From a phage: a DNA stretch of 64,000 nucleotides. Numbering within the stretch: the stretch's first letter is position 1; the number at the start of each line of letters is the position of its first letter. Location of the stretch: sequence record PQ724394.1, one strand, 5' to 3'. Under the pieces are notes generated by a model. The model was not told where the DNA came from. It did not search any database and was given only the letters and a program-made list of their open reading frames with translations. A program made the translations under genes and the position numbers. This document shows positions 1 to 64,000 of the stretch, piece after piece.

Positions 1-2
1 AA

Positions 3-212
3 TTTAAATCACACGAACCATTCCAAACATTTGGTCCTGTTGATAGTGTATTACAATCCCTTTACCTTGGGGACGATGTACCAGATTTTCTGGATATGCC
101 TGCCTTTGTTGCTACATGGGCCGACGATATAACTTCTACTGTAGCTATCCCTGGTCCTAATGGTCCTATTAAAGGATTGCTTAAAATCATGGATATCTTA
201 AATGAAGAATGA
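3..212 (+). CDS. 28: 3' end of a gene entering from upstream; baseplate hub distal subunit (gp28-like) by position
   Basis: Open frame from window edge to TGA at 210-212 (..GPNGPIKGLLKIMDILNEE*); lies directly upstream of gene 29 as in T4. Synteny only. Confidence 0.4.
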   Translation, partial: FKSHEPFQTFGPVDSVLQSLYLGDDVPDFLDMPAFVATWADDITSTVAIPGPNGPIKGLLKIMDILNEE

Positions 213-1938
213 ATCTAATCAGAATAGTTTTCGTCGCAATAAACTGATTGAAGAAATGGCTCCTCAGCGTCGTGCTGAGGCGCTAGCCCAAACCCAGAAC
301 GACGAATTAGGAAATATAACAGAAGCTTTATCAGAAACCCAGGCGGCGTCTGAATTGCTCTCTGAAGTTGTTGAAACAAAGTCTAATCAGATTATTAATT
401 CTATAGACAGAGTAGATAAAAGTGTTCAAGATGTTGTCGCCGGAACAGAATTAACAGCCGAAGCTATATCAGAACAAACCCAACAATCTAAAGCTCTTTC
501 GGATGCCTTAAACGAAAAGATTAATAAGCTTTCTAATATGTTGGAGGCTAAATTCTCTGGTATTTCTATTCCGCCGGAAGGGAGCTCATTAAAGGTTATT
601 GAAGACTCTATTCCAGAAGAACCTAAGGCTGAAACTCCTAAAGTCCCGGCAGTTATTGAAGATATTCTTCCGCCTGAAGATAATAAACCTGACGCTGAAT
701 TTGTACCAGAGCCTCCTAAAAATTCAAATGAAGGTAAAGAAGGTGATAAGTCTTCTCTTTCTGATAAAATCGAAGCCCTTACAAAAATAACCGAAAAAGG
801 ATTTAAAGCCTCTGTGGGTGTGGCTGATAGAATTTCAGGTATGCTTTTTAAGTATACTATTACTGCTGCTGCAGAAGCCGCTAAACTGGCTGCAGGCCTA
901 GCCCTTTTAATATTTGGTATAGATGCTATTCGTGTATACTTCCAATATTTCATGGACCAATTTAATGAAGGATGGAAAAAATTTAACGATAAGTTTAAAG
1001 AGTGGGGACCCGTACTTGAAGGCTTAATGACCTGGGCCAAGAATGCTGAAGCTATGTTTAGCGAAAGAAATTGGCTAGGTCTGGCAGAAGCTATTATTCG
1101 CGGTATGGTTAATCTTACCAAAAATATGGCACAACTGCTAATGCTCGGTATTTCTAAATTGATTTCTGCTATTTTAAGTAAAATACCAGGTATGGGTGAT
1201 TTGGCTGAAAACGTAGAGGCATCAGCTTTAATGTCGTATCAACAAAATACTGGAGCCACTTTAGATGACGAAGACCAGACTAAAATAGCCAAGTACCATG
1301 ATAGACGTTCAGCTGAGGCTTTAGAAACAGCCGAGAAAATGAATAAGAAGTATAAGGATAAACCTGAGCTTATAAACCAGGCAGAGAAATACGGTAATCT
1401 TACTAAAGAACAAGCCGACCAATTACGCGCTGGTGGAATTGATACAAGCTTCCGTGACCTCCCTGAAGAAGAACGTTTAGAGTATTTTAAGAAACGTGAT
1501 AAAGCCCAGGCTGATATTATTCGTTTAACTCAAACCGCCGATAATATAATGAAGCCTGATTCTAAAGATATCGAAAATGCCAAGGCATTTAAAGCGGATA
1601 TAGAGAAACAATTGGCTGACCCTATTATGGCTAAAGGTGGAGCACCTAAGGACCTTAATATTCAGCAATTACTTGATAAGATGAATAAATCTTTAGAGAA
1701 ATTTAATGAAGCTGAAAAGCCTAAACCTGCTTCTGTAGCGGAATCTCCTGAAAATACCCAGGTTAAAAAGGTTGACGAGCAAATGAGAGCAAAGGAAAAT
1801 GCTAAATATAGTCAGCAAGCTCCAACTCAAATAAATCAGCAAACGAATATCAAGAAAACGAGTAAGACCAGTTATAATTTACCACCACAGTCTTCCACTC
1901 CTGCTCCTGGTATGCGTCAAGCTACTAAAGTTAATTAG
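202..1938 (+). CDS. 29: Baseplate hub subunit / tail length determinator (gp29-like)
   Basis: 578 aa ORF, T4 gp29-like length, position between 28 and 48; overlaps upstream stop. Confidence 0.75.
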   Translation: MKNESNQNSFRRNKLIEEMAPQRRAEALAQTQNDELGNITEALSETQAASELLSEVVETKSNQIINSIDRVDKSVQDVVAGTELTAEAISEQTQQSKALSDALNEKINKLSNMLEAKFSGISIPPEGSSLKVIEDSIPEEPKAETPKVPAVIEDILPPEDNKPDAEFVPEPPKNSNEGKEGDKSSLSDKIEALTKITEKGFKASVGVADRISGMLFKYTITAAAEAAKLAAGLALLIFGIDAIRVYFQYFMDQFNEGWKKFNDKFKEWGPVLEGLMTWAKNAEAMFSERNWLGLAEAIIRGMVNLTKNMAQLLMLGISKLISAILSKIPGMGDLAENVEASALMSYQQNTGATLDDEDQTKIAKYHDRRSAEALETAEKMNKKYKDKPELINQAEKYGNLTKEQADQLRAGGIDTSFRDLPEEERLEYFKKRDKAQADIIRLTQTADNIMKPDSKDIENAKAFKADIEKQLADPIMAKGGAPKDLNIQQLLDKMNKSLEKFNEAEKPKPASVAESPENTQVKKVDEQMRAKENAKYSQQAPTQINQQTNIKKTSKTSYNLPPQSSTPAPGMRQATKVN

Positions 1939-1940
1939 GA

Positions 1941-3035
1941 TTGATAATGAAAGTAAAAGAAATTGACATTGACGTAGCCTCCTTATTTAAAGGAGGTTCA
2001 AAAACCTCCGCGGGCCAATCTAAAGCTAAACCAGCCCAAACCACGGTAACTGCCCAGTATCCAGCCGAAAGGGCCTCGGGCAATGATACCTCTACAGATA
2101 TGGTGTTAAACGATTTATATAAAAATGGATTACTTTTTACGGCATATAATTTTAGCTCTCGCGTATCACCTGATTTACGTAACGACCGCTCGAGCCAAAT
2201 GACTAAAAAGTTTTCAAAAGCCGCTAGTAAACTTACTGGTAATACCGGTGGGTTCAGCGCGGTTAAAAACTTGTTTAGTAACAACTCTAAAGGAGTTAAA
2301 TTTGATAGCCAGGCTTTAGCCAATATTTTGCTCCCACGTTCTAAATCTGATGTTGATTCGGTTACCCATAAATTTAATGATGTAGGCGAATCATTAATTA
2401 CTAAAGGTGGTGGTACTGCTACAGGTATTTTGAGTAACGTTGCCAGTACTGCTGTATTTGGCGCATTGGAATCTGTAACTAACGGTGTAATGGCCGATTC
2501 TGGTGAGCAAATATACACCACCGCTCGTAGTATGTATGCAGGGCCTGATAACCGTACTAAGGTATTCACTTGGGAAATGACCCCTAGAAACGCCCAAGAC
2601 CTTATTCAGATTATTAAAATATACGAAATCTTTAATTACTATTCTTATGGCGAAACAGGCAACTCTGCCTTTGCCGGTGAATTAAAAGAGAAGATTGATA
2701 CATGGTACCGTTCCACATTTAAAAAAGAAGCTATTGATAACTTTGACGGCAAGCTATTAGGAGAAGGTATCACAAGTTTCCTTTCTAATGTTATTGTGGT
2801 AAGTAACCCAACTATTTGGTATATTCGAAACTTTGGTAATACAAGTTCATATGACGGACGTGAAGATATTTTCGGACCGTGCCAAATCCAAAGTATACGA
2901 TTTGATAAAACTCCCGACGGACATTTTAATGGTTTGGCTATTGCTCCTAACTTACCATCCACGTTTAGTTTAGAAGTTACTTTCCGTGAAATCATTACTT
3001 TGAACCGTGGCTCACTTTATACGGAAGGATTCTAA
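1941..3035 (+). CDS. 48: Baseplate tail tube cap (gp48-like)
   Basis: 364 aa, same length as T4 gp48; synteny 29-48-54. Confidence 0.8.
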   Translation: MIMKVKEIDIDVASLFKGGSKTSAGQSKAKPAQTTVTAQYPAERASGNDTSTDMVLNDLYKNGLLFTAYNFSSRVSPDLRNDRSSQMTKKFSKAASKLTGNTGGFSAVKNLFSNNSKGVKFDSQALANILLPRSKSDVDSVTHKFNDVGESLITKGGGTATGILSNVASTAVFGALESVTNGVMADSGEQIYTTARSMYAGPDNRTKVFTWEMTPRNAQDLIQIIKIYEIFNYYSYGETGNSAFAGELKEKIDTWYRSTFKKEAIDNFDGKLLGEGITSFLSNVIVVSNPTIWYIRNFGNTSSYDGREDIFGPCQIQSIRFDKTPDGHFNGLAIAPNLPSTFSLEVTFREIITLNRGSLYTEGF

Positions 3036-3988
3036 TGTATACTTTACAAGAATTTCAAAACCAGGCAATTAATATTGACCTACAAAGGAATAACCTGTTT
3101 AGTGTAGTATTTGCTACAGTTCCTTCTTCTAAATCCCAAGCGCTCCTCGACCAGTTCGGTGGAGCTTTATTTAACAATATCCCGTTGAATACCGATTTGT
3201 TTGGAATTACCCAAGGAGATTTAACCCAAGGTGTTACGACATTAGTGACAGCGGGCACTCAGAAGTTGATTCGTAAGTCCGGCATAAGTAAATATCTGAT
3301 TGGAGCTATGTCATCCAGGGTTGTGCAGAGCTTACTAGGTGAGTTTGAAGTCGGGACTTATCTTATGGATTTTTTCAATATGGCTTATCCTACGGCAGGT
3401 CTTTTAGTCCATGCAGTTAAAATTCCGGATAATACTTTGAACTATGAAATGGATTTGAACCACAACTCGCCTAATATCAAAATTACCGGAAGAGAATATT
3501 CCCCATTGGTATTAAGCTTCCGTATGGATTCTGAAGCTGCTAACTACCGTGCTTTTAATGATTGGGTCAATAGTGTCCAAGACCCTATTACACAATTAAG
3601 AGCATTGCCTGAAGATGTTGAAGCTGACATCCAAGTCAACCTTCATTCTCGTAATGGATTGCCACATACGGTGGTAATGCTTAATGGATGTGTTCCTGTT
3701 AGTGTTTCATCGCCGGAATTATCCTATGATGGTGATAACCAAATTGCTTCGTTTGATGTTACATTTGCTTATAGAAGTGTGCAGACAGGTGCAGTTGGTA
3801 AACAAGCTGCTTATGAATGGCTGGAAGATAAAGTCCTTAAAGGCGTAGCAGGTATAAGTGAGAGTAACTCATTAAGTGCTTCTGTAGCTAAATTAAGCCG
3901 ACTTTCAGGAGCTTCTAGTGGATTGACCGGATTGGTTAATACATTTGGTGGGCGTGCTATTAATAATGGAATATCCAGGTTGTTATAA
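3035..3988 (+). CDS. 54: Baseplate tail tube initiator (gp54-like)
   Basis: 317 aa; start overlaps gene 48 stop; synteny. Confidence 0.8.
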   Translation: MYTLQEFQNQAINIDLQRNNLFSVVFATVPSSKSQALLDQFGGALFNNIPLNTDLFGITQGDLTQGVTTLVTAGTQKLIRKSGISKYLIGAMSSRVVQSLLGEFEVGTYLMDFFNMAYPTAGLLVHAVKIPDNTLNYEMDLNHNSPNIKITGREYSPLVLSFRMDSEAANYRAFNDWVNSVQDPITQLRALPEDVEADIQVNLHSRNGLPHTVVMLNGCVPVSVSSPELSYDGDNQIASFDVTFAYRSVQTGAVGKQAAYEWLEDKVLKGVAGISESNSLSASVAKLSRLSGASSGLTGLVNTFGGRAINNGISRLL

Positions 3989-3994
3989 CAAAAA

Positions 3995-4014
3995 AGGAGA
4001 GCTTACGCTCTCCT
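3995..4014. terminator. Bidirectional hairpin terminator between convergent gene 54 and ORF 4023-4313
   Basis: Perfect inverted repeat AGGAGAGC-ttac-GCTCTCCT, T-run on one side. Confidence 0.6.
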
Positions 4015-4022
4015 TTAGGGGT

Positions 4023-4313
4023 TTATTTACGGAACGAGATAAAACCTGCGGCGGTCATTAATGGCTGCTTTTTAACAAAGACCGTGATAGAAATAGGAGC
4101 TTCAGATTCAAGCTGGCCGGTTACTACACCATTAAAGATATTTTCAGTTTGTTCGGGTTGTGAAAAATTTTCAACCGGGCGTAAGTCAAACTGTTTGTCT
4201 TTGCCGAAAACTCGACGTAATTCATTACCGACTGCACTGTCGAACTCTTCAGAAGCAGGGATAACGTTTTCAACTACCAGCTCTTGACCATTAAAACGGA
4301 ATGCAGATTTCAT
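4023..4313 (-). CDS. Hypothetical protein (96 aa) downstream of alt
   Basis: ORF preceded by GAGGAG RBS and a GTTTAC / TACTAT early-promoter-like cassette at about 4330-4370. Confidence 0.5.
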   Translation of the reverse strand: MKSAFRFNGQELVVENVIPASEEFDSAVGNELRRVFGKDKQFDLRPVENFSQPEQTENIFNGVVTGQLESEAPISITVFVKKQPLMTAAGFISFRK

Positions 4314-4370
4314 AATGTTCTCCTCATGTTTGTGTAAGGTAATAGTACCACATCCTTGTGGCGTTGTAAA

Positions 4371-6494
4371 CTACATTTTGAATTTATTTGATAAAGAAGA
4401 GATGTCCAAAGATGCAGCAAGGATTTCCATAGCCTCATTACTTTCTGAAACAGATTCTGAAACTAGGAATTCTTTAAACCCATTCATCAATTTAACTTCA
4501 CCGGTTTCCATCAGATGGTCGCCATCGTAAACGGATTCGCTGAGTTCTGAAGGAGATGTCACTGTAGCTTCCATAAGGTATTTGTGAGATACTCTATCAT
4601 TCATAGCAAAAGCCGCTACTTTATCAACCTTCAACAATAACCCGCGCGGAAGGATAATTTCCGCTTCTTCGGCATATTCTGTAAGGTCGCCAGGAGCGAT
4701 AACTTTAACTGCTTCAGCACCTCGAATAACCATACCAATTTCAGCAATCCTGTCTGCAGGGCCTTCAGGTGCAATTGGATTACCAAACTCGTCTTCTTCC
4801 CATTCTACCTCTTCGTCATCGACTTCACCTACGTCAGATGAACTACCACTGGCTAATTTAAACAACTCATCAGCGGAGGATAAAGAACCTTCATCACCGA
4901 CAAAAACTGCTTGGTTGTCGAGGGCCATATAATTTTTACCAAATTCGCCAAAGATATTAGGCTTTAATGAAGCGGACACAAAGTTCTTAAAGTAAAAGGT
5001 TTTGTTATCAATATTATGGCGCAGAATTTTGTATGGTAAATCCTGACCACGATACAAAATAGTACCCTTAGGAAGTTTAATACCCTTGGTAAATGCCGAG
5101 TCTAAATCCTTAATCAATTTAATAGCTGTTGTATTGTTTTCGGATTCAGGTTTACCTAAAAGGAATAAGTTCATAGGAGCATATTCAGCCGCACAATATT
5201 CAATAATGGCATTACTTTCGTCTTTGGTCAAGCCCTTAGGTTTAATGAGCTCGCCTGAATAAGCATATGCATCGCTAATAGAATCGTTAATCAGTTTATA
5301 AACGGCTTCCATAGCGAAAGCAATTCGAGATGCTTTCTCTGAAGGAGACCCCTGAAAACGGGCACTCAGGTTATTAACAATTCTCTTAATAATATCCAGA
5401 CTATTGGTAGTATTGATTTGAGAAAGACCGCTTAAAAGTCTATCGACTTCCGTATTAAAAAATGCCATATTATTAGAGTAAATTTCAAACCCTTGTTTAT
5501 CTCTATTAGCATAATTTAGTTTAAATTTACTATCAGTCATTAAAGCGTGCGTGAGAGCAATGGTGTATCTAAAGTTGGCAAGGTCCTCACTCTTAGATTT
5601 AAACTGAGAGGCCTGTCGCATTTTAGTAATAGAACCTTTTTTAAAGTTCTGGCTAATCTGCTCAATACCTTCGTTCTCAGGGCCTTCGGCCGAGTGAACA
5701 GGGACAGAAGCTTCAAACTCGTTATAAATCTGCAATTCTTTAGGTGATAAAGTTTCGGGTTCGGCAGTAGAATACTGCGCCGCTGCAGCCATACGACGGG
5801 AAATCTTAGTACGAGAAATAACAGCCTTATCGGTACGTTTCTCTTCAACCTGTGCAATAGATGCCGCTACGGCTTCTACTTTACTTACGGCCTGGCCGGT
5901 TTTCTTAGAAACATAAACTTCACCGACTTTAGACTCAACCTTGGTATAAAGGTCTGCATCAATTTCAGGCATACCCTTGATATCTTCGATATTAGAACCA
6001 CGACGTACTAAAAGAACGTAGGTATGTTTACCACTAAACTGGAACATATCATCGACAACTTTAAACTTACCACCGGTACGTGCCATCACCAAACGAGCTA
6101 ATACACGCTGAACGGTAGGACCCTTACCTTTCATTTTCTTGGTAGGGAAACGGAACAAAACTGCATCCATTTTAAGTTTGTTTACTTGTTCGTATACGGT
6201 ATCGAAAATAGTATTCAGTGTACCAAGTGGGTCAGAACCAAGCCCACCTTTGAGTTCAGCCGGAGCACCCTTGCTAGACAAACTCATTAAAATAATATGA
6301 ACGTATTTGTCGCCAGGCTTAACCATTTTAATAGCGTCTCCTTGAGACGCATAAGATACCATACGAGCAACCAGGTTATCATTACCTGGTGCTTGGATAG
6401 AGAAAATCTGTGGGATACCTGAGCCTGGCTTAAGATTTGTTACTGGATAGTTTTTAGCTGAATCACTATCAAAAACTTCGTTTAAATTTTCCAT
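4371..6494 (-). CDS. alt: Alt-type ADP-ribosyltransferase, paralog A (707 aa)
   Basis: N-terminal region conserved with the neighbouring paralog (LVARMVSYAS.GDAIK...LKGGLG); C-terminal R (YRGQ), S-x-S (FVSASL) and E-x-E (EEAEIILPRGL) motifs; position next to DNA ligase as T4 alt. Confidence 0.85.
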   Translation of the reverse strand: MENLNEVFDSDSAKNYPVTNLKPGSGIPQIFSIQAPGNDNLVARMVSYASQGDAIKMVKPGDKYVHIILMSLSSKGAPAELKGGLGSDPLGTLNTIFDTVYEQVNKLKMDAVLFRFPTKKMKGKGPTVQRVLARLVMARTGGKFKVVDDMFQFSGKHTYVLLVRRGSNIEDIKGMPEIDADLYTKVESKVGEVYVSKKTGQAVSKVEAVAASIAQVEEKRTDKAVISRTKISRRMAAAAQYSTAEPETLSPKELQIYNEFEASVPVHSAEGPENEGIEQISQNFKKGSITKMRQASQFKSKSEDLANFRYTIALTHALMTDSKFKLNYANRDKQGFEIYSNNMAFFNTEVDRLLSGLSQINTTNSLDIIKRIVNNLSARFQGSPSEKASRIAFAMEAVYKLINDSISDAYAYSGELIKPKGLTKDESNAIIEYCAAEYAPMNLFLLGKPESENNTTAIKLIKDLDSAFTKGIKLPKGTILYRGQDLPYKILRHNIDNKTFYFKNFVSASLKPNIFGEFGKNYMALDNQAVFVGDEGSLSSADELFKLASGSSSDVGEVDDEEVEWEEDEFGNPIAPEGPADRIAEIGMVIRGAEAVKVIAPGDLTEYAEEAEIILPRGLLLKVDKVAAFAMNDRVSHKYLMEATVTSPSELSESVYDGDHLMETGEVKLMNGFKEFLVSESVSESNEAMEILAASLDISSLSNKFKM

Positions 6495-6497
6495 TAT

Positions 6498-8582
6498 TTA
6501 CCCTTGGATGAATTTTTCTGGTATGTCATAGAGGTCTATGCATGAAGCCAAAAGTGGCAGTACGTCAAACCGTGTAGATTTAACAAATGAATCAAAAGAT
6601 ACAGGGCTTTCGGAAGTATCGAAGTCATCTTGGTATACAACCAATTCACCAGTTTCCATTAGTACGTCACCATCATACACCACAGATTCTTGAAGCTCAT
6701 CTGTGGTCATAACTTCGGCTTGAACGAGTTTTGTATTACTAGATGTTGTTCCGTCATTATTAGAGGCATCGGTTATTTTATTAACTTTGACCATCAATCC
6801 ACGCGGTAGAATAACTTCAGCTTCTGTTGCTATTCCGAGACTTCCTGGATATACAACATTAACTTTATGGGCTCCATCAATTGCCCATCCTATTTGAACT
6901 TTAACGTAATCAGGGTTTTCTTTATACGCTCTTATTTCATTAGGATTAATGGTTATTCCTTCTTCATTTTTATCGACTGTCAATTCATTGCGAACTTCCG
7001 GTTCTAAAAGACCGACACCCGCGTGTGTAACACCAAAACGACCAAAAATGATAGGAGTCAGTGAAGTAGATACAAAATTTCTAAAATAAAATACCTTATT
7101 TTTAACTAGTGCTTCGTATATAGGAGCAGTCATACTTTGAGCACGATAAACTGTAATGCCTTCTGGTATACGGTCACCATTTTCAAAAGCTGAATCAAGA
7201 TTATTAACAGCAGATTCAATAGACCTTTCATTCATTACATCATAGTTCTGAGGATTATAACGTCCTAAAAGAAGATTATTGATGTCGGTATAACCTGAGC
7301 CGCAGTATTCTCTGATGCCGCGCTTTTGTGATGGGGTGTATTTAGAACCATCGCGAGCAATAGTAATATCGACCATAATACCACCGCCTACACCAGCAAA
7401 ACTATATACACGTTTTTTAATGAACTTGGTCTTGGCTGCTTTCCACTTGGACTCGGTTAATTCATTCCAGACGTCGTCAGGCTGACCTTTACGAGTTTTG
7501 TTATGTATAGCCAGCCATTCGCCTTTATATTCTTCAAAAACTGTATTAATAACAGAGGCATACTTTTCTAGAGCTTTAACAGATGTCAAAGGTTCGTTTT
7601 TGATGGCTGTAAGAATTCTCTCTTTAATTTTCTCTTGGATTTCACCTATACCGTGAAGAGGAAACATTTTATATTCATAATGCAACTCTTCAGCAGTGCC
7701 TTCAGCTACTATATTAGCAACTTTATTTTTAGCCGCAGGAGAATTGTTATTGGTGACCATTTCCTGTGCCTCAGGGATTAATGGAGCTGTTGCAGGTTTA
7801 TTAAAATCTGCTGCAGTAGCTTCATATTTCTTAAACAGTTCACTTTCATTACGATAAGATTCTAAAGACTGACTTGCTGCAATAGCGCGACGAGAAATCT
7901 TAGTCTTGGTTATAACCATTTTATCAGTGCGACGTTCTTCAACTTTAGCAATACTGCCGGCAATAGCAGTTTCTTTAGTAACCTGCACACCTTCTTTTTT
8001 AGAAATATAAACTTCACCAACATCAGAATCTACCTTAGTATATAATTCGGCATTAATTCCTGGCATACCTTTGATATCTTCAATATCAGCTTGTTTACGA
8101 ACTACTAGGATATAAGTATGTTTACCGGTAAATTGGTACATGGCTGGAACTACTTTAAAACGTCCACCGGTTTTCTGTGCTACCAAACGTTGGATAATCC
8201 GTTGGACGATAGGTCCTTGTCCTTTCATTTTCTTGGTTGGAAAACGGAACATCACAGCATCCATACGAAGCTTTTTAACTTGTTCGAATACTACGTCGAA
8301 AATGGTATTAATAGCATCAATAGGAGTAGGGCCTAAGCCGCCTTTAAGTTCGGCTGGAGAACCTTTAGCTGAAAGGCTCATAAGGATGACGTGGGCGTAT
8401 TTATCACCTAATTTAACCTGTTTAATAGCATCGCCTTCAGAGGCATAAGATACCATACGGGCCACTAATTGGGATTCGGCGTCGCCAATCTTCCAAATCT
8501 GCGGTACTTTAAGTTTTGGGTTTAAGTTTACAGTAGGCAGGGTGCCTTCAGACTCAAACACTTCATTTAATTGTTCGGTCAT
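6498..8582 (-). CDS. alt: Alt-type ADP-ribosyltransferase, paralog B (694 aa)
   Basis: Same architecture as paralog A; YRAQ, FVSTSL, EAEVILPRGL motifs; AAAGAGGA RBS upstream. Confidence 0.85.
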   Translation of the reverse strand: MTEQLNEVFESEGTLPTVNLNPKLKVPQIWKIGDAESQLVARMVSYASEGDAIKQVKLGDKYAHVILMSLSAKGSPAELKGGLGPTPIDAINTIFDVVFEQVKKLRMDAVMFRFPTKKMKGQGPIVQRIIQRLVAQKTGGRFKVVPAMYQFTGKHTYILVVRKQADIEDIKGMPGINAELYTKVDSDVGEVYISKKEGVQVTKETAIAGSIAKVEERRTDKMVITKTKISRRAIAASQSLESYRNESELFKKYEATAADFNKPATAPLIPEAQEMVTNNNSPAAKNKVANIVAEGTAEELHYEYKMFPLHGIGEIQEKIKERILTAIKNEPLTSVKALEKYASVINTVFEEYKGEWLAIHNKTRKGQPDDVWNELTESKWKAAKTKFIKKRVYSFAGVGGGIMVDITIARDGSKYTPSQKRGIREYCGSGYTDINNLLLGRYNPQNYDVMNERSIESAVNNLDSAFENGDRIPEGITVYRAQSMTAPIYEALVKNKVFYFRNFVSTSLTPIIFGRFGVTHAGVGLLEPEVRNELTVDKNEEGITINPNEIRAYKENPDYVKVQIGWAIDGAHKVNVVYPGSLGIATEAEVILPRGLMVKVNKITDASNNDGTTSSNTKLVQAEVMTTDELQESVVYDGDVLMETGELVVYQDDFDTSESPVSFDSFVKSTRFDVLPLLASCIDLYDIPEKFIQG

Positions 8583-8618
8583 AATAATTCCTCTTTAATA
8601 ACCGTATTTATGCCATAA

Positions 8619-8634
8619 AAGGCCCGAAGGCCTT
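8619..8634 (-). terminator. UUCG-tetraloop hairpin (on transcript GGCCUUCGGGCC) followed by UUUUAU
   Basis: Inverted repeat AAGGCC-cgaa-GGCCTT between small ORF stop and alt-B start. Confidence 0.55.
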
Positions 8635-8845
8635 AAAGTGGTAGCAACGTACGATATACTTCGAATGTCGGGCCTTTTTCATAGCCATCAAACATGTCTT
8701 TAAAATCGGCAAAAGCTATTTCATCCTCAAACTCTAGGATGATTTGAGAGGCCGCGGTGGTATTTGTATTTGTTACAACAATTGTTTCTAAATAAGCTTT
8801 CATATTATAGTCCAGTTTGAGACCAATCACCAAATACATCTTCAA
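8633..8845 (-). CDS. Hypothetical small protein (70 aa; may start at internal ATG 8803)
   Basis: ORF between ligase and alt; track start overlaps ligase 3' end, internal ATG follows ligase stop by 1 nt. Confidence 0.35.
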   Translation of the reverse strand: MKMYLVIGLKLDYNMKAYLETIVVTNTNTTAASQIILEFEDEIAFADFKDMFDGYEKGPTFEVYRTLLPL

Positions 8846-10310
8846 ATGTATCAGCTTCTGTTTTATCGAAACGCCAACCTTTAATAGTTGGAAGGAAAAT
8901 ACCTACAGTATCAGTACGTCCTTTAGAATGAACCCAACCATTACATTCACAGTCAGCAATACGTCCAATCAACTTACCTTCACGGGCTTGTTTCATAAGA
9001 AGTTCACGGTCTAAATCAGGACGGTTTTCTAATGGGATTAATACCTTTTTACCGGATTTATCTTTCTTATGGGTGGTATCTTTAAAACCGGAACCACAGT
9101 CAGTTGTAATACGACGGCACCGTGATACTAACTCAATACCACCAATCTTGTTAGGGTCTTTAGAGTGTTCATAATAACCTACTACTTCTAAAGCAATATC
9201 GATTACTTCTTTGAACTTTATAAGATTCTTAGAACGGCGGTTCTCCCAGTAGGAGTCCATGTTCTTAAGGATAATACCTTCCAAGCGTTTGCCGATATAT
9301 TTCTTATAAACTGCTTTAGCTTCGTCCAGGTTATTAACCCACTGCGTTTCGATAGGCTCGACACGTGTAAAACCTTCAGCCATTTGTACTAATGCCGCTA
9401 AACGAACATCGTATTTTTGACCTTTAATTTTGCCTTCAGAATAAACTTCATCCAATGGAACATAGTCCCACGCCTGTAATACCATGCCATCAGCTTCAGC
9501 TGGAGTAATAGTTCCTTGAAGAGCCTTGTTAGCCAAGCCATTTGACGTAGAACGATCGGCTACGGTTTGGAACTCCTTAGCCTTACTTAATTCAGGAAGT
9601 TCTTCATCAAACATACTAAACAAATCATTAGATGCTTTAGGTTCTACTTTAGGTGTATGGTAAACTAATTCACCATCAATCATAACACCATTAGGATGAC
9701 GCTGACGAGCTTCTTCGGTCATTTTAATAAGTTCGGCCGCAAGCTTAGTAAGCCCTTGATATTCGTTCCCACCACGAGTAAGGAATGTTACCCCATCGTT
9801 ACGAACTTCAGCAAAACAACGGGCACCGTCAGCTTTTAATTGGGCGAACGCTGGCCATTTAATATTTTTCTTAATCAGGGCTTCGTCATAAGAACTAGCC
9901 AACATTTGAGGTTGTTCAGGGATTAAACCTTTCCAAACCTTGTTAGCAATAGAAATCGATGCACCACATTCAAGGTCACGCATCATTACTCGACGTAATA
10001 CCTCAGCGTCAGGACCCTTAGCATCGGCAATAATTTGGGCAAGCTCTTCAATAGCCGCATTACCTGTAATCTTACGGGTGGCTAATGTGAACTCAGCGAA
10101 ATCAAGAAGGTCTTCAAGTGTAATCATACCAAAGGATTGAGACGTAAATCCAGGTTCAGGCCACTTTTTAATACCGTAGTTTAAACGACGGGTATAAGCC
10201 ATACGATATACACGTTTCAGAAGCTCGTTATCCTTTTCACGAGCAATAATAGCTTCTTTAGCTTTAGTAGAATCAATAGAAGCAATTTCGTTTAAAATAT
10301 CTAAAATCAT
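8805..10310 (-). CDS. 30: ATP-dependent DNA ligase (gp30)
   Basis: N-terminus MILDILNEIASIDSTK.. and KADGARCF adenylation motif match T4 DNA ligase; 501 aa. Confidence 0.95.
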   Translation of the reverse strand: MILDILNEIASIDSTKAKEAIIAREKDNELLKRVYRMAYTRRLNYGIKKWPEPGFTSQSFGMITLEDLLDFAEFTLATRKITGNAAIEELAQIIADAKGPDAEVLRRVMMRDLECGASISIANKVWKGLIPEQPQMLASSYDEALIKKNIKWPAFAQLKADGARCFAEVRNDGVTFLTRGGNEYQGLTKLAAELIKMTEEARQRHPNGVMIDGELVYHTPKVEPKASNDLFSMFDEELPELSKAKEFQTVADRSTSNGLANKALQGTITPAEADGMVLQAWDYVPLDEVYSEGKIKGQKYDVRLAALVQMAEGFTRVEPIETQWVNNLDEAKAVYKKYIGKRLEGIILKNMDSYWENRRSKNLIKFKEVIDIALEVVGYYEHSKDPNKIGGIELVSRCRRITTDCGSGFKDTTHKKDKSGKKVLIPLENRPDLDRELLMKQAREGKLIGRIADCECNGWVHSKGRTDTVGIFLPTIKGWRFDKTEADTFEDVFGDWSQTGL

Positions 10311-10630
10311 TTTACCGTCCTTACAGTTTGTGTACTTCTATTATAAGCTACTTCATCTAAAAGCTCATTTAAAGTTTTGTGATACGATATAATACGCTTA
10401 TCTTTAATATCATATTCAGTAACATACATAAATCCACGCCGAACACATTGGATAAAGATATCTTCATCTTTGGCTTGGAAATATACAGGGTTCAATCGAA
10501 GGAATTGTCTAACGTTTCCATAATCATGGGATTTAGGGATTCCATCAGTAATAGTATGAACAACAAACATATTAACCTCGTGCAATCCATTCAACGGCTG
10601 CATTATTACGAAGGGATTCGATTGCTGCAA
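10307..10630 (-). CDS. Hypothetical protein (107 aa; start uncertain)
   Basis: ORF overlapping 3' end of upstream gene by 59 nt; true start probably an internal Met. Confidence 0.35.
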   Translation of the reverse strand: MQQSNPFVIMQPLNGLHEVNMFVVHTITDGIPKSHDYGNVRQFLRLNPVYFQAKDEDIFIQCVRRGFMYVTEYDIKDKRIISYHKTLNELLDEVAYNRSTQTVRTVK

Positions 10631-11210
10631 TATCGTCCCATGAATTAACCTTTACGGCTAAATTAGGTTTAAAGTCGCGTTCACCACGGGCTAACCAATA
10701 AACTTGGATATCCATGAGAATATTAGATGCAGCATCACAGTGGTGAGCCAAATCGTCAACATAAAACTTAATGCGTTTACCGTATGTATTTTTAGCTCTT
10801 ATGAACAGGTCTTCTTTTGATTCTGAATGACCACACATCAGAATCTCCTTGAATGCACCAGGGAACAAAGCATTCAAATTGAATTGTCTATTCAGCAGAG
10901 CATCAATTGAGTCGCCTAGCGCAGTCACGGCTACAAAATCGAAGTCTTTTTTGAGCTTGTTGATGTGTTTTAATGCATCCATGTAAGGGGACAGATAACG
11001 AATAAAATCTGACTGGTTATATTTCTCGATTAAACGTGCGCCTAATTCGTCGTCACAATTAAACAGTTCGCCTGGAGATAAGAAACGTTCGTCCTGAATC
11101 ATATTCAAAATATGTTCTAAAGGCAAATTATATTTCTGTGCGAAATAAGGCAAGCCGGACTGCCAACTTAAACATACTCCATCGATATCTGTTAAGATAA
11201 CTGGTTTCAT
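10572..11210 (-). CDS. HAD-superfamily hydrolase-like protein (212 aa)
   Basis: HAD motif I VILTDIDGV near N-terminus, downstream YVDDL acidic motif. Confidence 0.55.
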   Translation of the reverse strand: MKPVILTDIDGVCLSWQSGLPYFAQKYNLPLEHILNMIQDERFLSPGELFNCDDELGARLIEKYNQSDFIRYLSPYMDALKHINKLKKDFDFVAVTALGDSIDALLNRQFNLNALFPGAFKEILMCGHSESKEDLFIRAKNTYGKRIKFYVDDLAHHCDAASNILMDIQVYWLARGERDFKPNLAVKVNSWDDIAAIESLRNNAAVEWIARG

Positions 11211-11674
11211 AATAAATCTCTCAATTTGTTTAGGATGTCGATAAACTCTTTTTCAGTTAGTATTGTATCACATTCTTTGAGGTGGCTTGCCATTGAATGC
11301 TTTAAAACCTTACCTTTAGTGGCTTGTAAAGCTTCTCGGAATCCTTTGTTCTGGAGTGCTGCTTCAAAATACGCACTTTCGTAAAGCTCTTTCCATGCTT
11401 CGGAATATCTTGAAAACGGGGTTCCAAGCCAGAACAACGTGCCACGGTCCTGAGCTCTAGCATAAGCTCGTCCAGCTTTTTGTGCGTCTAACCCGGACAT
11501 CCTAAATATACGTCTTTGTTGTTCAACACTTTTCACCTTACATCCTTGGAGGAATCCTTCGAGTCCACCAAATTGGATACCGTCCATAACGAAAGGCCAT
11601 TTAGCAAAGTTACTTAATGCGCATGATGGCCACGGAAAGTTACTTCTAATTTCTAACTCAGACATCTTTGACAC
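11207..11674 (-). CDS. NADAR/YbiA-like (DUF1768-type) protein (155 aa)
   Basis: LSNFAKWPFVMDGIQF...EGFLQGCKV and LQATKGKVLKHS resemble the YbiA/NADAR signature (FSNFA.WP..DG...EH.FQ..K) as recalled from memory. Confidence 0.5.
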   Translation of the reverse strand: MSKMSELEIRSNFPWPSCALSNFAKWPFVMDGIQFGGLEGFLQGCKVKSVEQQRRIFRMSGLDAQKAGRAYARAQDRGTLFWLGTPFSRYSEAWKELYESAYFEAALQNKGFREALQATKGKVLKHSMASHLKECDTILTEKEFIDILNKLRDLL

Positions 11675-11870
11675 TTATAATCTTGGTAGCGTACCACATA
11701 CCATGGTCCGGTAATCTGGATTTAATTGACCGCCCACGATATGTTTTTCGCATTATAACAGTCTTAATAACATCTTCATCACAAGCATATGGCGGCGATA
11801 AGTCGATAACACGATAAGTCACTTCAACCATTTCTAGGCCAAACAGCTTTTTAAGCCATTTCTTAACCAT
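11658..11870 (-). CDS. Hypothetical protein (70 aa)
   Basis: ORF in 30.x-like accessory block. Confidence 0.4.
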   Translation of the reverse strand: MVKKWLKKLFGLEMVEVTYRVIDLSPPYACDEDVIKTVIMRKTYRGRSIKSRLPDHGMWYATKIISVKDV

Positions 11871-11871
11871 A

Positions 11872-12066
11872 TTATCCTCGCTTCAAACATTTGATTACAG
11901 ATAATTCAGAACCCATACGAACGTCTTCAGTTCCATCGACCCACAGGACGGTGTAGGCTTCTTTAATAGTAGCATTACCTAATTTAAAACCAGGCAAGAC
12001 CTTAGAAATCATTCCAGGAATACCTACACCTTTTAACTGGACGGTTTGTGATAAGAATAGTTGCAT
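11872..12066 (-). CDS. Hypothetical protein (64 aa)
   Basis: ORF in 30.x-like accessory block. Confidence 0.4.
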   Translation of the reverse strand: MQLFLSQTVQLKGVGIPGMISKVLPGFKLGNATIKEAYTVLWVDGTEDVRMGSELSVIKCLKRG

Positions 12067-12353
12067 TAGAACCTCATCTGAAATCCATGTGATTTAACAT
12101 TACCGCCGTAGATGTCAGAAGTATTGACTTCGCGGGCAGCGCTAGGGTCGATGTTAATATCATGGTTGAGCTTAGTGATTGCTAGGGTGTCACGACCATT
12201 GACTGTACGGAATTCTACTGGACAAACCACATCAGCATAAGCCTTAATGGATTCACGAGTAGGCTGTTTGTCGGCAGGAACATCTTTACCTGCCTTAGAG
12301 AAAACAACTTCACAGAAATTTTTACGAGTATCGAAATAAGTGGTCATAAACAT
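12066..12353 (-). CDS. Hypothetical protein (start moved to ATG after hairpin and GAGGA RBS)
   Basis: Track ORF 12066-12386 starts inside a GGAGGC-cgaa-GCCTCC hairpin; the ATG at 12353 has a GAGGA RBS 7 nt upstream. Confidence 0.5.
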   Translation of the reverse strand: MFMTTYFDTRKNFCEVVFSKAGKDVPADKQPTRESIKAYADVVCPVEFRTVNGRDTLAITKLNHDINIDPSAAREVNTSDIYGGNVKSHGFQMRF

Positions 12354-12368
12354 AATATTTTCCTCAAA

Positions 12369-12384
12369 GGAGGCCGAAGCCTCC
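12369..12384 (-). terminator. UUCG-tetraloop hairpin (inter-cistronic)
   Basis: GGAGGC-cgaa-GCCTCC. Confidence 0.5.
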
Positions 12385-12394
12385 ATTTTTAAGA

Positions 12395-12760
12395 TTAGAT
12401 ATCAAATTCATTCAGAACTACATCAAAGATTGCTTCCAGGTGTTCAGGTTTAGCACGGTTGCTCAGGATGTGACGAATCCAGGTTTTAACCAGAAGCTTA
12501 CGATTATCACCGTTCCAGCAAGGATGGGTACCTAAATCACGTTGACGGAAATCATCATCCAAAGCGATTTTAAAAGTAGAACCTTCCATAGTGATTGAAA
12601 CCGTGATACCATTTTCAAAGCGCATATAAACGTAGTTAGGAGTCATGCACTGTTCGATTTCGCACACTGTGCTGTTGTTGTGTTTCCACAGGCAAATAAC
12701 TTCAGAAGAACCAGCAATACCGTTAGAAACATATTTACGTTCGAAGTTGATGTAGTTCAT
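12395..12760 (-). CDS. Hypothetical protein (121 aa)
   Basis: ORF with GGAGA RBS; own early-promoter cassette upstream. Confidence 0.55.
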   Translation of the reverse strand: MNYINFERKYVSNGIAGSSEVICLWKHNNSTVCEIEQCMTPNYVYMRFENGITVSITMEGSTFKIALDDDFRQRDLGTHPCWNGDNRKLLVKTWIRHILSNRAKPEHLEAIFDVVLNEFDI

Positions 12761-12796
12761 TTTATTCTCCAGTTTGTTTTCGTATTATTTGGTACA
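12758..12796. repeat. 39-nt direct repeat copy 1 (5' leader/RBS/start of gene 12395-12760)
   Basis: Identical to 13201-13239. Confidence 0.8.
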
Positions 12797-12830
12797 GGTC
12801 TATAATAACACAACCTGTACCAAAGTAAAC
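12791..12830 (-). promoter_or_regulatory. Early-promoter stem-loop cassette (GTTTAC -35, 17 nt, TATTAT -10; stem GGTACAGG/CCTGTACC)
   Basis: Read on minus strand: GTTTAC at 12830-12825, TATTAT at 12807-12802; -10 sits in loop of an 8-bp inverted repeat. Confidence 0.55.
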
Positions 12831-12834
12831 CGTT

Positions 12835-13203
12835 TTATGCAACTTTAATCCAATTATCTAAATTTAATTCACCTTTGGCTTTCATTTTTTCGATCAGGTC
12901 ATCTGCAGTTATACGACCATTTTGATACCATGTAACATCTTCAGAATAACCAGTTTCTTCATCTTCATAGGTCTTACAACGAATCTTACCGGTTATGATA
13001 GTTTTCAGTTCGTAGGTATCACCGGTAAAAAAGTTTGTTACCAAAATTTTCCAAGAGAAGTCATCAGAAGGACCTTCAGGAGTCATACAACCTACAAATT
13101 CAAATTGTTCTTTGTACAAGCGCCATTGCATCTCTTTAGTTTCAATAGCTTTATAACCGTCGTGGTCTTTACATTTGATATATGAGTTAAGATTGATTTT
13201 CAT
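12835..13203 (-). CDS. Hypothetical protein (122 aa)
   Basis: ORF with GGAGA RBS; own promoter cassette. Confidence 0.55.
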   Translation of the reverse strand: MKINLNSYIKCKDHDGYKAIETKEMQWRLYKEQFEFVGCMTPEGPSDDFSWKILVTNFFTGDTYELKTIITGKIRCKTYEDEETGYSEDVTWYQNGRITADDLIEKMKAKGELNLDNWIKVA

Positions 13204-13239
13204 TTTATTCTCCAGTTTGTTTTCGTATTATTTGGTACA
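13201..13239. repeat. 39-nt direct repeat copy 2 (5' leader/RBS/start of gene 12835-13203)
   Basis: Identical to 12758-12796. Confidence 0.8.
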
Positions 13240-13244
13240 TGTCT

Positions 13245-13273
13245 ATAGTATCATGCCTACCGGAGATGTATAC
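13245..13273 (-). promoter_or_regulatory. Early-promoter-like cassette (GTATAC -35 variant, 17 nt, TACTAT -10)
   Basis: Family member of the repeated cassette; -35 is degenerate. Confidence 0.4.
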
Positions 13274-13299
13274 CCTTTTTTTAAGATTTAGAAACAAAA

Positions 13300-13321
13300 A
13301 TGGGACTCCGAAGAGTCCCAT
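13300..13321 (-). terminator. Rho-independent terminator (UUCG hairpin + U-run) after small ORF 13325-13486
   Basis: ATGGGACTC-cgaa-GAGTCCCAT; on minus transcript followed by UUUUUGUUUC. Confidence 0.65.
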
Positions 13322-13324
13322 AAC

Positions 13325-13486
13325 TTATGCAATAACTTTACCGAAGCAAGCAGCATCTGCACGCAATACTGCACGAGCACGAGCTTGAAGCTTATCAACT
13401 ACCTGATTGATACGCTTGTTAGACGCACGCTTGTAACCAGCGCGTTTAGAGGTTCCGTCAACTACTTTAACTTCTTTCTTAGCCAT
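13325..13486 (-). CDS. Small basic protein (53 aa), not in ORF track
   Basis: ATG at 13486 to TAA at 13325; MAKKEVKVVDGTSKRAGYKRASNKRINQVVDKLQARARAVLRADAACFGKVIA; immediately followed by terminator. RBS weak. Confidence 0.35.
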   Translation of the reverse strand: MAKKEVKVVDGTSKRAGYKRASNKRINQVVDKLQARARAVLRADAACFGKVIA

Positions 13487-13839
13487 TTTTAAATCTCTTA
13501 AATTAGGATGCAGGACTTATTGGCATTGCCTGCGCAAGCCCTCAAGGGGAACATAGGTTTTAGATATTTAACGACAGGATAACCGTAAACCTCGTCATCA
13601 TAGCTCTTATCTGTTGCACACCGTTAGCTTAAAGGTTCCGGGTTCGATTTCTCGAGGATAAGATATATACTGATGGATATATAGGCCTTGAGGCGTACTC
13701 CCGATTGGCCATCACCTCGGGGTAGCATGCACTTGCCGCTATAAAATAACATTCAAGAGGTACACCGTAAAACTGCCGGGGTCTTAAAACTATAATGATT
13801 CGCAAATCATTAATCAGACAGTTCGACGGCTCCTCGATT

Positions 13840-14088
13840 TTACTTCAGGGTAATAATAAAATGACGTACTGCTTTACGAGCTGCTGAAGCCAAAGGCTTA
13901 GCATATTTCAGTTCATCTTTTGCTTCCAATTCAGCGGCCAGAGTAGCCTGAGCAGGATTAAGATGTTTGAAATAACGCAGGATTTCCAGTGCTTCGGCTT
14001 CAACATCAATAGATGCGCCGTAGTTTTCGTGACCGTTGTTCCAAGCGTTGCGTTGCAGTTCAAGAGCGTGATTCAGATGTTTGTTCAT
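13840..14088 (-). CDS. rIII: Lysis inhibition accessory protein rIII-like (82 aa from internal Met)
   Basis: Start taken at the internal Met (MNKHLNHALELQ..) to give 82 aa, T4 rIII length; position next to gene 31. Confidence 0.65.
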   Translation of the reverse strand: MNKHLNHALELQRNAWNNGHENYGASIDVEAEALEILRYFKHLNPAQATLAAELEAKDELKYAKPLASAARKAVRHFIITLK

Positions 14089-14226
14089 TTTAAATTCTCG
14101 ATTCGAGATAAAGATTGGTGGACACGTTCTTCTGAATTTCACTTCCTTTCGGCAAGTCTCTCAGTTGTAGTCCACCGCTTAGGATTCTCCGGTTAACTAA
14201 CTAGTCCGGCAGCCAATCCATATTAT

Positions 14227-14234
14227 TATTTATA
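14227..14234 (-). promoter_or_regulatory. Late-promoter consensus TATAAATA (minus strand)
   Basis: Exact TATAAATA on minus strand just after gene 31 stop, upstream of rIII. Confidence 0.4.
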
Positions 14235-14558
14235 TCACTTATAAAGACACGGAATAGCTTTATAGTGGCAGGTAACGAATTTCTGTTTAATTTCTTTAGG
14301 CTGTTTAATACCAAGCGCAACTAAAGGATGAGGCACGTTAGCAATCTTACCAACAGGAAGTGGAGTCAAATCACCTACTTCACAAAAACCTTCAGGGACA
14401 TCAGGCCCTACAGAATAAATTTCGCAAAGTTCAGGGATTTCACCTTGATGAAGTTTGCCAATAACGATACCAGATGCAGTAGTTTCTTCATCACCAGCTT
14501 GTTTTGGTTCGGAAACGAGAATAACATATTCTCCGACCGCTTTAATAGGAAGTTCCAT
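14235..14558 (-). CDS. 31: Co-chaperonin GroES homolog gp31
   Basis: 107 aa; GroES/gp31-like sequence; synteny. Confidence 0.85.
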
Positions 14559-14589
14559 ATTTAATCCATGTTGTTTTGTTGATAGATTA

Positions 14590-14614
14590 ATAATAACACG
14601 CTATTCTTAAAGCA
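14590..14614 (-). promoter_or_regulatory. MotA-dependent middle promoter candidate for gene 31 (MotA box TGCTTTA, 12 nt, TATTAT)
   Basis: On minus strand: TGCTTTA at 14614-14608, TATTAT at 14595-14590. Confidence 0.5.
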
Positions 14615-14616
14615 TA

Positions 14617-14916
14617 TTACAGGACAAGCAGAGTTTCAGTCTGAAGCCCATTAATAGAAATCAGTTTATCGAAACGGAATGAACGCCAGTCATTAACCTT
14701 GGTATCAAATACACGAATATAATTAACCGGTTCTTTATTAGCTTCTTGGCCCGGGGCTTGAATTTCTTTATACGGGAGGAGGTCCAGGTCGCGAGTACAA
14801 GTCATACGACGAACGCTACCATCCGCCTTTTCAAACAGAACTTCGTGAGTACCCACAGACAGAATAGTCTTGGCTTTTTCACGGAGTCGAATAGTTTCTT
14901 GTTCAGTTAAAATCAT
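14617..14916 (-). CDS. Hypothetical protein (99 aa)
   Basis: ORF in 31.x-like position. Confidence 0.5.
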   Translation of the reverse strand: MILTEQETIRLREKAKTILSVGTHEVLFEKADGSVRRMTCTRDLDLLPYKEIQAPGQEANKEPVNYIRVFDTKVNDWRSFRFDKLISINGLQTETLLVL

Positions 14917-14918
14917 AA

Positions 14919-15152
14919 TTATTCCAGGATAGTTTTAATAGTTGTTGCATTACGCTCTTTTAGAGCACTTAATAGGCTATGGCAATTATCAAGAATAGGC
15001 ACTGTTTTGTATTTCATTTCGGCGCGAACCCACTCGGATTTATAGTATGATTTCCAACGAGAGAAAAAGTACTTTTTATATTCCACTGAATAGGCTACTA
15101 AGCTTTCGCCTTTTGAGTTCAGACCTGAAAACTTCACTAATCGAAATTTCAT
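14919..15152 (-). CDS. Hypothetical protein (77 aa)
   Basis: ORF; tightly packed with neighbours. Confidence 0.45.
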   Translation of the reverse strand: MKFRLVKFSGLNSKGESLVAYSVEYKKYFFSRWKSYYKSEWVRAEMKYKTVPILDNCHSLLSALKERNATTIKTILE

Positions 15153-15697
15153 TATTCACCACAATAGTTTTGAATTGATTCCCAGTTCAGAGAACGGAGA
15201 CCGGTACGGTTATACTGGATAACTTCGATGCCTGATTCACGGAGGATATCATCCCAACCTTCAGGATTTCGGTCATAGAGTTCAGCATAAACCAGAGTTT
15301 TAATTCCGGACTGCGCAATAGACTTAGCACAATCTGCACATGGAGATAGTGTCACATACATTGTAGCACCGTCAATAGAACTTCCTGTACGAGCTGCGAA
15401 CAGAATAGCATTCAGTTCGGCATGGATTTCATTTTTGGATGACCATGCGGCATGAGCCATACGATGTTCTTTAAGAAGAATCGATTTATGGGACATTCGT
15501 GCTGTGTCATACACAACACGAGTCCAGTTCTGTTCTGCCGCGTGGTCACAACAGTTCACACCACCGGAAGGCGAACCATTATACCCTGTAGAAATAATGC
15601 GACCATTCTTTTCAATAACCGCACCCACTTTCCATGAACAACATTTTGATTCTTGAGAAATCAGGTATGCAATCTGAAGGTATGTGCTTGCTTTCAT
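15152..15697 (-). CDS. cd: dCMP deaminase
   Basis: Cytidine/dCMP deaminase zinc motifs HAELNAI and PCADCAK; 181 aa. Confidence 0.9.
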   Translation of the reverse strand: MKASTYLQIAYLISQESKCCSWKVGAVIEKNGRIISTGYNGSPSGGVNCCDHAAEQNWTRVVYDTARMSHKSILLKEHRMAHAAWSSKNEIHAELNAILFAARTGSSIDGATMYVTLSPCADCAKSIAQSGIKTLVYAELYDRNPEGWDDILRESGIEVIQYNRTGLRSLNWESIQNYCGE

Positions 15698-15927
15698 TCC
15701 ACGTACACTCGCTGCGCTTCGACTAGACCATCAGAACCAAGTTTTAACTGGGTAATCTGGTCGCCATTTTTAGGATTAACGATAACCAATACTGCACGTG
15801 GTGATTCCTGAATTACTCGCAGAGTTGCATCAGGAAAACGTACAGAAACCTTATTAATCAGGGCCTGAGCAAATTCTTTAACTTTAACTTGGAACTGCTC
15901 TACAGTAATAGGTTGTTCGCTCAGCAT
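15694..15927 (-). CDS. Hypothetical protein (77 aa)
   Basis: ORF, start overlaps upstream stop. Confidence 0.45.
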   Translation of the reverse strand: MLSEQPITVEQFQVKVKEFAQALINKVSVRFPDATLRVIQESPRAVLVIVNPKNGDQITQLKLGSDGLVEAQRVYVE

Positions 15928-16481
15928 TAGATGGTCTCCAACTTAAGTTGTTTGGTAGTGGTAGCTTGGGTAACGTCGCCTTTAACAATATAACACACCT
16001 GTTGGAACGAACTGGTCAAAAGCTCTTCGGCTTGACGGTCGGCTTGTTCTTTTGTGTTATGGCGAGAATGAACTTCAATCTTACCATTTTTAACGATAAG
16101 CACTTTCCATTCAGCAGTGGCTTTTACCAGCTTAGGTTCATCATTTTCAGGAATACTCACCGAGGCCAGTGGACGTACTACTTCAATAAAGTAATCGAAT
16201 TCATGGCCAAAAAAGCCTGAGGAATTAAAAAGAACAGCATTTGCATCATCAGGATTACCTGTGATTTTGCTCGGGTCGACAAACATCATCTCGTCATATA
16301 CACGAATTCGGCTTACACGTTCACGCCCATTATGGTAATCAATTTCAACTTCAAACGGGTTCATACCTACATACTTGGCAAAAGCTGTATTGAGGCCATA
16401 AGCGCCGTTATTAGTGAATTTGTTTTTAGTGTATTCACTACCGAACTTATAAAACTTACGCTCTTCAAAGAACTTGCTCAT
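15927..16481 (-). CDS. Hypothetical protein (184 aa from internal ATG)
   Basis: Track ORF extends through a promoter-like cassette; ATG at 16481 follows ATGAGGAA RBS. Confidence 0.45.
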   Translation of the reverse strand: MSKFFEERKFYKFGSEYTKNKFTNNGAYGLNTAFAKYVGMNPFEVEIDYHNGRERVSRIRVYDEMMFVDPSKITGNPDDANAVLFNSSGFFGHEFDYFIEVVRPLASVSIPENDEPKLVKATAEWKVLIVKNGKIEVHSRHNTKEQADRQAEELLTSSFQQVCYIVKGDVTQATTTKQLKLETI

Positions 16482-16543
16482 TTCGATTTCCTCATTTGTT
16501 TCGGTAGGACTACTATACCACAGTCCTACCATGATGTAAACAC

Positions 16544-16822
16544 TTAAATTGCTTCGACAACTACCGTTTGTTTCTGGAAGTCCATTTTGCATGAAATAGC
16601 CAAAATGTGGTCATCAATTTTAAATGGAACAATTGCAAATGCTGCACCAGGTGTGAGTTGAACAGTGATTGCATCAACTGCATCCGGGAACATGATTTCC
16701 AGAATAGCAGACAAACGACCATGAACTTTTAGTTCAGTCGACGTGTCGACAGGTTCGTATAGGTAATCAGATACAATCTGACTAAAAACTACTTTAACAA
16801 TTTCAGAATAAGTAGGGAACAT
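16544..16822 (-). CDS. Hypothetical protein (92 aa)
   Basis: ORF. Confidence 0.45.
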   Translation of the reverse strand: MFPTYSEIVKVVFSQIVSDYLYEPVDTSTELKVHGRLSAILEIMFPDAVDAITVQLTPGAAFAIVPFKIDDHILAISCKMDFQKQTVVVEAI

Positions 16823-16829
16823 AATTACC

Positions 16830-17045
16830 TCAGTGTACTGTATGGACCTTCACGTTAACAATAAACCGGTCAACGACTTCAGTCAGAGGAACGAACTCAA
16901 CATAGTACTCACCTTTGTAACGTTCATTCAAATCGTTACGGAGAGCGGCCAGTGAGTTAATGAGGGTAGGAGACATATTAAGCCCTACCAGTTTCTGAAG
17001 CTCTTTATAAGCTTCTTCTTCAACTTCATGGTGTTTGTTATACAT
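16830..17045 (-). CDS. Hypothetical protein (start moved to internal ATG 17045)
   Basis: Track ORF 16830-17150 overlaps the upstream gene by 113 nt; internal ATG has GGAAGAA RBS. Confidence 0.4.
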   Translation of the reverse strand: MYNKHHEVEEEAYKELQKLVGLNMSPTLINSLAALRNDLNERYKGEYYVEFVPLTEVVDRFIVNVKVHTVH

Positions 17046-17234
17046 AATGTTCTTCCAAGAAGGCAAGGAGTTCAGGAGCGGATTTAAAAATACCACCATC
17101 GACCCTGTCTTCATCTCTGTAGTCCATAACATCCAGGCCAATACGTCCATCAGTTAAAGGCCATACGCCGAAGAAAAAGCATTTACGTTTTTCAATTTCT
17201 TCGATTGTACGAAAAATCTTTTCGATATTATTCA

Positions 17235-17235
<1 letters not shown>
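17038..17235 (-). CDS. Hypothetical protein (65 aa)
   Basis: ORF directly downstream of pseT. Confidence 0.45.
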
Positions 17236-18456
<1,221 letters not shown>

Positions 18457-18460
<4 letters not shown>

Positions 18461-18918
18461 ACACCAAGCTCCTTATAAAGTTCTTCACGGCAGGTTTTAA
18501 GGATTTTACCAGTTTCATAAGCCGCACTTTCAGAAACATCACCAAGTGTAGCAGCAGCTTGCATTTGGCCATGGCGCTTAGCCGCATATTCAAAACTTTT
18601 TACCAGCTCACGAATACGTTCTTTTTCTTCGTGAAGTGATTGGTTTTCTTTATAGCACGCCGTAACATCTAAGATTGAATTCCACACATCAGAAGGAATA
18701 GGCTCGGACAATTTCAACACTCGGCTCGGGAAATCATTCCATGGGGCATAGTATTCAACTTCTGTAATAACTCCACCTTTACATTCTGTAATAAAAAATC
18801 GAGCTTTACCTTCCAAAGGTGTTTTACGGCAAGAACCAATTCGGGCCAGCTTTTGGAAGAATTCGTCTTTACACTTCATGATATTATTAGCGTTCTCAAC
18901 ATACCATAATATTTTCAT
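18457..18918 (-). CDS. Hypothetical protein (153 aa from internal ATG)
   Basis: Track start (18954) lies inside the -10 of the promoter cassette; ATG at 18918 has GAGGAA RBS. Confidence 0.5.
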
Positions 18919-18952
18919 GTCCAATTCCTCAATTTTTATAATCCGTAGGAGC

Positions 18953-18982
18953 ATTATACTCTGCTCCCAAGAGTTTGTAAAC
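18953..18982 (-). promoter_or_regulatory. Early promoter (GTTTAC -35, 18 nt, TATAAT -10)
   Basis: Minus strand GTTTAC at 18982-18977 and TATAAT at 18958-18953; -10 within a GGAGCAG/CTGCTCC stem-loop. Confidence 0.55.
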
Positions 18983-19089
18983 TACTTTCCAAAAATACCA
19001 TTCATACACATGCTGAACACGATACCAAAGCAAAAACATGCAGCGCCGAATTTAAAAACATCCCACCCATCGATACAGGCTTCAATCAT
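18982..19089 (-). CDS. Small hydrophobic peptide (35 aa from internal ATG), translationally coupled to o-spanin
   Basis: ATG at 19089 overlaps o-spanin stop (ATGA); MIEACIDGWDVFKFGAACFCFGIVFSMCMNGIFGK. Confidence 0.35.
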   Translation of the reverse strand: MIEACIDGWDVFKFGAACFCFGIVFSMCMNGIFGK

Positions 19090-19376
19090 TTGCACTTCTC
19101 CTCTTTTAGTCCAGAACGATAATAACATAACATAGATTTTTGGTCTTGTACATATCTTTTTACGTCGTTCAACCAAATGCGGTGTTCTTGAGAGTCTTCA
19201 AATGGCATTCCTACCCAAGCCTTACCATCGAGTACCTTAACCTGCCACTTAACATTATGTTCGGCAATAGGTTGTGGCCATGAAGGGTGGAGTTGTTGTT
19301 TAGGCGCTACAGGAACATCCTGGGCACATCCAACTAGCAATCCAATAGATAACATTACAGCAGCCAATTTAATCAT
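19086..19376 (-). CDS. Outer-membrane spanin lipoprotein (Rz1-like; T4 pseT.2 equivalent)
   Basis: Signal peptide with lipobox LLVGC; start overlaps i-spanin stop (ATGA). Confidence 0.65.
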   Translation of the reverse strand: MIKLAAVMLSIGLLVGCAQDVPVAPKQQLHPSWPQPIAEHNVKWQVKVLDGKAWVGMPFEDSQEHRIWLNDVKRYVQDQKSMLCYYRSGLKEEKCK

Positions 19377-19726
19377 TCTGTGATGCTCCTGAAGTCTTCT
19401 GTAAAGGAATCGAAGGACTTGTTGATTTGTTTTTCGACCAATCCTGGTTTACTTGCCACCACGTGCGCCTTCTTCGAATCTTTACGGAGCTTTTCATTTT
19501 CTACCTTAATTTTATCCAGTCTGGCATTCATTTCAGTAGTACGGAATTCAATATCTGAATATTGACCACGAAGGTCATCAACAGCTTCAGCGTTCTGTTT
19601 AGCCGCTTCCTGGGTTGTTTTCAGTTCTTCAGTTAATGTATCGATACGGCTTGATTGATATGAAATCAAACCATAAGCACCTACTGCAAGAGCTCCAGCT
19701 AAAAGGTAAATATTTAATTTAGACAT
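19373..19726 (-). CDS. Inner-membrane spanin (Rz-like; T4 pseT.3 equivalent)
   Basis: N-terminal transmembrane segment (IYLLAGALAVGAYGLI) followed by charged coiled-coil-like region; immediately upstream of lipoprotein. Confidence 0.65.
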   Translation of the reverse strand: MSKLNIYLLAGALAVGAYGLISYQSSRIDTLTEELKTTQEAAKQNAEAVDDLRGQYSDIEFRTTEMNARLDKIKVENEKLRKDSKKAHVVASKPGLVEKQINKSFDSFTEDFRSITE

Positions 19727-20214
19727 TTGGTAATAATCTCGATGATGTCATCACGTGACAGGGAGTTGATAAGAACCGTTTTAGGGTTTTCACACTGGAT
19801 TTTATACGTTTCGAACATCACGCACAATTCTTCAGCGGTATGGTAAGGGCTCGAAATGCCAAGGCGATTAAACTTATCGCTTAATGGGTCGCAAATCAAA
19901 TAGAATGTGATTCCAGCGATTTTGACATTAGGCTGACTGATATTAATGAATACCTCAGCATCATACTTGGAAAGGTTGTTTTGGAGAAACTCAACCATAG
20001 AGTTAACAGCTTCCGGCATGGCTTCACGCTTTTCTTCTGCATAACGGGTAGAGTATTCTTTTTGCTTAATTTTCTTTTTAGCATTTTTAGCTAAAGTAAC
20101 ACGAAGATCGGTTAGGTACCCTACTGCACGAGAACCTTTAAAAACTTGGATACCGTCAGTAGAGTCACCAAAAGCTTTAACAACCATTTCGTTGGTAATC
20201 ATTTGCATATTCAT
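19714..20214 (-). CDS. Hypothetical protein (166 aa); Alc-like by position and length
   Basis: T4 alc sits beside the pseT.x genes and is about this length; no motif support. Confidence 0.4.
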   Translation of the reverse strand: MNMQMITNEMVVKAFGDSTDGIQVFKGSRAVGYLTDLRVTLAKNAKKKIKQKEYSTRYAEEKREAMPEAVNSMVEFLQNNLSKYDAEVFINISQPNVKIAGITFYLICDPLSDKFNRLGISSPYHTAEELCVMFETYKIQCENPKTVLINSLSRDDIIEIITKCLN

Positions 20215-20244
20215 TTTGTTTTCTCCTCATTAGTTGGTAAGTCT

Positions 20245-20273
20245 ATACTAACACATCATGAGGAGATGTAAAC
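20245..20273 (-). promoter_or_regulatory. Early-promoter cassette (GTTTAC -35, 17 nt, TAGTAT -10)
   Basis: Family member upstream of 19714-20214, followed by GAGGAG RBS. Confidence 0.45.
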
Positions 20274-21421
20274 TACTCTATCACAATTTCTTTCAAATAT
20301 TTTTCAGGGATTTGGGCCTTATGATTTTTCAAGAACACAGAGTTAATCTGGTCCACGACTGTATCATAATTAATACCGTCTACGTACGCCTGCATAAGAA
20401 TAGAGAACAGCCCTGGGAAGTCTTTGAGGATTAACTGACCGGTAACAGCGTAGTCTTTACGGTCACGACCCTTGAGCTGAGAATATGCTGCTTCTAACAA
20501 AGCCAAGGACTGTTCTAAGTAGTCTAAATGGATACGTTCAAATGCATTGATTTTCTCGATAGCAAATGAATCGGTGCTGAACAAACCTCGGAGGTCATCA
20601 GTTCCACCAGCCACTACAACTTCAAACAAACGTTCGTTATTGTTAATGGAATCTTTGGTATGATGCAGTGCGCTATACCAAGCGGTTTTGAGTTTAAAGA
20701 ACGTGCCATCTTTAAGTACAAAGATAAAGCCTTCAATACCCTCTTGTTTACGGATATTGTCAACAAAATCACCTTCAGAGAGTTCATAGCTTTTAACCAA
20801 ATGCTTACGCAGAGCGCCATCTTTAAACAGTTCAGCATAAGGGATATACTCACCCGTTTCGTTATTACGAACGTTCAGTAAGATAAGGTTTGTTTCTTGG
20901 TAAGCCAGCACAATACGGTTAGTAGGCGAAACATACTCGAGGTTGCATGTGTAGCCTGCTTTAGTAATTTCTTCTAAACGAGCAGCGAAGGCCTCGTTTT
21001 CAGGGAGTCGAAGGAAACGTAAAGAATCATGTACCATCGACGAATGGATAGAGCCTTTAGATTTAACAGAAAGATATTGTCTGTCCATGAAGGTAGAAAT
21101 CAAGGAACCATCTTCCTTAGCCATTACGAGGTCGATATTTTCTTGTGATAAATCTAAACCAATAGTCAACGGGTTTTCATCGAGATTAAAGAACTTTTGC
21201 ATAGGACGAGCAGCGATACGTACCGGACCATTCTCGTCCATTTCAAACATAATGCCTCGGCACTCTAGTGCGCCGTCTTCCAACCAATCACTGTATGATG
21301 CATAGTTATAACTAAAGATGCGATAGTTGACTCCTAGAGCACTCTGGAAGTCTTTAAAGAAGAACTTAGATTTAGTTGAGTTTTTAACCAAAGTCATCAA
21401 GTTATCATATAATTCAATCAT
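20273..21421 (-). CDS. rnlA: RNA ligase 1
   Basis: Nucleotidyltransferase lysine motif (MAKEDGSLIS, KxDG); 382 aa; position as T4 rnlA. Confidence 0.85.
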   Translation of the reverse strand: MIELYDNLMTLVKNSTKSKFFFKDFQSALGVNYRIFSYNYASYSDWLEDGALECRGIMFEMDENGPVRIAARPMQKFFNLDENPLTIGLDLSQENIDLVMAKEDGSLISTFMDRQYLSVKSKGSIHSSMVHDSLRFLRLPENEAFAARLEEITKAGYTCNLEYVSPTNRIVLAYQETNLILLNVRNNETGEYIPYAELFKDGALRKHLVKSYELSEGDFVDNIRKQEGIEGFIFVLKDGTFFKLKTAWYSALHHTKDSINNNERLFEVVVAGGTDDLRGLFSTDSFAIEKINAFERIHLDYLEQSLALLEAAYSQLKGRDRKDYAVTGQLILKDFPGLFSILMQAYVDGINYDTVVDQINSVFLKNHKAQIPEKYLKEIVIE

Positions 21422-21831
21422 TGCTTTATCCTATGTTGGGTATTCCAAGGTGGATTAAATTTCTTTATGAACATTGGCTCTTCAAGAGACATGGTCTCAA
21501 CTGACATAGTTCCAAGTTCGTTAGTCATCGACAGATTAAAGCACTGTCTAGCATAGAACTCTACCTTTTTACCTGCCATTAATGCTTCATGAATCAGAAT
21601 GGACTTGGTCGAATCCGACGTTTGGTCCTTACGATTAATAGCTGTTCGGTAGTAGTTGATGCGCTTACGAAGATTTTTAGTCTTCCCGATGTAGACTAGT
21701 ATATCATCAACCGCTATAGCATATATGACATTTTGTTTGTTTGGAACCGTGATAGGGGCTATAGTAGCATCTGTTTGGAGCTCCAGTGTAACGTACTTGA
21801 TAAAGCTAAATTCATCTGCGATTTCTTTCAT
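21418..21831 (-). CDS. denA: Endonuclease II (GIY-YIG family)
   Basis: MKEIADEF.. N-terminus, VIYAIAVDDILVYIGKTKNLRKRINYYR GIY-YIG-like motif; 137 aa from ATG 21831 (track start lies inside a hairpin). Confidence 0.85.
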   Translation of the reverse strand: MKEIADEFSFIKYVTLELQTDATIAPITVPNKQNVIYAIAVDDILVYIGKTKNLRKRINYYRTAINRKDQTSDSTKSILIHEALMAGKKVEFYARQCFNLSMTNELGTMSVETMSLEEPMFIKKFNPPWNTQHRIKQ

Positions 21832-21839
21832 AGCAATAA

Positions 21840-21853
21840 GGGGCCGAAGCCCC
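21840..21853 (-). terminator. UUCG-tetraloop hairpin between nrdB and denA
   Basis: GGGGC-cgaa-GCCCC. Confidence 0.5.
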
Positions 21854-21858
21854 ATTCC

Positions 21859-23037
21859 TTAAAAATATTTCTTGTATGACGCCATTACTTTTTCATCGAC
21901 ATCATTATCAATTTGTGCTACAAGGTAAGAACTGATTTCCACTTCCTGAGGAGCAGCCTGTACAGCATCAGAGTTCAGGTATTCACGAATCCAAGGATAT
22001 GGATGGCGAGTAGGGGCATCAGTAATAGGACATGGTAAGCCACATTGCTTCATACGAGAAACTGTCAGGTAATCGACAAAAGCACCCATGTTCTGAGTAT
22101 TTAATCCAGGGCAAGTACCATCTTTGAACAGGTGGGCAGCCCACTCTTTTTCTTGTCGGTTAACTTCCATGAAAATATCAACTGCTTCTTGTTCACACTC
22201 TTGGGCAATTTTAACCCATTCATCACCATCTGTACCAAGCTGGAGTTGACGGATAATGTACTGGGTGCCTTTAAGGTGAAGCTGTTCATCACGTGCAATG
22301 AACTTCATAATCTTAGCATTACCTTCCATGATTTCCATATTCTTATGGAAGTTAAAGGTACATGCGAAAGATACGTAAAAACGAATAGCTTCCAATGCGT
22401 TGATTACATGCAGGCAGAGGTAAAGAGAGCGCATTAGTTCACGTTTCCAATACATTTCATGCTCTATGGCATCTTCAATATCATCTTCGTCTGAGTTAAT
22501 TTCTTTTTGGTACTCAATATCAGCTTTAGCATTCTGCCAATATCTAGTTTTCTCAATAACATCGTCATAATAACGACCAATAGATTCAGCACGTTTCATG
22601 ATAGCTTCATCTAACAGAATTTCATCAAATACCTTAGATGGGTCTGTATAGAGGTTACGCATGATATGGGTATAAGAACGAGAGTGAATGGTTTCACTAA
22701 AGGTCCATGTAGCCACCCAAGTATCAAGGCTAGGGTCTGAAATCAAGGCTTGGAGTGCAGCAGACGGCGCACGTCCCTGGATACTATCCAGAAGTGATTG
22801 ATACTTCAGGTTATTGGTAAAAATATTTTGCTGGAATTGTGGAAGCTTATTAAACTGGGCAGCATCCATCATCAAGTTAACTTCTTCAGGACGCCAGAAG
22901 AAACTCAACTGTTTTTCACAAAGCTCTTCGAATACTTTATGACGTTGGATATCGTAACGAGCAATACCCAATCCTGAACCAAAGAACATCGGTTCGACTA
23001 AAACATCAACTGGGGTAGTATTAAAAACTGTAGACAT
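21859..23037 (-). CDS. nrdB: Ribonucleotide reductase small subunit (class Ia)
   Basis: Start taken at MSTVFNTTPVD.. as in T4 NrdB; one contiguous ORF. Confidence 0.9.
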   Translation of the reverse strand: MSTVFNTTPVDVLVEPMFFGSGLGIARYDIQRHKVFEELCEKQLSFFWRPEEVNLMMDAAQFNKLPQFQQNIFTNNLKYQSLLDSIQGRAPSAALQALISDPSLDTWVATWTFSETIHSRSYTHIMRNLYTDPSKVFDEILLDEAIMKRAESIGRYYDDVIEKTRYWQNAKADIEYQKEINSDEDDIEDAIEHEMYWKRELMRSLYLCLHVINALEAIRFYVSFACTFNFHKNMEIMEGNAKIMKFIARDEQLHLKGTQYIIRQLQLGTDGDEWVKIAQECEQEAVDIFMEVNRQEKEWAAHLFKDGTCPGLNTQNMGAFVDYLTVSRMKQCGLPCPITDAPTRHPYPWIREYLNSDAVQAAPQEVEISSYLVAQIDNDVDEKVMASYKKYF

Positions 23038-23090
23038 GTTATTCTCATTTGTTAGTGACTCATCCATGAGTCAATTATAATCAGATTTTA

Positions 23091-25346
23091 TTAAAGCTTA
23101 CAAGCTGCGCAATCATCGGCTTTAGGAGTTTCGATTTCATAATCGTCAGTACCAGAGCCATCACGGGTATTATGATAATAAAGGTTCTTACCACCAAAGT
23201 ACCAGAAATATAACAGGTCATCAAGCATTACTGACATAGGAACTTTTCCTTTCTCATAATTCTGAGGGTCGTAATACGTATTCGCTGATGCTGATTGGCA
23301 AACCCATTTCAACATAATTGCTACTTGGGTAAGATAAGGTTTATTACCTTTCTTAGCGAGGCTCCAAGCGTAATCATAGAGGCCTTGGTTATGTTCTACA
23401 TTAGGAACTACCTGACGGAAGTTACCTTCTTTAGATTCTTTAATACTTACCGGGCCACGCGGAGGTTCGATACCGTTTGTAGAGTTGGAAACTTGGCTGC
23501 TTGACTCGCATGGCATAAGTGCTGATAATGTGCTATTACGGATGCCATGTTTAGCCAAGTCTTCCCGCAACGACGACCAGTCACAAACATAGTTTGGGGC
23601 TGCGATTTGGTCAATCTTTTTATTGTACCAGTCGATAGGAAGCTCGCCTCGAGACCATTTAGTGTCTGAATAATACTCGCAAGGTCCTTTTTCTTCGGCC
23701 AACTTGATTGATGCTCGGATAAGTCCATACTGTAATCTCTCAAACAGTTCATGAGTTAAATCGTTTGCGTCTTCATAAGAAGCAAAGTTGCTTGCCAGCC
23801 ATGCTGCGTAGTTAGTAACACCCACACCAAGGTTACGACGTTTCTTAGCCTTCAGAGCTTCAGGAACAGGATAGCTTTGATAATCTAATAGGTTATCAAG
23901 TGCACGTACCTGTACTTCAGCGAGTTCGTTGATTTTGTCTTGGTCTTGCCAATCAAAGTTATCCAACACGAATGCAGACAGCGTACACAACCCGATTTCA
24001 GCGTCCGGACTATTCACATCTGTAGTCGGGATAGCAATTTCACAGCATAGGTTACTCTGGCGAATAGGAGCCTTTTCACGAATAAATGGTGTGAAGTTGT
24101 TAGTGTTATCAACAAACTGAGGATAAATTCGTGCAGTGCCTGAACGTTCGGTCATGAACAATTCAAAGAGGTCACGTGCTTTAATACGTTTCTTGCGAAT
24201 GCTAGGGTCCTTTTCAGCCGCTTCATACAATTCACGGAAACGTTCTTGGTCTTCAAAATAAGAATAATAAAGCTCGCCGCCCATTTCATGAGGACTGAAC
24301 AGCGTGATGTAATCATTTTTACCGAAACGTTCCATCATAAGGTCATTCAACTGGATTCCGTAGTCCATATGACGAATACGGTTCTCATCGACACCTTTGT
24401 TGTTTTTCAGAACGAGCAGATTTTCAACTTCCAAATGCCAAATAGGATAATAAGCAGTAGCAGCGCCGCCACGGATTCCACCTTGTGAACATGATTTAAC
24501 AGCAGTCTGGAAATGTTTCCAGAATGGAATAACACCGGTATGCTTGACTTCACCCATGCCAATACGAGAACCTTCAGCACGAATCATACCAACGTTGATA
24601 CCAATACCTGCACGTTTAGAAATGTATTCAATTATTGAGTTAGCGGTTTTGTTAATAGATTTCAGCGAGTCGCCTGCTTCAATAACCACACAAGAACTAA
24701 ATTGACGGGTTGGAGTACGTGCTCCTGCCATAATAGGAGTAGGCAACGAAACCTGACGAGTACTTACAGCGTCATAAAAACGAATAATATGTGCCAAACG
24801 GTTACCTGGCTCGTCTTGGTGTAAGGCCATACCAATACACATAATAGCGAACTGAGGGGTTTCGTAGATTTTACCGGTTGTTTTATCTTTAACCAGATAT
24901 TTCTCTTTCAGCTGCATTGCACCCGCATAGGTCAATTCAAAATCGCGTTCATGCTTGATATGAGATTCTAAGAAAGTAATTTCTTCTGCAGAATATCGAG
25001 ACAGCAATTCGGGGTCATATTTACCTTCGTTAACACAATAGGAAATATGGTCAATAAAACTGCGTGGTTCAAACTGACCGTAAACTTCTTTACGCAGTGC
25101 AAACATCAATTGCTTTGCAGCAACATACTGATAGTCAGGCTCTTCAACCGAGATAAGGTTAGCCGCCACCTTAACAGTCAGATTTTGGATATCTTTGGTG
25201 GTCATACCATCACGAAGGTGGGTTTTGATTTCTTCGTATAATTCATAGGGGTCGATTTGGGTTCCTTCACAGCCCCAAGTCAGAACTTTAATAATTTTTT
25301 GTGCGTCAAAATCTTGGGATACACCACTACTCTTTTGTACTTGCAT
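23091..25346 (-). CDS. nrdA: Ribonucleotide reductase large subunit (class Ia)
   Basis: 751 aa; C-terminal CAACKL tail; T4 NrdA-like. Confidence 0.95.
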   Translation of the reverse strand: MQVQKSSGVSQDFDAQKIIKVLTWGCEGTQIDPYELYEEIKTHLRDGMTTKDIQNLTVKVAANLISVEEPDYQYVAAKQLMFALRKEVYGQFEPRSFIDHISYCVNEGKYDPELLSRYSAEEITFLESHIKHERDFELTYAGAMQLKEKYLVKDKTTGKIYETPQFAIMCIGMALHQDEPGNRLAHIIRFYDAVSTRQVSLPTPIMAGARTPTRQFSSCVVIEAGDSLKSINKTANSIIEYISKRAGIGINVGMIRAEGSRIGMGEVKHTGVIPFWKHFQTAVKSCSQGGIRGGAATAYYPIWHLEVENLLVLKNNKGVDENRIRHMDYGIQLNDLMMERFGKNDYITLFSPHEMGGELYYSYFEDQERFRELYEAAEKDPSIRKKRIKARDLFELFMTERSGTARIYPQFVDNTNNFTPFIREKAPIRQSNLCCEIAIPTTDVNSPDAEIGLCTLSAFVLDNFDWQDQDKINELAEVQVRALDNLLDYQSYPVPEALKAKKRRNLGVGVTNYAAWLASNFASYEDANDLTHELFERLQYGLIRASIKLAEEKGPCEYYSDTKWSRGELPIDWYNKKIDQIAAPNYVCDWSSLREDLAKHGIRNSTLSALMPCESSSQVSNSTNGIEPPRGPVSIKESKEGNFRQVVPNVEHNQGLYDYAWSLAKKGNKPYLTQVAIMLKWVCQSASANTYYDPQNYEKGKVPMSVMLDDLLYFWYFGGKNLYYHNTRDGSGTDDYEIETPKADDCAACKL

Positions 25347-25412
25347 AATTTCCTCAATATGTTAGGTTCTACATCTATAATAACATAGAACCTGTTAAGC
25401 ATGGACTGATAT

Positions 25413-25706
25413 TTATAGGTCTTCTAATGAGAACGTATCTTTGAAAAGTTTGTTAACAACCAGGGCTATCACATCCCCATAACAGTCCTTAGGTTTACAG
25501 GTGCACGCTATTCGCATACCTCTAAGGGTTTCAAGGTGTTCTCTTTTAATTTCACCCGATTTTATTTTAGCAATAAAGTATTCTTTAAAGTTCTTGATGT
25601 TTTCCTCGCGGGTACCGTCTTTAAATGGATTACCCCACATGGTTCCACGCTGGATATTGACATCAAAATCTTCTTTATACTTGTTAACAACTCTACAGAC
25701 TCTCAT
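25413..25706 (-). CDS. Hypothetical protein with WGNPF motif and Cys cluster (start uncertain)
   Basis: MRVCRVVNKYKEDFDVNIQRGTMWGNPFKDG...ACTCKPKDC; track start is TTG overlapping td 3' end, internal ATG used. Confidence 0.4.
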   Translation of the reverse strand: MRVCRVVNKYKEDFDVNIQRGTMWGNPFKDGTREENIKNFKEYFIAKIKSGEIKREHLETLRGMRIACTCKPKDCYGDVIALVVNKLFKDTFSLEDL

Positions 25707-25767
25707 TATAGCACCAAATTCAGCCCAATCATAATAACCAAAAATAAGGTACCAGCGATTTGAATTT

Positions 25768-26624
25768 TCATACAGCCATCTTAGCCTTAATAGTAGGGTG
25801 CGATTCGTAACCTTTAAGAACAAAATCAGACGGCTTCATTGAATCAATCCAAGACAGTTGTGTCTTAGTGTCCCAAAGAATAAATTCTTCCGGTAAATTA
25901 ATTTCAAGTTCACAAAGCTCTTTAGGTTCGCGACGAAGAACTTCTTGGCATTGTTCAACGTGATTAGAATAGATATGCGTATTGCCGCCTGAAAACACTA
26001 AATCGCCAGGAATAAGATTACACATCTTAGCTACAATATGCACAAGAGCGGCGTAAGAGGCGATATTAAATGGTAATCCTAAGAACACGTCAACAGAACG
26101 TTGATACCACTGGAGGTCAAGATGACCGTTACGAACGTTGAACTGATAAAAACAATGACATGGTGGAAGAGCCATCTGGTCGATTTCAGCCGGGTTCCAT
26201 GCGGATACGATTTGACGTCGGTCATTAGGCATCTTTTTAATACGGTTGATAATTTCTACAACCTGGTCGACACCACCAAAATCTCGCCATTGTTTCCCAT
26301 ATACAGGACCGAGTTCACCGCTATGATAACCTAAATCTTTGGCCTGATTTTCATAATTCTCGTCCCAAATAGTTTTACCGTCAATTAATGAACCGTGAGT
26401 ACGGAAACGAAGGTCATTAACGTTAGTTGAACCCGAAAGGAACCAAAGGAGCTCAGCAATACAGGCTTTCCATGCTAATTTTTTAGTTGTTACTGCAGGA
26501 AAGCCTTTAGTTAAATCAAAACGTAATTTAGTACCGAACAGCGCAATTGTACCGGTACCGGTACGGTCGTCAGTTTCGTAGCCATTTTCCAGGATATCTT
26601 TAATTAAAAATTGATATTGTTTCA

Positions 26625-26625
<1 letters not shown>
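25768..26625 (-). CDS. td: Thymidylate synthase
   Basis: MKQYQFLIKDILENGYETDDRTGTGT.. matches T4 Td; one contiguous ORF (track start is an upstream TTG). Confidence 0.95.
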
Positions 26626-27747
<1,122 letters not shown>

Positions 27748-27757
27748 TATATTTTCC

Positions 27758-27997
27758 TCACGCTTTCTTAGCAACTTTCCAGTCGGCTTTAAATTGGTCA
27801 ACATCAGAATGGTGAATCCAGAAACCAGACGAGCTACCATCTTCATAAAGAGGACAACCATCACACTCATCTTTCCAGCCCATTTCACACAAAGCTTGTT
27901 CGGCTTTTTCCAGAGCTTCCGGATTGTTACCTTGGATTGTGAAGTACCATTTGCCTTTAACTTCAGAATCTTTAATTGATTCGCGTTGTAATTTCAT
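27758..27997 (-). CDS. Hypothetical protein (79 aa), Cys-containing
   Basis: ORF with RBS and promoter-like cassette upstream. Confidence 0.5.
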   Translation of the reverse strand: MKLQRESIKDSEVKGKWYFTIQGNNPEALEKAEQALCEMGWKDECDGCPLYEDGSSSGFWIHHSDVDQFKADWKVAKKA

Positions 27998-28055
27998 TTT
28001 ATTCTCCTCAAGTTGATAAGGCTATGGTAGTGATACTATAGCCTTAGGTAAACAC

Positions 28056-28283
28056 TTATTTTTGAATTAAGCCCATATAAAATTCAGCGTCTTCAGCATG
28101 CATACCATCGCAATATTCATCAGCCATAAAGCGGGTAAGGTCTTCAAGAGGACCTTGAACTTCAATTTGCATACTAAAGAATTGCGTATCTTTAATATAG
28201 GTCATAACTAAAGAAGGATAACGATTACGGATAACTTCGTAAGTGTATTCAAAATCAACGATATCAATATTAACTTTAGCCAT
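28056..28283 (-). CDS. Hypothetical protein (75 aa)
   Basis: ORF with ATGAGGAAAATAAA RBS and canonical cassette upstream. Confidence 0.5.
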
Positions 28284-28307
28284 TTTATTTTCCTCATGTA
28301 GTTGATA

Positions 28308-28341
28308 GGTCTATAGTATCATGCCTATAGACCTTGTAAAC
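28308..28341 (-). promoter_or_regulatory. Canonical early-promoter stem-loop cassette (GTTTAC -35, 17 nt, TACTAT -10; stem GGTCTATAG/CTATAGACC)
   Basis: Minus strand GTTTAC at 28341-28336, TACTAT at 28318-28313; 9-bp inverted repeat with 8-nt loop. Confidence 0.55.
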
Positions 28342-28343
28342 AT

Positions 28344-28604
28344 TTATTTTTGAATTTTATCAAGCCATTTACCAAGCTTAATCATTTCTTTGGTAGCTTT
28401 TTCCATACTTCTGAATTTAACCAGTAAGGGTTGAGCATCAACACCCATAACTAAAGTGGTTACAAGGCTATGTTCACCTACAAGCCATAATGAATACGTT
28501 TGGACATCGAGGCCGTAATTTCGGTCTTTATGAACTCGTATACCCATCACTTCAAATTTCTCACTGGCTTTTTCTACTGCATCCAGGAAATCATCTTTAG
28601 TCAT
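28344..28604 (-). CDS. Hypothetical protein (86 aa from internal ATG)
   Basis: Track ORF overlaps upstream gene; ATG at 28604 follows upstream stop by 1 nt. Confidence 0.4.
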   Translation of the reverse strand: MTKDDFLDAVEKASEKFEVMGIRVHKDRNYGLDVQTYSLWLVGEHSLVTTLVMGVDAQPLLVKFRSMEKATKEMIKLGKWLDKIQK

Positions 28605-28605
28605 G

Positions 28606-28986
28606 TTAGGCCTTAAAAGTTTTTTGCAAAAGTTCAATAATTTGGTCGACGTTCTGTTCAGTGACAATGCAATGGATTTGGGTCACGCCGGTCTTAGTAA
28701 CAGGTTTGTCAACTTCATCTTCGTCATATTCACGGAAGCAATAGAACTCATCTTCATGCAATTCAAAATATTCCTTTAGTGTCCCGTCCGAACTAAAAAT
28801 CTCACCATTCGCACATTTGATTTTAGTTACAAATTTATCCCCATCCGAGGTCATTGTATCCTTTACTTCAAACCATCCACCGTTTTCTTGGATAATATCG
28901 ACCATATCATTATTATTGATAGGGCTGATATTAATAAAGGCTTTGATACGCTCACGGCGAAGTTCATATTTTTTACCGATTTCCAT
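28606..28986 (-). CDS. Hypothetical protein, tandem paralog 1 (126 aa)
   Basis: Shares ME.GK.Y...NGG.F.V.D......D..V.K.....G ... YFEL.E.EF pattern with the adjacent ORF. Confidence 0.5.
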   Translation of the reverse strand: MEIGKKYELRRERIKAFINISPINNNDMVDIIQENGGWFEVKDTMTSDGDKFVTKIKCANGEIFSSDGTLKEYFELHEDEFYCFREYDEDEVDKPVTKTGVTQIHCIVTEQNVDQIIELLQKTFKA

Positions 28987-28988
28987 TT

Positions 28989-29357
28989 TTAAATTCCAAA
29001 GGTAGTTTTAATCAAGGCAACAACTTCTGCCGCATTTTTATGATTTACCTGCACATGAATGGTTTGGGTATCAACAGCAGGAGCATCGCCATCAACTTCT
29101 ATGAAGTGTTTGAATTCCCATTCAGCGAGTTCAAAATACTCGTCAGCATTATCATAAACAGACTTCAGGATGGTACCATCTTTCATTTCAACTTTTTCGA
29201 CAAAATAATCACCGTCGATATAACACATGTCCAGGACTTTAAAGGAATTGCCATGTTGTTCCATAATCTTAATCATACGCGAATTGTTAGCAGGACTACA
29301 AGCGATGAATTGTTTTTTGGCAGCAGGGTCTAATACGTAAAATTTACCAGTTTCCAT
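28989..29357 (-). CDS. Hypothetical protein, tandem paralog 2 (122 aa)
   Basis: Paralog of 28606-28986; own promoter cassette upstream. Confidence 0.5.
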   Translation of the reverse strand: METGKFYVLDPAAKKQFIACSPANNSRMIKIMEQHGNSFKVLDMCYIDGDYFVEKVEMKDGTILKSVYDNADEYFELAEWEFKHFIEVDGDAPAVDTQTIHVQVNHKNAAEVVALIKTTFGI

Positions 29358-29431
29358 TTTTATTTCCTCATGTAGTTGATAAGTCTATAGTATCATGTTT
29401 AAAGGAGTTGTAAACCATTAAATGCCAAAAA

Positions 29432-29449
29432 GGAAGACCGAAGTCTTCC
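29432..29449 (-). terminator. Rho-independent terminator after gene 32 (UUCG hairpin + U-run)
   Basis: GGAAGAC-cgaa-GTCTTCC; on minus transcript followed by UUUUUGG. Confidence 0.65.
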
Positions 29450-29466
29450 CATTATAAATCAATAAC

Positions 29467-30372
29467 TTATAGACCAGCTAACAGGTCGTCCAGACCATCG
29501 TCATCAGAAGGACTTACTGATGGTTCAGGAGTAGTGGAACGGGTCGGTGTAGACGGTTTGGAATCATATGCATCAAGGTCTGCACTGAATGCGTCCAGGT
29601 CATCACCAATCTTATCTGCAGCTGCAGAAGCTTTAGCGGCAGCACCACCAAGAGCAGCAGTACCAACAACTTTCTTAAACTTAGCTTCGTTAGTTTCAAA
29701 GGATTTGAACTCGAGCAGTTTAGAAAGGTCGTGCATTTCTTCCATCAATTTAGCTTGGTAAGCTTCATCATTGATGTTAGGAATTTCAGACTGACCCATG
29801 AATTTGGAATCGTCGTAGTTTTTGAAGTCACCAACTTTCTTAGATTTCAGTACGAAGTTAGCACCATCAAACGGACATGTTACGTCAACCGGCACTTCAC
29901 CAATATCAGTATCAACTTCAACCATCTGGTTGATTTTATCCATAATTTTCTGACCAAAACGGAATTTAAACACTTTACCTTCGTTAGCAGGCACTGCACT
30001 ATCCTTAATAACAAGGATGTTAGCCCAGAAGGAAGTTTTACGTTTCATCAGTTTGTATTCGGCGTTATTAGTATTATACGTATCGTTCTGGTTCATGTAT
30101 TTACATACAGGACAAGAATCGAAATCACCGTGAGTAGACGTACAGTTTTCAATGTACCATTGACCATTTTTCTTAAAGCCGTGGTTAACGAGCTTAACGA
30201 ATGGAGATGGATTTTCTTCGTTTTTCGAAGGTAGGAAACGAATTACCGCAGTACCAACACCATTGTCATCTTTCAATTTCCATTCAGCTTTATCATCGGA
30301 AGAGAAAGAAGAACCACCTTTCATTGCAGACAGTTGAGCAGCCAGTTGGGAAGGGTCTTTACGTTTGAACAT
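29467..30372 (-). CDS. 32: Single-stranded DNA-binding protein gp32
   Basis: 301 aa, T4 gp32-like N-terminus ([14 protein letters not shown]..), zinc-site Cys/His, acidic C-terminus ..DDLLAGL. Confidence 0.95.
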
Positions 30373-30462
30373 ATTATTTACCTTAGCAGATTTTAGCAGT
30401 TGTATTTTATTAACAGTTTTTAACAGATTGAGTTAGTATATTAACACATTTAATATGAAGCA
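30373..30462 (-). promoter_or_regulatory. Gene 32 5' leader (candidate autoregulatory translational operator)
   Basis: About 90 nt AU-rich leader with repeated UUAA(A/U) elements upstream of the gene 32 start. Confidence 0.4.
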
Positions 30463-31116
30463 TTAAAACTTACAAGATTTGATAGTTTCAATGAACAATT
30501 TACGAGCTTCTAAATTATCGATTATAAGAATTTTCTTATAAGCATTTAATTTAGTCGAATACTTAGACCACACTAAATCGTTGGTCTGTTCATCATGTTT
30601 ATTTATTATATCCATAAATGAATCAAGCAAAATAAACGTTTCGAACGAAATAACATTCGATTGAAGGAGCTTAAAAATATAGCTCGAGTTAACTTTTTTA
30701 TTATACTCAAAAATTTCAGAAAGCGCTTGAACTTCCACTTTCTTACTGAAATAATAGATGTTTTTGATATCATCCTCAAAAACTTGTTTTATTCTTTTAA
30801 GTCTACCGATATATTCCCGGTAAAAGACTAAGGCGTCAGCATCACTGATGTCGCCAATCCATGCGTCTTGGTTAGCCACCAAGTTACTCATGAAGATAAG
30901 AGCAAGCTCTTTCAAAGTGTATTTATCACTCAATTTCTCGAAGAAATATTTGTCACGACGTTTTTGGTAAGCCGTATCAGAGATTCGCATGACCCAGTTA
31001 TATTTTATAACGTCGTATTTGGCGTTGAAGTGATGTTTGAGCATTAAGTATAGTGAATATACGCTCTTACCATTCACCATACGATTATTGTTTGGTGGCA
31101 TGCGAATCTTAATCAT
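30463..31116 (-). CDS. 59: Helicase loader gp59
   Basis: 217 aa; N-terminus MIKIRMP...KSVYSLYLM..KYDVIKYNW matches T4 gp59. Confidence 0.95.
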   Translation of the reverse strand: MIKIRMPPNNNRMVNGKSVYSLYLMLKHHFNAKYDVIKYNWVMRISDTAYQKRRDKYFFEKLSDKYTLKELALIFMSNLVANQDAWIGDISDADALVFYREYIGRLKRIKQVFEDDIKNIYYFSKKVEVQALSEIFEYNKKVNSSYIFKLLQSNVISFETFILLDSFMDIINKHDEQTNDLVWSKYSTKLNAYKKILIIDNLEARKLFIETIKSCKF

Positions 31117-31415
31117 AACAAGAAATCCAGGGTATTAGTTTTTTGCGTTCGTGCCATTGAAGGACGAAGCAAGTTATCATCAATGGCCTCGTTCATAATT
31201 TTATCAATAATTCCTGCAGGCAAATAACGAGCAAAGTTACCTTCAGGGATGCTGTTCTCTTCCAACCATGCGGTAGCCGCTTCGAGGTAACTACAACCTT
31301 CAGCCTCAACAAAGGCCTCAATATCAAGGCCATTCTGTTGTTTATTTACCAATACATGGACAGGTTCAGAAGCGGTATTAACCGCTCCATCAAAATCATT
31401 CAAAGATTGTGTCAT
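31113..31415 (-). CDS. 33: Late transcription co-activator gp33-like
   Basis: 100 aa acidic protein in gp33 position between 59 and dsbA. Confidence 0.7.
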   Translation of the reverse strand: MTQSLNDFDGAVNTASEPVHVLVNKQQNGLDIEAFVEAEGCSYLEAATAWLEENSIPEGNFARYLPAGIIDKIMNEAIDDNLLRPSMARTQKTNTLDFLL

Positions 31416-31674
31416 ACAGTTCTACCACTTCAGTTTTTTCGTCTTCGAAACGTTCACGGGTGCCTTTATGATACAGGGAGAACAGCTGGTTAAACATTTT
31501 ACCGTCTACACCAAGTTCAGTCTTAGCACGGTCTTTGATATCTTTAATTTCGTCACCATATGCTTCCATTTTTAATTTGGTATCGGAAGCAGTTTTAATC
31601 AACTGGGCCAGGGTATTACCATGTTCTTCTTGATTGAATTCAACTTTCACTTTTTCTTTAGCCATTATATTCAC
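31396..31674 (-). CDS. dsbA: dsDNA-binding protein DsbA-like
   Basis: 92 aa; position between rnh and 33. Confidence 0.65.
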   Translation of the reverse strand: MNIMAKEKVKVEFNQEEHGNTLAQLIKTASDTKLKMEAYGDEIKDIKDRAKTELGVDGKMFNQLFSLYHKGTRERFEDEKTEVVELYDTIFE

Positions 31675-31675
31675 C

Positions 31676-32623
31676 TTAATAAAAATCAGCTACTGTAGCA
31701 GTTAGTTTAGACAAACCTGATTTAACGAAATAAGGATAAACTTTAGATTTCGAAGGTTTGTTATACGTATTATATCTTTCAGTAATTAAAGCAACAATAT
31801 CATCTGGAATAAAGTCCATATCAATTAAGATTTGGTTTTCACAGAAACGTTCATATTGTTCCTCAGTAAGAAGTGTTTTAATTATATCATGGTCATAATA
31901 ATTCAGAGCAATTGCTTCAAGTTCCTTAGCACGAGTGCTAGGAGTACGTTCACCTTCAACCATTGTCAACCAATAATCACCACGAACTTTAATACTTGCA
32001 ACGTTATCCTTGCGGTCACCTTTAATAACCTTAGTCACACAATCAAGCAGAGCATCACCAGATTTTGTTTTGACGAATTTTTTCTGCATTGGAGACCATT
32101 GTTTTACGCCAGGGAATTTATGAAGTTGGGTAAAGTCACCATCAGAAGAACCAATCATAACCGGATGGCCTTTAGCTGTAAGGATACGAGTCAATACAGC
32201 AATATGGTCATCAGCCTCGATTGTATCGATATTCATAACAATATAAGGCATGTTTTGTTCAAGCTCATCCACAATAATATGCATTGCAGTGAATAAGCCT
32301 TCCCAATCAAATGGTGATTCGTCACGTGCCTTGGCACGGTTTTTCTTATAATAAGAAGAATAACGACGACGCCAATAACCTGATTTAGAGTTATCAACAC
32401 AAATGATTAGTTGGTTGTAACCTTGTTTTTTAAAGTCTTTAATGTTTTTCTTGATTGAATTCAACACGAGGTGTCGAAGCATTGCTGTGGTTACTTTAGG
32501 AAATCCAGCGTTTTCACCAAATTCTTGGAAGGCTGCCGCCATAATGATTTGGCTGAAATCCAGGAGTAAAAATCCGTCTTTTTGTTGGTCTTCTTCAGGA
32601 AGTAAAAAATCTAAATCGTTCAT
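31676..32623 (-). CDS. rnh: RNase H / 5'-3' exonuclease (FEN family)
   Basis: 315 aa; position and length as T4 rnh; acidic catalytic clusters. Confidence 0.85.
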   Translation of the reverse strand: MNDLDFLLPEEDQQKDGFLLLDFSQIIMAAAFQEFGENAGFPKVTTAMLRHLVLNSIKKNIKDFKKQGYNQLIICVDNSKSGYWRRRYSSYYKKNRAKARDESPFDWEGLFTAMHIIVDELEQNMPYIVMNIDTIEADDHIAVLTRILTAKGHPVMIGSSDGDFTQLHKFPGVKQWSPMQKKFVKTKSGDALLDCVTKVIKGDRKDNVASIKVRGDYWLTMVEGERTPSTRAKELEAIALNYYDHDIIKTLLTEEQYERFCENQILIDMDFIPDDIVALITERYNTYNKPSKSKVYPYFVKSGLSKLTATVADFY

Positions 32624-32654
32624 ATGAACCTCTGTCCAATTAGTGTAGAATGTT

Positions 32655-32683
32655 ATTATATCATGGCCCTGGAAGAAGTAAAC
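32655..32683 (-). promoter_or_regulatory. Early promoter for rnh (GTTTAC -35, 17 nt, TATAAT -10)
   Basis: Minus strand GTTTAC 32683-32678, TATAAT 32660-32655. Confidence 0.6.
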
Positions 32684-32690
32684 ACTTTGC

Positions 32691-32698
32691 TATAAATA
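32691..32698 (+). promoter_or_regulatory. Late promoter TATAAATA for gene 34
   Basis: Exact TATAAATA about 33 nt upstream of the gene 34 ATG. Confidence 0.65.
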
Positions 32699-32730
32699 GT
32701 TCTATACCCTGAAAACGAAAAGGAAATAAA

Positions 32731-35700
32731 ATGGCTGATATTTTAAAACCTGCATTCCGTGCTACATCCGGACTCGATGCTGCGGGCGAGAAAGTTATCA
32801 ATGTTGCCAAAGCCGATTACAATGTACTAGATGATGGCGTCAACGTTGAATTCTTTATAGATGAGAACACCATCCAGGCGTACGACGAGACGCGCGGATA
32901 TAAGAAAGGGTTTGCAGTAATCCATGACCAACGTATTTGGGTTGCTCAACGTGATATCGCTGCACCAGCCGGAACTTTTGTACCTGGTTATTGGACCGCT
33001 ACCCGTACTGACCCTAAATGGATTACAGTAGCATCTCCTACGCGCCAGTTGGCTTCCGGTGAATATATTGCGGTGGACTCAGCTGCTAGCTTTACTACAT
33101 TTACTCTGCCTCCTAACCCTACTGATGGTGATACCATTGTAATCAAGGATATCGGCGGCCGTGTAGGTTATAATGAAATCAAGGTTCAATCTAGTTCTGC
33201 TCCAGGCGGTGGTAATCAGAAAATTGTTCGTTTTGGTAACCAGTTCTCTGAAACTCTGATAACCAAACCTTTTTCTTATAACATGCTTATCTTTGCTAAC
33301 CGCCTTTGGCATTTCTGGGAAGCCGGTAACGAAGAACGTGGTATTCGTGTAGAGCCTAACACTGCACAGTTCCAAGCTCAAGCGGGTGATAACGTTTTAC
33401 GTCGTTATACTTCAGGTGCAGTAATTAAATTTACTCTTCCTAAGTATGCGAACCAAGGTGACATGGTTAAAACCGTAGATATCGATGGTCTTGGAAGTAA
33501 GTTCCACTTAATCGTTGAAACCTTTGATGCATCATCTTCATTGGGTAAGCCTGGTCAGCATAGCATGGAATTCCGTACCTCTGGTGATGGGTTCTTTGTT
33601 TATAACTCTGTTGAAAAAGTGTGGTATGTTTGGGACGGCGACCGTCAAACTCGTCTGCGTGTTATTCGTGATGACGTAGAACTTTTGGCTAACGAAAGTA
33701 TTATTGTTTTTGGTCCTAATAACACAACTCCACAAACTATTAATATCACTTTACCTACTAACGTAGCACAAGGCGATACTATTAAAATCGCATTGAACTA
33801 TCTTCGTAAAGCACAGACAGTAAATATTAAGGCTGCTGTAGGTGATAAAATTGCTTCTTCGGTTCAATTGCTTCAGTTCCCTAAACGTTCCGAATATCCA
33901 CCAGATACTGAATGGGTGTTGAATGATGTATTGACCTTTAATGGCAATATAAGTTATACCCCGGTTATTGAACTGAGTTATATCGAAGACACCACTACAG
34001 GTGCTAAATATTGGGTTGTTGCCCAGAACGTTCCTACGGTAGAACGTGTGGATTCTAAGGATGATTTAACTCGTGCTCGTCTTGGTGTTATTGCCCTTGC
34101 GTCTCAGACCCAGGCTAACGTTGACCATGAAAATAATCCTGAAAAAGAACTTGCAATTACTCCTCAGACCTTAGCCAATCGTGTTGCCACTGAAACTCGT
34201 CGTGGTATTGCTCGTATTGCTACAACTGCTCAGGTAAACCAAGACACCACTTTCGCTTTCCAGGATGATTTGATTATTTCTCCTAAGAAATTAAACGAAC
34301 GTACTGCAACCGAAACTCGTCGTGGTGTAGCTGAAATTGCTACGCAACAGGAAACTGATGCTGGTGTTGACGATACCACCATTATTACTCCTAAGAAGCT
34401 ACAGACGCGCCAGGGCACTGAAAGTCTTTCAGGTATTGTAAAATATACCTCTACGGTAGATACCACTCCTGCGACTGCTAGGGACACTGTAGGTACTAAC
34501 GTTTATAATAAGAACGTAGGCAATTTGGTTATTTCTCCTAAAGCTTTAGACCAATATAAAGCTACTCAAGCCCAACAAGGTACGGTATATCTTTCTACCC
34601 AATCAGAAGTTAATACTGGACAATCTGCTAGTGGATTTGCTAACAGTGCGGTTTCTCCTGAAACGTTGCATGCTCGTGTGGCTCTTGATACTCGTACAGG
34701 GTTAATTGAAATTGCTACGCAACAGGAAACTGATACTGGAACTGATTATACTCGTGCGGTAACGCCTAAGACGTTAAATGATAGGAAAGCTACGGAAGGA
34801 TTGACTGGTATTGCTAGAATTGCAACCCAGGTAGAATTTGATGCAGGCACGTTAGATAATGTTATTTCAACTCCGTTGAAAATTAAAACAAGACTTAATG
34901 ATACTGCTAGAACTTCTGTCTCAGCAGCCAGCGGTTTGATTGAATCAGGAACCTTATGGAACCATTATACACTAGATATTAGAGAAGCAAATGAGACTCA
35001 ACGTGGTACCGCTCGTCTGGCTACCCAGACCGAAGTCAATGTTGGCACTGATGACAAAACCATCATCACTCCTTTGAAATTACACTCTAAAAAATCTACT
35101 GAAAGTTCTGAAGGTATTATTCGTGTTGCAACGAATACCGAAACCACTGCAGGAACTTCTAAAGTTCTGGCTGTAAGCCCTTCTGGTTTAAAATATGTAG
35201 TACAGTCCGAAACCACTTGGGAAGCTACTGCACTTCGTCGTGGATTTGTTAAATTGACCGAAGGTGCTTTGACTTACTCAGGAAATAAAGTTACCGGTTC
35301 CGGTGTTAAATTTAACTCAGGTACAGGCCTTTATGAGAATGACGATACTGTTCTGAATGCGGCCAACTATCCTAAAACAGGTTATGCGGTTTCATCTTAT
35401 GAGATGAATAAAACTTTGCAGAACTTTTTACCTATAAATGCTACGGCTGTGAACTCTGAGAAATTGGATGGTCTGGATTCACTTCAGTTCATTCGTAGAG
35501 ACGTCGACCAAACGGTTAATGGTTCTTTAACCCTGACCAAACAATTGAACCTGGCAGCCCCTCTGGTGTCTTCTAGTACTGCTACATTTACGGATGTTAC
35601 AGCTACTAATTCTACCTTTGGTACAGTGAATGTTGTTAACGGAACCAATAAATGGAAAATAACATCTCCATCTACTGGAACTACATTAACGATTGGCGAT

Positions 35701-36699
35701 ACTACTAACGTATTGACATTAAACACTGCTACGGGTAATGTTGCTGCACTTAACAACCTTAGCGCTGGTAATGATGTTCAAGCCAAAAATAACTTTGTGT
35801 TAAATGGAAGAACTATCGCAACCACCACCGGTGAAGCTTCTGGTGCTACATTGTCTTTAGGCGATAATTCTCAGAACTTGGTACTTAAAACATTAGATGC
35901 AGGAAATATCGTAGCTAATGGTGGCGGTGCATTTAAAGTTCTTACCGAGAAAAACGCAGTAGAAATTGTAGACAGAAACTTTGTTAACCAAGCCGGTGAT
36001 ACAATGTCCGGTGTACTCCGTGTGAATGCTCCGGTTCGTGTATTTGGTACTAAGCCTACATTAGCTTCTCAGGTTCCTACGGCAGAGACAGTTGGCTTCT
36101 GGTCTGTTGATATCAATGACGAGGCCACTTATAGTAAGTTCCCTGGTTATTGGACTATGAAGACCAAACGACAAGTTAATATTGACACGGTCCAAACTAA
36201 ACCTGCTGGTGTTTCTGATGAGGTATGGAATGCTTCCGGTTGGTTAACAGAAACCGGTGCATTTAGTTCTCCGGCTATTCGTTATCGTAACGAAGACGGT
36301 AGTTTTGGTGATGAAGTTCTTGGTACGTCTGGTCAGAAATTACGTGGTGCTTGGTTTGATTATTCTGTTCGTGATAAGGAAGTTAAATATCCTGGTACAT
36401 TAACTCAGTTTGGCAATACGTTAGATTCATGTTATCAGGATTGGGTGTGCTATCCTACAGGACTGAATGGTGGTACTATTCGTTATACACGTACCTGGCA
36501 GAAGAATAAAAACGCATGGACCACGTTCTCTATGGTCTATACAGCAGATAACCCTCCTTCTGCGGAAGATGTTGGTGCACTGCCGGCAGATAACGCCACA
36601 ATGGGTAACATTACAATCCTCGATTGGTTGCGTATTGGTAACGTTCGCATTATTCCTGACCCAGTCACTAAATCCGTTAAGTTTGAGTGGATTGAATAA
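32731..36699 (+). CDS. 34: Long tail fibre proximal subunit gp34
   Basis: 1322 aa; internal repeats; first gene of 34-35-36-37 operon. Confidence 0.9.
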   Translation: MADILKPAFRATSGLDAAGEKVINVAKADYNVLDDGVNVEFFIDENTIQAYDETRGYKKGFAVIHDQRIWVAQRDIAAPAGTFVPGYWTATRTDPKWITVASPTRQLASGEYIAVDSAASFTTFTLPPNPTDGDTIVIKDIGGRVGYNEIKVQSSSAPGGGNQKIVRFGNQFSETLITKPFSYNMLIFANRLWHFWEAGNEERGIRVEPNTAQFQAQAGDNVLRRYTSGAVIKFTLPKYANQGDMVKTVDIDGLGSKFHLIVETFDASSSLGKPGQHSMEFRTSGDGFFVYNSVEKVWYVWDGDRQTRLRVIRDDVELLANESIIVFGPNNTTPQTINITLPTNVAQGDTIKIALNYLRKAQTVNIKAAVGDKIASSVQLLQFPKRSEYPPDTEWVLNDVLTFNGNISYTPVIELSYIEDTTTGAKYWVVAQNVPTVERVDSKDDLTRARLGVIALASQTQANVDHENNPEKELAITPQTLANRVATETRRGIARIATTAQVNQDTTFAFQDDLIISPKKLNERTATETRRGVAEIATQQETDAGVDDTTIITPKKLQTRQGTESLSGIVKYTSTVDTTPATARDTVGTNVYNKNVGNLVISPKALDQYKATQAQQGTVYLSTQSEVNTGQSASGFANSAVSPETLHARVALDTRTGLIEIATQQETDTGTDYTRAVTPKTLNDRKATEGLTGIARIATQVEFDAGTLDNVISTPLKIKTRLNDTARTSVSAASGLIESGTLWNHYTLDIREANETQRGTARLATQTEVNVGTDDKTIITPLKLHSKKSTESSEGIIRVATNTETTAGTSKVLAVSPSGLKYVVQSETTWEATALRRGFVKLTEGALTYSGNKVTGSGVKFNSGTGLYENDDTVLNAANYPKTGYAVSSYEMNKTLQNFLPINATAVNSEKLDGLDSLQFIRRDVDQTVNGSLTLTKQLNLAAPLVSSSTATFTDVTATNSTFGTVNVVNGTNKWKITSPSTGTTLTIGDTTNVLTLNTATGNVAALNNLSAGNDVQAKNNFVLNGRTIATTTGEASGATLSLGDNSQNLVLKTLDAGNIVANGGGAFKVLTEKNAVEIVDRNFVNQAGDTMSGVLRVNAPVRVFGTKPTLASQVPTAETVGFWSVDINDEATYSKFPGYWTMKTKRQVNIDTVQTKPAGVSDEVWNASGWLTETGAFSSPAIRYRNEDGSFGDEVLGTSGQKLRGAWFDYSVRDKEVKYPGTLTQFGNTLDSCYQDWVCYPTGLNGGTIRYTRTWQKNKNAWTTFSMVYTADNPPSAEDVGALPADNATMGNITILDWLRIGNVRIIPDPVTKSVKFEWIE

Positions 36700-36707
36700 G
36701 AGGTATT

Positions 36708-37829
36708 ATGGAAAGATTTATGGCAGAATTTGGACAAGGATATGTCCAGGTTCCTACATTATCTGAAAACAATGCTGTAAGATATAAACTTAGTATAGCT
36801 GGTAGTTGTACTAAGTCTACCACAAAAGCATATGTTAAATTTCAAGATGGGGACTTCGGTCCCCAGAATTTTCAAAATGGACTAAACCTTATAGAAATTG
36901 ATGTTAGTGCCGAACCTAAAGTGGTGGCTAACAAAACTTATAGCTTTACAAAAGATTTTGATGTTATCTCTGAAGCTTTTATTACTTACATAAGTTCAAT
37001 ACCGGCCAATAGAATAGTTTGTTTAGTATCTTCCGGTAGATTAAATGCTTCACAAAATCTTATTGATTGGTTCCGTGCAGCAGGAAGTACCGCATTTCCA
37101 TCTAAATGGCTAATAGACCGCTTCGAGCCGTCTTATTCGGCCTTTTACGTGTCTGGTAGAAATACTATAGTGATGGAACACGTCCTTTATAATGATGGGG
37201 TGTTTGTTGAAGATGTTTCTACACCATTAGAAGTCGTTTTTGACGATATCAGTGATGTAGGCGGGACCGGGTATCCTATAAGAATAGTGGAAGATGAAAA
37301 CACTTATCTAAGTAATGGTGGAGAGGAAATAAAACGTTTCCCTACTGAATCTCCTACTACTCCTTGTGCCGATTATAACATGAAGCCAGGAGAATTCTTT
37401 TATCTTAAATTCCAAATGATGTGTGACCAGGAATTAAAAGATTTAGGGACTTCTCAAATGTCTGTTAGATTTTTTGATGCCTCAGGTGCTTTAACAGGGT
37501 CGGTTAATATGGAAGTTCCGCCTAATGTCCCTGCCGGGTCTTGGATGACTTTTGAGCGGGTAATTGAAGTTCCTGCTAATACGGAAACATTTACATTGTA
37601 TGCAAGAAAAACAGTGGCCGATGGAGTCGGTGGTGTACGTAATGTGATGTTTGGGGAAGTATCAGAGCCAGAATCTCAACCTAAATCGGCTGAATTTGGT
37701 GTAAACGGTATCCGTATGAATTTCGGTACTGAAACTAAGAATATGGGTACTACCATAGCCCAGTTATACGATAAAACAGGTACTAAACCAGGTCAGGTTT
37801 GGGTGTCTGAATTTAGAGAAAAATATTAA
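36708..37829 (+). CDS. 35: Long tail fibre hinge connector gp35
   Basis: 373 aa; synteny. Confidence 0.85.
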   Translation: MERFMAEFGQGYVQVPTLSENNAVRYKLSIAGSCTKSTTKAYVKFQDGDFGPQNFQNGLNLIEIDVSAEPKVVANKTYSFTKDFDVISEAFITYISSIPANRIVCLVSSGRLNASQNLIDWFRAAGSTAFPSKWLIDRFEPSYSAFYVSGRNTIVMEHVLYNDGVFVEDVSTPLEVVFDDISDVGGTGYPIRIVEDENTYLSNGGEEIKRFPTESPTTPCADYNMKPGEFFYLKFQMMCDQELKDLGTSQMSVRFFDASGALTGSVNMEVPPNVPAGSWMTFERVIEVPANTETFTLYARKTVADGVGGVRNVMFGEVSEPESQPKSAEFGVNGIRMNFGTETKNMGTTIAQLYDKTGTKPGQVWVSEFREKY

Positions 37830-37847
37830 GGAACCTTCGGGTTCCTT
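37828..37847 (+). terminator. Rho-independent terminator after gene 35 (UUCG hairpin + U-run)
   Basis: AAGGAACC-ttcg-GGTTCCTT followed by TTTCGTTTT. Confidence 0.65.
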
Positions 37848-37904
37848 TTTCGTTTTCTACGGCCATAAATATATAAAAGGCTATAACTCCCAAAGGAAAC
37901 TCAA

Positions 37905-38552
37905 ATGGCAGATTTAAAATTAGGTTCTACAGCAGGAGGTTCGGTATTATGGCACCAAGGTAATTTTCCTTTAACGCCTGTATCAAATGACCTTCTTTAC
38001 AAAACGTATAAAGTTTACACCGAGTATAATAAACCTCAAGCAGTTGATAACGATTTCGTTTCAAAAGCTAACGGTGGTAATTATCAGAACAACGTGTATT
38101 TTGAAAAAGGTTTGACCTTTAATGATACTAATGGATACGGTATTAAATTAGGAGCAAGAACTGGCGGAGCCCCGTTCACAGCTTCTTTCCGTATTAAAGG
38201 TGCTTTTGGGTATGAAACGGAAGATGGTACTCCGTTTGTGATATTTGACCCAAATACAACAGTTGGTGCTAAACGTCTTACCGTAATGGGTGATTCATTA
38301 TTCCGTCAAGTATATGATGAATCAGGACGCGTATTCAGCCCAGGCAACACCCCTACTAAAGCTCAAGTTGGATTGCCATTAGTAGATAACGCAAAACAGG
38401 TCCAAATAAATAATACTAATATGCAAACAATGACTGGGGTACTTGCGGCTCCTAACTTCATTTCATTAAATCCGGCCTCTGACGCAGGACATGTTCCGCG
38501 TTTTGACCAGATTGTTCAAAAAGATTCTATCCAAGATTTTGGTTATTATTAA
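37905..38552 (+). CDS. 36: Long tail fibre distal connector gp36
   Basis: 215 aa; synteny. Confidence 0.85.
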   Translation: MADLKLGSTAGGSVLWHQGNFPLTPVSNDLLYKTYKVYTEYNKPQAVDNDFVSKANGGNYQNNVYFEKGLTFNDTNGYGIKLGARTGGAPFTASFRIKGAFGYETEDGTPFVIFDPNTTVGAKRLTVMGDSLFRQVYDESGRVFSPGNTPTKAQVGLPLVDNAKQVQINNTNMQTMTGVLAAPNFISLNPASDAGHVPRFDQIVQKDSIQDFGYY

Positions 38553-38560
38553 GAGGCATT

Positions 38561-41500
38561 ATGGCTACTTTAAAACAGATACAATTTAAAAGAAGTAAAG
38601 TAGCTGGTGTACGTCCTACGCCAGCGCAGTTGGCTGAAGGCGAGCTGGCTATTAACTTAAAAGACCGTTTGTTATTTACTAAAGATGATACTGGAGCGAT
38701 TATCGACCTTGGCTTTGCTAAAGGTGGTAATATTGACGGTAACGTTGTTCATAAAGGAAATTATAATCAAACTGGGGATTACACCCTAAATGGTACCTTT
38801 ACCCAAACCGGCGATTTTAATTTAACCGGTATTGCTCGTGTAACTCGTGATATTATTGCCGCAGGTCAGATAATGACCCATGGTGGGGAACTTATTTCCA
38901 AGAGCGCCTCAACTTCTCACCTTCGATTCTTTGATGGCAGTGACCGTGAACGTGGTATTATCTTTTCTCCTAATAATGCAGGAGCAACCAACCAAGTAGT
39001 TAATATTCGCGTACAAGATTATTCTACCGCAGGCGAAAGCACTTATGCATTTTCAGGCAATGGTTTGTTCACTTCACCTGAAGTATCAGCATGGAAATCT
39101 ATTTCGTCTCCACAAATTCTGACCGATAAAGTTATTACAAACGGGAAGAAGACCGGCGATTATGATATCTATTCATTGGCCGATAATACCCCATTGGCAG
39201 AAAGTGAAACAGCTATTAACCATCTCCGTGTTATGCGAAATGCTGTAGGCGCGGGTATATTTCACGAAGTTAAAGATAATGACGGAATAACCTGGTATGC
39301 CGGCGACGGCTTAGAAGCTTATCTTTGGTCATTTACCTGGTCCGGTGGATTGAAAGCAGGCCATTCTATTTCCGTAGGCACCCCAGGTAACTCTAAAGGA
39401 TATTCTGAATTAGGAAATGCTTCAATTGCTCTTGGCGATAATGACACCGGGCTAAAATGGCATCAGGATGGATATTATTTCAGCGTTAATAACGGCACAA
39501 GAACTTTCCTGTACGGCCCAGCAGAAACCACCAGTCTTAGAAAAATGGTTATGGGGTATTCTGTAAACGGTACCGATTTAACCACTCCTCCGGCGGAAAA
39601 CTATGCTTTGGCTACTGTTGTCACTTATCATGATAATAACGCATATGGCGATGGCCAAACTCTTTTAGGTTATTACCAAGGCGGCAATTATCACCACTAT
39701 TTCCGTGGTAAAGGTACTACAAACGTTAACACTGCTGGCGGTTTGTTAGTGACTCCTGGTAATATTGATGTTGTTGGTGGTTCTGTTAATATCGATGGTA
39801 GAAATAATGCTTCTACGCTGATGTTTAGAGGTAACACAACTGGTAGTAGTTCAGTTGATAATATGACAATTTCTGTATGGGGTAATACGTTTACTAATCC
39901 TAGTGTAGGTAATCGTAAAAACGTTATGGAAATTTCTGACGCAACTAGTTGGATGAGTTATATTCAAAGACTTACTACTGGTGAAGTAGAAATGAACGTC
40001 AATGGTTCATTTGAATCATCCGGTGTTACTGCTGGAAATAGAGGAGTTCACACAACAGGCGAAATTTCGTCTGGAGCAGTAAATGCGCTTCGCATTTGGA
40101 ATGCAGATTATGGAGCCATTTTTAGACGTTCAGAAGGCAGTCTTCATATTATTCCAACTGCTTACGGTGAAGGTAAAAATGGTGATATCGGACCACTTCG
40201 TCCATTTAGTTTGGCTTTAGATACCGGTAAGGTTGTTATTCCTGACCTAGATTTGAGTTATGCTTCTTTTGCAGCAAACGGTTATATTAAATTCGGTGGA
40301 CATGGTGCAGGTGCAGGCGGTTACGATATTCAATATGCACAAGCAGCTCCTGTTTTCCAAGAAATTGATGATGACGCGGTAAGTAAATATTATCCTATTG
40401 TTAAGCAGAAATTCTTACAAGGAAAAGCTGTTTGGTCTTTAGGTACTGAAATTAATTCCGGGACTTTTGTTTTACACCATCTTAAAGAAGACGGGACTGA
40501 AGGTCATACCTCAAGATTTAATGCTGATGGTACAGTTAACTTCCCTGATAACGTGCAGGTTGGTGGCGGTGAAGCTACTATTGCTCGAAACGGTAATATC
40601 TGGTCTGATATTTGGAAAACGTTTACTTCAGCAGGCGATGTAACTAATATTCGCGATGCCATTGCTACTCGTGTTTCTAAAGAAGGCGACACGATGACCG
40701 GCCGTTTAACCATCAATGCAAACTCGGATGCTATTGTTATTAACAGTGCTGAAACCCAATCTGGTTATGTGAAAGGACAAAAAGCTGGTGTTGATAACTG
40801 GTATATAGGCAATGGCGGCGCTGATAATGCCCTATCGTTTTATAGTTTCCAAACTAATTCAGGCGTTAATATTCATAATACCGGGGAAATTTCTTTAGCC
40901 CCCCAAGGGTCGGATACTTTTTATTTTAATAGGGACCGTCTTTATATAAAGGGTTCACAATGGGCTGCACATCAGGCTGGCGATTGGGGAAACCAATGGA
41001 AGCAAGAAGCCCCTGTGTTTGTAGATTTTGGTAATGTTGGTAATGATAGTTATTATCCGATTATCAAAGGAAAATCTGGTATTACTAACGAAGGATACGT
41101 ATCCGGTGTAGATTTTGGTATGCGCCGCATCACTAATACATGGGCGCAAGGTATTATTCGTGTAGGTAACCAGGAAAACGGTTCCGACCCGCAAGCTATC
41201 TATGAATTCCACTCTAATGGTACTTTTTATGCTCCGAGCTTACTTAAGAGCAACAGAGTATCGGCCGGCGGTGGAGACCCTGTATGGGGTGGGCCGTGTA
41301 TTGTTATCGGCGATAACGACACCGGATTGGTGTGGGAAGCGGACGGTATTTTCAACGCATATGCAAACGGTCAAGGGGTGTTTAGTTTTAGAGCCGGACT
41401 TGCCCAGACATTTGGTAACGTTAACTTACACTGTAATGCGGGTATGTATGTTCGTGATAACATCGATGTTAACGACGTTTATATTCGTTCTGATATTCGT

Positions 41501-41806
41501 TGTAAGTCGGAAATTAAGCTTATAGAGAATGCCCAAGAGAAATCTAAACTCTTAGGTGGTTATACTTATCTGCTTAAAAACTCTGTCACAGATGAAGTTA
41601 AACCATCTGCAGGTTTAATTGCTCAGGAAGTTCAAGAAGTATTGCCTGAACTTGTGACTGAAGATAAAGAGACCGGCTTACTTCGTTTAAACTATAACGG
41701 TATTATCGGTTTAAATACTGCTACTATCAACGAGCATACTGATGAAATCAAGGAATTGAAATCTGAAATTGCTGAGTTGAAAGCATTAATTAAATCATTA
41801 TTATAA
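38561..41806 (+). CDS. 37: Long tail fibre distal subunit gp37
   Basis: 1081 aa; synteny; C-terminal region resembles an intramolecular chaperone domain. Confidence 0.9.
41489..41803 (+). other. C-terminal intramolecular-chaperone-like domain of gp37 (S74-peptidase-like signature)
   Basis: [14 protein letters not shown] ... GGYTYLL ... [16 protein letters not shown] ... coiled-coil tail; resembles the self-cleaving C-terminal chaperone of phage fibre/endosialidase proteins. Confidence 0.5.
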
Positions 41807-41810
41807 GAAA

Positions 41811-41824
41811 GGGCCTTCGGGCCC
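41811..41824 (+). terminator. UUCG-tetraloop hairpin between genes 37 and 38 (attenuator/stabiliser candidate)
   Basis: GGGCC-ttcg-GGCCC immediately before the GGAGG RBS of gene 38. Confidence 0.45.
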
Positions 41825-41835
41825 TGGAGGTTTTT

Positions 41836-42615
41836 ATGGCAGTAGTAGGAATTCCTGGTTGGATTGGAACTTCGGCCGTTGCGGAAACAGGCCAACGCTG
41901 GATGTCAGCAGCTTCTAGAGAATTACGTCTAGGGAACCCATCTTGGATGTCGCAATTTGCTGGTAGGTCTCGTGAGATTATTCATACCCTTGGAGCGGAC
42001 CACAACTTCAACGGGCAATGGTTTAGAGACCGTTGTTTTGAAGCCGGCGGTGCTCCTATAGTGTTTAATATCACAGGCGACTTAGTATCATATACTAAAG
42101 ATGTTCCGTTGTTCTTTATGTACGGTGATACCCCTAACGAATATGTTACTTTGAATATTCATGGTGGTGTTCATATGTGGGGCCGAGGTGGCAACGGTAC
42201 AGTAAATGGAAGCCCAGGCACTAATGGTGGTGACGTAATCCAAAATGATATTGGTGGACGACTTCGCATTTGGAACTATGGTGTGATAGCCTCCGGCGGT
42301 GGCGGCGGCGGTGGCGTATCATTACAGAATAGTTGGCCTGCAAATTCTACAGCAGGTGGCGGTGGCGGCAGACCATTTGGTCTCGGCGGCGGTGGTGTTA
42401 ATTGGCCAGGCGGCAATGCTAGTTATGTTGGTCCAGGTGGCGGTGGTAATACAAGCCAATTTGGCGCTGGCAATGGTGGTGATGCTGGAGGTTGGGGCGG
42501 AGACGGATGGGGTAGTAACTTATCCAGGTCAGGTGGTGGTGCTCCTGGTAGAGCAGTATTCGGTTCCTCCCCATCATGGGGCGCTACAGGCACTATCTAC
42601 GGCTCTTGGTTATAA
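41836..42615 (+). CDS. 38: Tail fibre adhesin gp38 (T2-type, glycine-rich motifs)
   Basis: N-terminus [63 protein letters not shown] as in T2-type gp38; C-terminal half with poly-Gly tracts. Confidence 0.85.
42286..42570 (+). repeat. Glycine-rich low-complexity repeats within gene 38
   Basis: Runs of GGN codons (GGGGGGG, GGGGG, GGGG, GGGG) separated by short variable segments; locally GC-rich. Confidence 0.8.
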
Positions 42616-42631
42616 TACGAAAGTATTAAAT

Positions 42632-42639
42632 TATAAATA
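42632..42639 (+). promoter_or_regulatory. Late promoter TATAAATA for holin t
   Basis: Exact TATAAATA about 20 nt upstream of AAGGAG RBS and ATG 42658. Confidence 0.6.
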
Positions 42640-42657
42640 TCTTTAAAGGAGAAAAGT

Positions 42658-43311
42658 ATGGAACCAAAAGTAGGATTTTCATTATCAGACCTACTTTTTG
42701 GACTTCTTGATAGAATTTTTAAAGATACTTCTTCCGGGAAAGTAGTTTTTTCCCGGGTCCTAGTCGTAATATTATTGTTCTTTATGGCATTAGTTTGGTA
42801 TAAAGGCGAGCATATTCTAAACTTTTATAAAGAGACAACTTATGCCTCTTATACTGAAATGATTAGACAAGACCAGGACAATAGATTTAAAATTGCGGCT
42901 ATCGAGCAGCTCCGAATAGTGCATTCTTCTTCAGGCGCAGACTTCACAGCAATATATTCTTTTAGGCCGACCAACATGAATTATTTTGTGGACATGGTTG
43001 CTTATGAGGGTAAATTACCGGAAACGGTAGACGCAAAAAATACGGGAGGATTTCCGATTGACAAAACGTCAGTAGAGTATATGGCGGGAGTTAACGGGAA
43101 CTATTTTGAATCATCTACTGAATCTGTGTTTCTCCCTACAAAGGAGAAAACCCATTTCACTTATATGTTTTCATGCCCGTTTTTTAATTTGGATAACATC
43201 TATGCCGGCTCGATATCATTATACTGGTATGACATCAAACCGGATTTAGGATTTCCTAGACTTTCGTCTATGTGTGGTCAGGCCGGGAGGACATTAGGTC
43301 GAACTCGTTAA
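42658..43311 (+). CDS. t: Holin / lysis inhibition sensor T
   Basis: 217 aa; N-terminal TM segment; conserved FSCPFFNLDNIYAGSI and KTHFTYMF blocks as T4 holin T. Confidence 0.9.
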   Translation: MEPKVGFSLSDLLFGLLDRIFKDTSSGKVVFSRVLVVILLFFMALVWYKGEHILNFYKETTYASYTEMIRQDQDNRFKIAAIEQLRIVHSSSGADFTAIYSFRPTNMNYFVDMVAYEGKLPETVDAKNTGGFPIDKTSVEYMAGVNGNYFESSTESVFLPTKEKTHFTYMFSCPFFNLDNIYAGSISLYWYDIKPDLGFPRLSSMCGQAGRTLGRTR

Positions 43312-43583
43312 AAATTGGAGGTATACATCATTAGATAACGGTGTATATCTTCATACCCTTCATTAAATTGCTCAATAAGAGTATCACGTTCATCTTCAGT
43401 TAAAGACTTAAAGAGTTTATTAAAAGATAGGCCATTAAGTTCCTTTCCATGTTCATTACGAATACCTAACTCATTCAAAAAGGCAATAAACTCATCACGA
43501 CGTTGCATGATGTCTTCACAATCCGTTTTAATCAAAATGGAAACAATAGTAGCAATTTCGGAAACGATTTCAATTTTAGTCAT
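43308..43583 (-). CDS. asiA: Anti-sigma-70 factor AsiA
   Basis: 91 aa; ..FIAFLNELGI...LTEDERDTLIEQFNEGYEDIHRYLMMYT matches T4 AsiA. Confidence 0.9.
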   Translation of the reverse strand: MTKIEIVSEIATIVSILIKTDCEDIMQRRDEFIAFLNELGIRNEHGKELNGLSFNKLFKSLTEDERDTLIEQFNEGYEDIHRYLMMYTSNF

Positions 43584-43641
43584 TTTAATTTACTCAAGTA
43601 TTCAATAGGACATTCATTTATTCAGTAAGAATATTGTAACA

Positions 43642-43893
43642 CTATTCTTCTAGATTGTACACATGATTTTTCATCCGTACAACATATTCCTGATACATTT
43701 CTTCAATAGGTTCCTGGAACTTAAAATCAGCTCCTAGGAATTCCTCAAAGCACTCCTGCTCACGTGTACGCATACCTGTTACGGTATTCTCTAAGTTATG
43801 ACTCATAGCCTTTACCCTTATGTTTCTGCTTACGCTTAGACTCTTTAAAATTTTTCTTCTTGTCCTTATGGACCGAAGCCTTATTGAAATCAT
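43642..43893 (-). CDS. Hypothetical protein (83 aa; may start at internal ATG 43806)
   Basis: ORF; first ATG 2 nt after upstream stop, internal ATG has AGGG RBS. Confidence 0.4.
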   Translation of the reverse strand: MISIRLRSIRTRRKILKSLSVSRNIRVKAMSHNLENTVTGMRTREQECFEEFLGADFKFQEPIEEMYQEYVVRMKNHVYNLEE

Positions 43894-43895
43894 GC

Positions 43896-44180
43896 TTAGC
43901 TACAAGATTGTTCATCACGTAATTTCCTTAATTGATATTCAAGAGAACTGATAATTTCTTTATTAGTTGCAATATACATATCACGTAGGAACGGCTTCAA
44001 CCCTTCCATATTCCCATGAATTGTCTTAGAACTAATATTCTTTATATATTCATGGTCTAATGCATCCCAAGCCGGCTGGTTGACATAAGTTCCCCAATTA
44101 TCTTCAACCATAACATTCAGACGTTTAATATGGTTGATATGGGCTTCGATTGCATCAATCTGGAGTTGTTTAAGATTCAT
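43896..44180 (-). CDS. Hypothetical protein (94 aa)
   Basis: ORF in arn-like position. Confidence 0.45.
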   Translation of the reverse strand: MNLKQLQIDAIEAHINHIKRLNVMVEDNWGTYVNQPAWDALDHEYIKNISSKTIHGNMEGLKPFLRDMYIATNKEIISSLEYQLRKLRDEQSCS

Positions 44181-44668
44181 TAGTAAAGGTCCTCAGAGTA
44201 AAGTTCTTTTTCACTACCACCACGTTCAATACGAACTTGATTAGCATATGTTGCAATAATCATTGCTTCTTCGCGAGTCCAATAATTTGAGTATTGGTCG
44301 ATAAATCCTTGGTCATCACCGCAAACATGCTCAGATACAAGTTTATCACTTACTTGGTCAAGCACTTCTGCCATATCTTTAGAATAATGTCGAGCGCCAG
44401 GAATAACCAAAGTCCCACCGTCTTTTAACTTAAAGCGGTTGGCTGCACACACAATTCGTCGCTGATATTTTTCATTGTTATTCCAATGAGCAATCTGCCA
44501 ACAGATTTCAGGAACCTCTTCCAAAACATCCTCTTCCGAATATTCAGTGTAATCACCATAGGCCCGTAATTTGGCCGCTAAGCTTTCAGGCGTCTCGCGA
44601 GAAAGAGCTTTATCTAATAAAGCCATACGGTCTTTAAAAGATAATTCTTTACCTTTTAATGGATTCAT
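44180..44668 (-). CDS. Hypothetical protein (162 aa)
   Basis: ORF, start overlaps upstream stop. Confidence 0.5.
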
Positions 44669-45024
44669 TTCACAATTACCTTATAGCCTTTAACTTTAGA
44701 AAATGATTGGATTTTGGAACCGGTTTCTATCAACATATCTTCATTAGAAGAAGATAGCATGATATCCACAATTTGGCCTTTACCGTATGGGTTGATAGAA
44801 ACTTCTTCCTCGGCAATCATAGCTAAAAATCTATTTAACTGCATACCAAATTCAAGAGTCACTTCATGAATACGAAGGTTAAGCTGGTATACTTTCTTAA
44901 CACCGTTAACTAAGGAAGTCATTTCACCCCATGCATTACGTTGTTCTTCGCGAGGCTCTTCAATCAATTTAAGGGAATGGCCTTCGCCGTCCCAGTTAAG
45001 TTCCATCGGAATCATTTGAACCAT
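44665..45024 (-). CDS. Hypothetical protein (119 aa)
   Basis: ORF. Confidence 0.45.
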
Positions 45025-45341
45025 CCTTTAACACGTTGCCATAAAGTTTTCTGTTGAGCTTTATTAACACCAATTGAACGAATGACCGGTTGTGATTCCT
45101 GGTATTCTTTGTAGTCGGCTTTATAGACTTCATAAGCAGCCGGAACAAAGGTGCTGATGGCCGCCATAAAGTTCTTACGAATTCCCATAGAAGCTTCAGA
45201 ACCACCACGGATGATTAAGTATTTACCCGCTTTAATCTTAACAATAGTTCCAAGATAAGCGCCATGGTACCAAATATCCCAACCTTCTTGAGTAGGTTCT
45301 GCACAACGACGAAGTTCATTAACAATATTCAGCTTGTTCAT
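45012..45341 (-). CDS. Hypothetical protein (109 aa)
   Basis: ORF directly downstream of motA. Confidence 0.45.
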   Translation of the reverse strand: MNKLNIVNELRRCAEPTQEGWDIWYHGAYLGTIVKIKAGKYLIIRGGSEASMGIRKNFMAAISTFVPAAYEVYKADYKEYQESQPVIRSIGVNKAQQKTLWQRVKGWFK

Positions 45342-45359
45342 AATAATTTCCTCAGTCAG

Positions 45360-45992
45360 TTAAATTGCGTTGGTTACGGTTTTGATAACTTCAGATGATA
45401 CGTTTTGGAAGTCGATATAAGTATTCTTACCACCAGTCTTAATCTTAACATCAAGATTCAAGGAAGTAAACACTTGTTTTTCTTTATCAGTCATATTATA
45501 ACCGAAGATACGCATCATTCCGTCACGACGGACTTCGATTTGACGAATACCGTTGGTACGTTTAGCGAATCGAACTTCAAGATTGCTACGGTTTTCAGCG
45601 ATTTCACGAATCTCGATACGGTCTTCTAACAAAGATTTAACTTCATCAGCCAATACCACCATTTCAGGAGTAACACCACGCGAACTGCGAGTTTTACGTT
45701 TTTCCAACATCTCTGGAGCATTTTCAGAAGCGAACAGGTCAGCAGCTTTTTGAACTAGGTCCATTGCTTCACCCGTAGCCACCAGTCCATCACCAGATTT
45801 TTCGATGAATCCTTTCTTAATCAATACACCGATGTTAGAGTTAACTACCGCTGCACTAAATTGTTCACTCAGGGCTTCACGGACTTCGCCTGAAGTGATG
45901 AAGTTATTCTTGATGATATGTACTAAGATAGAAGCCGTTTTTTCATTCAGGACGTCTTCAGAAGCTTTGATGATATAAGTAATTTTAGACAT
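45360..45992 (-). CDS. motA: Middle-transcription activator MotA
   Basis: MSKITYIIKASEDVLNEKTASIL...VVNSNIGVLIKKGF.EKSGDGL matches T4 MotA; ATG at 45992 with GGAG RBS (track start is upstream inside promoter). Confidence 0.9.
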   Translation of the reverse strand: MSKITYIIKASEDVLNEKTASILVHIIKNNFITSGEVREALSEQFSAAVVNSNIGVLIKKGFIEKSGDGLVATGEAMDLVQKAADLFASENAPEMLEKRKTRSSRGVTPEMVVLADEVKSLLEDRIEIREIAENRSNLEVRFAKRTNGIRQIEVRRDGMMRIFGYNMTDKEKQVFTSLNLDVKIKTGGKNTYIDFQNVSSEVIKTVTNAI

Positions 45993-46026
45993 TTTAATCT
46001 CCGATAACCATTTATTTGATAGGTCT

Positions 46027-46055
46027 ATAGTATCATGTTTAAAGCAGAAGTAAAC
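46027..46055 (-). promoter_or_regulatory. Early-promoter cassette for motA (GTTTAC -35, 17 nt, TACTAT -10)
   Basis: Minus strand GTTTAC 46055-46050, TACTAT 46032-46027; TGCTTTA element at 46046-46040. Confidence 0.55.
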
Positions 46056-46093
46056 TTTATTAGAGCTCTTTTTCAAGAGCTCTAATAAAGTAC

Positions 46094-46321
46094 TTACTTA
46101 ATGTTCAGATTACGAACTTCGATTTCGTCTTCAGGGGCAAAATCAAACTGTTTGAATTCTGTGTCACCTTTAAATTTAAAAATCATTGTGAAGAAAGTCA
46201 GAACACCGGGTTTTTCTTCACGAACTCCACAGATATCATATTCAATACCATCTACAACCAGTTTGTTAGCAGTCAGAGCATTTTTAGCTTTAACGATTTC
46301 GTTTTCGATTTTAAATTTCAT
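46094..46321 (-). CDS. Hypothetical protein (75 aa)
   Basis: ORF with GGGAGA RBS and cassette upstream. Confidence 0.5.
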   Translation of the reverse strand: MKFKIENEIVKAKNALTANKLVVDGIEYDICGVREEKPGVLTFFTMIFKFKGDTEFKQFDFAPEDEIEVRNLNIK

Positions 46322-46368
46322 TTTTGTATCTCCCGGTTGTTTGTTTCAGTTCATTTATTTGATAGGTC

Positions 46369-46398
46369 TATAGTATCATGTTTAAAGCAGATGTAAAC
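46369..46398 (-). promoter_or_regulatory. Early-promoter cassette (GTTTAC -35, 18 nt, TACTAT -10)
   Basis: Near-identical copy of the motA cassette. Confidence 0.55.
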
Positions 46399-46422
46399 AC
46401 TTTTTTGCACTAAACCCAAAAA

Positions 46423-46438
46423 GGAACCCGAAGGTTCC
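46423..46438 (-). terminator. Rho-independent terminator (UUCG hairpin + U-run) after small ORF
   Basis: GGAACC-cgaa-GGTTCC; on minus transcript followed by UUUUUGGG. Confidence 0.65.
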
Positions 46439-46543
46439 TTACTTTTTAAAGTGAGCCGCTATTAGACCTATAGCTAAGCCCGTTGCCAGGCCTAGGATAA
46501 CAGCAAAGATACAGAGTAACAAGAACTCAACTCCAAGGCTCAT
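46439..46543 (-). CDS. Small hydrophobic peptide (34 aa), coupled to gene 52 stop
   Basis: ATG overlaps gene 52 TGA (ATGA); MSLGVEFLLLCIFAVILGLATGLAIGLIAAHFKK; not in ORF track. Confidence 0.4.
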   Translation of the reverse strand: MSLGVEFLLLCIFAVILGLATGLAIGLIAAHFKK

Positions 46544-47919
46544 AGAGCCTCCAAATCTTTAATATACTCAGTTACAACATCAGTGGTTTTCCAGTATTGG
46601 TGCTCTTCCTTCTTAGCCTTAGCTTCGAGGGCCAATTTCTTGGCTTCGTCAGAGGTAATATGGAAAATATTCATTGCTACAAGTTTATCAGCATATTCGC
46701 CATAGACTTTGTTACTGGCCAATTCTTCGGTTAAAACCTTACGGGTCTTACCTTGGATAACCACTACGCCATCAATAACATCTTTAATGAATGTAGCTTT
46801 AGCCAGGGCCAGTTTGAAAGCTTCTTCGGTTTCGATGATTTTACCATCAATACGTTTTTGTACAAAGGTCTTACGGACCTCAACGAAATCACGAATCAGT
46901 TCAACTGCATCTTCGTAAACCTTAAGTTTACCTTTCTCATTAATAACGGTCAGGTTTTGCGAACGACGTTCGATTAACCCAAAGTCTTTCATGATTTTTT
47001 CGTGCTTCTTATTTTCTTCAGTAGGCAATTCATATTCTTTACGAATCTTAACCTTGAAGCCGAAACCATTCTCGTCACAGTCGTCATCATACGTGATATA
47101 CCCTTTGTCTTCTAAAGGGTCCAGAACCTTGGCCACATACGTTTCACGGTCATATTTGTACGGGATTTCTGTGATATGCATTTGGGTTCGAGATGTGAAC
47201 TTATAGGTCCCACGAATCTCATAACTTCCAGGTTCAATCTCAACAACTTCACCACGGAATTCCGGATAAGCCACCTTAGGCTTGGTTACGCGTTTTTCTT
47301 GAAGAACCTGCAATACAGCTTTCTTAACAGAATCAAAACTATGAGGAAGGATATTAGTTGCATAACCAGTTGCAATACCGGAAATACCATTAAGAAGAAC
47401 AGTAGGAATAATAGGCAGATAAAAAGCTGGTGGCTTATGTTCGACATCCGCATGAACCGGAGCATATTCTGTATCCTTATAAACCTTTGCGAAATTAGTT
47501 CCAATTCGTGCAAAAATATAACGAGATGCCGCTGCTTTTTGAACCAAACGAGAACCAAAGTTACCTTGTCCATCTAACAGTGGGAAGTTGTTGTTCCATG
47601 TGTTGGCCATCAAAGCCCCTGCTTCCTGAGCAGAACCTTCACCATGGTGGTATCCAAGGTCGGCTACACCACCTGCAATAGAAGCTAGTTTGTGGAATTT
47701 TTCTTTATTACCACGAGCCATATCAAGACAACGAGCAACTACAAAACGTTGTACAGGTTTAAAACCGTCAATCATATTTGGAATGGCGCGGTTTTCGACA
47801 GTATACATTGCGTAAGCCAGCGCTTCGTTGTCGATGATGCTTTTTAAGTCACGACGAGTAAAAGCATCATCGTAAACATCTAAGGATTGTTTAAAAAGGG
47901 TATCAATTACATCAGCCAT
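46540..47919 (-). CDS. 52: DNA topoisomerase II medium subunit gp52 (GyrA-like)
   Basis: 459 aa; GyrA/ParC-like block PNMIDGFKPVQRFV; synteny. Confidence 0.9.
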   Translation of the reverse strand: MADVIDTLFKQSLDVYDDAFTRRDLKSIIDNEALAYAMYTVENRAIPNMIDGFKPVQRFVVARCLDMARGNKEKFHKLASIAGGVADLGYHHGEGSAQEAGALMANTWNNNFPLLDGQGNFGSRLVQKAAASRYIFARIGTNFAKVYKDTEYAPVHADVEHKPPAFYLPIIPTVLLNGISGIATGYATNILPHSFDSVKKAVLQVLQEKRVTKPKVAYPEFRGEVVEIEPGSYEIRGTYKFTSRTQMHITEIPYKYDRETYVAKVLDPLEDKGYITYDDDCDENGFGFKVKIRKEYELPTEENKKHEKIMKDFGLIERRSQNLTVINEKGKLKVYEDAVELIRDFVEVRKTFVQKRIDGKIIETEEAFKLALAKATFIKDVIDGVVVIQGKTRKVLTEELASNKVYGEYADKLVAMNIFHITSDEAKKLALEAKAKKEEHQYWKTTDVVTEYIKDLEAL

Positions 47920-47923
47920 AATT

Positions 47924-48064
47924 TTACCATACTAGTGAATGAATAACCATAATAACATCGGAAATAAAAAGCACAACTTGGATAAGACCGAATATTACTC
48001 CATAATACAGCGCTACTAATAAAGCAGCAAGGGCTACAGAGTAGCCCAGGATTTGTTTAATCAT
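47924..48064 (-). CDS. Small membrane peptide (46 aa), not in ORF track
   Basis: MIKQILGYSVALAALLVALYYGVIFGLIQVVLFISDVIMVIHSLVW; ATG overlaps upstream stop. Confidence 0.4.
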   Translation of the reverse strand: MIKQILGYSVALAALLVALYYGVIFGLIQVVLFISDVIMVIHSLVW

Positions 48065-48225
48065 TTCTTGACCAAGGCTTCCAGAAATTTAACGATTGCA
48101 TCAATTACGAACCAAGTGCAAATAAATCCAACAGCGAAAGGACCTGGAACCCACACACCAGCAGCAAAAAGGGTTACCCACACAATAACAATCACGAGCC
48201 AGATAAAAGTATAAATCGGTTGCAT
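48061..48225 (-). CDS. Small membrane protein (54 aa), Ac-like by position
   Basis: MQPIYTFIWLVIVIVWVTLFAAGVWVPGPFAVGFICTWFVIDAIVKFLEALVKK; two predicted TM segments; position of T4 ac. Confidence 0.4.
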   Translation of the reverse strand: MQPIYTFIWLVIVIVWVTLFAAGVWVPGPFAVGFICTWFVIDAIVKFLEALVKK

Positions 48226-48232
48226 AATTTCC

Positions 48233-48313
48233 TCACAAGCGTCCGAAGACGCCTTTGGTTTTAAGATTGTTACGATAGAACTGCATCACATGTTCGTTAT
48301 GGAAATTACTCAT
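48233..48313 (-). CDS. stp: Stp peptide (26 aa)
   Basis: Translates to [26 protein letters not shown], essentially the T4 Stp sequence as recalled; ATG overlaps ndd stop by 1 nt. Confidence 0.8.
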
Positions 48314-48762
48314 TAGTAAGCCTGCAGAACGAATTTGAAGTTATCGGCCAACATGCGGTTCATTTCTTCCAGAGTCTGAAGGTCGGAACTATGGTTGCGA
48401 GTGAAAGCCATTGCAATTTGACCTTTACCAAAGCCTGTGGTCAGTGGTTTCATTTTAGAAGCTGGCACATAAAGAACTTCGTACAGAACACCATTTACGG
48501 CCATGGTACGAGCTGATTGTGAACGTTTCTTACGAATGTTAGCCACGATACCATCAAGACCTTGAGCTGAACGTTGGTTGCCGACATAAAAACGAGCGGC
48601 TACGACACGAGAATCTGCTTCACCTTTAACAAAGAAGTAGAAGCCGGGCTGAGCCGAGATTTCTTTAGAAGGCTTACCATTTTGGTATTCGCCATTCTTA
48701 ACATAAGCAACAGTAGTAGCACCAGCAGACAGAACGTTACCGCGAGTCATATAAGTATTCAT
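48313..48762 (-). CDS. ndd: Nucleoid disruption protein Ndd
   Basis: 149 aa; ..[12 protein letters not shown]...RKKRSQ.ART.A...[24 protein letters not shown]...[21 protein letters not shown] matches T4 Ndd. Confidence 0.9.
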
Positions 48763-48803
48763 ATCAATTTCCTCAGTAGATTAATGTTTTGTTATCCAGT
48801 CAA

Positions 48804-48840
48804 CGAGAACCATTATAACATGATTCTCGAGGTTGTAAAC
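48804..48840 (-). promoter_or_regulatory. Early promoter for ndd (GTTTAC -35, 17 nt, TATAAT -10 in loop of CGAGAA/TTCTCG stem)
   Basis: Minus strand GTTTAC 48840-48835, TATAAT 48817-48812. Confidence 0.6.
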
Positions 48841-49184
48841 TATTTTTGTAGCTGTTCTAAAATAAATCCGCTTGTATAAAAGGAAGCATTATAAACCTTA
48901 TTCAGCGGGTTCAAAGCACGTCCATAGGTATCACGTAATTCTTCGATAACATTTTCGTAGCTCACATAGTAAGCACTACGATAGTCAGGGTCCATGCTCA
49001 TACGGAATTTGATGAATCGATAAAACCCTGTATCCGGGTCTTGAACGAAAACGAAATCCGCACTTGCCATAGTTTTTGAATCTAACCCAGTAACCAGTTC
49101 TTGATTAAAGGCTGCCAATGCCTCTTTAAGACTGAGTTGCTCAAAGAACATAACCTTAGCATTACCAAAAAATACTTTAGACAT
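48840..49184 (-). CDS. Hypothetical protein (114 aa)
   Basis: ORF upstream of ndd. Confidence 0.5.
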   Translation of the reverse strand: MSKVFFGNAKVMFFEQLSLKEALAAFNQELVTGLDSKTMASADFVFVQDPDTGFYRFIKFRMSMDPDYRSAYYVSYENVIEELRDTYGRALNPLNKVYNASFYTSGFILEQLQK

Positions 49185-49198
49185 AATATTTTCCTCAA

Positions 49199-49423
49199 TT
49201 ATTCAGAGTCGACTTCTTCTGATAATTCCATCAGTTCATCAACCGTGAAACACTCTGTATTATTTTCAATAGCAAAACGCTTTTGATAAAAAGGATAATC
49301 CAAACAGTTTTCAGTACGAATAGGCCGCTCGCTATTATCCATTAAAGGAGAAATACGAATCAATTGTTGACCATTACCTAAGACAAATTTTTCACCAACT
49401 GCGATATCTTTAAAAAGTTTCAT
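49199..49423 (-). CDS. Hypothetical protein (74 aa from internal ATG)
   Basis: ATG 49423 with GAGGAA RBS overlapping upstream stop. Confidence 0.45.
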   Translation of the reverse strand: MKLFKDIAVGEKFVLGNGQQLIRISPLMDNSERPIRTENCLDYPFYQKRFAIENNTECFTVDELMELSEEVDSE

Positions 49424-49439
49424 AATATTTTCCTCGGAA

Positions 49440-49586
49440 TTAAAGAACTTCTTCAATTTGGATGTATTCGCTATATCCTTCCTCGATGAGGATATCACGG
49501 GCGCAGTCAGCGCTGATATAAAAATTAAAACTAACGGTAGTAATCACTTTACCATGCAACTTTACTTTATAAATTCGATTACCCAT
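49440..49586 (-). CDS. Hypothetical protein (48 aa from internal ATG)
   Basis: ATG 49586 with GAGGAA RBS; track start is TTG. Confidence 0.4.
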   Translation of the reverse strand: MGNRIYKVKLHGKVITTVSFNFYISADCARDILIEEGYSEYIQIEEVL

Positions 49587-49596
49587 AATATTTTCC

Positions 49597-49707
49597 TCAG
49601 AAGTTAAAGAATACACGTACATGGTCAATCATAAAAACTATTGGGAAAATGCTCAATACTACTAACAACACAAACATATTCCAAATTGCTTTAAGTAAGT
49701 TTTTCAT
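49597..49707 (-). CDS. Small hydrophobic peptide (36 aa), not in ORF track
   Basis: MKNLLKAIWNMFVLLVVLSIFPIVFMIDHVRVFFNF; GGAGATGATT RBS; directly downstream of cassette 49734-49762. Confidence 0.4.
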   Translation of the reverse strand: MKNLLKAIWNMFVLLVVLSIFPIVFMIDHVRVFFNF

Positions 49708-49733
49708 AATCATCTCCATTAGTTGATAGGTCT

Positions 49734-49762
49734 ATAATATCATGTCTAATGGAGATGTAAAC
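49734..49762 (-). promoter_or_regulatory. Early-promoter cassette (GTTTAC -35, 17 nt, TATTAT -10)
   Basis: Minus strand GTTTAC 49762-49757, TATTAT 49739-49734. Confidence 0.55.
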
Positions 49763-49766
49763 TGAT

Positions 49767-49898
49767 TTATCGTTTTTCGTAGTATTCTATTATACCACCG
49801 TAAGTTCTTTGGGCATTTAAAGCCTGGCACTCAAAAATGTAATCGCGCATAACTAACCAGTTACCGAACTTATCTTTACCAAATTTATGTATATACAT
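49767..49898 (-). CDS. Small ORF (43 aa), not in ORF track
   Basis: MYIHKFGKDKFGNWLVMRDYIFECQALNAQRTYGGIIEYYEKR; GAGGA RBS with short spacer. Confidence 0.3.
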   Translation of the reverse strand: MYIHKFGKDKFGNWLVMRDYIFECQALNAQRTYGGIIEYYEKR

Positions 49899-49987
49899 AA
49901 ATCCTCATTATAAAATTATAATTAAACTAAAACATATACAAATAAATGGAATACAAGTCATCCAAATAAAGCACCAGGTTTTGCTAC

Positions 49988-50254
49988 TCAAAATACAACC
50001 TCTTTTATCTCAATCAAACCACGGTGCAATGCAGTGCGGAGGTCGTAAAGAATATCTATACCATCAACATTATCCAGCTTGCCATCAATAAGCTTTTTTA
50101 AATCTTCCTTTGATGCAATCAACGGGCGAAGAAATTTACATTCAGAAAGAGATAACTCTGTAGTAACATTATCACCTTCACCTGATGCATCATACATAGC
50201 GGCAACAACCATACCCGTAACTTTGTGTTTAGCGTAATATAATTTGATATCCAT
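49988..50254 (-). CDS. Hypothetical protein (88 aa from internal ATG)
   Basis: ATG 50254 with GAGGAG RBS; track start lies in promoter cassette. Confidence 0.45.
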   Translation of the reverse strand: MDIKLYYAKHKVTGMVVAAMYDASGEGDNVTTELSLSECKFLRPLIASKEDLKKLIDGKLDNVDGIDILYDLRTALHRGLIEIKEVVF

Positions 50255-50326
50255 TTTGTTCTCCTCATTAGTTGATAGGAAGATAGTAACACCATCCATG
50301 GCGTATGTAAACACTTATTTTAAAAA

Positions 50327-50803
50327 TTATAAGGCGAGATACCAGCCGTTGTAATTACTCTTACGGACTAGCTTTTTGATGGATTCTCTGTCACCAGAGA
50401 ACTTAGGAGTGAACAGGACGTCGCCTGCCTCATTTACTGAAGTGTCGAATATAATTATACAATCTGCAACTTTATGATTCAAGAGCGGCCCCAGGTTAAT
50501 CCCTGTTCCATAAGGGAAGTCACCCGAGTATCCTGTAGTGCAGGAAATCCACTTAGAATCAGATTGGTGGGTCTTGACCTCTACACGTAGTCCACAGTAC
50601 ATAGGATGGGCTAAAACATCCCAGGCGTAGGTATAAGGGTCGTCATGGTCTTCCAGACCACTGTTGACGTATCCTTTCAACCAATCAGCAACCATGTACT
50701 CTGCATACGTCGCAATAACACACCTAGTCAATACTTCTTTCTTATCTTGGGATGGGTCTTGGCTTAAGGAATATAATACGGTATCCTTAATCTTGACCTT
50801 CAT
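50327..50803 (-). CDS. Hypothetical protein (158 aa from ATG 50803; track ORF 206 aa)
   Basis: Track ORF overlaps upstream gene by 130 nt; chosen start is first ATG after upstream stop. Start is ambiguous. Confidence 0.35.
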   Translation of the reverse strand: MKVKIKDTVLYSLSQDPSQDKKEVLTRCVIATYAEYMVADWLKGYVNSGLEDHDDPYTYAWDVLAHPMYCGLRVEVKTHQSDSKWISCTTGYSGDFPYGTGINLGPLLNHKVADCIIIFDTSVNEAGDVLFTPKFSGDRESIKKLVRKSNYNGWYLAL

Positions 50804-50816
50804 TTCACCCGTTAAA

Positions 50817-51143
50817 TCAGATGTCTTCAGGGTAAATGTCGGCATCTTCGACAGTCGAACTAGTCCCGGATTTGACGGATTCATAATCACCACCAATATA
50901 CAATTCTTCGACGTGAACATTACCAAAATAGATACGAGAGTTTTCACTCAATTTACTGTGGTCTAATTTTTTAAGGTTTTCAACTGAATCGAAAATCACG
51001 TCTGTTGCAAAAAGATGGCCTGTAGCTTTATCAGATTTGATTACATCTACACAATAAACCTTATCGGCCACATGATTACCTTGGAGATAACTATCTTTGA
51101 TATCTTCGTCGCCGACGTTCATGTAATTAATCATTTTACTCAC
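50817..51143 (-). CDS. Hypothetical acidic protein (108 aa)
   Basis: ORF. Confidence 0.4.
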   Translation of the reverse strand: MSKMINYMNVGDEDIKDSYLQGNHVADKVYCVDVIKSDKATGHLFATDVIFDSVENLKKLDHSKLSENSRIYFGNVHVEELYIGGDYESVKSGTSSTVEDADIYPEDI

Positions 51144-51333
51144 CGAAATAAGAAATACGAACCTCTAAACAATGAGCATATGCACCCATCGCATCTAGTT
51201 GTGCAATCAGTAACCCTTGTTGACGGATATCAAGAGTTTCAAAAACACCACCTTTAATAAACTCTTCGAGAGCATTAATTTTCAGGACCAGTTGGTCGTA
51301 TTCTTCAATTACACGTGCTTGGAAACCTAACAT
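51136..51333 (-). CDS. Hypothetical protein (65 aa)
   Basis: ORF with GAGGA RBS right after hairpin. Confidence 0.45.
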   Translation of the reverse strand: MLGFQARVIEEYDQLVLKINALEEFIKGGVFETLDIRQQGLLIAQLDAMGAYAHCLEVRISYFGE

Positions 51334-51345
51334 AATTCCTCATTA

Positions 51346-51361
51346 GGAGGCCGAAGCCTCC
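51346..51361 (-). terminator. UUCG-tetraloop hairpin after rIIB
   Basis: GGAGGC-cgaa-GCCTCC between rIIB stop and next gene RBS. Confidence 0.5.
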
Positions 51362-51371
51362 GTTTATTGGT

Positions 51372-52340
51372 TTAGTATTTGTATTCGTTTGCGAACTGTT
51401 CAGTGACGTCTTCCAGAACTTCATAATAACATACGCGCATTTTAGCATCACCGTAATCGACCGGGATACTAACAACATCACGCGGGTTAACTTTACATGA
51501 AACTACTTTACAGTTAGAGTTACCAAAGTGGCCAATATAGCTACGAGAGCAAACGTGCAGACCACTTGAACAAGTTACTTCGTCGTCATCATTTACACGT
51601 GAACGTGGCATTTTAACAGGTTTGCCTGGTGAGTTATCAAACGTACCGGTACGACAGTCGGTGTAATCGGAGTTAACAACTTTCCATGCGATAAAGTGAC
51701 CGTCTTCAGTGATTTTGATATCGTTTGCAACCAGGAAGTCGAACAGACGCTGTACAGCTTTTTCGCTCGGGTTTTCTAACAGGTTTTCAAGGAACGGCAG
51801 GTAGAATTCAAAATCTTCGCCATTTTCCATTGAGGTGATAATACGGTCAATCAACCCTGAACGCAATTCGATACCTTGATAAACCAGACGCCCACCTTCA
51901 ATACGAACGTTACCTTTAACGAAGGCCTTAACAGCTTCTTTAATGGAAATCAGTTTAATCGCATCATCAAAACGGGATTCTTTAAGAGCCTGTACGATGG
52001 CATCAAAATGTTTGTTCTTATTAGTAGTGTTCCATACTGTACGACCTTCAGTGATGGATACGAATTTAGAACTAGCATTCCAGATAATTTCAGGACGAGA
52101 ACCACCGATAGTAATATCAACCGGAACAAATCGAGGTTCGTTAGGAACAGTTACTTTGACATTTCCGGTAATAACCACTTGAGAACGTTTAACTTCTTCA
52201 GCATTTTTCAGGACTTTACGGACGGTATCAACCGAAACACTATACCAATCGGCTAGTTCCTTCTGAGTATAATTACCAGATGTATATAACTTAACGATTT
52301 CAACTTGCTCGGAGGCGGTCAAACACTTAATATTGTACAT
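51372..52340 (-). CDS. rIIB: rIIB membrane-associated protein
   Basis: MYNIKCLT..EQ.EIVKLY.SGNYTQ.ELADW..VSVDT.R.VLKNAEE and C-terminal ..KVNPRDVVSIPVDY.DAKMR.C.YEV.EDVTEQFAN match T4 rIIB. Confidence 0.9.
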   Translation of the reverse strand: MYNIKCLTASEQVEIVKLYTSGNYTQKELADWYSVSVDTVRKVLKNAEEVKRSQVVITGNVKVTVPNEPRFVPVDITIGGSRPEIIWNASSKFVSITEGRTVWNTTNKNKHFDAIVQALKESRFDDAIKLISIKEAVKAFVKGNVRIEGGRLVYQGIELRSGLIDRIITSMENGEDFEFYLPFLENLLENPSEKAVQRLFDFLVANDIKITEDGHFIAWKVVNSDYTDCRTGTFDNSPGKPVKMPRSRVNDDDEVTCSSGLHVCSRSYIGHFGNSNCKVVSCKVNPRDVVSIPVDYGDAKMRVCYYEVLEDVTEQFANEYKY

Positions 52341-52354
52341 AATATTTCCTTAGA

Positions 52355-54565
52355 TTAAGCCGCTTCCACGGCTTTCATGAATTTAACGATTTGAGCTACA
52401 GAAGCCTCGGTAATGGATGTTCCACGACGATACATGTAGTCCGAAACTAAATGGTAATCAGATTCAAACTGTATAGTCATTTTATCATTGTTACTTGAAG
52501 CATTCTCGGTTAACGTATAGAACGTCGTGTTGCAAATTTTCTTGATAACTGAAAGCTTGTCATCAGTGATATAGCCATGGAAATTCATGTAACGGAATAT
52601 ATCATAGAAATTACTCAGACGAGTATATGCTTCAGTCACCGGCTTATCACTGAAATACTTAGTCATGAAATTAAGTTGAGGGAACTTAGCAATGATTTCA
52701 AGGTAATACCGAGCTCGAGTATTGCTACCAAGGTAGTCGTCAATATCTACAGCATCCAATGCTTCGGCATAAGCTTCTAATGTGGTTTCCATCAAGCATT
52801 CGCATTGGCCTAACTTTTTAATCTTTTTGGCAATCTGAGGGCGAATGATATGGAATTCAGTAGCACCAATCAAATTAGCCATACGACACATAGTAGTGGT
52901 GTTGATGTCAAAGATACCATAAGCTTCGTCCATTCCCATGATATCAGAACGACTACCAAACAATACGTACCCTGTAATTTCTTCTGCTTCGGCAGCAGTT
53001 AAGTACAGGGTCTCTTGTTGCCAACGCCCGTCTTTAATGAACCAACGATAAGCACTTGGTGTTTTAGGACGAGGTTCGGATGAACGAACAGTAACCGGAA
53101 TCCAGGGCTTAACAATTTTATTCAGTTCAGAGACTTTATAAAAATGAATTGTATCGCCTTTAAAAAGTTCTTTAACCTTTTCAAGTTGTTGCATTTGCAA
53201 CATTGAATTCGGGTCGACGAAAATAAGGTCTGTTCTGTATTTAGGAATATTGTGCTCTTTAACAATTTTCTTGGCCGAAGCACTGTTGTCCATTGCTAAG
53301 GCCCAAAGTCCTCGAACTAATGGCACACGACCCTTTTCATCATCATAAACAATATGGATTTCTTTATTATTAATGCCTAATAAACCACTAAGTCCTGCTA
53401 CCGAAGAAGTATTACCACTCGGCTTAATTCGTTTCAAACGTGGGTCCATACAAACTTCGTAAACAACACCTAAATTAATAAGGTCGTTTTGAAGTGTGTA
53501 ACGTTGGTATAATTTCTCATATGTCAATTTTTCTGTAGTAAACAGGCTAGTCCCACCTTTTTTGGTAAGATAGTCACGAGCACTGTAACCAAGGTTAGAA
53601 AGGTCACGATAAACATGACGTGGATTATCAGATTCAACCCATTCCTGTGTATCGTTTTTAAAGACCAATGCATCCAAGGCTTCGATACGAGTTGCGATAT
53701 TTTCCATTGTGCGTTTATCAAGAGACAGCACTTCACGAGATGGAGCAATATCCAGCGAACCCATAGGGAACTTAATATAAACTACATCATGGCGAGTACG
53801 CATCCATGTGCCTTTAATATAAGCTGAATCCAATGGATAAACAATACCGCCATAAACAGCATAAAGTCCTGAACGTTCAAAATCTTTGTAACCTGTATCT
53901 GTTACAGCATAGTAGTCTTCAAATTCAGGGAAATAATCAACTTCGGCCCCATCAACATCACCAAGTCCAATGAACGGACGCATGATATATCGAACTTCAG
54001 TTTCAAACTTACGGAAATCTTCTTCGTCGACAGGAACCGTGATTTCGATACCTGTTTTGTCGCCTGGTTGCATTGGTTCTACGAAAGTAGGTTTAATCTG
54101 CGGCCCATCACCATCCATATAAGCTACATAACCGCGAACTTCACCATTATGCCAGGATGTAATATTAAACGTTTCGGTATAACTGAACGGGGATTTAGAA
54201 CCAAGGCCAAAACCGCCAATGAAATCGTTAGAAGCAGTTTTAGATGATGCGAAATAAGAGTTATACAAACCGGTTTCGTTTTCATCACCACGAATCTGGA
54301 AATCGCTCATGCCTGGTCCGAAATCACGACATACAAAGCGTGGGTCTAGCTTACCAGGAACCTGTACTTTCCAACGTTCTTTATTACCATTCAGAATATG
54401 AGCATCAATCATGTTGGTAATTAGTTCACGAACTACAGCACGTACCTTATTACTATAAAGGTCTGATGAAAGAATTTTAAAGACCTTAGGCGAGGCCTGG
54501 ATAGTAAATCCTGTGGACTTAGAGCCGTTGCCAATGATTTGTTCTTTTTCGGTTTCAATAATCAT
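52355..54565 (-). CDS. rIIA: rIIA protein
   Basis: 736 aa; position upstream of rIIB; T4 rIIA-like length. Confidence 0.85.
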   Translation of the reverse strand: MIIETEKEQIIGNGSKSTGFTIQASPKVFKILSSDLYSNKVRAVVRELITNMIDAHILNGNKERWKVQVPGKLDPRFVCRDFGPGMSDFQIRGDENETGLYNSYFASSKTASNDFIGGFGLGSKSPFSYTETFNITSWHNGEVRGYVAYMDGDGPQIKPTFVEPMQPGDKTGIEITVPVDEEDFRKFETEVRYIMRPFIGLGDVDGAEVDYFPEFEDYYAVTDTGYKDFERSGLYAVYGGIVYPLDSAYIKGTWMRTRHDVVYIKFPMGSLDIAPSREVLSLDKRTMENIATRIEALDALVFKNDTQEWVESDNPRHVYRDLSNLGYSARDYLTKKGGTSLFTTEKLTYEKLYQRYTLQNDLINLGVVYEVCMDPRLKRIKPSGNTSSVAGLSGLLGINNKEIHIVYDDEKGRVPLVRGLWALAMDNSASAKKIVKEHNIPKYRTDLIFVDPNSMLQMQQLEKVKELFKGDTIHFYKVSELNKIVKPWIPVTVRSSEPRPKTPSAYRWFIKDGRWQQETLYLTAAEAEEITGYVLFGSRSDIMGMDEAYGIFDINTTTMCRMANLIGATEFHIIRPQIAKKIKKLGQCECLMETTLEAYAEALDAVDIDDYLGSNTRARYYLEIIAKFPQLNFMTKYFSDKPVTEAYTRLSNFYDIFRYMNFHGYITDDKLSVIKKICNTTFYTLTENASSNNDKMTIQFESDYHLVSDYMYRRGTSITEASVAQIVKFMKAVEAA

Positions 54566-54572
54566 ATTTTTC

Positions 54573-54776
54573 TCAATTCAGGTTACGTTTAAAAATATCT
54601 GCTACTTCAAGGAGCTCTTCCTTAGTAGCGATGTCGTTGAGTATTTTATATCTGATTTCTTTAAAGCGTTCTTTAAAATCTTCAGCTGCATTGATATCAA
54701 AAAATCTCTGGATTAGCCGGAATTCTTTGTGGACAGCTTTATCAAACAAATCAATGTTGACTTTAAAGTTTGTCAT
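54573..54776 (-). CDS. Hypothetical protein (67 aa)
   Basis: ORF directly upstream of rIIA. Confidence 0.45.
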   Translation of the reverse strand: MTNFKVNIDLFDKAVHKEFRLIQRFFDINAAEDFKERFKEIRYKILNDIATKEELLEVADIFKRNLN

Positions 54777-55086
54777 TTTTAACTACCTCATGTTGAACAT
54801 ATTCTCTGGTAGAACCCAGTTCAGCCAGAATTCTTCTCATAGAACCCATTGTACTTTTGTGCTCTCTGTGGCGATACAATATCTCTAAAACCTTTTCCTG
54901 GACAACAGGAGAGAGTGCCTGGTTATCTTTAATCTTTAAGGCAATAGATTTTACAGCCTTGAGATATTCTAGTCCCTTACCGCTCGTAATCACTACTCCT
55001 TCATCTTTACAGTTACGAATGGCAGTCTCCATAAAAGACAAAGCCAAGTTATCAGTATTCACTATACTATTATCTTGCATAATCAT
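54763..55086 (-). CDS. Hypothetical protein (107 aa)
   Basis: ORF. Confidence 0.45.
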   Translation of the reverse strand: MIMQDNSIVNTDNLALSFMETAIRNCKDEGVVITSGKGLEYLKAVKSIALKIKDNQALSPVVQEKVLEILYRHREHKSTMGSMRRILAELGSTREYVQHEVVKNDKL

Positions 55087-55141
55087 ATTCTCACCTCTTA
55101 GAGAATCGTATCACACTTTTAATCTGTTGTAAACCCCGAAA

Positions 55142-55157
55142 AGGGCCTTGCGGCCCT
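55142..55157 (-). terminator. GNRA-tetraloop hairpin + U-run (terminator candidate)
   Basis: AGGGCC-ttgc-GGCCCT; on minus transcript GGGCCGCAAGGCCC then UUUUC. Confidence 0.55.
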
Positions 55158-55160
55158 TAA

Positions 55161-55322
55161 TTAGATGCTTGAATCGACTCTATAAACTTGACCACGGGTT
55201 TGGTAAACTTCGCCGTCCCATGTTTCAACTGTGATAGTAACGTACTCGGCAAAAAGAGGACGTGTATCTGTCCAGAGATAACCATATTCACCTGTGACGA
55301 GCGTAACCCAGTACTTTCTCAT
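55161..55322 (-). CDS. Small protein (53 aa), not in ORF track
   Basis: MRKYWVTLVTGEYGYLWTDTRPLFAEYVTITVETWDGEVYQTRGQVYRVDSSI; strong AAGGAG RBS; followed by terminator. Confidence 0.45.
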   Translation of the reverse strand: MRKYWVTLVTGEYGYLWTDTRPLFAEYVTITVETWDGEVYQTRGQVYRVDSSI

Positions 55323-55364
55323 AAAGTCTCCTTTTATACGGTACTCATGTACCGTACGTATTTA

Positions 55365-57182
55365 TTATGACATCCAAGCCTTACGCAGCTGTGGGTCGTT
55401 TCCAAGGAGCATTTCGAACTGGTCTTTCCAATCTTCAGGTAATTGAACTACATCGAATTTAGGGTCTTGAATCATTCGACGGTATTCAGCCTTCTCAAGA
55501 GAACCGAGACCTTTAATATAACGAATAGAATGTTTTGGTAGAGAGTCCTTAGCTTTGGTATAACTAGGTACATCATAGAACCATTCCTGTTCTTTACCAA
55601 CCTGGGCAATGATTACAGGAGTCTTACAGAAACGAATTCGTCCCTGTTCGAACAATTCCGGCCACTGACTAAAGAAAGCTAATAACGAAGGATAAATCGA
55701 ACCGGTACCATCCACATCGGCGTCAGTCATGATAGCGATATTACGATAGTTGGTTTTATCTGCGGGTTCACCAATAACCAGTCCAGTGATTGCACAGATA
55801 TCAAACAATTCTTTGTTCTTCATGATATCGGCAGCAGTCATACCCCAGGTATTCATAACCTTTCCGCGTAACGGATAACCACCTTGGAGGTCTTTATTAC
55901 GAACTTCAATAAAAGGGCCCATTGCGGAATCACCTTCCGTAAGGAATAAAGTCGTATCAGCATCTTTGCCATACATATTGGCTTTAATATGCTTATGGAC
56001 CTTGGCTTTCAAAGCTTTCTTAGCAGCTTTTGTTTCGGCGGCTTTTTCAGCAGCGAGTTTACGTGCTAAAGCTGCTTCGACAATAGGCATAATCAACCCA
56101 TCGACCTTAAGAATAGCCGTTGCAATTTTCTTAGCATCAATTTGGATATGGTTACGAATCTCACCAAACGGAGAGGTTAATCGCTCTTTAGTCTGTGAAT
56201 CAAAACGCATATTGCTCATATCACGAATGAACATTACCATAGTAAGGCATTCTTTAACACGGGCCTTAGTTACTTCGATTCCTTTATATTTCTTTTTAAT
56301 ACCAGGCAGAAGATGCTCACAGATATCATCAAACACACATTCAACGTGGTGACCACCGTTCTTAGTATGGATATTGTTTACATACGTCAGTTGACGGAAC
56401 CCGTCCGGAGAAGGAGTAAATGCCATCGAAACATTATCAGTTTCTTGGATTACAAAGTCTTCACCAAATTGCTTAGCATACTTTTTAAAGTTACCATCTA
56501 CTTTTTTACCATTAAAAGTAAATTGGATATCTGGATAAATTACGGCCAGTGTTTGAAGGCGGTCTAATGTAATATCCAGATAAATTTGGGACAGGCTATT
56601 TTCTTCGAAATGGTTAAAGTCTGGGGTGAATATAACCGAAGTACCCTTACCTTTAGATTTCTTAGTAGACCAACCTTTGTTTTCCATTCCATTGGAACAG
56701 TTAACAGTAATCTCATTCTCACCATCAGAGGTGATGCCTGTGAACAAAACAGAGAAGATATTAGTTAAACTACTACCAACACCGTTCATGCCGCCCGTCT
56801 TACGCTCAGCGTCATCTCCAAAGTTACCACCGGCCTTTGGAATAGTCCATGCAGCTACAGGACCCGGAATTTGTTCACCATTTTGGTCGGTAACCATTGC
56901 TTGAGGAATACCACGGCCATTATCAGAAACTGAAACCTGATTATTCTTAATTTGGACATCAATTTTATTTGCGAATTTAAAATTGGTACGAATAGCTTCA
57001 TCGACAGAGTTATCAATGATTTCGTCAATTAATTTAACCAGTCCAGGAACATAGTTCACCTGGGTAAAATTACCAAACAGGAATCGACCGTGAGCTTCAT
57101 TAGCACTTGAGCCAATATACATCCCACTACGTTTTTTGATATGTTCAATGTCGGACAGTACTTTAATTTCATTCTTAATCAT
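55365..57182 (-). CDS. 39: DNA topoisomerase II large subunit gp39 (GyrB-like), one contiguous 605-aa ORF
   Basis: GHKL ATPase and TOPRIM-like regions (e.g. EGDSA); single uninterrupted ORF. Confidence 0.9.
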   Translation of the reverse strand: MIKNEIKVLSDIEHIKKRSGMYIGSSANEAHGRFLFGNFTQVNYVPGLVKLIDEIIDNSVDEAIRTNFKFANKIDVQIKNNQVSVSDNGRGIPQAMVTDQNGEQIPGPVAAWTIPKAGGNFGDDAERKTGGMNGVGSSLTNIFSVLFTGITSDGENEITVNCSNGMENKGWSTKKSKGKGTSVIFTPDFNHFEENSLSQIYLDITLDRLQTLAVIYPDIQFTFNGKKVDGNFKKYAKQFGEDFVIQETDNVSMAFTPSPDGFRQLTYVNNIHTKNGGHHVECVFDDICEHLLPGIKKKYKGIEVTKARVKECLTMVMFIRDMSNMRFDSQTKERLTSPFGEIRNHIQIDAKKIATAILKVDGLIMPIVEAALARKLAAEKAAETKAAKKALKAKVHKHIKANMYGKDADTTLFLTEGDSAMGPFIEVRNKDLQGGYPLRGKVMNTWGMTAADIMKNKELFDICAITGLVIGEPADKTNYRNIAIMTDADVDGTGSIYPSLLAFFSQWPELFEQGRIRFCKTPVIIAQVGKEQEWFYDVPSYTKAKDSLPKHSIRYIKGLGSLEKAEYRRMIQDPKFDVVQLPEDWKDQFEMLLGNDPQLRKAWMS

Positions 57183-57206
57183 GTTATTTCCTCATGTAGT
57201 AGGAGA

Positions 57207-57231
57207 ATATTATCCCATTTCACTTAAAGCA
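57207..57231 (-). promoter_or_regulatory. MotA-dependent middle promoter candidate for gene 39 (TGCTTTA, 12 nt, TAATAT)
   Basis: Minus strand TGCTTTA 57231-57225, TAATAT 57212-57207. Confidence 0.5.
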
Positions 57232-57234
57232 TAA

Positions 57235-57250
57235 AAGGGCCGAAGCCCTT
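57235..57250 (-). terminator. Rho-independent terminator (UUCG hairpin + UUUUAU) after lipoprotein gene
   Basis: AAGGGC-cgaa-GCCCTT. Confidence 0.6.
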
Positions 57251-57509
57251 AATCAAATCGAATGGTCGACTTTTTAAAGAATAACCCAGAACAAACTGTT
57301 CCTTCAACCCTTTTACCTGTCGGCCCTACAGCAATAAAGCCTGTACGCTGGAAATCATCTTCAGAACAGCCAAATAAGTTGTATCCTGTGATTTGGATTT
57401 GTTCGTAGCCATTTGCATCCAATACACGGGTGGCATTATCGGCATCAGTACAACCAACCAACGAAACTGCTAGTACAAGAGCTGCAATAGAACGATTAAC
57501 ATATTTCAT
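57249..57509 (-). CDS. Predicted lipoprotein (86 aa)
   Basis: Signal peptide with lipobox LVGC (MKYVNRSIAALVLAVSLVGCTD..). Confidence 0.55.
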   Translation of the reverse strand: MKYVNRSIAALVLAVSLVGCTDADNATRVLDANGYEQIQITGYNLFGCSEDDFQRTGFIAVGPTGKRVEGTVCSGLFFKKSTIRFD

Positions 57510-57515
57510 AATTTC

Positions 57516-57692
57516 TCACTTAGTTAGCAGGTCATAGAACCCGCCGTTAACATGTTTAGGAGCTGAAACTAACCGAACAGCCAGCCGATGGCAATCAGGG
57601 CAAACATCATTATCTCTTTCAGAGATTTTCTTGATTTTTTCGTATTCTTTTGCACAGTCTTCGGATTGGCATTTGTAATCATAAAGCGGCAT
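57516..57692 (-). CDS. Small zinc-ribbon protein, FmdB-like (58 aa), not in ORF track
   Basis: MPLYDYKCQSEDC...CPDC: two CxxC pairs with the Y.YKC N-terminal pattern of FmdB-family zinc ribbons. Confidence 0.5.
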   Translation of the reverse strand: MPLYDYKCQSEDCAKEYEKIKKISERDNDVCPDCHRLAVRLVSAPKHVNGGFYDLLTK

Positions 57693-57693
57693 A

Positions 57694-58131
57694 TTATTCC
57701 TTAAAGTGGGCTTTCAACATCTGGTAAACTGTCCAGGCTTCAGAATTATTAGAGATAGTGATTTTAGTCAAAGGGAAATCACTCGGTTCAGATGGGGCTG
57801 CGTCTTCAGACTGGTCTTCGTCTTCAGAAAAACCATCTTCGGCCCATTCGTCTTCACTGTCAACTACAACCATTTCCGTAAAGAATTTACGCTCGCTTGG
57901 ATATAAAACCATATCAATGTTATCACCATAAGCCAAGTCCACGTTCATCACATAACCTGCCGCTAATCTAACAGGGCAAAAACCTTCAGCATTGACAATA
58001 ATATCGGCTAAGCTAGAATTATCAGGATTCCTAATATTATGGGCATTCAGCTTACGGAATTCAGCTTCTGCCGCGTCATCTTTAAAATAGTACCATTTAC
58101 CTTTTTCAAATTCGAGTTCTTGATTAAGCAT
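57694..58131 (-). CDS. Hypothetical protein with acidic C-terminal tract (146 aa from internal ATG)
   Basis: ATG 58131 with GGAAGGAA RBS; DSEDEWAEDGFSEDEDQSED tract. Confidence 0.45.
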   Translation of the reverse strand: MLNQELEFEKGKWYYFKDDAAEAEFRKLNAHNIRNPDNSSLADIIVNAEGFCPVRLAAGYVMNVDLAYGDNIDMVLYPSERKFFTEMVVVDSEDEWAEDGFSEDEDQSEDAAPSEPSDFPLTKITISNNSEAWTVYQMLKAHFKE

Positions 58132-58342
58132 TGTAAGTTTCCTTCCAGAAGTCGGTGCCTTCAGCAGTGATTTCACGGAACACTGCATAGATAGGATTTT
58201 TATCACCTTGATTTTCGTATACATAAACCGACGATAAATGAGAAAACGTATCAGAATGTTCCTTTTGAACCACGATTAAATCAGGGTTGAACAGAACATC
58301 TTCAAATTCTTCACGAGTCGAGTTCACAGTAACTTTAGCCAT
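58124..58342 (-). CDS. Hypothetical protein (72 aa)
   Basis: ORF with cassette upstream. Confidence 0.45.
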   Translation of the reverse strand: MAKVTVNSTREEFEDVLFNPDLIVVQKEHSDTFSHLSSVYVYENQGDKNPIYAVFREITAEGTDFWKETYNA

Positions 58343-58415
58343 TTTATTTTCCTCTCATTTGTTGATAGGGTAATCTTATCACTACCCTACCGTATTGTAT
58401 ACTGTTTTTTAACCT

Positions 58416-58979
58416 TTATGCACGGTGAATGTTAGCATATTCAACAATAAAGCTTTCAGGAACAACCTTAAAGGTTCCAAGGAACACGATGTTATAGAGC
58501 TTAACGCCACCTTCAACCCACTGGTCTGTGATGTAACCAGACATGCTACTGGTTTCGTAAGTACCAAAAGGTTCGTCAACATATTTGAACGGTTTAGGAG
58601 TATTAAAACACACTCCTCGACCTAATTTCCATTTGAAATCAACGCCAACATGAGACTGGTCGATGGTTTCAACGTCTTGAGCTACTACGCCGCGAATATC
58701 ATTGCTTTCACATACATACCCATCATGGGATTCAACTTCTTCAACCACTGGGGTATGAACAAGTTCAGGAACTATTGGACGCGCTTTCCAGCCCTTAGGA
58801 ATCAAAGTGACATGGCGTTCTTTAACATAACCTACAATTGAAGAAACGAAACCACTGGAACGAAATGCCTGGACTTTAACAAGACCACGAGAGAAATTGA
58901 ATCCAATAATAATACATTTTTTACCAGCAACTTTAGATTTAGAATCTTCGGAAACCGTTACGATATCACCAATTTTCAT
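58416..58979 (-). CDS. Hypothetical protein (187 aa), shares C-terminal domain with next gene
   Basis: C-terminus ..ITDQWVEGGVKLYNIVFLGTFKVVPESFIV similar to 59057-59806 C-terminus. Confidence 0.5.
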   Translation of the reverse strand: MKIGDIVTVSEDSKSKVAGKKCIIIGFNFSRGLVKVQAFRSSGFVSSIVGYVKERHVTLIPKGWKARPIVPELVHTPVVEEVESHDGYVCESNDIRGVVAQDVETIDQSHVGVDFKWKLGRGVCFNTPKPFKYVDEPFGTYETSSMSGYITDQWVEGGVKLYNIVFLGTFKVVPESFIVEYANIHRA

Positions 58980-59056
58980 AATATTACCTTTTGTTTAGGA
59001 ATTAGGTTTATTCTCCATAAGAGCCATTATAACATGGCCCTCGATAAAGTAAACTA

Positions 59057-59806
59057 TTAATTCAATACATTAACCACTGCACTACGAGGTACTACGCTAA
59101 AATCACCAGCATGTACAACGTTCAGCAGCTCAACACCATCTTCAACCCACTGGTCTGTTACCCATCCACAGATAGGATTATCAAAAGGACGACGGATAGC
59201 CACAGCAGCACACAACAGGTCGGTAGGGCCTTGTTCTTCAACTTCTTGGAACAGGATGAACTCATCTTCATAAACCAGGTTTTTCTCTATTTTGTTATTA
59301 TCTAACCGGCGACCGTGGACGACGTAAGATTTGTCAAACCACTCACTTTTGGCGAATTCTTCAACAATAAATTCGCCTTCGCCAAAAACATAAGTCAGAG
59401 TTTTATAACCGGAAATCAAGGCTTTAGTTTTAAATTCAGGTTCAACCAGTTTATAGGTTTTGCCGATTTCGATAGTCTGAGTAGTCATAGTGGGTTCCTT
59501 AATTTCCAGTGGTTTAACAAGAGTGCCGTACATGCTTGCAATGTCAAAATCAATTAGTTGCTTTGGAGCTAAGCTAATAAAAGCATCAATTTCTCGTTGC
59601 GACAATCGAATAGTATGGATATCCGGAACACCGCACTCTTGAACTGTCACAGATTTAATGTTATCAAACTCGTCGGGTTCAATAGAAAGAATACGAAATT
59701 CGTTTCCTTTAGTCATCTTTTTAAGGATGTCATAAGCTTGGTTGTAGAGCTTAAGGTCTGCAAATGGCGTAATAATATATTTGGCATTCGGATCGAAAGT
59801 ATTCAT
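59057..59806 (-). CDS. Hypothetical protein (249 aa), shares C-terminal domain with previous gene
   Basis: C-terminus ..VTDQWVEDGVELLNVVHAGDFSVVPRSAVV. Confidence 0.5.
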   Translation of the reverse strand: MNTFDPNAKYIITPFADLKLYNQAYDILKKMTKGNEFRILSIEPDEFDNIKSVTVQECGVPDIHTIRLSQREIDAFISLAPKQLIDFDIASMYGTLVKPLEIKEPTMTTQTIEIGKTYKLVEPEFKTKALISGYKTLTYVFGEGEFIVEEFAKSEWFDKSYVVHGRRLDNNKIEKNLVYEDEFILFQEVEEQGPTDLLCAAVAIRRPFDNPICGWVTDQWVEDGVELLNVVHAGDFSVVPRSAVVNVLN

Positions 59807-59808
59807 AA

Positions 59809-60312
59809 TTATCTCATTTCAATAAAATCTACGAGTTCAGCATGGGATTTGCGGAACATTACTTGGCGGTCACCAATGACTACCTCATCTTCAGGTATTT
59901 CGTAAACAGCAAGATAGAATCCTTTAGAAGATAATTCTTCGCGCTCTTCATGAGTGAACCAGCGCATCATATCATACTCGCTGGCAAAAGCAAAATGGTA
60001 GAGGTTAACAAACCAACCCGGAATATAATCGTCACAGTCTTCATAATCGGGTCGTTTCCACTTAGTTCTAATGGCTTTATTAGAATTTTCTACCAACAAC
60101 TTATCTTGACTTGGTAGTGGGATATTTTTATTAATGCTATGATGATGTCTAAAAATAGGTCTGTCTAAACCTACTTCCAATAACCAGCCTTCACTCCATG
60201 AGTCTGTTGTACTTCTATACGGGGTCATTTGAGTACAGAGGTCTCGTCGTATTGTGATAGCGTTTCCATCATCTAAGATACTGAACGATGACTCAACTCG
60301 ATAAATTTTCAT
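59809..60312 (-). CDS. Hypothetical protein (167 aa); MotB-like position
   Basis: ORF immediately downstream of dexA; position only. Confidence 0.4.
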   Translation of the reverse strand: MKIYRVESSFSILDDGNAITIRRDLCTQMTPYRSTTDSWSEGWLLEVGLDRPIFRHHHSINKNIPLPSQDKLLVENSNKAIRTKWKRPDYEDCDDYIPGWFVNLYHFAFASEYDMMRWFTHEEREELSSKGFYLAVYEIPEDEVVIGDRQVMFRKSHAELVDFIEMR

Positions 60313-60372
60313 TTTGTTCTCCTCATGTTGATAGGGTAGATAATATCATGTCATGAGGAGAAGTAAACACTT

Positions 60373-61047
60373 TTATCGATTTTTTATACTTAATGGGTCT
60401 GGATTCTCAGGAACATCTTCCAGGTTTAAAGCATATCGTTGGGCATATTTCAGCATCAAGATATCCTTAGCACAGTCATGGATAGAGTCATGAGCAACAA
60501 AACCATTCAATGTTCCGTTAGGCAGAGGGCACATGCTCAATCCGCGCGTCAGTGAATACGCTTCAATAGCTGTACGGATATCACGTTGGTTCCAGAATTT
60601 AACCGGTTCTAATTTACTGGTATCGATTTCGTTCTCAGGAACACCTTCAGAACGATAAGCATCGCGAATAAGGTCCACCAAGATTGGAAAGTCAAAGGAC
60701 ATTCCACGGCACCACATCTGGGATTTCCATTGGTCCACTTCGTTTTTACGACAGTATTCTAGGAAATTACCAAGGCCGATAGAAGTACTCACATCAATTT
60801 CGGACGGAGCCAGGTTTTTACGTGCTTCAGGTCCTTGTTCTTTCCACCACTGCAATGTGCTTTTAGAGAACAGACGTTTATCGCGTTGAGAAGCCAAATC
60901 GAATTTAATACGAAGGCCGCGTTGAGTAAGCTCTTCAAACGATTCTACTACCTCTGGATTAGGGTCGTAAGCAATTACGGCGAGGTCGATAACTGCTGCA
61001 TTTTGGGTAGTGGCAAAGGTTTCAAAGTCAATAATTATATCTTTCAT
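60373..61047 (-). CDS. dexA: Exonuclease A (DEDD 3'-5' exonuclease)
   Basis: 224 aa; N-terminal IIIDFETFA motif; synteny with dda. Confidence 0.85.
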   Translation of the reverse strand: MKDIIIDFETFATTQNAAVIDLAVIAYDPNPEVVESFEELTQRGLRIKFDLASQRDKRLFSKSTLQWWKEQGPEARKNLAPSEIDVSTSIGLGNFLEYCRKNEVDQWKSQMWCRGMSFDFPILVDLIRDAYRSEGVPENEIDTSKLEPVKFWNQRDIRTAIEAYSLTRGLSMCPLPNGTLNGFVAHDSIHDCAKDILMLKYAQRYALNLEDVPENPDPLSIKNR

Positions 61048-61283
61048 TTAACGTACCTCATAAGGTCTCGGATTTGGCCAACGGTGTAGTCTTCAATATA
61101 AACCGAAGAGATATTGTCGTCCATCAGTTTTTGCACCGCAATAAAATCACTTTCAATATCTTTAAGTGAGTGCAAGACCTTATGAGCCTTGCCACGGATA
61201 TTTGTATCGTCTGGGTTGACCTTAATAATATATTCCGTCTCGAATTTCAACTTATAAAATTGGTCTTTAGTTACTTTAATCAT
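61044..61283 (-). CDS. Hypothetical protein (79 aa from internal ATG)
   Basis: ATG 61283 with GAGGAA RBS; track start overlaps dda 3' end. Confidence 0.45.
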   Translation of the reverse strand: MIKVTKDQFYKLKFETEYIIKVNPDDTNIRGKAHKVLHSLKDIESDFIAVQKLMDDNISSVYIEDYTVGQIRDLMRYVK

Positions 61284-61290
61284 ATTTTCC

Positions 61291-62622
61291 TCAAACATAA
61301 TAGGCATCAGTACGAGCACGGGTAATACTAACATAAGCCAGCTGTGAAGCTAAATTGGCATCAGCCATGTGCATGCACGGAGTATAGATGAAACTGTTTT
61401 GGACAGTAAGGCCCTGTGATTTATGAACGGTGCTCACCGGAAGAGCTCTAACCTTAGTGAACATTCGCTTGGCTTTCCAGAAATCAGCCCACTTAGGTTT
61501 CTTACCAGTTCCACGCATAGCCTTGTACTCAGTAGCCACCTTAGCCAAGAAATAATGGAACTTCTCAACTGAAGCCTCATCAATAACTTTCAAGTGTTCT
61601 ACGTAGTACTCGTCATCCTCATCAATAGATTCAACCTGGAGGTCCCAGTAATTAATCATCTGGCGAGTGCCTACATCCTTGGCAGACAAGAACAATGAGG
61701 TATGGTTCACATCTAAAATACGAACCATTTGGCCGTTATTAAAAATGGTTTCAGAGAATTTCTTACCATCGTATTCGAGCTCCTTCATAAAAGGCTCTTG
61801 CATCACGAGGATTTCGCCCTTGATATAAGGCACCTCGGTTTCATAAAGCTTTTTACGAATAATGCTATTCAGCTTTTCAACCGATTTATTCGTATAAGCA
61901 AACATCCTGTTCTCAAACAAGGCATCGGCATCTTTTACGATGGAAAAATAATTCATCATAAAATCTTTTAAAGCCGTTTGAGATTTAAAACCATGGACCC
62001 CATGACCTTCGAATATACAATCTCGGAACCATCCACCGTTACGGATTTCAGTAGCAACCTCAATGATAGGAGCATTACTACGCATTACTTCAGTAAGGTG
62101 TAGCTGTTTAATTTTAGGATGAGTAAAGAATGGAGACAACTGAGGACTTCCATCACTTCCTGGTTCTACAGGTTGTAACTGTGCTCGGTCGCCAATCCCC
62201 AGTACAGTGCACCATGGTGGAACCGATGCTTCGATAATCTTAAACAACTTACCGTCAATCATTGAGCCTTCGTCTACCACAAGAACATTACATTTGCTCA
62301 AGTCAGGAGCTTCACGTTGTTCAAAAATATCCTGGTCTTCGTATGTAGTCGGGTTAATCTTTAGGATTCGGTGAATTGTCGATGCTTCTTGGCCTGCGAG
62401 TTTCGACAATACCTTCTTGGCCGCGTGTGTAGGTGCGGTCAAAATAACTCCGAGTTCGCCATTCTTGACTAAGTGGTCAAGGATAAATTTAGTAAGGGTC
62501 GTTTTACCTGTACCCGCAGGTCCATTCAATGTAATCCATTCGCCCTTACGTCGTTTAATAGCTTCAATGATTTCTTTAAAGGCCGTCCGTTGCCCAATAT
62601 TCAAGTCTTCAAATGTAATCAT
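61291..62622 (-). CDS. dda: DNA helicase Dda (SF1B)
   Basis: 443 aa; Walker A NGPAGTGKTTL; N-terminus like T4 Dda. Confidence 0.95.
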   Translation of the reverse strand: MITFEDLNIGQRTAFKEIIEAIKRRKGEWITLNGPAGTGKTTLTKFILDHLVKNGELGVILTAPTHAAKKVLSKLAGQEASTIHRILKINPTTYEDQDIFEQREAPDLSKCNVLVVDEGSMIDGKLFKIIEASVPPWCTVLGIGDRAQLQPVEPGSDGSPQLSPFFTHPKIKQLHLTEVMRSNAPIIEVATEIRNGGWFRDCIFEGHGVHGFKSQTALKDFMMNYFSIVKDADALFENRMFAYTNKSVEKLNSIIRKKLYETEVPYIKGEILVMQEPFMKELEYDGKKFSETIFNNGQMVRILDVNHTSLFLSAKDVGTRQMINYWDLQVESIDEDDEYYVEHLKVIDEASVEKFHYFLAKVATEYKAMRGTGKKPKWADFWKAKRMFTKVRALPVSTVHKSQGLTVQNSFIYTPCMHMADANLASQLAYVSITRARTDAYYV

Positions 62623-62918
62623 GCCAATTTTACTCGCTTAACATATAAAGTGTCTAAAATCAATTTTAATTCTCGAGCCCGTTCTTTGGTAGGAAAAACT
62701 GTTTTAGTTTCCCACTTATCAAACCACCATTTTCTTGGCGTGCACACTGTTTCAAGGCGTCCAAGCCGAAGATATCTTTTTGTTGAGATTTCATAAGCCT
62801 CTAAAGCAGTGTCGGCTCCAATCTTTGTCGAATACAAAGTCACTTCACCGGCATCTTCTAATGGAATTTCATACCCGTCTTTGTCCTTGTGAACTAATAC
62901 GTATGCATAGTACATCAC
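62619..62918 (-). CDS. Hypothetical protein (99 aa)
   Basis: ORF, start overlaps upstream stop. Confidence 0.5.
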   Translation of the reverse strand: MMYYAYVLVHKDKDGYEIPLEDAGEVTLYSTKIGADTALEAYEISTKRYLRLGRLETVCTPRKWWFDKWETKTVFPTKERARELKLILDTLYVKRVKLA

Positions 62919-62919
62919 G

Positions 62920-63669
62920 TTAACCTCTAATCAGTGAAAAAATTGAAGCATTCAGCGGAAGACCTTTTTTCAACTTCAATTTGTCAATAAAAGAAAGGTG
63001 TTCTAAACGCTCCAGACCTTGAATAATTTTATCATACATATCGTAACGCGTTTCTGCTTCAGACAATTTAAACTTGACACGCCAATCAGGTCCACCAATT
63101 AAAGATTTAAGACCTTTTTCCATAGTACCGATTGAAGCGTTAGAACCATGGATACGGGCCTTAACTGCGATAACAGAAGGGGTCTTATCGGTAGCTCCCG
63201 ATTTAATAAGGTCTTTAAGACGTTTTTCACGTTTTTTAAGACCTCTTTGGGTATCTTTAATATTTTTAACGATTTTACGAATTTTATAATAGTTATCAGG
63301 AGTAACTTTAAAACTATTAGGCATTTTAGAACTACCTGAAATACGAACTGCTAAACGAGTCTGGGCACGTTTCAGTTCATCAAGGGACAAATCGGCACGT
63401 AAGCTGTTATACTTAACTTTAACTGGGATTACATTACCCTCAATATAGCCGATATCGTTGTTAAAACGTTCAAATGAAATCTTATCATTAACTGAATTTT
63501 CATCAAAGTACTCGCCCGAATAAGCGCACACTTTTTGTTCGAGAAGTCTACGAACATACTTACTAGACAGATTGAAGTCCTTACCGCGTTTATAAGCAGA
63601 AGCTTTGGTGTGTTTGCGGCGGTTGTAAACCTTTAACTCAAATTCATCGTTAGTTTTAATAGTAGGCAT
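62920..63669 (-). CDS. Hypothetical basic protein (249 aa); Srd-like by position and length
   Basis: Position upstream of dda as T4 srd and similar length; no motif support. Confidence 0.45.
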   Translation of the reverse strand: MPTIKTNDEFELKVYNRRKHTKASAYKRGKDFNLSSKYVRRLLEQKVCAYSGEYFDENSVNDKISFERFNNDIGYIEGNVIPVKVKYNSLRADLSLDELKRAQTRLAVRISGSSKMPNSFKVTPDNYYKIRKIVKNIKDTQRGLKKREKRLKDLIKSGATDKTPSVIAVKARIHGSNASIGTMEKGLKSLIGGPDWRVKFKLSEAETRYDMYDKIIQGLERLEHLSFIDKLKLKKGLPLNASIFSLIRG

Positions 63670-63807
63670 GATATTTTTCTCATCTTACGGACGATTAGTT
63701 GATAGGTCTATAGTATCATGTTGCTTAATAAAGTAAACACTTTTTTGCTTTAAATTTTCAACGGTATAATGAATCAAGGACTTTGCCTTTCAATTAAACC
63801 GGGTGGT

Positions 63808-64000
63808 TCAGTAAGAAAGAACGGAAAGATTCCAAATAGTGTAATTATTCCATTTAGGATTTCTCTCAATAGAGTCTACGCGTAGCGTAGTTCCCGCAGG
63901 GAACATCATCTCATCTTCATCATTAATTAATTGTAAGTTTGCTACACGGGTAGATTCAGGAAATGCTCCTGGGAACTCTTCAGGGGGAGCAGCACACAAC
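63808..64000 (-). CDS. 3' end of a Mod-like ADP-ribosyltransferase gene (5' part beyond window)
   Basis: C-terminus contains EDEMMFPAGTTLRV, matching the ExE catalytic block of the two Alt paralogs (EAEIILPRGLLLKV / EAEVILPRGLMVKV). Confidence 0.5.
   Translation of the reverse strand, partial: LCAAPPEEFPGAFPESTRVANLQLINDEDEMMFPAGTTLRVDSIERNPKWNNYTIWNLSVLSY

Follow-up and report, generated by a model that had tools for sequence, protein, structure and literature searches.

Two divergent Alt-type ADP-ribosyltransferase genes with a common N-terminal module at the alt locus of a T4-type Dhakavirus

Two adjacent genes coding for Alt-type proteins, AltA and AltB, are present in the genome of a Dhakavirus, a T4-type coliphage with 97% identity to phages NC-G and JS10. 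They probably constitute a recombining cassette array of old paralogs, from which two R-S-E enzymes are produced late in infection, packaged into the head and injected. Alt is the textbook case of an enzyme that a phage injects along with its DNA. The pair is real but not new: it is ancient, widespread in T4 relatives and found under the names alta/altb in the annotation of JS10 and IME08, which carry the same genes. The encoded proteins are 98-99% identical to those of JS10 (99% for AltA and JS10 'alta'), the DNA of the region is 96.7-97.7% identical, and alt paralogs were already noted in a 2006 paper. Within the window, the 64,000-nucleotide stretch of record PQ724394.1 that was analysed, an earlier note had reported two adjacent genes of about 700 amino acids each, and both are found as minus-strand open reading frames with exactly the coordinates listed here:

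6498 to 8582, minus strand: AltA, open reading frame of 694 amino acids, upstream gene of the pair, T4 Alt ortholog
4371 to 6494, minus strand: AltB, open reading frame of 707 amino acids, downstream gene, ortholog of the full-length RB68-type Tequatrovirus second copy ('alt.-2')
6495 to 6497, minus strand: spacer of 3 nt separating the stop codon of AltA from the start codon of AltB
8605 to 8632, minus strand: terminator hairpin GGCCTTCGGGCC with a T-run, followed by CATAAATA, upstream of AltA
4023 to 4313 (within 3993 to 4370), minus strand: alt.-3, the downstream neighbour, 96 amino acids, so annotated in JS10 and T4
4370 to 4342, minus strand: early-type promoter sequence of alt.-3 itself, GTTTACA-17-TACTAT
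4016 to 3993, minus strand: terminator sequence closing the alt locus

The locus lies between the DNA ligase gene (30)/alt.1 and alt.-3/gene 54, a position that is conserved in T4, JS10 and RB68. The gap of 3 nt implies that AltA and AltB are co-transcribed and would make translational coupling possible, and neither a strong sigma-70-type promoter nor a terminator was found at the junction of the two genes. In T4, the front of alt has the same layout at the same spot, with GGCCTTCGGGCC followed by the late-promoter consensus TATAAATA. The octamer in front of AltA, CATAAATA, differs from this canonical sequence, and by analogy with T4 we regard it as a putative late-type promoter. The upstream terminator and the late-promoter-type octamer are thus shared with T4 alt, as are the locus, the R / S-x-S / E-x-E motif and an architecture of four modules, namely a basic N-domain, a helical middle domain, an ART domain and a short conserved tail:

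7863 to 8582, minus strand: AltA N-terminal module, residues 1-240, basic, common to AltB
7368 to 7862, minus strand: AltA middle domain, residues about 241-405; identity 66% with RB68 Alt, 34-35% with T4 Alt, 11% with AltB
6687 to 7367, minus strand: AltA ART domain, residues about 406-632, PF03496, aligns with iota toxin Ia
7143 to 7145, 7062 to 7070 and 6816 to 6824, minus strand: AltA R480, S505-T-S507 and E587-A-E589, respectively (coordinates verified)
6501 to 6686, minus strand: AltA C-terminal tail after L-Q-E|S
5769 to 6494, minus strand: AltB N-terminal module, residues 1-242, predicted alpha/beta fold, GNAT acetyltransferase-like
5235 to 5768, minus strand: AltB middle domain, residues about 243-420, all-helical, 45% identical to RB68 alt-2
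4536 to 5234, minus strand: AltB ART domain, residues about 421-653
5049 to 5051, 4968 to 4976 and 4659 to 4667, minus strand: AltB R482, S507-A-S509 and E610-A-E612, respectively (coordinates verified)
4749 to 4913, minus strand: AltB acidic insert between STS and ExE, residues about 528-582 (approximately 55 residues)
4374 to 4535, minus strand: AltB C-terminal tail after L-S-E|S, with the family-invariant DGD, G and KF residues

AltA and AltB are homologous, with BLASTP E values of 4e-104 for residues 1-240 and 3e-38 for residues from about 420 to 705. Compared domain by domain, the identity is 65-66% for the N-domain (approximately 240 amino acids), 11-16% for the middle domain and 34-37% for the ART region. 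Homology of the pair, as proposed in the earlier note, is borne out by these values, but the conserved N-terminal two-thirds that it described shrink to the first third, about 240 residues, and between residues of about 241 and 420 no similarity is detectable. Its observation that the sequence around the active site differs agrees with our alignments, in which the stretch from the STS to the ExE motif is diverged and includes the AltB insert. This insert is mostly missing from AltA, T4 Alt and the Tequatrovirus B-type copies, and AltB residues 528-600 contain 19 D/E versus 4 K/R. A structure model was made for AltB only; it shows helices in the middle domain at pLDDT 80-90, predicts disorder at the insert (pLDDT < 50 for residues 517-581) and a disordered linker at residues 654-685, and its low confidence between STS and ExE allows no reading of the geometry of the substrate-facing loops. 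The N-terminal module of AltA has a pI of 9.65 and a net charge of +11. Both proteins carry an L-N-E|V motif near the N-terminus, and the L-x-E|S motif after the ART domain, a putative head-protease site, is invariant in the family; AltB residues E653 and D657-G-D659 are invariant or nearly so across paralogs.

The assignment to the Alt family rests on several searches. PF03496 (ADPrib_exo_Tox; Pfam cut-off 23.4 bits) matches AltA, where it spans residues 379-627, with 122.8 bits and AltB with 64.6 bits, and PHROG 802 ('Alt-like RNA polymerase ADP-ribosyltransferase') matches both proteins end to end (E = 1e-263 and 9e-251, respectively). Alt homologs carry PF26846 (Tevenvirinae_ADPRT) and PF03496 as precomputed domains, and the catalytic domain has the ART fold. 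The Arg, Ser-x-Ser and Glu-x-Glu columns are invariant in all 12 diverse Alt paralogs aligned, and the catalytic Arg (YR) and Glu-x-Glu of iota-toxin Ia and BECa fall in register with them. The triad that had been claimed for both proteins is kept, and neither paralog has lost its catalytic Glu or Arg. This supports the view that both genes encode intact Alt-type R-S-E ADP-ribosyltransferases. Due to the Glu-x-Glu motif and established knowledge of R-S-E enzymes (PMC8120803), both proteins would be expected to act as arginine-type mono-ADP-ribosyltransferases. Purifying selection on both AltA and AltB is strong, with an overall dN/dS of 0.03-0.06.

The individual modules have different histories. 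For the middle and ART domains, the trees follow paralog type across genera (98-100% bootstrap), whereas the N-domain groups by phage genus (99-100% bootstrap), and the domain trees are mutually incongruent (98-100% bootstrap). AltA is the ortholog of T4 Alt, and in the trees of the middle and ART domains it falls with the Alt proteins of T4 and RB68 (97-100% bootstrap). The ART domains of AltA and T4 Alt are 62-63% identical, and the N-domain of AltA is 47% identical to that of T4 Alt (41-47% for the N-domains of the pair). The catalytic cassette of AltA is nevertheless an RB68-type allele and not a T4-type one: its ART domain and that of RB68 Alt agree at 93% of amino acid and 89% of nucleotide positions, versus 58-66% identity for the flanking genes. 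RB68 Alt itself is 99% identical to T4 Alt in the N-domain, 32% in the middle domain and 65% in the ART domain. AltB belongs to a separate paralog lineage and groups with RB68 alt-2 (98-100% bootstrap). Its ortholog is the Tequatrovirus second copy, which is located at the same site downstream of alt, is annotated as 'alt.-2' (RB68) or as a hypothetical protein, and is found at full length in RB68, T6, RB6 and hundreds more Tequatrovirus records. The middle domain, ART domain and tail of AltB are 45%, 57% and 62% identical to their Tequatrovirus orthologs (85-100% bootstrap), and the catalytic residues are alike. The Tequatrovirus protein differs in having a Tequatrovirus-type N-domain (47% identical to that of AltB) and S-T-S, and lacks most of the acidic insert. 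The middle and ART domains of AltB taken together are 50% identical to the RB68 and T6-type second copy over 98% of their length, and at least 80% of this query is covered in 469 phage records.

Copy number also varies. Two- or three-copy alt arrays are present in the Dhakaviruses NC-G, MX01, QL01, WG01, C6 and LQ5; in MX01-type phages, a third copy, distinct from the other two, lies between A and B, whereas the phage studied here has two. The first approximately 180 nt of AltB, coding for its N-terminus, match the middle copy of MX01, which suggests that a crossover inside a three-copy array gave rise to the two-copy form, or vice versa. Single-copy lineages include T4, KAW1E185, Mosigvirus, Jiaodavirus and Karamvirus, and the KAW1E185 gene is an A/B chimera joined at the EAEVILPRG motif. 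The statement that T4 has a single alt is correct but incomplete: its record describes alt.-1/alt.-2 as the remnant of a duplicated alt, and 1.69 kb present in RB68 is missing from T4 at this position. A deletion of approximately 1.7 kb has thus reduced the B copy of T4 to alt.-1/alt.-2. As T4, KAW1E185 and many genera lack the B copy, AltB is dispensable on at least some hosts. Taken together, the alt locus is a mosaic, in which middle and catalytic modules have been exchanged horizontally between genera, and it evolves through cassette exchange and unequal recombination.

The origin of the pair had previously been explained by a local duplication followed by rapid divergence of the catalytic end. 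The genes are indeed arranged in tandem, and their N-domains are closer to each other than to that of T4 Alt. But the synonymous sites of the two N-domains are near saturation (pS 0.69), AltA clusters with the Alt proteins of T4 and RB68, Tequatrovirus phages have a separate ortholog for each paralog, and RB68 repeats the pattern with two N-domains that are 68% identical to each other. A recent transfer of the B-type copy from a Dhakavirus to Tequatrovirus is not suggested by the 45-62% identity of these modules either. A young duplication is therefore very improbable; the RB68 pattern, the domain trees and the pS value point to homogenisation of the N-domain at the genus level or cassette replacement, and the likeness of the N-domains within the pair seems to reflect genus-specific homogenisation or repeated re-duplication. 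Just as improbable is that AltB has lost catalysis or is decaying, and is kept only as a structural or DNA-associated internal head protein. Such a role could be read from S-A-S in place of the usual S-T-S, the long disordered acidic insert within the ART domain, the lower Pfam score, the loss of the second copy in T4 and the degenerate appearance of the rare distant relatives P0082 and P0088. The substituted serine-motif residue lies outside the three triad residues, and the dN/dS of the AltB catalytic domain is 0.01.

A further explanation is that both enzymes modify mostly the same host proteins and that the second copy adds dose or buffers host variation. The like catalytic motifs and N-terminal modules, the many single-copy lineages and the at least 27 targets of T4 Alt alone (PMC8120803) speak for this. 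However, decay, or homogenisation over the full length and not in the N-domain alone, would be the expected fate of a redundant copy, whereas here the middle domains are dissimilar, the ART domains are diverged and each type is separately conserved across genera under strong purifying selection. In addition, three residues ahead of the first catalytic Glu, the AltA/T4 Alt type has Ile or Pro, in contrast to an aromatic residue in B-type copies and the majority of the family. We consider redundancy unlikely, although less so than the two previous explanations. Very different target-facing parts, with unrelated helical middle domains and a diverged STS-ExE region, are supported by the alignments, and it is plausible that AltA and AltB act on different host targets.

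The mechanism we favour, two injected enzymes encoded by a cassette array, is modelled on T4 Alt, a head-packaged, injected NAD+:arginine mono-ADP-ribosyltransferase (gpAlt, UniProt P12726). The T4 protein is present in the prohead core in approximately 40 copies, its N-terminal peptide is cut off by gp21 and it is injected (PMC9958956, PMC5512222); its targets include R265 of RNA polymerase alpha, MazF and EF-Tu (PMC8120803). An Alt homolog has also been detected by mass spectrometry in virions of the Morganella phage MP1 (PMC5384007). By analogy, both copies would be expressed late from one message, starting at the late-type promoter just past the terminator upstream of AltA, and both proteins would enter the prohead core via the common N-terminal module, a putative head-packaging domain. 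The head protease would then trim them at L-x-E sites, and after injection with the DNA they would ADP-ribosylate host proteins. The retention of the N-terminal module and the L-x-E motif in both is as expected of head-packaged, protease-processed proteins. The locus would act as a recombining array of one, two or three copies among relatives, in which middle-plus-ART cassettes are traded between genera and the N-terminal module remains in place. As the ortholog of T4 Alt, AltA probably targets RNA polymerase alpha and other known Alt substrates; the distinct middle domain and substrate-facing loops of AltB suggest a different target set. In the searchable literature, we found no expression, virion or activity data for AltA, AltB or any B-type copy.

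More tentatively, one might speculate that the alt locus of T-even-type phages is a polymorphic injected-effector array, in which a resident, genus-specific N-terminal head loader with a GNAT-like fold receives, by recombination, interchangeable cassettes of a helical targeting domain and an ART, and that AltB is an effector devoted to a host target of its own, such as a defence or translation factor, and not a second RNA polymerase modifier. Nearly all functional work on Alt has been done on T4, a deletion derivative without the second copy, and two or three distinct Alt enzymes are encoded, if not also injected, by hundreds of sequenced T-even relatives, some of which are candidates for therapy. 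The practical gains of the present analysis are modest; among them, AltB, conserved and strongly constrained, emerges as a reasonable candidate for ADP-ribosyl proteomics. A GNAT-like fold of the common N-terminal domain is possible according to the AltB model, in which a loop with the sequence K-M-K-G123-K-G connects a strand and a helix; G123 is invariant. The acetyl-CoA pyrophosphate-binding motif A, (Q/R)-x-x-G-x-(G/A), is expected between beta4 and alpha3, but in the Alt family it starts with K, S, A or L and ends in a variable residue (G, A, S, N, E or D). Neither a Pfam search with the Alt proteins nor a profile search of PDB sequences returned a GNAT match. In a bolder version, the module may bind an acyl-CoA or nucleotide ligand or be catalytic, and Alt would then be a two-enzyme protein.

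Alt shares only 12-25% sequence identity with C3bot, iota Ia, BECa/CPILE-a, CDTa, VIP2, Certhrax and Vis. Unlike the C3-like and binary toxins, it has an extra N-terminal and an extra helical domain, has bacterial targets and is delivered by the phage head instead of a pore-forming B component or a secretion system. The likeness to these toxins lies in the way of working, and no family below the superfamily level is shared. We also considered whether AltB might be a binary-toxin enzymatic component such as iota Ia, CDTa or VIP2, and rejected this: in such components the ART fold is duplicated and its N-terminal copy serves as adaptor for a pore-forming B component, whereas the AltB model has GNAT-like and all-helical domains preceding the ART domain. 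No gene for a binary-toxin B component was found in the neighbourhood of AltA and AltB. Another parallel is injected head cargo with an N-terminal packaging peptide, which likewise combines a conserved packaging determinant with variable cargo, head-protease processing and a recombining locus (PMC3012670, PMC9958956). The packaging part of Alt is a folded domain of approximately 240 residues, in contrast to a peptide of approximately 10 residues in that system. The Alt N-domain occurs in 1202 phage records, which, where annotated, are almost always named Alt or ADP-ribosyltransferase and otherwise hypothetical protein, and its cargo is an ART in all or nearly all cases, with 71 clusters among 1.84 billion representatives, almost all of Alt length.

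The two adjacent genes of about 700 amino acids described in the earlier note are present in the window as two open reading frames on the minus strand, separated by a spacer of 3 nt:

6498..8582, minus strand, AltA, open reading frame of 694 aa
4371..6494, minus strand, AltB, open reading frame of 707 aa
4023..4313, alt.-3, small gene with its own promoter, downstream of AltB

One flank of the pair is formed by alt.1, a small ORF, and the DNA ligase gene (8805..10310), and the other by alt.-3, followed by the baseplate genes 54 and 48. Since the 4.9-kb alt region shares 97.7% identity with phage NC-G and 96.7% with phage JS10, we assign the window to the genus Dhakavirus (Straboviridae, Tevenvirinae). 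The names alta and altb have already been given to the two genes in the records of JS10 and IME08. The pair is real, and it consists of already annotated, widespread and ancient paralogs rather than a novel duplication.

The homology of AltA and AltB is far beyond chance by BLASTP, with 65% identity over residues 1-240 (E = 4e-104) and 34% identity over residues of about 420-705 (E = 3e-38). Between these two regions, at residues of about 241-420, the identity is 11-16% and similarity is not detectable, so that only the N-terminal third is well conserved and not the N-terminal two-thirds, as had been assumed. Both proteins match Pfam PF03496 above threshold and align end-to-end with PHROG 802 ('Alt-like RNA polymerase ADP-ribosyltransferase'); an NCBIfam model for either protein was not found. 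Both paralogs have kept the full catalytic triad (R480, S505-T-S507 and E587-A-E589 in AltA; R482, S507-A-S509 and E610-A-E612 in AltB), as had been noted before, and the alignment shows that neither paralog has lost the catalytic Glu or Arg, a loss that the earlier note had held to be decisive against its reading. Across 12 aligned, diverse Alt paralogs the triad columns do not vary, and the Arg and Glu-x-Glu are in register with the catalytic residues of the iota toxin Ia and BECa. Comparisons within Dhakavirus gave a dN/dS of 0.03-0.06 for AltA, 0.06 for AltB and 0.01 for the ART domain of AltB, the protein identity of which is 100% after rounding in spite of synonymous differences of 16-24%.

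The two copies had been interpreted as a duplication followed by divergence of the catalytic end. This scenario proved to be wrong, as the genes are mosaics with incongruent domain trees. The flanking genes 48, 54, alt.-3 and ligase provide a baseline of 58-66% identity between the window phage and T4 or RB68, a Tequatrovirus. The modules of the Alt proteins, which are the shared N-terminal module of about 240 aa (N-domain), the middle, the catalytic ART domain and the tail, compare as follows:

Identity of Alt modules in pairwise comparisons (alt-2, second copy of RB68)
AltA and RB68 Alt: N-domain 47%, middle 66%, ART 93% (89% nt, dS 0.47), tail 52%
RB68 Alt and T4 Alt: N-domain 99%, middle 32%, ART 65%, tail 93%
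AltB and RB68 alt-2: N-domain 47%, middle 45%, ART 57%, tail 62%
AltA and AltB of the window: N-domain 66%, middle 11%, ART 36%, tail 38%
RB68 Alt and RB68 alt-2: N-domain 68%, middle 16%, ART 34%, tail 46%

The AltA domain compared with RB68 is located as follows:

6687..7367, minus strand, ART domain of AltA, compared with alt of RB68 (L004)

As the neighbouring genes of RB68 and T4 are 95-98% identical, the difference between RB68 Alt and T4 Alt represents a swapped internal cassette. The two N-domains within one genome resemble each other much more than either resembles its ortholog from the other genus, and they cluster by genus in a neighbour-joining tree (99-100% bootstrap), whereas the middle and ART trees cluster by paralog type across genera (98-100% bootstrap), which indicates that the paralog types are older than the genus split. 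Judging from these comparisons, cassettes made up of the middle and ART domains have evidently been exchanged horizontally, both between and within genera. That the N-domain stays specific to the genus would be due either to old gene conversion or to re-duplication and cassette replacement. Recent gene conversion between the N-domains of AltA and AltB was rejected, because synonymous sites between them are almost saturated (pS 0.69); any homogenisation of the N-domain must for the same reason be old.

A second full-length copy is common among relatives of the window phage. In RB68, alt (697 aa) is followed by a copy of 685 aa, which is labelled 'alt.-2'. A tblastn search with the middle and ART part of AltB matched 469 phage records with at least 80% coverage; 44 of these reach at least 80% identity, the two listed among these 44 being Dhakavirus-type phages, with the remainder of the records being mostly copies of about 50% identity in Tequatrovirus-type phages. 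Across 1202 phage records, the N-domain was matched at 1825 places. Tequatrovirus phages, T6 and RB6 among them, typically have two such places, and two or three are found in Dhakavirus; there is one in Jiaodavirus and Karamvirus, as well as in Escherichia phages with a match of about 61% identity, which we take to be Mosigvirus-type. Three alt copies are present in MX01, QL01, WG01, C6 and LQ5. Paralogous duplications of alt have been listed for RB49, 44RR and T4 (Nolan et al., 2006, PMC1524935). A second alt copy is also located at the same locus in the Acinetobacter phage Henu6 (L007 3712..7966) and the Aeromonas phage phiAS4 (L008 2537..5420). In such more distant T4-like phages, annotations often present the second copy as 'split', with two or three ORFs in its place; a frameshift, a sequencing error or a pseudogene could account for this.

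From the arrays compared here, the alt array is seen to change its copy number by unequal recombination. The regions concerned are:

T4 (L003) 5105..5113, joined to RB68 (L004) 3586..5277, deletion junction of T4 from the DNA comparison
vB_EcoM_KAW1E185 (L005) 3256..5313, single alt gene, changing at the EAEVILPRG motif from A-type (as T4 Alt) to B-type (as the second copy of RB68)
6315..6494 of the window, minus strand, first ~180 nt of AltB, compared with the MX01 (L002) copies at 4500..6545 and 2373..4496

The statement that T4 has a single alt gene turned out to be incomplete, as the T4 record describes its alt.-1/alt.-2 remnant as an old duplication of the beginning of alt, and T4 lacks 1.69 kb compared with RB68, corresponding to most of the second alt gene. 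What remains as alt.-1/alt.-2 is the initial ~350 nt of a B-type alt gene, the rest of which is absent; the best-studied phage thus carries a deletion form of the locus. The KAW1E185 gene matches RB68 alt at 82-100% identity as far as the EAEVILPRG catalytic motif and, beyond it, RB68 alt-2 at 86-100%; unequal recombination of tandem paralogs at a conserved motif would be expected to produce such a chimera. Of the first 780 nt of AltB that were compared, the initial ~180 nt match the middle (third) copy of MX01 at 90-98% identity and its B copy at only 67-83%, and from about nt 450 on the B copy is the closer one. Two-copy and three-copy arrays appear to interconvert by crossovers inside the N-domain repeats.

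What can be retained of the earlier interpretation is that two intact enzymes with different target-facing parts are encoded, and AltA and AltB would be likely to differ in their targets. For T4 gpAlt, at least 27 target proteins have been described in total, among them the RNA polymerase alpha subunit (R265), MazF and EF-Tu (PMC8120803). No functional, expression or packaging studies on the second Alt copy were found in the searchable literature. A first AlphaFold model of AltB, based on 9 sequences, was of low quality (pLDDT 54) and its ART domain could not be used, because the N-domain and AltB C-terminal queries had only 3 and 4 matches in a collection of 5.8 billion proteins. A profile search yielded 26 homologs, and a usable second model, built on 27 homologs, reached a pLDDT of 76 and a pTM of 0.70. 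It has four parts, with an alpha/beta N-domain, an all-helical middle domain and, after the ART domain, a disordered linker followed by short helices. Disorder is also predicted for residues 517-581, between STS and ExE. This segment contains an acidic insert, with 19 D/E and 4 K/R counted over residues 528-600, which is largely restricted to AltB of Dhakavirus. The loop before the first catalytic Glu helps substrate recognition in C3 and iota-type toxins; the residue three positions before this Glu is aromatic in B-type copies and most of the family, but Ile or Pro in AltA and T4 Alt. Among the 50 matches listed in a BFVD fold search, all were Alt/ART proteins or unnamed entries, and no other family was indicated.

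The T4 head protease prefers L/I-x-E. An L-N-E|V motif at the start of AltA and AltB and an L-x-E|S motif directly after the ART domain of both, whose Glu is invariant in the family, fit this preference and are putative cleavage sites. The second motif is part of a pattern that is invariant and common to all Alt paralogs and could mark another cleavage site of the head protease or act as a conserved interaction motif:

4374..4544, minus strand, C-terminal tail of AltB, L-x-E|S...Y-D-G-D...G...K-F pattern
6501..6695, minus strand, C-terminal tail of AltA, same pattern

T4 gpAlt is a prohead-core protein present in about 40 copies, from which a small N-terminal peptide is removed by the gp21 protease, and it is injected with the DNA (PMC9958956, PMC5512222). 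With a pI of 9.65 and a net charge of +11, the N-domain common to both proteins is strongly basic, and the ART and tail part is acidic. We infer that both enzymes are brought into the head by the N-domain, which would account for its following the phage lineage while its cargo is exchangeable.

Membership of the N-domain in the GNAT family was rejected, as neither Pfam nor a search of PDB sequences with the N-domain profile gave a GNAT match and the acetyl-CoA motif A is not conserved; a predicted resemblance in fold only is kept as a lead. An exhaustive profile search of 1.84 billion representatives yielded 71 N-domain clusters, almost all of Alt length, when fusions to non-ART cargo were looked for. 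Four metagenomic outliers have an Alt N-domain without a Pfam ART match: P0082 (485 aa) and P0088 (347 aa) resemble degenerate ARTs, the former with Lys where the Tyr-Arg motif is expected and the latter without Glu-x-Glu; P0083 (541 aa) lacks a Pfam ART match in its C-terminal half; and P0081 (1142 aa) is very long, with two N-domain-like stretches. As a check on the N-domain as a delivery module, these outliers are too thin a basis for polymorphic non-ART cargo.

The terminator hairpin GGCCTTCGGGCC upstream of AltA is the same as that preceding T4 alt, but the octamer that follows it at the same position differs, being CATAAATA in the window and TATAAATA, the late-promoter consensus, in T4:

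8605..8612, octamer CATAAATA, upstream of AltA

An exact TATAAATA was not found near the alt locus, and the 64-kb window contains 4 such octamers, fewer than the 6.75 expected from shuffles. Neither tRNA genes nor Rfam families at gathering thresholds were found in the 64-kb window (1..64000). As there is no notable sigma-70-like promoter between AltA and AltB, the simplest reading is that the two genes would be transcribed together late in infection. For the downstream gene alt.-3, T4 mutants with a C-terminal extension of Alt.-3 are known to escape the CmdTAC defence system (PMC11618068). In the window, alt.-3 is preceded by a T4-early-type promoter (GTTTACA-17-TACTAT) at 4342..4370 and is thus probably expressed separately from the alt genes.

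Follow-up and report, generated by a model that had tools for sequence, protein, structure and literature searches.

Gene order around gene 30.3 in a Dhakavirus genome

The DNA analysed here (the window) is a 64,000-nucleotide stretch of phage sequence (record PQ724394.1), and its source genome is a Dhakavirus, a JS98-like phage of the T4 type. What we observed on it ourselves comprises the homology and fold of the proteins, the conservation of their residues, the order of the genes and a lack of conserved linkage. An earlier note on this DNA had singled out an ORF resembling NADAR/YbiA proteins and an adjacent ORF with a HAD motif I, and had set them beside DNA ligase in a phage carrying two Alt paralogs and a Mod-like gene at the window edge. 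Both ORFs are present on the minus strand where the note had placed them, and the ligase, the Alt paralogs and the Mod-like fragment were all found. The features of the region are as follows.

4371-6494 and 6498-8582, minus strand: two tandem Alt-like ADP-ribosyltransferase paralogs (phrog_802, E = 9e-251 and 1e-263)
8805..10310, minus strand: gene 30, ATP-dependent DNA ligase (PF01068, E = 4.8e-23; phrog_114, E = 5e-156)
10307..10570, minus strand: gene 30.1 homolog, DUF3045, 87 aa from ATG 10570 (PF11243, E = 6.7e-20; 264 nt in the JS98 annotation)
10572..11210, minus strand: T4 gene 30.2 ortholog, 212 aa, predicted phosphatase-type HAD-superfamily protein with an α-helical C1 cap (phrog_420, E = 2.4e-70)
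11207..11665, minus strand: adfN (T4 gene 30.3 ortholog), 152 aa, predicted NADAR-fold DNA ADP-ribosylglycohydrolase (PF08010, identity to T4 and JS98, AF2 model, Foldseek)
11658..11870, minus strand: gene 30.4 homolog, 70 aa (phrog_2042, E = 4e-25)
63808-63999: Mod-like C-terminal fragment, cut by the window edge

The Alt paralog at 6498-8582 also matched PF03496 (E = 1.5e-35), and the JS98 annotation likewise shows two alt paralogs. The note had set the NADAR-like gene beside the ligase gene, but the two are not direct neighbours: they stand two genes apart, with 30.2 and, between 30.2 and the ligase, the 30.1 homolog intervening. The ATG start codon of 30.2 overlaps the adfN stop codon as ATGA, and the two genes are co-oriented in the window, in JS98 and in T4. 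On the other side, the 30.4 stop codon overlaps the adfN start codon (ATGTCTGA), and as a consequence 30.4 and adfN are likely to be cotranscribed and translationally coupled. adfN, which overlaps 30.4 on its upstream side and 30.2 on its downstream side, lies within an early/middle transcription unit (30.7 to 30).

The 30.3 product is a NADAR protein that keeps the conserved residues of its family

The ORF as first described was three codons longer, extending up to a GTG at 11674, but the start codon of adfN is almost certainly the ATG at 11665, since this start gives the 152 aa annotated in JS98 and T4 and preserves the T4 numbering of E36 and K43. In a Pfam profile search the protein matched PF08010 (Phage_30_3) with an E value of 1.4e-64. 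It is 99% identical to JS98 gp30.3 and 84% identical to T4 gp30.3 in a gapless alignment over 152/152 aa, with 24 substitutions (16% of residues). In the literature, PF08010 counts as the branch of the NADAR superfamily found in phages (PMC11125620). The generic Pfam NADAR profile, PF08719, gave no match at E ≤ 1 with the query alone; it was matched by 20 of 80 members of the gp30.3 family (best E = 1.5e-7), and YbiA was the sole PDB sequence match of gp30.3 (profile E = 0.011), in an alignment that spans the SNFA...E..FQ..K signature. The link to NADAR is therefore drawn from the family members that match PF08719, from the PDB profile search and from the fold, and not from PF08719 on the query; on these grounds it clearly exceeds what chance would give.

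The AF2 model of gp30.3 (pLDDT 93.7, pTM 0.89) has the NADAR alpha+beta fold, with core helices and small β-hairpins at the flanks. Foldseek searches of the PDB with this model returned three credible matches, all of them NADARs: YbiA (2b3w), a Phytophthora NADAR with ADP-ribose (8bau) and a Geobacter NADAR (8bat), at probabilities of 1.00, 1.00 and 0.97; all remaining matches had probabilities of ≤0.07. YbiA aligned with an E value of 1.4e-4, a TM score of 0.68 and 18% identity. Profile and structure searches thus bear out the NADAR/YbiA resemblance, and the Glu and Lys of the family are both present in the alignment. The residues concerned are encoded at the following positions.

11558..11560, minus strand: codon for Glu36, predicted catalytic; invariant in 80 homologs and aligned with the signature Glu of YbiA
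11537..11539, minus strand: codon for Lys43, predicted catalytic or ADP-ribose-contacting; shared by 90% or more of 80 homologs and invariant in a 10-sequence alignment
11297..11299, minus strand: codon for His123, last strand; invariant in 80 homologs, adjoining the last strand of the model (residues 120-122)
11213..11254, minus strand: C-terminal α-helix, residues 138-151 (model helix H138-151), intact, without a frameshift relative to T4

T4 sequences were left out of the alignments used to score conservation (80 homologs for gp30.3 and 70 for gp30.2). E36, H123 and 14 more residues were invariant across the 80 gp30.3 homologs, and the Glu and Lys of the NADAR signature E-x-[FY]-x-Q-x(2)-K are retained in the window protein as E36 and K43. 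The histidine marks the gp30.3 subfamily of phage NADARs, in which it replaces the last-strand Glu of the YbiA family or Asp of the BC4488 family (PMC11125620, PMC11825919). The RB69 allele ends 15 residues early, losing the C-terminal helix, and RB69 is sensitive to DarTG1 and is rescued by T4 adfN (PMC11825919). The window protein has no frameshift of the RB69 type and is colinear with T4 to its last residue.

We also considered natural truncation of adfN among Dhakavirus relatives (database entries of 91 and 126 aa, and two copies of 30.3 annotated in IME08) and rejected it, the UGJNEcP4 DNA being colinear and open. The 126-aa entry is probably an alternative start call, as a start at Met27 would yield 126 aa, and the second IME08 30.3 CDS is the internal ORF 30.3'. 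The T4 internal ORF 30.3', only 53% conserved in the window (main frame, 84%) and lacking its T4 start, is probably not a gene here.

T4 AdfN and the proposed role of the window protein

The literature on T4 is our source for what the enzyme does, for its preference for guanine, for its DarTG1 phenotype and for the lack of a 30.2 phenotype. T4 gp30.3 is AdfN (anti-DarT factor NADAR), which neutralises DarTG1 and works as a guanine-specific DNA ADP-ribosylglycohydrolase (Toxins 2024, PMC11125620; Johannesman et al., Nat Commun 2025, PMC11825919; HIDEN-SEQ, bioRxiv 10.1101/2025.11.20.689424). In vitro it frees DarT1-modified DNA of ADP-ribose, and the E36A and K43A changes impair it (PMC11825919). 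gp30.3 hydrolyses guanosine-ADPr but not thymidine-ADPr, and all NADARs tested, gp30.3 included, were specific to guanine-linked ADP-ribose on DNA (PMC11125620). In T4 Tn-seq on DarTG1, 30.3 insertions were lost (log2FC -7.25, adjusted p 0) and insertions in 30.4 were mildly depleted (log2FC -1.79, adjusted p 0.014), which is consistent with polarity on adfN (bioRxiv 10.1101/2025.11.20.689424). On a K-12 host without DarTG1, 30.3 was dispensable (27/28 TA sites hit), and it was neutral in LB versus M9 (published T4 Tn-seq). T4 AdfN does not rescue uninfected cells from DarT1 toxicity, and a further T-even factor is needed (PMC11125620, PMC11825919).

We consider it very likely that the ORF at 11207-11665 (minus strand) is the Dhakavirus AdfN ortholog that counters DarTG1, a small enzyme in which the NADAR fold stands alone, and that gp30.2 is a separate, dispensable accessory HAD enzyme rather than a partner of AdfN. 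Infection triggers the host DarTG1 toxin-antitoxin defence, whose DarT1 toxin ADP-ribosylates guanines of the phage DNA and blocks replication; by hydrolysing the N-glycosidic bond that joins ADP-ribose to guanine, AdfN would restore the DNA and allow replication to proceed. Catalysis would depend on Glu36, Lys43 and the subfamily-specific His123, and full activity would require the C-terminal helix. From the 84% identity we infer that the window AdfN behaves like T4 AdfN, both in guanine-specific activity and in protection against DarTG1.

Removal of ADP-ribose as a counter-defence, which the earlier note had put forward as plausible and unexplored, has thus been shown for the 84%-identical T4 ortholog (PMC11825919, PMC11125620, bioRxiv 10.1101/2025.11.20.689424). 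It is not unexplored: the characterisation of gp30.3 as AdfN dates from 2024-25, and gp30.3 had already been listed among phage NADARs in earlier bioinformatic work. The adfN gene in the window is the ortholog of a counter-defence gene already known from T4, and the occurrence of adfN throughout T-even-like phages has been published.

gp30.2 is a HAD-superfamily protein with a C1 cap

The window gp30.2 is 75% identical to the N-terminal 191 aa of T4 gp30.2; T4 gp30.2 and many relatives have a variable C-terminal tail added. The HAD motif I seen earlier is present, reading D8-I-D10-G-V, and is joined by motifs II to IV and a HAD fold.

11181..11189, minus strand: HAD motif I, Asp8-Ile-Asp10, which in phosphatase-type HADs supplies the nucleophile and the general acid/base; D8 and D10 do not vary among 70 homologs; strand 4-7 ends here
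10923..10925, minus strand: HAD motif II, Thr96; shared by 90% or more of 70 homologs; strand 91-96 ends here
10815..10817, minus strand: HAD motif III, Lys132; invariant in 70 homologs
10752..10757, minus strand: HAD motif IV, Asp152-Asp153 (Mg2+ ligands); both unchanged among 70 homologs; strand 147-152 ends here

All four motifs lie at the expected strand ends in the AF2 model (pLDDT 93.6), which has a Rossmann-like HAD core, and a helical insert between motifs I and II (residues ~16-86) forms a C1 cap. Foldseek against the PDB gave 159 matches with E ≤ 1e-3, the best 50 of them all being HAD-superfamily enzymes. We concluded that gp30.2 is a genuine member of the HAD superfamily with a C1 cap.

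PF00702 was matched by 12/70 gp30.2 homologs and PF06941 (NT5C) by 8/70 at E ≤ 0.05 (best E = 0.002). The window gp30.2 scored 12.9 bits against PF06941 (E about 0.1), below the gathering threshold of 24.8 bits, and we therefore regard it as resembling NT5C proteins without filing it as a member. Its best sequence-level neighbours were NT5C and mouse 5'(3')-deoxyribonucleotidase, with Trp16 aligned with a Phe of the latter. Among its structural neighbours from viruses, several bear the name 5'-nucleotidase (BFVD Foldseek). The features shared with 5'(3')-deoxyribonucleotidases (NT5C, PF06941; mouse cdN, 2jao) are the HAD core, the DxD-G-V motif I, an aromatic residue at +8 (Trp16/Phe) and the helical C1 cap. 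These nucleotidases also match gp30.2 well in structure, but YfnB, haloacid dehalogenases and HDHD4 score equally well by Foldseek, which for this protein does not tell nucleotidases apart from the remaining C1-cap HADs in either BFVD or the PDB. gp30.2 would be a Mg2+-dependent phosphomonoesterase of the HAD superfamily; its C1 cap makes a small-molecule substrate most likely, and by analogy with the 5'(3')-deoxyribonucleotidases the likeliest substrate would be a nucleoside monophosphate.

A literature search on gp30.2 found no paper. T4 Tn-seq gave no 30.2 phenotype in LB versus M9 (log2FC -0.10), and 30.2 insertions were neutral on DarTG1 (log2FC -0.12, p 0.61, 71 TA sites; bioRxiv 10.1101/2025.11.20.689424). 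These T4 data exclude a role for gp30.2 only in DarTG1 resistance, K-12 growth and LB versus M9 fitness. One could picture a near-core, dispensable HAD phosphatase beside ligase and Alt that has a conditional role in anti-defence or in nucleotide pools (for example, dephosphorylating a toxic nucleotide made by a defence system or a phosphate derived from ADP-ribose) and, separately, an AdfN with substrates beyond DarT1 adducts, readings that we judge decidedly unlikely. As a widely conserved, predicted phage HAD phosphatase (about 1,400 phage genomes), gp30.2 is a reasonable if ordinary target for biochemical screening.

The pairing of gp30.3 with gp30.2 and other readings of the locus

The earlier note had implied a module made up of the NADAR and HAD proteins beside the ligase. 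The HAD enzyme might process the product of the NADAR (ADP-ribose or a phosphorylated derivative), or gp30.2 might be the T-even factor that AdfN needs, and the ATGA overlap and common orientation in the window, JS98 and T4 would fit either version, as would the fact that T4 AdfN fully works only during T-even infection. The two families are also distributed almost equally across the Straboviridae (1511 phage records for gp30.3 vs 1438 for gp30.2), but this genome-level co-occurrence is accounted for by the near-core status of the two genes within a single virus family. At the level of the locus, gp30.2 lay within 4 kb of the gp30.3 homolog in only 19/80 IMG/VR loci, and in Klebsiella phage Roth51 gp30.3 sits in a tRNA cluster, 58 kb from gp30.2, which is beside ligase and Alt. 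The adjacency of gp30.3 and gp30.2 is not conserved outside T-even-like genera. Furthermore, 30.2 was neutral on DarTG1 under conditions in which 30.3 insertions were lost. On the gene neighbourhoods and T4 Tn-seq we rejected gp30.2 as the T-even factor that potentiates AdfN; a NADAR-HAD module directed at DarTG1 is largely refuted, and a two-enzyme module of either kind is highly improbable.

Before the experiments on AdfN, comparative genomics had led to the proposal that phage NADARs act on soluble, low-molecular-weight ADP-ribose derivatives (PMC9503650), such as immune signals or RNA-repair by-products, and gp30.3 might chiefly do so instead of acting on DNA adducts. In keeping with this, the gene lies among tRNA genes in some T4-like phages, adjoining an ORF whose annotation reads anti-CBASS acb1 protein, and since T4 AdfN does not detoxify DarT1 in uninfected cells, there is scope for a different or an additional substrate. 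The in vitro de-ADP-ribosylation of DNA, the phenotypes of the catalytic mutants and the DarTG1-specific Tn-seq effect already explain the role, however, and we regard a chiefly soluble substrate as very unlikely. The presence of two alt paralogs close by raises a different idea, already voiced in the note as self-repair, namely that the NADAR erases (for repair or regulation) the ADP-ribose marks made by the phage's own Alt, ModA and ModB. Alt and Mod, however, modify protein arginines, whereas the tested NADARs are specific to guanine-linked ADP-ribose on DNA. T4-like NADARs are indeed expressed early together with the ADP-ribosyltransferases (PMC9503650), yet alt insertions were neutral on both DarTG1 and RnlAB and modA insertions on RnlAB (published T4 tables), the K-12 and LB versus M9 data on 30.3 described above show no need for it without DarTG1, and the NADAR gene lies away from alt in other genera, all of which makes the erasure of self-made marks extremely improbable. 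Finally, YbiA is the best PDB match of gp30.3 by both sequence and structure, and proteins of the YbiA type serve a housekeeping function in riboflavin metabolism (PMC11825919); we give next to no probability to gp30.3 being such an N-glycosidase on riboflavin-pathway intermediates, since its identity to YbiA is so low, the last-strand Glu of the YbiA family is replaced by the invariant His123, and the published phylogeny places gp30.3 nearest to DarT1-associated NADARs and not to YbiA.

Comparison with known systems and annotation

The AdfN reading preferred here agrees most closely with T4, where the gene order (30.4-30.3-30.2-30.1-30-alt.1-alt) is the same, as are the protein length, E36, K43, H123 and the intact C-terminal helix. 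Unlike T4, the window phage belongs to the Dhakaviruses and has alt in two copies, and its protein differs at the 24 substituted positions. DarT1-associated NADARs, the closest nonphage relatives in the published phylogeny, are like it in fold (DarG1-type antitoxins, represented by the Geobacter lovleyi NADAR, 8bat; Foldseek probability 0.97) and in hydrolysing guanine-linked ADP-ribose on DNA, which on the phage side is known from T4. They differ in that the phage protein has no N-terminal extension, has no paired DarT toxin and carries His for Asp in the last strand; T4 AdfN, moreover, cannot substitute for DarG1 in uninfected cells. With E. coli YbiA (2b3w, PF08719) the window protein shares the SNF...E..FQ..K signature, and it departs from YbiA in having His for Glu in the last strand and only 18% identity.

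The practical value of these results lies in annotation: in this phage, as in JS98-type Dhakaviruses, adfN is intact and resistance to DarTG1-type defence is predicted. In JS98-type Dhakaviruses, adfN is still labelled "hypothetical protein."

The NADAR-like ORF is the ortholog of T4 gp30.3 (AdfN)

The region corresponds to the segment between genes 30 and 31 in a T4-type phage, with the genes in the order 30.7, 30.6, 30.5, 30.4, 30.3, 30.2, 30.1, 30 (DNA ligase), alt.1, alt, alt, all on the minus strand, and the two ORFs in question are T4 genes 30.3 (listed in the earlier note as 11207-11674) and 30.2 (10572-11210). Over the 4 kb around them, the window is colinear with Escherichia phage JS98 (Dhakavirus, Straboviridae) at 94% DNA identity. 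The setting that the earlier note had described, tandem Alt paralogs (phrog_802) and a Mod-like ORF at the window edge (phrog_832), proved accurate:

4371-6494, minus strand: Alt paralog (phrog_802, E 9e-251)
6498-8582, minus strand: Alt paralog (phrog_802, E 1e-263)
63808-63999, minus strand: C-terminal end (63 aa) of a Mod-type RNA polymerase ADP-ribosylase (phrog_832, E 6e-7), the gene being cut by the window end

Both Alt paralogs are full length (707 and 694 aa), as they are in JS98; T4 has only the fragments alt.-1 and alt.-2 as its second copy.

The NADAR-like ORF matched PF08010 (Phage_30_3) in a Pfam search (E 1.4e-64), and its product aligns without gaps to the whole of T4 gp30.3 (152 residues, 84% identity) and shares 99% identity with JS98 gp30.3. 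The true start is almost certainly the ATG at 11665 (11663-11665), not the GTG at 11674, since it yields the 152 aa annotated in JS98 and T4, overlaps the stop codon of the 30.4 homolog (11658-11870, minus strand) via ATGTCTGA and gives the catalytic residues the numbering published for T4. Of the 80 gp30.3 family members, 20 matched the generic Pfam NADAR model (best E 1.5e-7), which gave no match to the window protein searched alone; the sole PDB sequence match was Escherichia coli YbiA, at a profile E of 0.011, over the SNFA...E-G-F-L-Q..K signature. We modeled the protein with AlphaFold2 from 80 homologs (mean pLDDT 93.7), and the credible Foldseek matches in the PDB were YbiA (2b3w), a Phytophthora NADAR protein with ADP-ribose (8bau) and a Geobacter lovleyi NADAR protein (8bat), with only noise beyond these. 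E36 and H123 are invariant in the 80 homologs, K43 is nearly so, and the model retains the whole C-terminal helix (residues 138-151). The NADAR assignment therefore stands, with a significant profile match, a NADAR fold and all the catalytic residues in place; none of the checks named by the earlier note (profile, fold, catalytic residues) refuted it. Window gp30.3 is an ortholog of T4 gp30.3 (AdfN) of intact length.

The counter-defence role of AdfN is already published

Within the NADAR superfamily, the gp30.3 proteins are recognised as the phage branch, whose hallmark is a last-strand histidine, and T4 gp30.3 acting on DNA in vitro hydrolyses guanosine-linked but not thymidine-linked ADP-ribose (PMC11125620). 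Johannesman et al. (Nat Commun 2025) mapped T-even resistance to DarTG1, a toxin-antitoxin defence that ADP-ribosylates phage DNA, to gene 30.3, which they renamed adfN; purified AdfN freed DarT1-modified DNA of ADP-ribose, and its function was impaired by E36A, K43A and C-terminal truncation (PMC11825919). Phage RB69, in which a natural frameshift costs AdfN its last 15 residues, is sensitive to DarTG1, and T4 adfN rescues it (PMC11825919). In a T4 transposon screen, 30.3 insertions were lost on a DarTG1 host (log2FC -7.25, adjusted p 0; supplementary table, bioRxiv 10.1101/2025.11.20.689424). Thus, the guess of an ADP-ribose-removing counter-defence enzyme was correct, as published for the T4 ortholog through its guanine-specific DNA de-ADP-ribosylation and its DarTG1 phenotype, but the enzyme is not "unexplored," since that same biochemistry and DarTG1 role are in print. 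The counter-defence role of gp30.3 is a rediscovery of published biology, and the feature is already known. We infer that the 84%-identical window allele acts in its own phage as T4 AdfN does.

In the published T4 data, there was also a mild loss of 30.4 insertions on DarTG1 (log2FC -1.79, adjusted p 0.014), consistent with the overlap of 30.4 with the adfN start; polarity or translational coupling onto adfN is the likeliest explanation, rather than a function of gp30.4. Two further features bear on transcription:

12829-12802, minus strand: candidate extended -10 promoter upstream of 30.7 (consensus match only)
13321-13300, minus strand: candidate terminator hairpin after 30.9, 9-bp GC-rich stem plus T-run (consensus match only)

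Together, these sites suggest that 30.7 to 30, including adfN, may form one transcription unit with putative boundaries on both sides.

gp30.2 is a predicted HAD phosphomonoesterase

The adjacent product, gp30.2 (212 aa), belongs to phrog_420, which has no annotated function, and shares 75% identity with residues 1-191 of T4 gp30.2 (278 aa; T4 locus L002, 6475-7311), whose C-terminal tail is missing in the window. This tail, which lies outside the HAD domain, is variable: the protein has 212 aa in the window and JS98, 278 aa in T4 and 196 to 347 aa among database homologs. D8, D10, K132, D152 and D153 are invariant in 70 homologs and T96 is nearly so, giving a full set of phosphatase-type HAD motifs I-IV. 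In the model (pLDDT 93.6), a helical C1 cap is inserted into the HAD core between motifs I and II, and the best 50 of the 159 PDB chains found by Foldseek at E<=1e-3 were all HAD enzymes. The claim that this ORF is HAD-like was therefore sound, and we conclude that gp30.2 is a predicted HAD phosphomonoesterase.

In HAD enzymes, a C1 cap normally points to a small-molecule substrate. The nearest sequence families were the general HAD model (12 of 70 homologs) and the NT5C 5'(3')-deoxyribonucleotidase model (8 of 70, best E 0.002); window gp30.2 alone scored 12.9 bits against NT5C, under the threshold of 24.8. The top PDB sequence alignment was to mouse cytosolic deoxyribonucleotidase and paired Trp16 with the post-motif-I Phe of that enzyme, and several viral structural neighbors are named 5'-nucleotidase by annotation only. 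A nucleotide is most likely the substrate, which would make gp30.2 a nucleotide phosphatase. A literature search on gp30.2 found no paper.

A NADAR/HAD/ligase module is not supported

The earlier note had considered an ADP-ribose-processing module beside DNA ligase plausible. Genes 30.3 and 30.2 are co-oriented and overlap by ATGA in the window, JS98 and T4, an operon-like layout, and full activity of T4 AdfN is reported to need a further T-even factor (PMC11825919); this led us to ask whether gp30.2 could be its partner. The evidence argued against this role. A gp30.2 homolog lay within 4 kb in only 19 of 80 IMG/VR loci with a gp30.3 homolog, these 19 comprising the T4/JS98-like genomes plus a few more. 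In the T4-like Klebsiella phage Roth51, gp30.3 sits inside a tRNA gene cluster at ~66.6 kb, whereas gp30.2 is beside ligase and an Alt-type transferase at ~125 kb, so that the conserved neighborhood is 30.2-ligase-alt and the NADAR gene is the mobile element. Movement of the NADAR gene is thus uncoupled from the ligase neighborhood. The two families each comprise ~1,400-1,500 phage records with the same host spectrum, and their co-occurrence reflects shared ancestry within the Straboviridae, not linkage. Moreover, in the T4 transposon data, 30.2 insertions were neutral on DarTG1 (log2FC -0.12, p 0.61, 71 sites), whereas 30.3 insertions vanished; 30.2 also proved nonessential on K-12, with hits at 72/72 TA sites, and its disruption was neutral in the comparison of LB with M9. 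Insertions in alt were likewise neutral on DarTG1, and the proposed "self-repair" link to the phage's own ADP-ribosyltransferases is unsupported. The earlier note was thus right on biochemistry and counter-defence and wrong on novelty and on the HAD/ligase module, and the feature is of low interest.

The Roth51 gp30.3 homolog (L083, 3501-3950) has a short ORF with the annotation anti-CBASS acb1 nearby, and 58 kb separate the homolog from gp30.2, ligase and Alt.

Variant gp30.3 ORFs and local mosaicism

T4 carries an internal out-of-frame ORF, 30.3', whose counterpart in the window is as follows:

11302-11463, minus strand: counterpart of 30.3' (53 aa; 75 in T4)

Identity to T4 is 53% in this frame and 84% in the main one, and the start used in T4 is not retained, which suggests that 30.3' is probably not a real gene.

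Short gp30.3 entries (phage UGJNEcP4, L086 2423-2890; database proteins P0004-P0006 and P0013) were considered as natural adfN losses like that of RB69, and this was rejected. For the 91-aa entry, the underlying UGJNEcP4 DNA is open and colinear with the window gene, and a 126-aa entry has, by length only, the size expected from a start at Met27; gene-calling artefacts are the best explanation for such apparently truncated entries. In two metagenomic phage loci (L030, 3246-3365; L076, 3013-3156), the full-length gene is preceded, ~0.7-1 kb upstream, by an additional short ORF fragment resembling gp30.3 (E ~1e-18), which may be a duplication remnant.

The unannotated record of phage Ec2-ASingh (GenBank PQ561418.1, 63,988 bp) encodes gp30.2 and gp30.3 proteins 100% and 99.3% identical to those of the window, despite only ~94% DNA identity in the surrounding 4 kb, a pattern that indicates local mosaicism among Dhakavirus-like phages.

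Follow-up and report, generated by a model that had tools for sequence, protein, structure and literature searches.

T4-like phages carry promoter-early stem-loop (PeSL) cassettes (Arbiol et al. 2010, PMC2839356; Comeau et al. 2014, PMC4122927), which are composites of an AT-rich stretch, an early promoter and a stem-loop with a Shine-Dalgarno (SD) sequence and ATG at the 3' end. A single genome holds many of them, located in plastic early regions where they flank small genes of unknown function, and between close relatives the flanked ORF may be replaced or missing; in the RB49 ORF192/phi1 example, the deleted state keeps one chimeric cassette (PMC2839356). Similar elements have been described at the internal-protein (IP) loci of T-even coliphages (Repoila et al. 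1994, as described in PMC2839356), where T4-type early promoters and AT-rich, variable stem-loops bound variable small genes and, according to the same description, have been proposed as shuffling points. On a broader scale, Botstein-Campbell “linker” sequences, morons and integron cassettes all have conserved flanks that target the exchange of self-expressed modules to an acceptable intergenic site. The translation starts of early genes have a further relevant feature, the strong RegB/S1 cleavage consensus GG*AGRAYARAA, which was derived from T4 (Durand et al. 2006, as reported by Uzan and Miller 2010, PMC3014915). Secondary structure over the GGA protects against RegB.

We analyzed a 64,000-nt stretch of phage DNA (record PQ724394.1; the whole stretch is referred to here as the window) that belongs to a Dhakavirus, a JS98-like T4-type phage. 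In it, the adjacent genes 30.8 and 30.7, which are conserved early genes of T-even phages, each begin within one copy of an exact direct repeat (Table 1). There is a strong likelihood that this repeat makes up the downstream half of each of two neighboring early cassettes of the PeSL type, that gene conversion in Dhakavirus homogenized them, and that they also serve as linkers for the exchange and deletion of 30.8. The pair fits the published PeSL model and is no new kind of element, and in the searchable full-text literature we found no description of the 30.7/30.8 locus as such cassettes.

Table 1. Features of the 30.7/30.8 locus, in window coordinates.
Feature	Position	Strand	Description
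Gene 30.7	12395..12760	-	121 aa, MNYINFERKY...; Phage_T4_Gp30_7 (Pfam, E 1e-50); highly conserved
Repeat copy 1, gene 30.7	12756..12796	-	Last promoter-stem bases, predicted start-site region, 5'UTR, SD, ATG and 2 bases
GGAGAATAAAA, gene 30.7	12760..12770	-	SD and strong RegB/S1 consensus, 11/11; predicted unpaired in own-promoter transcript
Stem-loop round P30.7 -10 box	12791..12821	-	GGTACAGGT (13 nt including -10 box) ACCTGTACC; dG -16.4 kcal/mol, z -4.4
Copy 1 extension, -10 box region	12797..12810	-	11/14 identical to 13240-13253
P30.7 early promoter (predicted)	12802..12830	-	-35 GTTTAC (12830-12825), 17-nt spacer, -10 TATTAT (12807-12802), TG before
Gene 30.8	12835..13203	-	122 aa, allele A122, MKINLNSYIK...; Phage_30_8 (Pfam, E 7e-44); module between both cassettes
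Repeat copy 2, gene 30.8	13199..13239	-	Exact 41-nt repeat
GGAGAATAAAA, gene 30.8	13203..13213	-	SD and strong RegB/S1 consensus, 11/11; predicted unpaired in own-promoter transcript
Copy 2 extension, P30.8 -10 box region	13240..13253	-	Part of the 55 nt at 95%
P30.8 early promoter (predicted)	13245..13273	-	-35 GTATAC (13273-13268), 17-nt spacer, -10 TACTAT (13250-13245), A-rich upstream
TCTCCGGT in P30.8 spacer	13259..13266	-	Complementary to ACTGGAGA (13209-13216); from MFE structure
Intrinsic terminator after 30.9 (predicted)	13291..13321	-	ATGGGACTC-TTCG-GAGTCCCAT, then T-run; stem-loop component upstream of P30.8
Gene 30.9	13325..13486	-	53 aa; upstream neighbor; own terminator precedes P30.8

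On the coding (minus) strand, the exact 41-nt run reads TGTACCAAATAATACGAAAACAAACTGGAGAATAAAATGAA and occupies 12756-12796 and 13199-13239, with a spacing of 443 bp between the copies. An earlier, sequence-only reading had reported the identity of 12758-12796 with 13201-13239, which was borne out in a slightly longer run. Each copy contains the predicted start-site region together with the complete 5'UTR, the SD sequence GGAGAATAAAA and ATGAA, so that GGAGAATAAAATG (SD and start codon) stands at the 3' end of both cassettes, and each lies downstream of its own predicted T4-type early promoter. The similarity extends as far as the -10 box, 12756-12810 and 13199-13253 being 95% identical over 55 nt (3 mismatches), and a 37-nt core, with up to 3 mismatches allowed, was found at exactly these two sites in the window. 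The same reading had held the downstream ORFs (MNYINFERKY.. and MKINLNSYIK..) to be unrelated, and they do belong to different Pfam families: there was no Pfam cross-hit between 30.7 and 30.8 even at E<=10, the sole BLASTP match covered 28 residues (E 0.04), and a profile-profile comparison (hhalign, with small alignments) gave a probability of 0.1%. Tandem paralogy, at which a CMTP motif at an equal position in the two proteins had hinted, was rejected on the Pfam and hhalign results. What the sequence-only reading missed was the consensus RegB site and the wider PeSL class. On its minus strand, the window has at least 16 early-promoter cassettes built in this way (repeat families D1, D4, D5 and D6), many with a stem round the -10 box or a pairing between the promoter spacer and the SD sequence.

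Each cassette at this locus would combine an early promoter of the T4 type and a stem-loop or terminator with a 5'UTR that is A-rich and unstructured, a GGAG SD sequence and the ATG, one cassette driving 30.8 and the other 30.7. This is the PeSL composite, repeated many times in the genome, as in the published cases, and the stem round the -10 box is in one of the commonest published positions. P30.7 fits the T4/PST-type PeSL consensus TTTACW-N17-TAYWAT (PMC4122927), and a consensus scan reads it as TTTACT-16-TATTAT with a TG. P30.8 has a non-consensus -35 box (GTATAC) and was missed by a generic sigma-70 scan; its Mosigvirus orthologue is GTTTAC-N17-TACTAT, and it is a member of early-promoter cassette repeat family D1/D5. 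Judged by these consensus matches, both are promoter-like. The promoter architecture 5' of 30.7 recurs in all genera examined, although its sequence is not identical among them.

The 9-bp stem at P30.7 showed covariation across genera, with 93% of positions paired and compensatory changes at 4 of the 9 pairs, against 25 to 48% for slid controls, in a test that covered ~4 to 5 independent lineages and took its structure from the window sequence. Orthologues of the stem fold at z -4 to -7. Because the stem lacks a U-run, a terminator role is not evident, and we consider such a function doubtful. Just upstream of P30.8, the predicted terminator of 30.9 forms a hairpin at 13321-13300. There are also differences from the described PeSL cassettes: the phage group is another one (Dhakavirus), the stems are not of the RB49 G-run/C-run type, the flanked genes are conserved T-even genes rather than ORFans, and the two cassettes resemble each other much more closely than family members usually do, being identical over 41 nt that take in the entire 5'UTR. 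The cassettes described here were recognized in sequence alone, and their promoter, terminator and mini-circle activities are putative. The IP loci, compared here by their description in PMC2839356, differ from 30.7/30.8 in locus and in genes.

Comparison with JS98 showed how sharply the module between the cassettes can change. The window is 96 to 100% identical to JS98 over 13305-13197, 30 to 60% identical over the 30.8 coding sequence, and 90 to 100% identical from 12838 onward, the two 30.8 alleles being only ~39% identical inside near-identical flanks. The breakpoints of the swap are ATGAAAA and the -35 box of P30.7, which resolves the crossover points at 30.7/30.8 to within a few bases. 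Both Dhakavirus alleles of 30.8 (A122 and B110) lie between the same identical leaders, and phage SF has a third allele between the same cassettes. Gene 30.8 has multiple alleles: sorted by identity, it was found at >=80% in 196 records, at 60 to 80% in 201 and below 60% in 639; 30.7 was found at >=80% identity in 714 records. Recombination in the cassettes would thus replace the 30.8 ORF with very different alleles, the cassettes acting as linkers because these direct repeats are long enough for T4-type recombination.

Recombination between the cassettes would delete 30.8 along with one of them, and the excised product would be a 443-bp circle that could reinsert. Relatives that lack one gene and retain a single cassette, for which the sequence-only reading had suggested a search, were found in two independent Mosigvirus lineages (JM10; AV109 and TuIa), both without 30.8. 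In JM10, the Mosigvirus P30.8 -35 box and spacer are joined to the -10 box and leader of 30.7, whereas in AV109 and TuIa the whole 30.8 cassette is joined to the 30.7 coding sequence at GGAGAATAAAATGAA, and the crossovers in both lineages lie inside cassette homology. A Dhakavirus source for the right flank of JM10 was rejected, since its 30.7 coding sequence is 94.8% identical to that of Mosigvirus and 92.9% identical to that of the window. We found no 30.8-deleted Dhakavirus, all 45 full-length matches to the predicted junction being two-piece alignments that retain 30.8, and the evidence for deletion therefore comes from a sister genus with less cassette homology.

The same reading had also considered a scar left by recombination when one of the two genes was inserted. 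In the form weighed here, 30.8 (or 30.7) would have arrived recently, as a circular ORF-plus-cassette module that entered a single resident cassette and left a copy on each side. The PeSL mini-circle model does predict an ORF between two cassettes (PMC2839356), and the genomes with one cassette and the clear exchange of 30.8 alleles are what such a history might leave. However, the gene order 30.9-30.8-30.7 is common to Tequatrovirus (T4), Mosigvirus, Gaprivervirus and Dhakavirus, which makes the two-cassette state ancestral and the state lacking 30.8 derived. Furthermore, an integration event would fuse one resident half with one incoming half, which in itself gives no identity between the copies, and the occurrence of both Dhakavirus alleles between the same leaders also speaks against this origin. 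We therefore regard a recent insertion as unlikely. Phage C6 and distant genera do have insertions, consisting of an extra ORF with its own hairpin and no promoter, in which the cassette was not used; these seem to represent events of another type.

The long leader identity is confined to Dhakavirus. We found a 75-nt version of the cassette in 46 records, all JS98-like and Dhakavirus-type, at a maximum of 2 places per genome, and the exact runs shared by the two Dhakavirus cassettes are 41 to 49 nt long, or 15 to 25 nt where one SNP interrupts them. In contrast, the cassette pairs of Mosigvirus, Gaprivervirus and Tequatrovirus/T4 share only 8 to 18 nt (GGAGAATAAAATGAA), and the central leaders are unrelated in these sister genera, in which both genes are present and identically ordered. 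Because the other genera lack it, identity in the remaining leader and the -10/+1 region cannot be a functional requirement. An exact match of 41 nt that includes the whole 5'UTR points to local gene conversion on top of family resemblance, that is, to nonreciprocal homologous recombination that would have taken place between cassettes 443 bp apart in the Dhakavirus lineage. Later point mutations would then have arisen in single copies, such as T>C in dhaeg, G>T in QL01/IME281 and the different SD region of VR5. For the -10/+1 part, conversion most likely ran from 30.7 to 30.8, since GACCTGTACC, the 3' arm of the stem, is kept at 30.7 in all genera and is without a proper partner at 30.8; the donor of the central leader segment was ambiguous when the leaders were scored by alignment to their orthologues. 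The proposal of a recent duplication or gene conversion thus stood in part: conversion is favored by the genus-limited identity, but it was not recent, as the identity spans the Dhakavirus radiation and private SNPs have accumulated in single copies.

The identity could instead have been kept by selection, with no recombination, if a trans-acting regulator specific to Dhakavirus (a protein or a small RNA) bound the whole 5'UTR and had to control 30.7 and 30.8 together. It covers exactly the transcribed leader and persists over 46 genomes, and the 3' part of the leader is clearly selected in all genera. Nevertheless, changes in one copy are tolerated in dhaeg, QL01/IME281 and VR5, the tract length varies among genomes (41 versus 49 nt), central leaders are unrelated in the sister genera that carry these genes, and it is implausible that point mutation alone converged on 41 identical bases. 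We consider this explanation very unlikely, though some selection for identical leaders is possible.

Homogenization and exchange at this locus are most simply explained by general homologous recombination on 40 to 55 bp of homology; here the locus differs from linkers, morons and integrons in that no dedicated integrase or attachment site is evident. It is highly improbable, in our view, that the stem round the -10 box is recognized by a dedicated phage recombination or processing factor, which would make the early cassettes an integron-like, site-directed exchange system and the identical Dhakavirus 5'UTRs either its footprint or the target of a lineage-specific post-transcriptional regulator. 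With general recombination between the cassettes, a single locus would display three outcomes (homogenization, allele replacement and gene deletion) and would illustrate, in compact natural form, the remodeling of early accessory genes in T4-type phages. The JS98 group and conserved genes of T-even phages would also be brought under the PeSL model.

Although this phage has an AT-rich genome with stereotyped SD/start contexts, chance likeness of AT-rich intergenic DNA, or an assembly or sequencing artifact, can be discarded with near certainty, because none of 100 dinucleotide-preserving shuffles matched the 37-nt core and the same cassette pair is present in 46 independently deposited phage genomes. 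A dispersed mobile element was likewise rejected, as the 75-nt cassette occurs at this locus only, in no more than two places per genome, and the 37-nt core has just its two sites in the window. Annotators of T4-like genomes should expect repeats of this kind, together with ambiguity of assembly and alignment in their vicinity.

Because the repeat extends from the predicted start-site region as far as ATGAA, RNAs initiated at the two promoters would share a leader of ~35 nt. We found GGAGAATAAAA to be conserved in every genus examined, and the window holds 5 consensus RegB sites where 0.36 are expected. Of these, the three examined for position relative to a gene (12760, 13203 and 27997) lie immediately 5' of start codons, and those at 50254 and 60312 lie within early-cassette leaders. 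For the two own-promoter transcripts, the predicted folding energies of -5.0 and -1.1 kcal/mol do not surpass those of shuffled sequences, and the predicted centroid structures leave the SD sequence unpaired. These candidate sites resemble the strong RegB/S1 sites of T4 in that GGAGAATAAAA, in both leaders, matches the consensus, serves as the SD sequence of an early gene and has an A-rich, predicted unpaired context, whereas the consensus itself is T4-derived and the present sites, read from the DNA, are those of a Dhakavirus. A regB gene is annotated in JS98, a phage of the same genus; the window does not include the regB locus. We found no tRNA or known RNA family near the 30.7/30.8 locus. 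Both genes would receive an identical strong translation start very early in infection, and RegB cutting inside GGAG would shut 30.7 and 30.8 off together. The cassette model makes testable predictions, among them the 443-bp circle, RegB cleavage at the two identical sites and a deletion junction of specific sequence.

A possible anti-SD pairing, taken from a structure model, would join TCTCCGGT in the P30.8 spacer to ACTGGAGA and would exist only in read-through RNAs begun upstream. With z values of -1.3 to -2.2, this pairing is weak, and since Gaprivervirus and T4 do not conserve it, it may be incidental. Stronger, 11-bp spacer-SD repeats were observed at 49707 and 60312 in the window, as well as in the 30.7 cassettes of Karamvirus and Gelderlandvirus.

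By comparing the window with itself, we found that positions 12756-12796 and 13199-13239 are identical over 41 nt, slightly longer than the perfect 39-nt repeat claimed in a sequence-only reading, and that with three mismatches the similarity covers 55 nt at 95% (12756-12810 versus 13199-13253). The 37-nt core (≤3 mismatches) occurs at these two sites only in the window and in 0 of 100 dinucleotide-preserving shuffles. On the minus strand, each copy reads TGTACCAAATAATACGAAAACAAACTGGAGAATAAAATGAA, with its 3' end two bases inside an ORF. The ORFs are 30.7 and 30.8, conserved T4-type early genes in the gene 30-rIII block, where the gene order is rIII, 30.9, 30.8, 30.7, 30.6; over this region, identity to Escherichia phage dhaeg is 98% and to JS98-type phages (genus Dhakavirus, Tevenvirinae) 97%. 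The claim that the coding sequences following the repeats differ was borne out, with no detectable kinship between gp30.7 and gp30.8 by BLASTP (E 0.04, over 28 residues only), Pfam (no cross-match between the two families at E ≤ 10), or hhalign (0.1% probability). A sub-threshold Pfam match of gp30.8 residues 91-110 to the antitoxin VbhA (E 0.01; 16 bits, cut-off 25.9) is probably noise. Between 30.9 and rIII, ~350 nt (13487-13845) contain no convincing ORF and are partially conserved in T4; this stretch has no tRNA and no Rfam match at E ≤ 1, and it folds no better than shuffles (z −0.9).

Genes and predicted regulatory features around the two repeat copies
Feature	Position	Strand	Remarks
Gene 30.7 (MNYINFERKY...)	12395-12760	minus	Pfam Phage_T4_Gp30_7, E 1e-50
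30.8 stop codon	12837-12835	minus	upstream of P30.7
P30.7 −35 box GTTTAC	12830-12825	minus	17-nt spacer to −10
9-bp inverted repeat GGTACAGGT / ACCTGTACC	12821-12813 / 12799-12791	minus	flanks P30.7 −10 box
P30.7 −10 box TATTAT	12807-12802	minus	TG precedes; predicted promoter
Gene 30.8 (MKINLNSYIK...)	12835-13203	minus	Pfam Phage_30_8, E 7e-44
P30.8 −35 box GTATAC	13273-13268	minus	A-run precedes; 17 nt to −10
P30.8 −10 box TACTAT	13250-13245	minus	predicted promoter
Terminator hairpin after the 30.9 stop codon	13321-13291	minus	canonical; UUCG loop and T-run

Each copy forms part of a promoter-like cassette running from a predicted early promoter to a start codon. Because the 41-nt repeat begins at the final bases of the 3' arm of the P30.7 stem, approximately at the expected transcription start, it corresponds to the complete transcribed leader. 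The Mosigvirus orthologue of P30.8 is GTTTAC-17-TACTAT. The stem around the P30.7 −10 box (ΔG −16.4 kcal/mol, z −4.4) is kept in structure but not in sequence in distant genera, reading GGTGAGgGTCT/AGACtCTCACC in the Serratia phage CBH8, GGTGTAgGAGTA/TACTCtTACACC in the Klebsiella phage PWKp18, and TTGGGTGGT/ACCACCCAA in Roth01, and the orthologues each fold at z −4 to −7. In a 10-sequence alignment, which represents only ~4-5 independent lineages and takes its structure from the window sequence, 93% of cells were paired versus 25-48% with the partner slid, and 4 of 9 pairs had changes on both sides. The stem could arise only in read-through transcripts or in DNA that is single-stranded or cruciform, and, lacking a U-run, it does not obviously resemble an intrinsic terminator. 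Folding predictions give essentially no structure for the own-promoter transcripts of 30.7 and 30.8 (−5.0 and −1.1 kcal/mol, no better than shuffles). The SD region of both leaders, GGAGAATAAAA, matches the strong RegB/S1 cleavage site consensus GG*AGRAYARAA (PMC3014915) at 11 of 11 positions. Consensus RegB sites number 5 in the window versus 0.36 expected, and regB is annotated in JS98.

We compared the regions upstream of 30.7 and 30.8 across 18 related loci and T4. In Dhakavirus, the two leaders have exact runs of 41-49 nt in common (15-25 nt where one SNP breaks the run), whereas in Mosigvirus, Gaprivervirus, and Tequatrovirus (including T4) they share only 8-18 nt, essentially (CT)GGAGAATAAAATGAA, and their central parts are unrelated. 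A megablast search with the 75-nt 30.7 cassette matched only 46 records, all of them JS98-like Dhakavirus types, at most twice per genome. With the long identity limited to Dhakavirus and the short 3' motif present everywhere, we infer that the last 15-18 nt of the leader (SD/RegB site/start) are under selection in every genus compared and that the remaining identity is lineage-specific homogenization through gene conversion between cassettes 443 bp apart. Gene conversion of the regulatory cassette, as proposed in the sequence-only reading, thus fits, but its supposed recency does not: single-copy private SNPs in dhaeg, QL01/IME281, and VR5 and a longer tract (49 nt) in IME341 indicate that homogenization was old or recurrent and not one very recent event. 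The donor of the −10/+1 segment was probably the 30.7 cassette, because GACCTGTACC forms the 3' arm of a stem that all genera keep at 30.7, whereas at 30.8 it lacks a proper partner; the direction of conversion is ambiguous for the central leader segment.

In JS98 and several other Dhakaviruses, 30.8 is a 110-aa allele of the type found in T4, with only ~39% identity to the 122-aa allele of the window, a type also present in the Mosigvirus and Gaprivervirus representatives examined. Between the window and JS98, identity is 96-100% across the 30.8 cassette, falls to 30-60% between the bases just past ATGAAAA and the stop codon of 30.8, and returns to 90-100% at the P30.7 −35 box and beyond; phage SF has a third allele flanked by the same cassettes. 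Within the phage collection, 714 records carried 30.7 at ≥80% identity, and 30.8 fell into classes of ≥80% (196 records), 60-80% (201), and <60% (639). Relatives with one gene absent and a single cassette remaining, the comparison put forward with the original claim, do exist. In Mosigvirus JM10, 30.7 directly follows 30.9, 30.8 is absent, and the one cassette is chimeric, with the −35 box and spacer of the Mosigvirus P30.8 fused within the −10 box to the −10 box and leader of 30.7. AV109 and TuIa (2004 record) have another junction, at which an entire 30.8-type cassette is fused to the 30.7 coding sequence within GGAGAATAAAATGAA. JM10 and AV109/TuIa represent two independent losses of 30.8, both by crossovers within cassette homology; the Dhakavirus genomes searched yielded no 30.8 deletion. 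The cassettes are recombination endpoints, and the scar of a recent insertion, a further suggestion, does not fit.

Promoter-early stem-loop (PeSL) cassettes, a type defined in RB49/phi1, have also been described in PST/T4 and nt-1/KVP40; they recur in plastic regions, are linked to ORF insertion, deletion, and replacement, and have been modeled as sites at which an ORF is excised together with one chimeric cassette as a mini-circle (PMC2839356, PMC4122927). Judged by sequence, the 30.7/30.8 pair is of the PeSL type: every sequence-level defining feature was tested and found, and the contrast between KMB38 or the window, with 30.8, and JM10 or AV109 reproduces the topology of the RB49 ORF192/phi1 example. 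Unlike the published cases, however, these cassettes lie in another phage group, their stems are not G-run/C-run, the genes that they flank are conserved T-even genes and not ORFans, and their local identity is unusually complete, including the entire 5' UTR. A literature search of incomplete coverage found no account of this locus; the pair adds a case of a known cassette type and is of modest significance.

A mechanism consistent with two promoter-like cassettes, leader identity limited to one genus, breakpoints within cassettes, and a consensus RegB motif can be proposed from established T4 biology. Host sigma-70 RNA polymerase would transcribe from P30.7 and P30.8 immediately early, the open A-rich initiation region would permit efficient translation of both genes, and RegB cleavage within GGAG would shut them off coordinately. 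General homologous recombination of the phage, for which small (<50 bp) homology patches suffice according to PMC2839356 (citing Singer et al. 1982), would account for homogenization and exchange.

Scanning the entire window for repeats and for the cassette pattern, we found that the minus strand has at least 16 early-promoter cassettes of one design, (A-rich) GTTTAC - ~17 nt - (CATGA)TACTATAGACCTATCAA - GAGGAGAATAAAATG, among which those of 30.7 and 30.8 are the most similar pair. In many of them, inverted repeats enclose the −10 box (AGGTCTATAG/CTATAGACCT at 28283; also at 18918, 48762, and 58342). In others, the spacer pairs with the SD through 11-bp inverted repeats (ATCTCCATTAG/CTAATGGAGAT and TTCTCCTCATG/CATGAGGAGAA, at the minus-strand start codons 49707 and 60312, respectively), as it does upstream of 30.7 in the Karamvirus and Gelderlandvirus loci L026 and L028 (CTCCGTTGTAT/ATACAACGGAG, 11 bp, z −7.2); such pairing would sequester the SD in read-through transcripts only and not in own-promoter transcripts. 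A perfect 25-nt direct repeat (28271-28295 and 58330-58354; minus strand GAGGAAAATAAAATGGCTAAAGTTA) covers the SD, ATG, and first codons (MAKV) of two small early genes that differ from each other (75 and 72 aa), each with its own early-promoter cassette and a stem around the −10 box, and is a second, shorter instance of the 30.7/30.8 phenomenon.

The 30.7 locus is plastic at deeper evolutionary distance too. An ~160- to 175-aa ORF lies upstream of 30.7 in Winklervirus, Marfavirus, Karamvirus, a Klebsiella phage, and Gelderlandvirus (L024-L028); in Karamvirus and Gelderlandvirus, it stands between 30.8 and 30.7, after a short GC hairpin and an SD and without a promoter. Phages C6 (L021, 938-1294) and SP18 (L003, 2997-3347) have an extra ORF between the 30.9 terminator and P30.8, without the repeated cassette at its borders; that of C6 is GC-rich (~118 aa) and carries its own terminator hairpin but lacks a promoter to itself, and that of SP18 is annotated gp30.6A. 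In dhaeg, the closest relative of the window, two neighboring 30.4-like ORFs (L002, 1125-1562) share one VOG annotation, so this phage appears to carry a tandem duplication of gene 30.4. Elsewhere in the window, a 284-nt direct repeat (6088-6371 and 8182-8465; 71% identity, spacing 2094 nt) probably reflects paralogous coding sequence, and an in-frame-looking ~68-nt repeat present six times inside a large ORF region (34156-35132; families D3/D8) probably belongs to an internally repeated long tail-fiber gene 34.

Follow-up and report, generated by a model that had tools for sequence, protein, structure and literature searches.

Gene 30.9 of a T4-like Dhakavirus and the predicted RNA structures in the spacer upstream of it

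Can an open reading frame (ORF) of 53 codons, lying just ahead of a hairpin in a phage genome, be taken as a gene, and what might its product and the long spacer in front of it do? We addressed this question for a 64,000-nt stretch of phage DNA (PQ724394.1), referred to below as the window, in which a sequence-only reading had pointed out an unannotated ORF for a highly basic protein with its own terminator. Many spurious ORFs of about 53 codons are listed in the AT-rich window, and by length alone this one does not rise above chance. It was judged to be real because it is conserved, not because of its length. The gene and the signals around it are the following.

13325..13486, minus strand: 30.9 ortholog, a 53-aa basic protein with an SKRAGYKRxSNxR(I/V)(N/D) core followed by an amphipathic helix (ORF, PHROG 1427, annotation of relatives)
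13840..14088, minus strand: rIII, 82 aa, the upstream gene of the same putative transcription unit (ORF and translation; annotated as rIII in relatives)
13291..13321, minus strand: predicted intrinsic terminator with a 9-bp stem AUGGGACUC/GAGUCCCAU, a UUCG loop and a UUUUUGUUU tail (pattern scan, folding, conservation)
13487..13512, minus strand: AU-rich translation initiation region of 30.9, CCUAAUUUAAGAGAUUUAAAA-AUG (read from the sequence)
14227..14234, minus strand: T4 late-promoter consensus TATAAATA between gene 31 and rIII (exact match)

Identity and conservation of the ORF

The ORF was found on the minus strand as claimed, from an ATG at position 13486 to a TAA at 13327..13325, and its product is MAKKEVKVVDGTSKRAGYKRASNKRINQVVDKLQARARAVLRADAACFGKVIA. 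The window comes from a T4-like Dhakavirus. A 1.4-kb stretch around the ORF had 98.7% DNA identity to Escherichia phage dhaeg and about 98% to CLB_P2, both belonging to Dhakavirus within the Tevenvirinae, and matched 959 phage records in total. The gene order on the minus strand of the window is cd-31.2-31.1-31-rIII, a gap of 353 nt, and 30.9-30.8-30.7, which is the same as in T4 (dhaeg and SP18 were also compared). The ORF thus has the conserved position of the T4 gp30.9 family, downstream of 31 and rIII and upstream of 30.8. In two distant loci, L141 and L142, genes 31 and 30.9 are adjacent.

The similarity to this family extends over the whole protein. Residues 1-51 matched PHROG 1427, the family of T4 gp30.9, with an E value of 6.5e-26; the family is annotated as conserved hypothetical and of unknown function. 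In total 41 homologs of the 53-aa protein were detected, with E values down to 2.8e-24, and tblastn located 30.9 in at least 482 phage records. The records listed were all genome-sized (about 160-175 kb) Enterobacterales phages or fragments thereof, and every 30.9 locus inspected was T4-like. The homology search proposed in the sequence-only reading thus succeeded in finding a family, that of T4 30.9, and yielded no homolog of known function or fold. The description of the ORF as unannotated did not hold, since it is annotated in relatives as dhaeg_50 ('30.9 gene product'), SP18gp223 (gp30.9) and T4 NP_049823, and public databases already include an identical 'hypothetical protein'; the label had arisen only because of a 60-aa cut-off. 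As an object the 53-codon ORF is already known and ordinary, T4 30.9 having been catalogued for decades and being present in hundreds of genomes. T4 gp30.9 (UniProt P17310) is orthologous to the window protein and is likewise encoded between rIII and 30.8. Common to both are the core SKRAGYKRxSNxRINQ, the C-terminal helix and the hairpin terminator right after the stop codon, but the T4 protein has 58 aa instead of 53, and the N-terminal Lys/Ala stretch is shorter in the window protein. The identity of the window protein to the T4, Klebsiella and Edwardsiella types was 62-81%.

For the comparison of frame, terminator and spacer 46 related loci were retrieved. A frame disrupted in relatives had been named beforehand as the result that would speak against a gene. 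The opposite was found: reading frame, start and stop were intact in 46 of 46 loci, and the lengths of 30.9 among them (53 to 92 aa) differed by whole codons. We calculated dN/dS by the Nei-Gojobori method on distinct coding sequences. Of the 36 others that were compared to the window, 34 gave values of 0.1-0.45; the remaining two were L007, with zero non-synonymous changes, and the most divergent one, L046, with a value of 1.1. The median over 643 pairs was 0.31, with dS up to 1.6. The entropies at the three codon positions were 0.53, 0.45 and 0.97, that of the third position being twice those of the first and second. On the protein level, the core S-K-R-A-G-Y-K-R-x-S-N-x-R-(I/V)-(N/D) was invariant or nearly so in an alignment of 22 sequences and was still present in homologs down to about 34-40% identity. 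It is because of the intact frames, the dN/dS values, the codon-position entropies and the persistent core that we regard the frame as undisrupted. These comparisons indicate that 30.9 is under purifying selection, and that its conservation extends from the T4-like phages of enterobacteria to two T4-like contigs that are more distant.

The ORF could also be untranslated and its conservation come from constraint at the RNA level, as a 3' extension of the structured spacer and the terminator. Such an explanation would suit the adjoining spacer, which is demonstrably constrained as RNA, the weak Shine-Dalgarno sequence in the window phage and T4 proteomics, in which gp30.9 was not detected. However, the asymmetry between codon positions, a dN/dS of about 0.3 with dS reaching 1.6, the frame, start and stop kept in all 46 loci although 30.9 changes in length by multiples of three, and the amino-acid motif kept down to 34-40% identity all argue against it. 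We consider an untranslated ORF to be highly improbable, and regard it as nearly certain that the ORF is a real protein-coding gene and the ortholog of T4 gene 30.9.

Transcription and translation signals around 30.9

A strong UUCG hairpin terminator directly after the ORF had also been claimed, and both the pattern scan and the folding confirmed it. The hairpin, AUGGGACUC-UUCG-GAGUCCCAU followed by UUUUUGUUU, begins 3 nt past the stop codon, and 5 of the 9 bp of its stem are G-C. Its fold had an energy of -16.2 kcal/mol (z = -4.8), and none of 200 shuffled sequences was as stable. The features of an intrinsic terminator, namely a GC-rich hairpin and a U-tract on the transcribed strand at the end of a gene, are all present. 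A hairpin and a U-run were found within a few bases of the 30.9 stop codon in 45 of the 46 loci, with compensatory stems such as GGGACUC/GAGUCCC, GGGAACC/GGUUCCC, GGGAGAC/GUCUCCC and GGGGCUCC/GGAGCCCC. In the distant 235-kb T4-like contig L142 the 30.9 ORF is followed by a terminator and then by a promoter-like TTGACT..TACAAT. The sequences place 30.9 as the last cistron of a unit consisting of ...31, rIII, the structured spacer and 30.9, which ends at a conserved, predicted intrinsic terminator.

A pattern scan of the gap between rIII and 30.9 predicted no sigma-70-like promoter on the minus strand at 13487-13839. As no such site was detected there, rIII and 30.9 most likely share one transcript. 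The late-promoter consensus TATAAATA is a candidate late start for this rIII-spacer-30.9 transcript. Its position agrees with the expression of rIII in T4, and the motif count alone is not significant (4 in the window vs 6.75 expected). The string GTTAAATA within module C1 of the spacer (see below) is a variant of the consensus with two mismatches and was not accepted as a late promoter. At the distant locus L141 an early-promoter-like GTTTAC..TATTAT is located directly upstream of the 30.9 homolog. Driukas and Nivinskas, as cited in PMC9409239, reportedly studied the in-vivo expression of rIII and 30.9 in 2003. The T4 30.9 transcript has been classed as 'early', and the T4 protein was undetected in a proteome time course (PMC9697503 Table S2). 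This non-detection is weak evidence either way, since a K/R-rich 58-mer gives few usable tryptic peptides.

The initiation region of 30.9 is apparently unstructured and contains, 8 nt ahead of the AUG, AAGAG as a weak Shine-Dalgarno-like sequence. T4, like the window phage, has an open AU-rich region with a weak AAGAG at this place. In many other genera the AUG is preceded by UCUCC...GGAAGA, a possible hairpin that would sequester the Shine-Dalgarno sequence.

RNA structure in the rIII-30.9 spacer

The spacer between rIII and 30.9 (353 nt) is highly conserved and without a credible ORF. Its modular make-up was revealed by blastn, and 44 spacers of 120-416 nt were compared. They form a mosaic of recurrent hairpin modules, the presence and order of which vary between genera. 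The modules of the window are listed below.

13750..13838, minus strand: module A, a long irregular hairpin with GAGG/CCUC, CCGU/ACGG, ACUGUC/GGCAGU and an apical UAAUGAUU-UGCG-AAUCAUUA (folding, T4 identity)
13596..13746, minus strand: module B, a predicted RNA of about 150 nt with seven helices, a four-way and a three-way junction (RNAalifold, covariation, covariance model)
13557..13602, minus strand: module C1, a hairpin (A)UGAC-G-AGG / CCU-GUCG(U) with a conserved ..GGUUAUC.. loop, followed by a conserved GUUAAAUAUCUAAAACC (covariation)
13513..13552, minus strand: module C2, a hairpin CCCC-UUGA-GGGC, a conserved CUUGCG and a stem GCAGG/CCUGC (T4 identity)

RNAalifold on 21 distinct sequences of module B (74-100% identity) gave seven helices with 44 pairs in all; compensatory double changes were seen in 23 pairs, and 97.6% of the cells were paired. 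Column shuffles gave 9.6 +/- 2 compensatory pairs, with 0 of 500 reaching the observed number, and sliding the partners by 1-3 columns lowered it to 3-8. About 50 G-U cells were counted in a tally of the covariation table, including a U-G kept in 17 of the 21 sequences, and for this reason B is placed on the same strand as 30.9. In the predicted architecture the closing stem P1 opens into a perfect, linker-less four-way junction P1/P2/P4/P5. P2 continues through an 8/6-nt internal loop into the long hairpin P3, and a three-way junction joins P5 to P7 and to P6, the latter a hairpin with a GNAA/UAAA loop. Hardly any variation was seen in the unpaired stretches CGGCAAGUGCAUG and GCUAACGGUGUGCAACAGAU. 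Single-sequence folds of B (z = -0.84) and of module C (116 nt, including C2; z = 0.0, not significant) were no better than those of shuffled sequences, and the structural support therefore comes from covariation only.

Of the 46 loci 26 contain module B, and 404 phage records have it, a single copy in each genome, where it is mostly unannotated or lies under a spurious small ORF; JS98 and dhaeg are among its carriers. The covariance model gave exactly one B per genome, always between rIII and 30.9. The distance from the rIII stop codon to the start of B is 11-137 nt, and 73-185 nt separate its end from the 30.9 AUG; C1 lies upstream of B in Klebsiella phage Mineola and downstream of it in the window. 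An aptamer at a fixed distance with an overlapping expression platform, as in a riboswitch or cis-regulatory leader, was not found for B, other modules intervening. Because of its variable position in the spacer, we regard B as a self-contained RNA domain rather than an aptamer with an attached expression platform.

Rfam 15 gave no match at the gathering threshold in the whole window and none at E <= 10 for 13250..13900. ARAGORN predicted no tRNA or tmRNA, and a GGTTCGAT-like string on the plus strand of the spacer was on this ground rejected as part of one. In some records ORFs of 49-58 aa are annotated over B (CPT_Mineola_216, UNI73250); their frames differ between phages, the Mineola frame runs into a TGA in the window and indels of 1-2 nt occur, and B was not accepted as protein-coding. 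A host origin was likewise rejected, as blastn gave no match to B in 5,426 E. coli genomes. The 15 matches to a B motif in bacterial genomes, none of which fits the covariance model, were attributed to chance, as were the bacterial and most metagenomic matches to an 18-base B pattern with 16 specified bases.

In relation to T4, B is an insertion. The covariance model did not find it in T4, neither at this locus nor in the tRNA/rnaC/rnaD region, where the score was at most 8 bits, and B was rejected as a homolog of rnaC or rnaD. Those two T4 RNAs (species 1 and 2, about 120-140 nt, processed from longer transcripts) are, like B, structured and phage-encoded, but they show no similarity to B and come from a different locus. 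We regard B as a structured RNA of T4-like phages that is well supported and has apparently not been described.

The cis-acting processive antitermination RNAs put of HK022 and EAR of Bacillus are self-contained domains in the transcript upstream of a terminator. B resembles them in this architecture; there is no sequence or Rfam match, and B is larger and has a four-way junction. It could be a ribozyme or a stable RNA that arises by processing, it could serve as a scaffold for proteins, or it could act in cis on the 30.9 terminator as a put/EAR-like antiterminator. That the spacer encodes undescribed structured RNAs, with B as a new class of phage non-coding RNA and gp30.9 perhaps as its partner, is a suggestion we make tentatively.

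Module A begins 2 nt past the rIII stop codon, with GGAG at its 5' end, and was 98.9% identical to T4 over 91 nt. Five of its 25 predicted pairs were compensatory among 13 distinct sequences. The most widespread module is C1; almost every rIII-30.9 spacer has it, either before or after B. In its 8-pair hairpin 85% of the cells were paired as compared to 28-47% with the partners slid, and its covariation score was 0.375 vs at most 0.11, a value that 0 of 500 shuffles reached. Module C was 91.8% identical to T4 over 108 aligned nt. At the place of the second stem of C2 other genera have GGGAGC/GCUCCC, and further modules found in them are a UGUACG-looped hairpin and a GGCUCUAUG...CAUAGAGCU hairpin; for C2 and these further modules the same pattern was seen by eye. 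The synonymous sites of 30.9 between the window and T4 were saturated (dS 1.23), in contrast to the identities of modules A and C. By this comparison, the spacer is far more conserved than the synonymous sites of the flanking 30.9.

T4 and many of its relatives have kept gp30.9 and lack module B, and B occurs together with either of the two gp30.9 sequence subtypes. In two distant T4-like contigs the order is cd-31.1-31-30.9, with no rIII and no modules, and the spacers are only 89 and 16 nt. These three observations speak against a partnership of gp30.9 and the leader. The structured spacer thus tracks the rIII insertion rather than 30.9, and the leader probably does not belong strictly to 30.9.

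Possible functions of gp30.9

The protein of 53 aa (5.8 kDa) has a pI of 10.77 and a net charge of +10, with 14 K+R vs 4 D+E, and was thus rightly described as highly basic. Its net charge per residue was higher than that of all 68 window ORFs of at least 100 aa. AlphaFold2 predicted, at moderate confidence (pLDDT 70), that residues 1-13 are disordered and residues 14-26 and 28-48 helical, giving a disordered Lys-rich N terminus and then two helices that carry the invariant GYKRxSNxR(I/V). Distant homologs have Lys/Ala/Pro-rich C-terminal tails.

Searches with gp30.9 gave only DUF5773 in Pfam, below the cut-off (E = 0.058), and no match in NCBIfam or in a PDB sequence search, so that no characterised DNA- or RNA-binding domain was found in these three. 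Foldseek of the AlphaFold2 model against PDB and BFVD gave no match. Among 1.84 billion representative proteins, a profile search found 17 matches, none of known function; 15 were small basic unnamed proteins with the motif, and two long repetitive proteins were taken as spurious. Relatedness to the ribosomal proteins L34, L32 or L35, to RMF or to Rop had been considered by eye and is not claimed, because none of them appeared in the Pfam and PDB results. A literature search on 30.9, T4 ribosome profiling and structured or non-coding RNA of T4-like phages found only a paper on RIII and S1 (PMC9409239) and the T4 omics table (PMC9697503). The safest statement is that gp30.9 would be a small and cationic early protein, helical in structure, of which one short motif is strictly conserved.

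The most economical reading of the composition, the predicted shape and the tails of the homologs is that gp30.9 binds nucleic acid, as the sequence-only reading had reasonably suggested from the composition, and to this we assign a probability of about 0.5. An early-expressed and strongly cationic gp30.9 would bind the nucleic acid directly. RNA would be favoured over other targets, because the regulatory context is RNA-rich, the product of the adjoining rIII binds S1, and the 30.9 mRNA has a long conserved structured leader. The protein may in that case tune mRNA fate or translation during takeover, and possibly also control its own translation through the leader. An RNA target with a post-transcriptional role seems to us possible but clearly less probable than nucleic-acid binding as such, and autoregulation through the leader seems doubtful.

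Two known systems show partial likeness to such an arrangement. The arginine-rich-motif peptides of lambda and P22 N are small, very basic and partly disordered early proteins, the helix of which binds leader-RNA hairpins. By prediction gp30.9 is likewise small, basic and partly disordered, and the 30.9 leader is full of conserved hairpins, one of them GAAA-looped. However, there is no sequence similarity between N and gp30.9 and no nut-like boxA/boxB arrangement in the leader, and the GAAA loop of B helix P6 varies, with UAAA, UAAU and GUAA found in its place. N-type antitermination is not known from T4-type phages. In the case of the T4 gene 32 pseudoknot operator and of ribosomal-protein leaders, a nucleic-acid-binding protein is encoded downstream of a conserved structured leader. 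30.9 likewise has a structured leader, followed by an AU-rich unstructured initiation region, and gp30.9 would be the binding protein; in contrast to these systems, the modules of its leader are absent from distant loci and variable among close ones.

Nucleic-acid binding of another kind would result if gp30.9 were a histone-H1-like early protein, coating or compacting host or phage DNA in nucleoid takeover or modulation of transcription. The high positive charge and the early transcript class in T4 are consistent with this, as are the AKKA/AKQAKAKK-type N termini and the PKKAKSRKPSATKAAKAAKK-type C-terminal tails of distant homologs, which are similar to the H1-like tails by which bacterial proteins bind DNA. 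The tails, however, are of variable length and are missing from the window phage, and the invariant part of the protein is the specific GYKRxSNxRI motif with its helix and not a low-complexity tail. Pfam, NCBIfam and the profile search gave no homology to the HU, H-NS, Hc1 and H1 families. An H1-like role is on balance unlikely.

The short and strictly invariant motif would also suit a specific docking surface, by which gp30.9 as a cationic modulator would act on a protein, such as RNA polymerase, an RNase or a host defence protein, or on the ribosome. Many small early T4 proteins inhibit host proteins. In this case gp30.9 might cooperate with its operon partner RIII, with which it would be co-transcribed, and RIII, a binding partner of ribosomal protein S1, blocks the activation of RegB (PMC9409239). 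The linkage to rIII is not universal, as L141 and L142 carry 30.9 without adjacent rIII, and no similarity to ribosomal proteins or known inhibitors was found in Pfam, NCBIfam, PDB or the profile search. A protein or ribosomal target is in our judgement about as unlikely as an H1-like role.

Being small and basic, gp30.9 finally resembles the packaged internal head proteins IPI-IPIII, which are injected with the DNA. Internal proteins have a capsid-targeting leader of about 10 residues ending in (L/I)xE, the cleavage site of the gp21 protease. The N terminus MAKKEVKVVDGTSKR (MAKKEVKVVDG...), as read from the sequence, has no such leader, and 30.9 is located outside the ip gene neighbourhood. 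Expression timing does not decide the matter, because only the transcript of T4 30.9 has been classed, and ipII and ipIII have early-class transcripts but late-class proteins (PMC9697503 Table S2). We find a packaged head protein very hard to reconcile with the N terminus and the location of the gene, and regard it as most improbable.

Direct binding of nucleic acid thus is the reading that we prefer, and as the 53-aa gp30.9 can be chemically synthesised, binding tests would be easy. Long catalogued, 30.9 is one of the many small early T4 genes that are uncharacterised. Its leader in these phages appears as covarying hairpins, densely packed and shuffled, on which the constraint is stronger than on the coding sequence next to them. 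Within this leader, module B is a testable candidate for a new phage RNA that matches no Rfam family, and it escaped fifty years of T4 work because T4 itself does not have it.

Hairpin modules between rIII and 30.9

The spacer between rIII and 30.9, the gene for the 53-aa basic protein (ortholog of T4 gene 30.9), was found to be a mosaic of recurrent hairpin modules.

13487..13839, minus strand: rIII-30.9 spacer, mosaic of recurrent hairpin modules, also present in the related phage loci L001-L045
13831..13836, minus strand: GAGGAG, containing GGAG, at the 5' end of module A, 5 nt past the rIII stop codon
L009-L013, L015, L029, L033: TACTATCACGCGTCAGAAAAAGGTTATCTGTCTAAG... insert between modules A and C

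Across the window and loci L001-L045 the spacer measured 120-416 nt. Its modules were A, B, C1, C2, a UGUACG-loop hairpin and a GGCUCUAUG hairpin, with presence and order varying from genus to genus. Modules A and C were 92-99% identical to those of T4, while synonymous sites in 30.9 were saturated (dS = 1.23). The GAGGAG of module A was unchanged in all 13 distinct module-A sequences, and the GGAG within it is the motif of the RegB endoribonuclease. RIII, the product of the gene upstream of module A, is reported to inhibit RegB activation (PMC9409239). Phages without module B often carried a different insert of approximately 45-50 nt at that site (TACTATCACGCGTCAGAAAAAGGTTATCTGTCTAAG...), which partly duplicates the C1 loop sequence GGTTATC. 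The T4 spacer had neither module B nor this insert.

Module B

13596..13746, minus strand: module B, seven-helix RNA of about 150 nt in the rIII-30.9 spacer, with a four-way junction

Module B was detected in 404 phage records, with one copy per genome, and was absent from T4. In the alignment 97.6% of cells were paired, and 23 of the 44 pairs had compensatory changes. No match was found in Rfam, among tRNA or in E. coli. Spurious small ORF annotations often overlie module B in the records.

Signals and labels around rIII and 30.9

14227..14234, minus strand: TATAAATA, perfect T4 late-promoter consensus, in the gap between gene 31 and rIII
L005 1405..1450, and most non-T4-type loci: UCUCC-AAAAU-GGAAGA ahead of the 30.9 start

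By chance, 6.75 copies of the TATAAATA motif would be expected in the 64-kb window; only 4 are present. Relatives of the Klebsiella, Enterobacter and Serratia type have UCUCC-AAAAU-GGAAGA upstream of the 30.9 start, where it could sequester the Shine-Dalgarno sequence; a stem GGGAGC/GCUCCC precedes it and offers alternative pairings. The window phage and T4 lack this arrangement. In several phage records the 30.9 ORF or the spacer bears the label '1,4-alpha-glucan (glycogen) branching enzyme', which for a basic protein of 53-68 aa is evidently an annotation-transfer error.

Distant 30.9 loci

L141 1103..1779 and L142 1104..1737: 30.9 homolog loci on two contigs of 166 kb and 235 kb, T4-like but distant

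In both loci gene 31 is followed directly by the 30.9 homolog, with no intervening rIII. Because of this adjacency, the enterobacterial lineage seems to carry rIII, together with the structured spacer, as an insertion separating 31 from 30.9.
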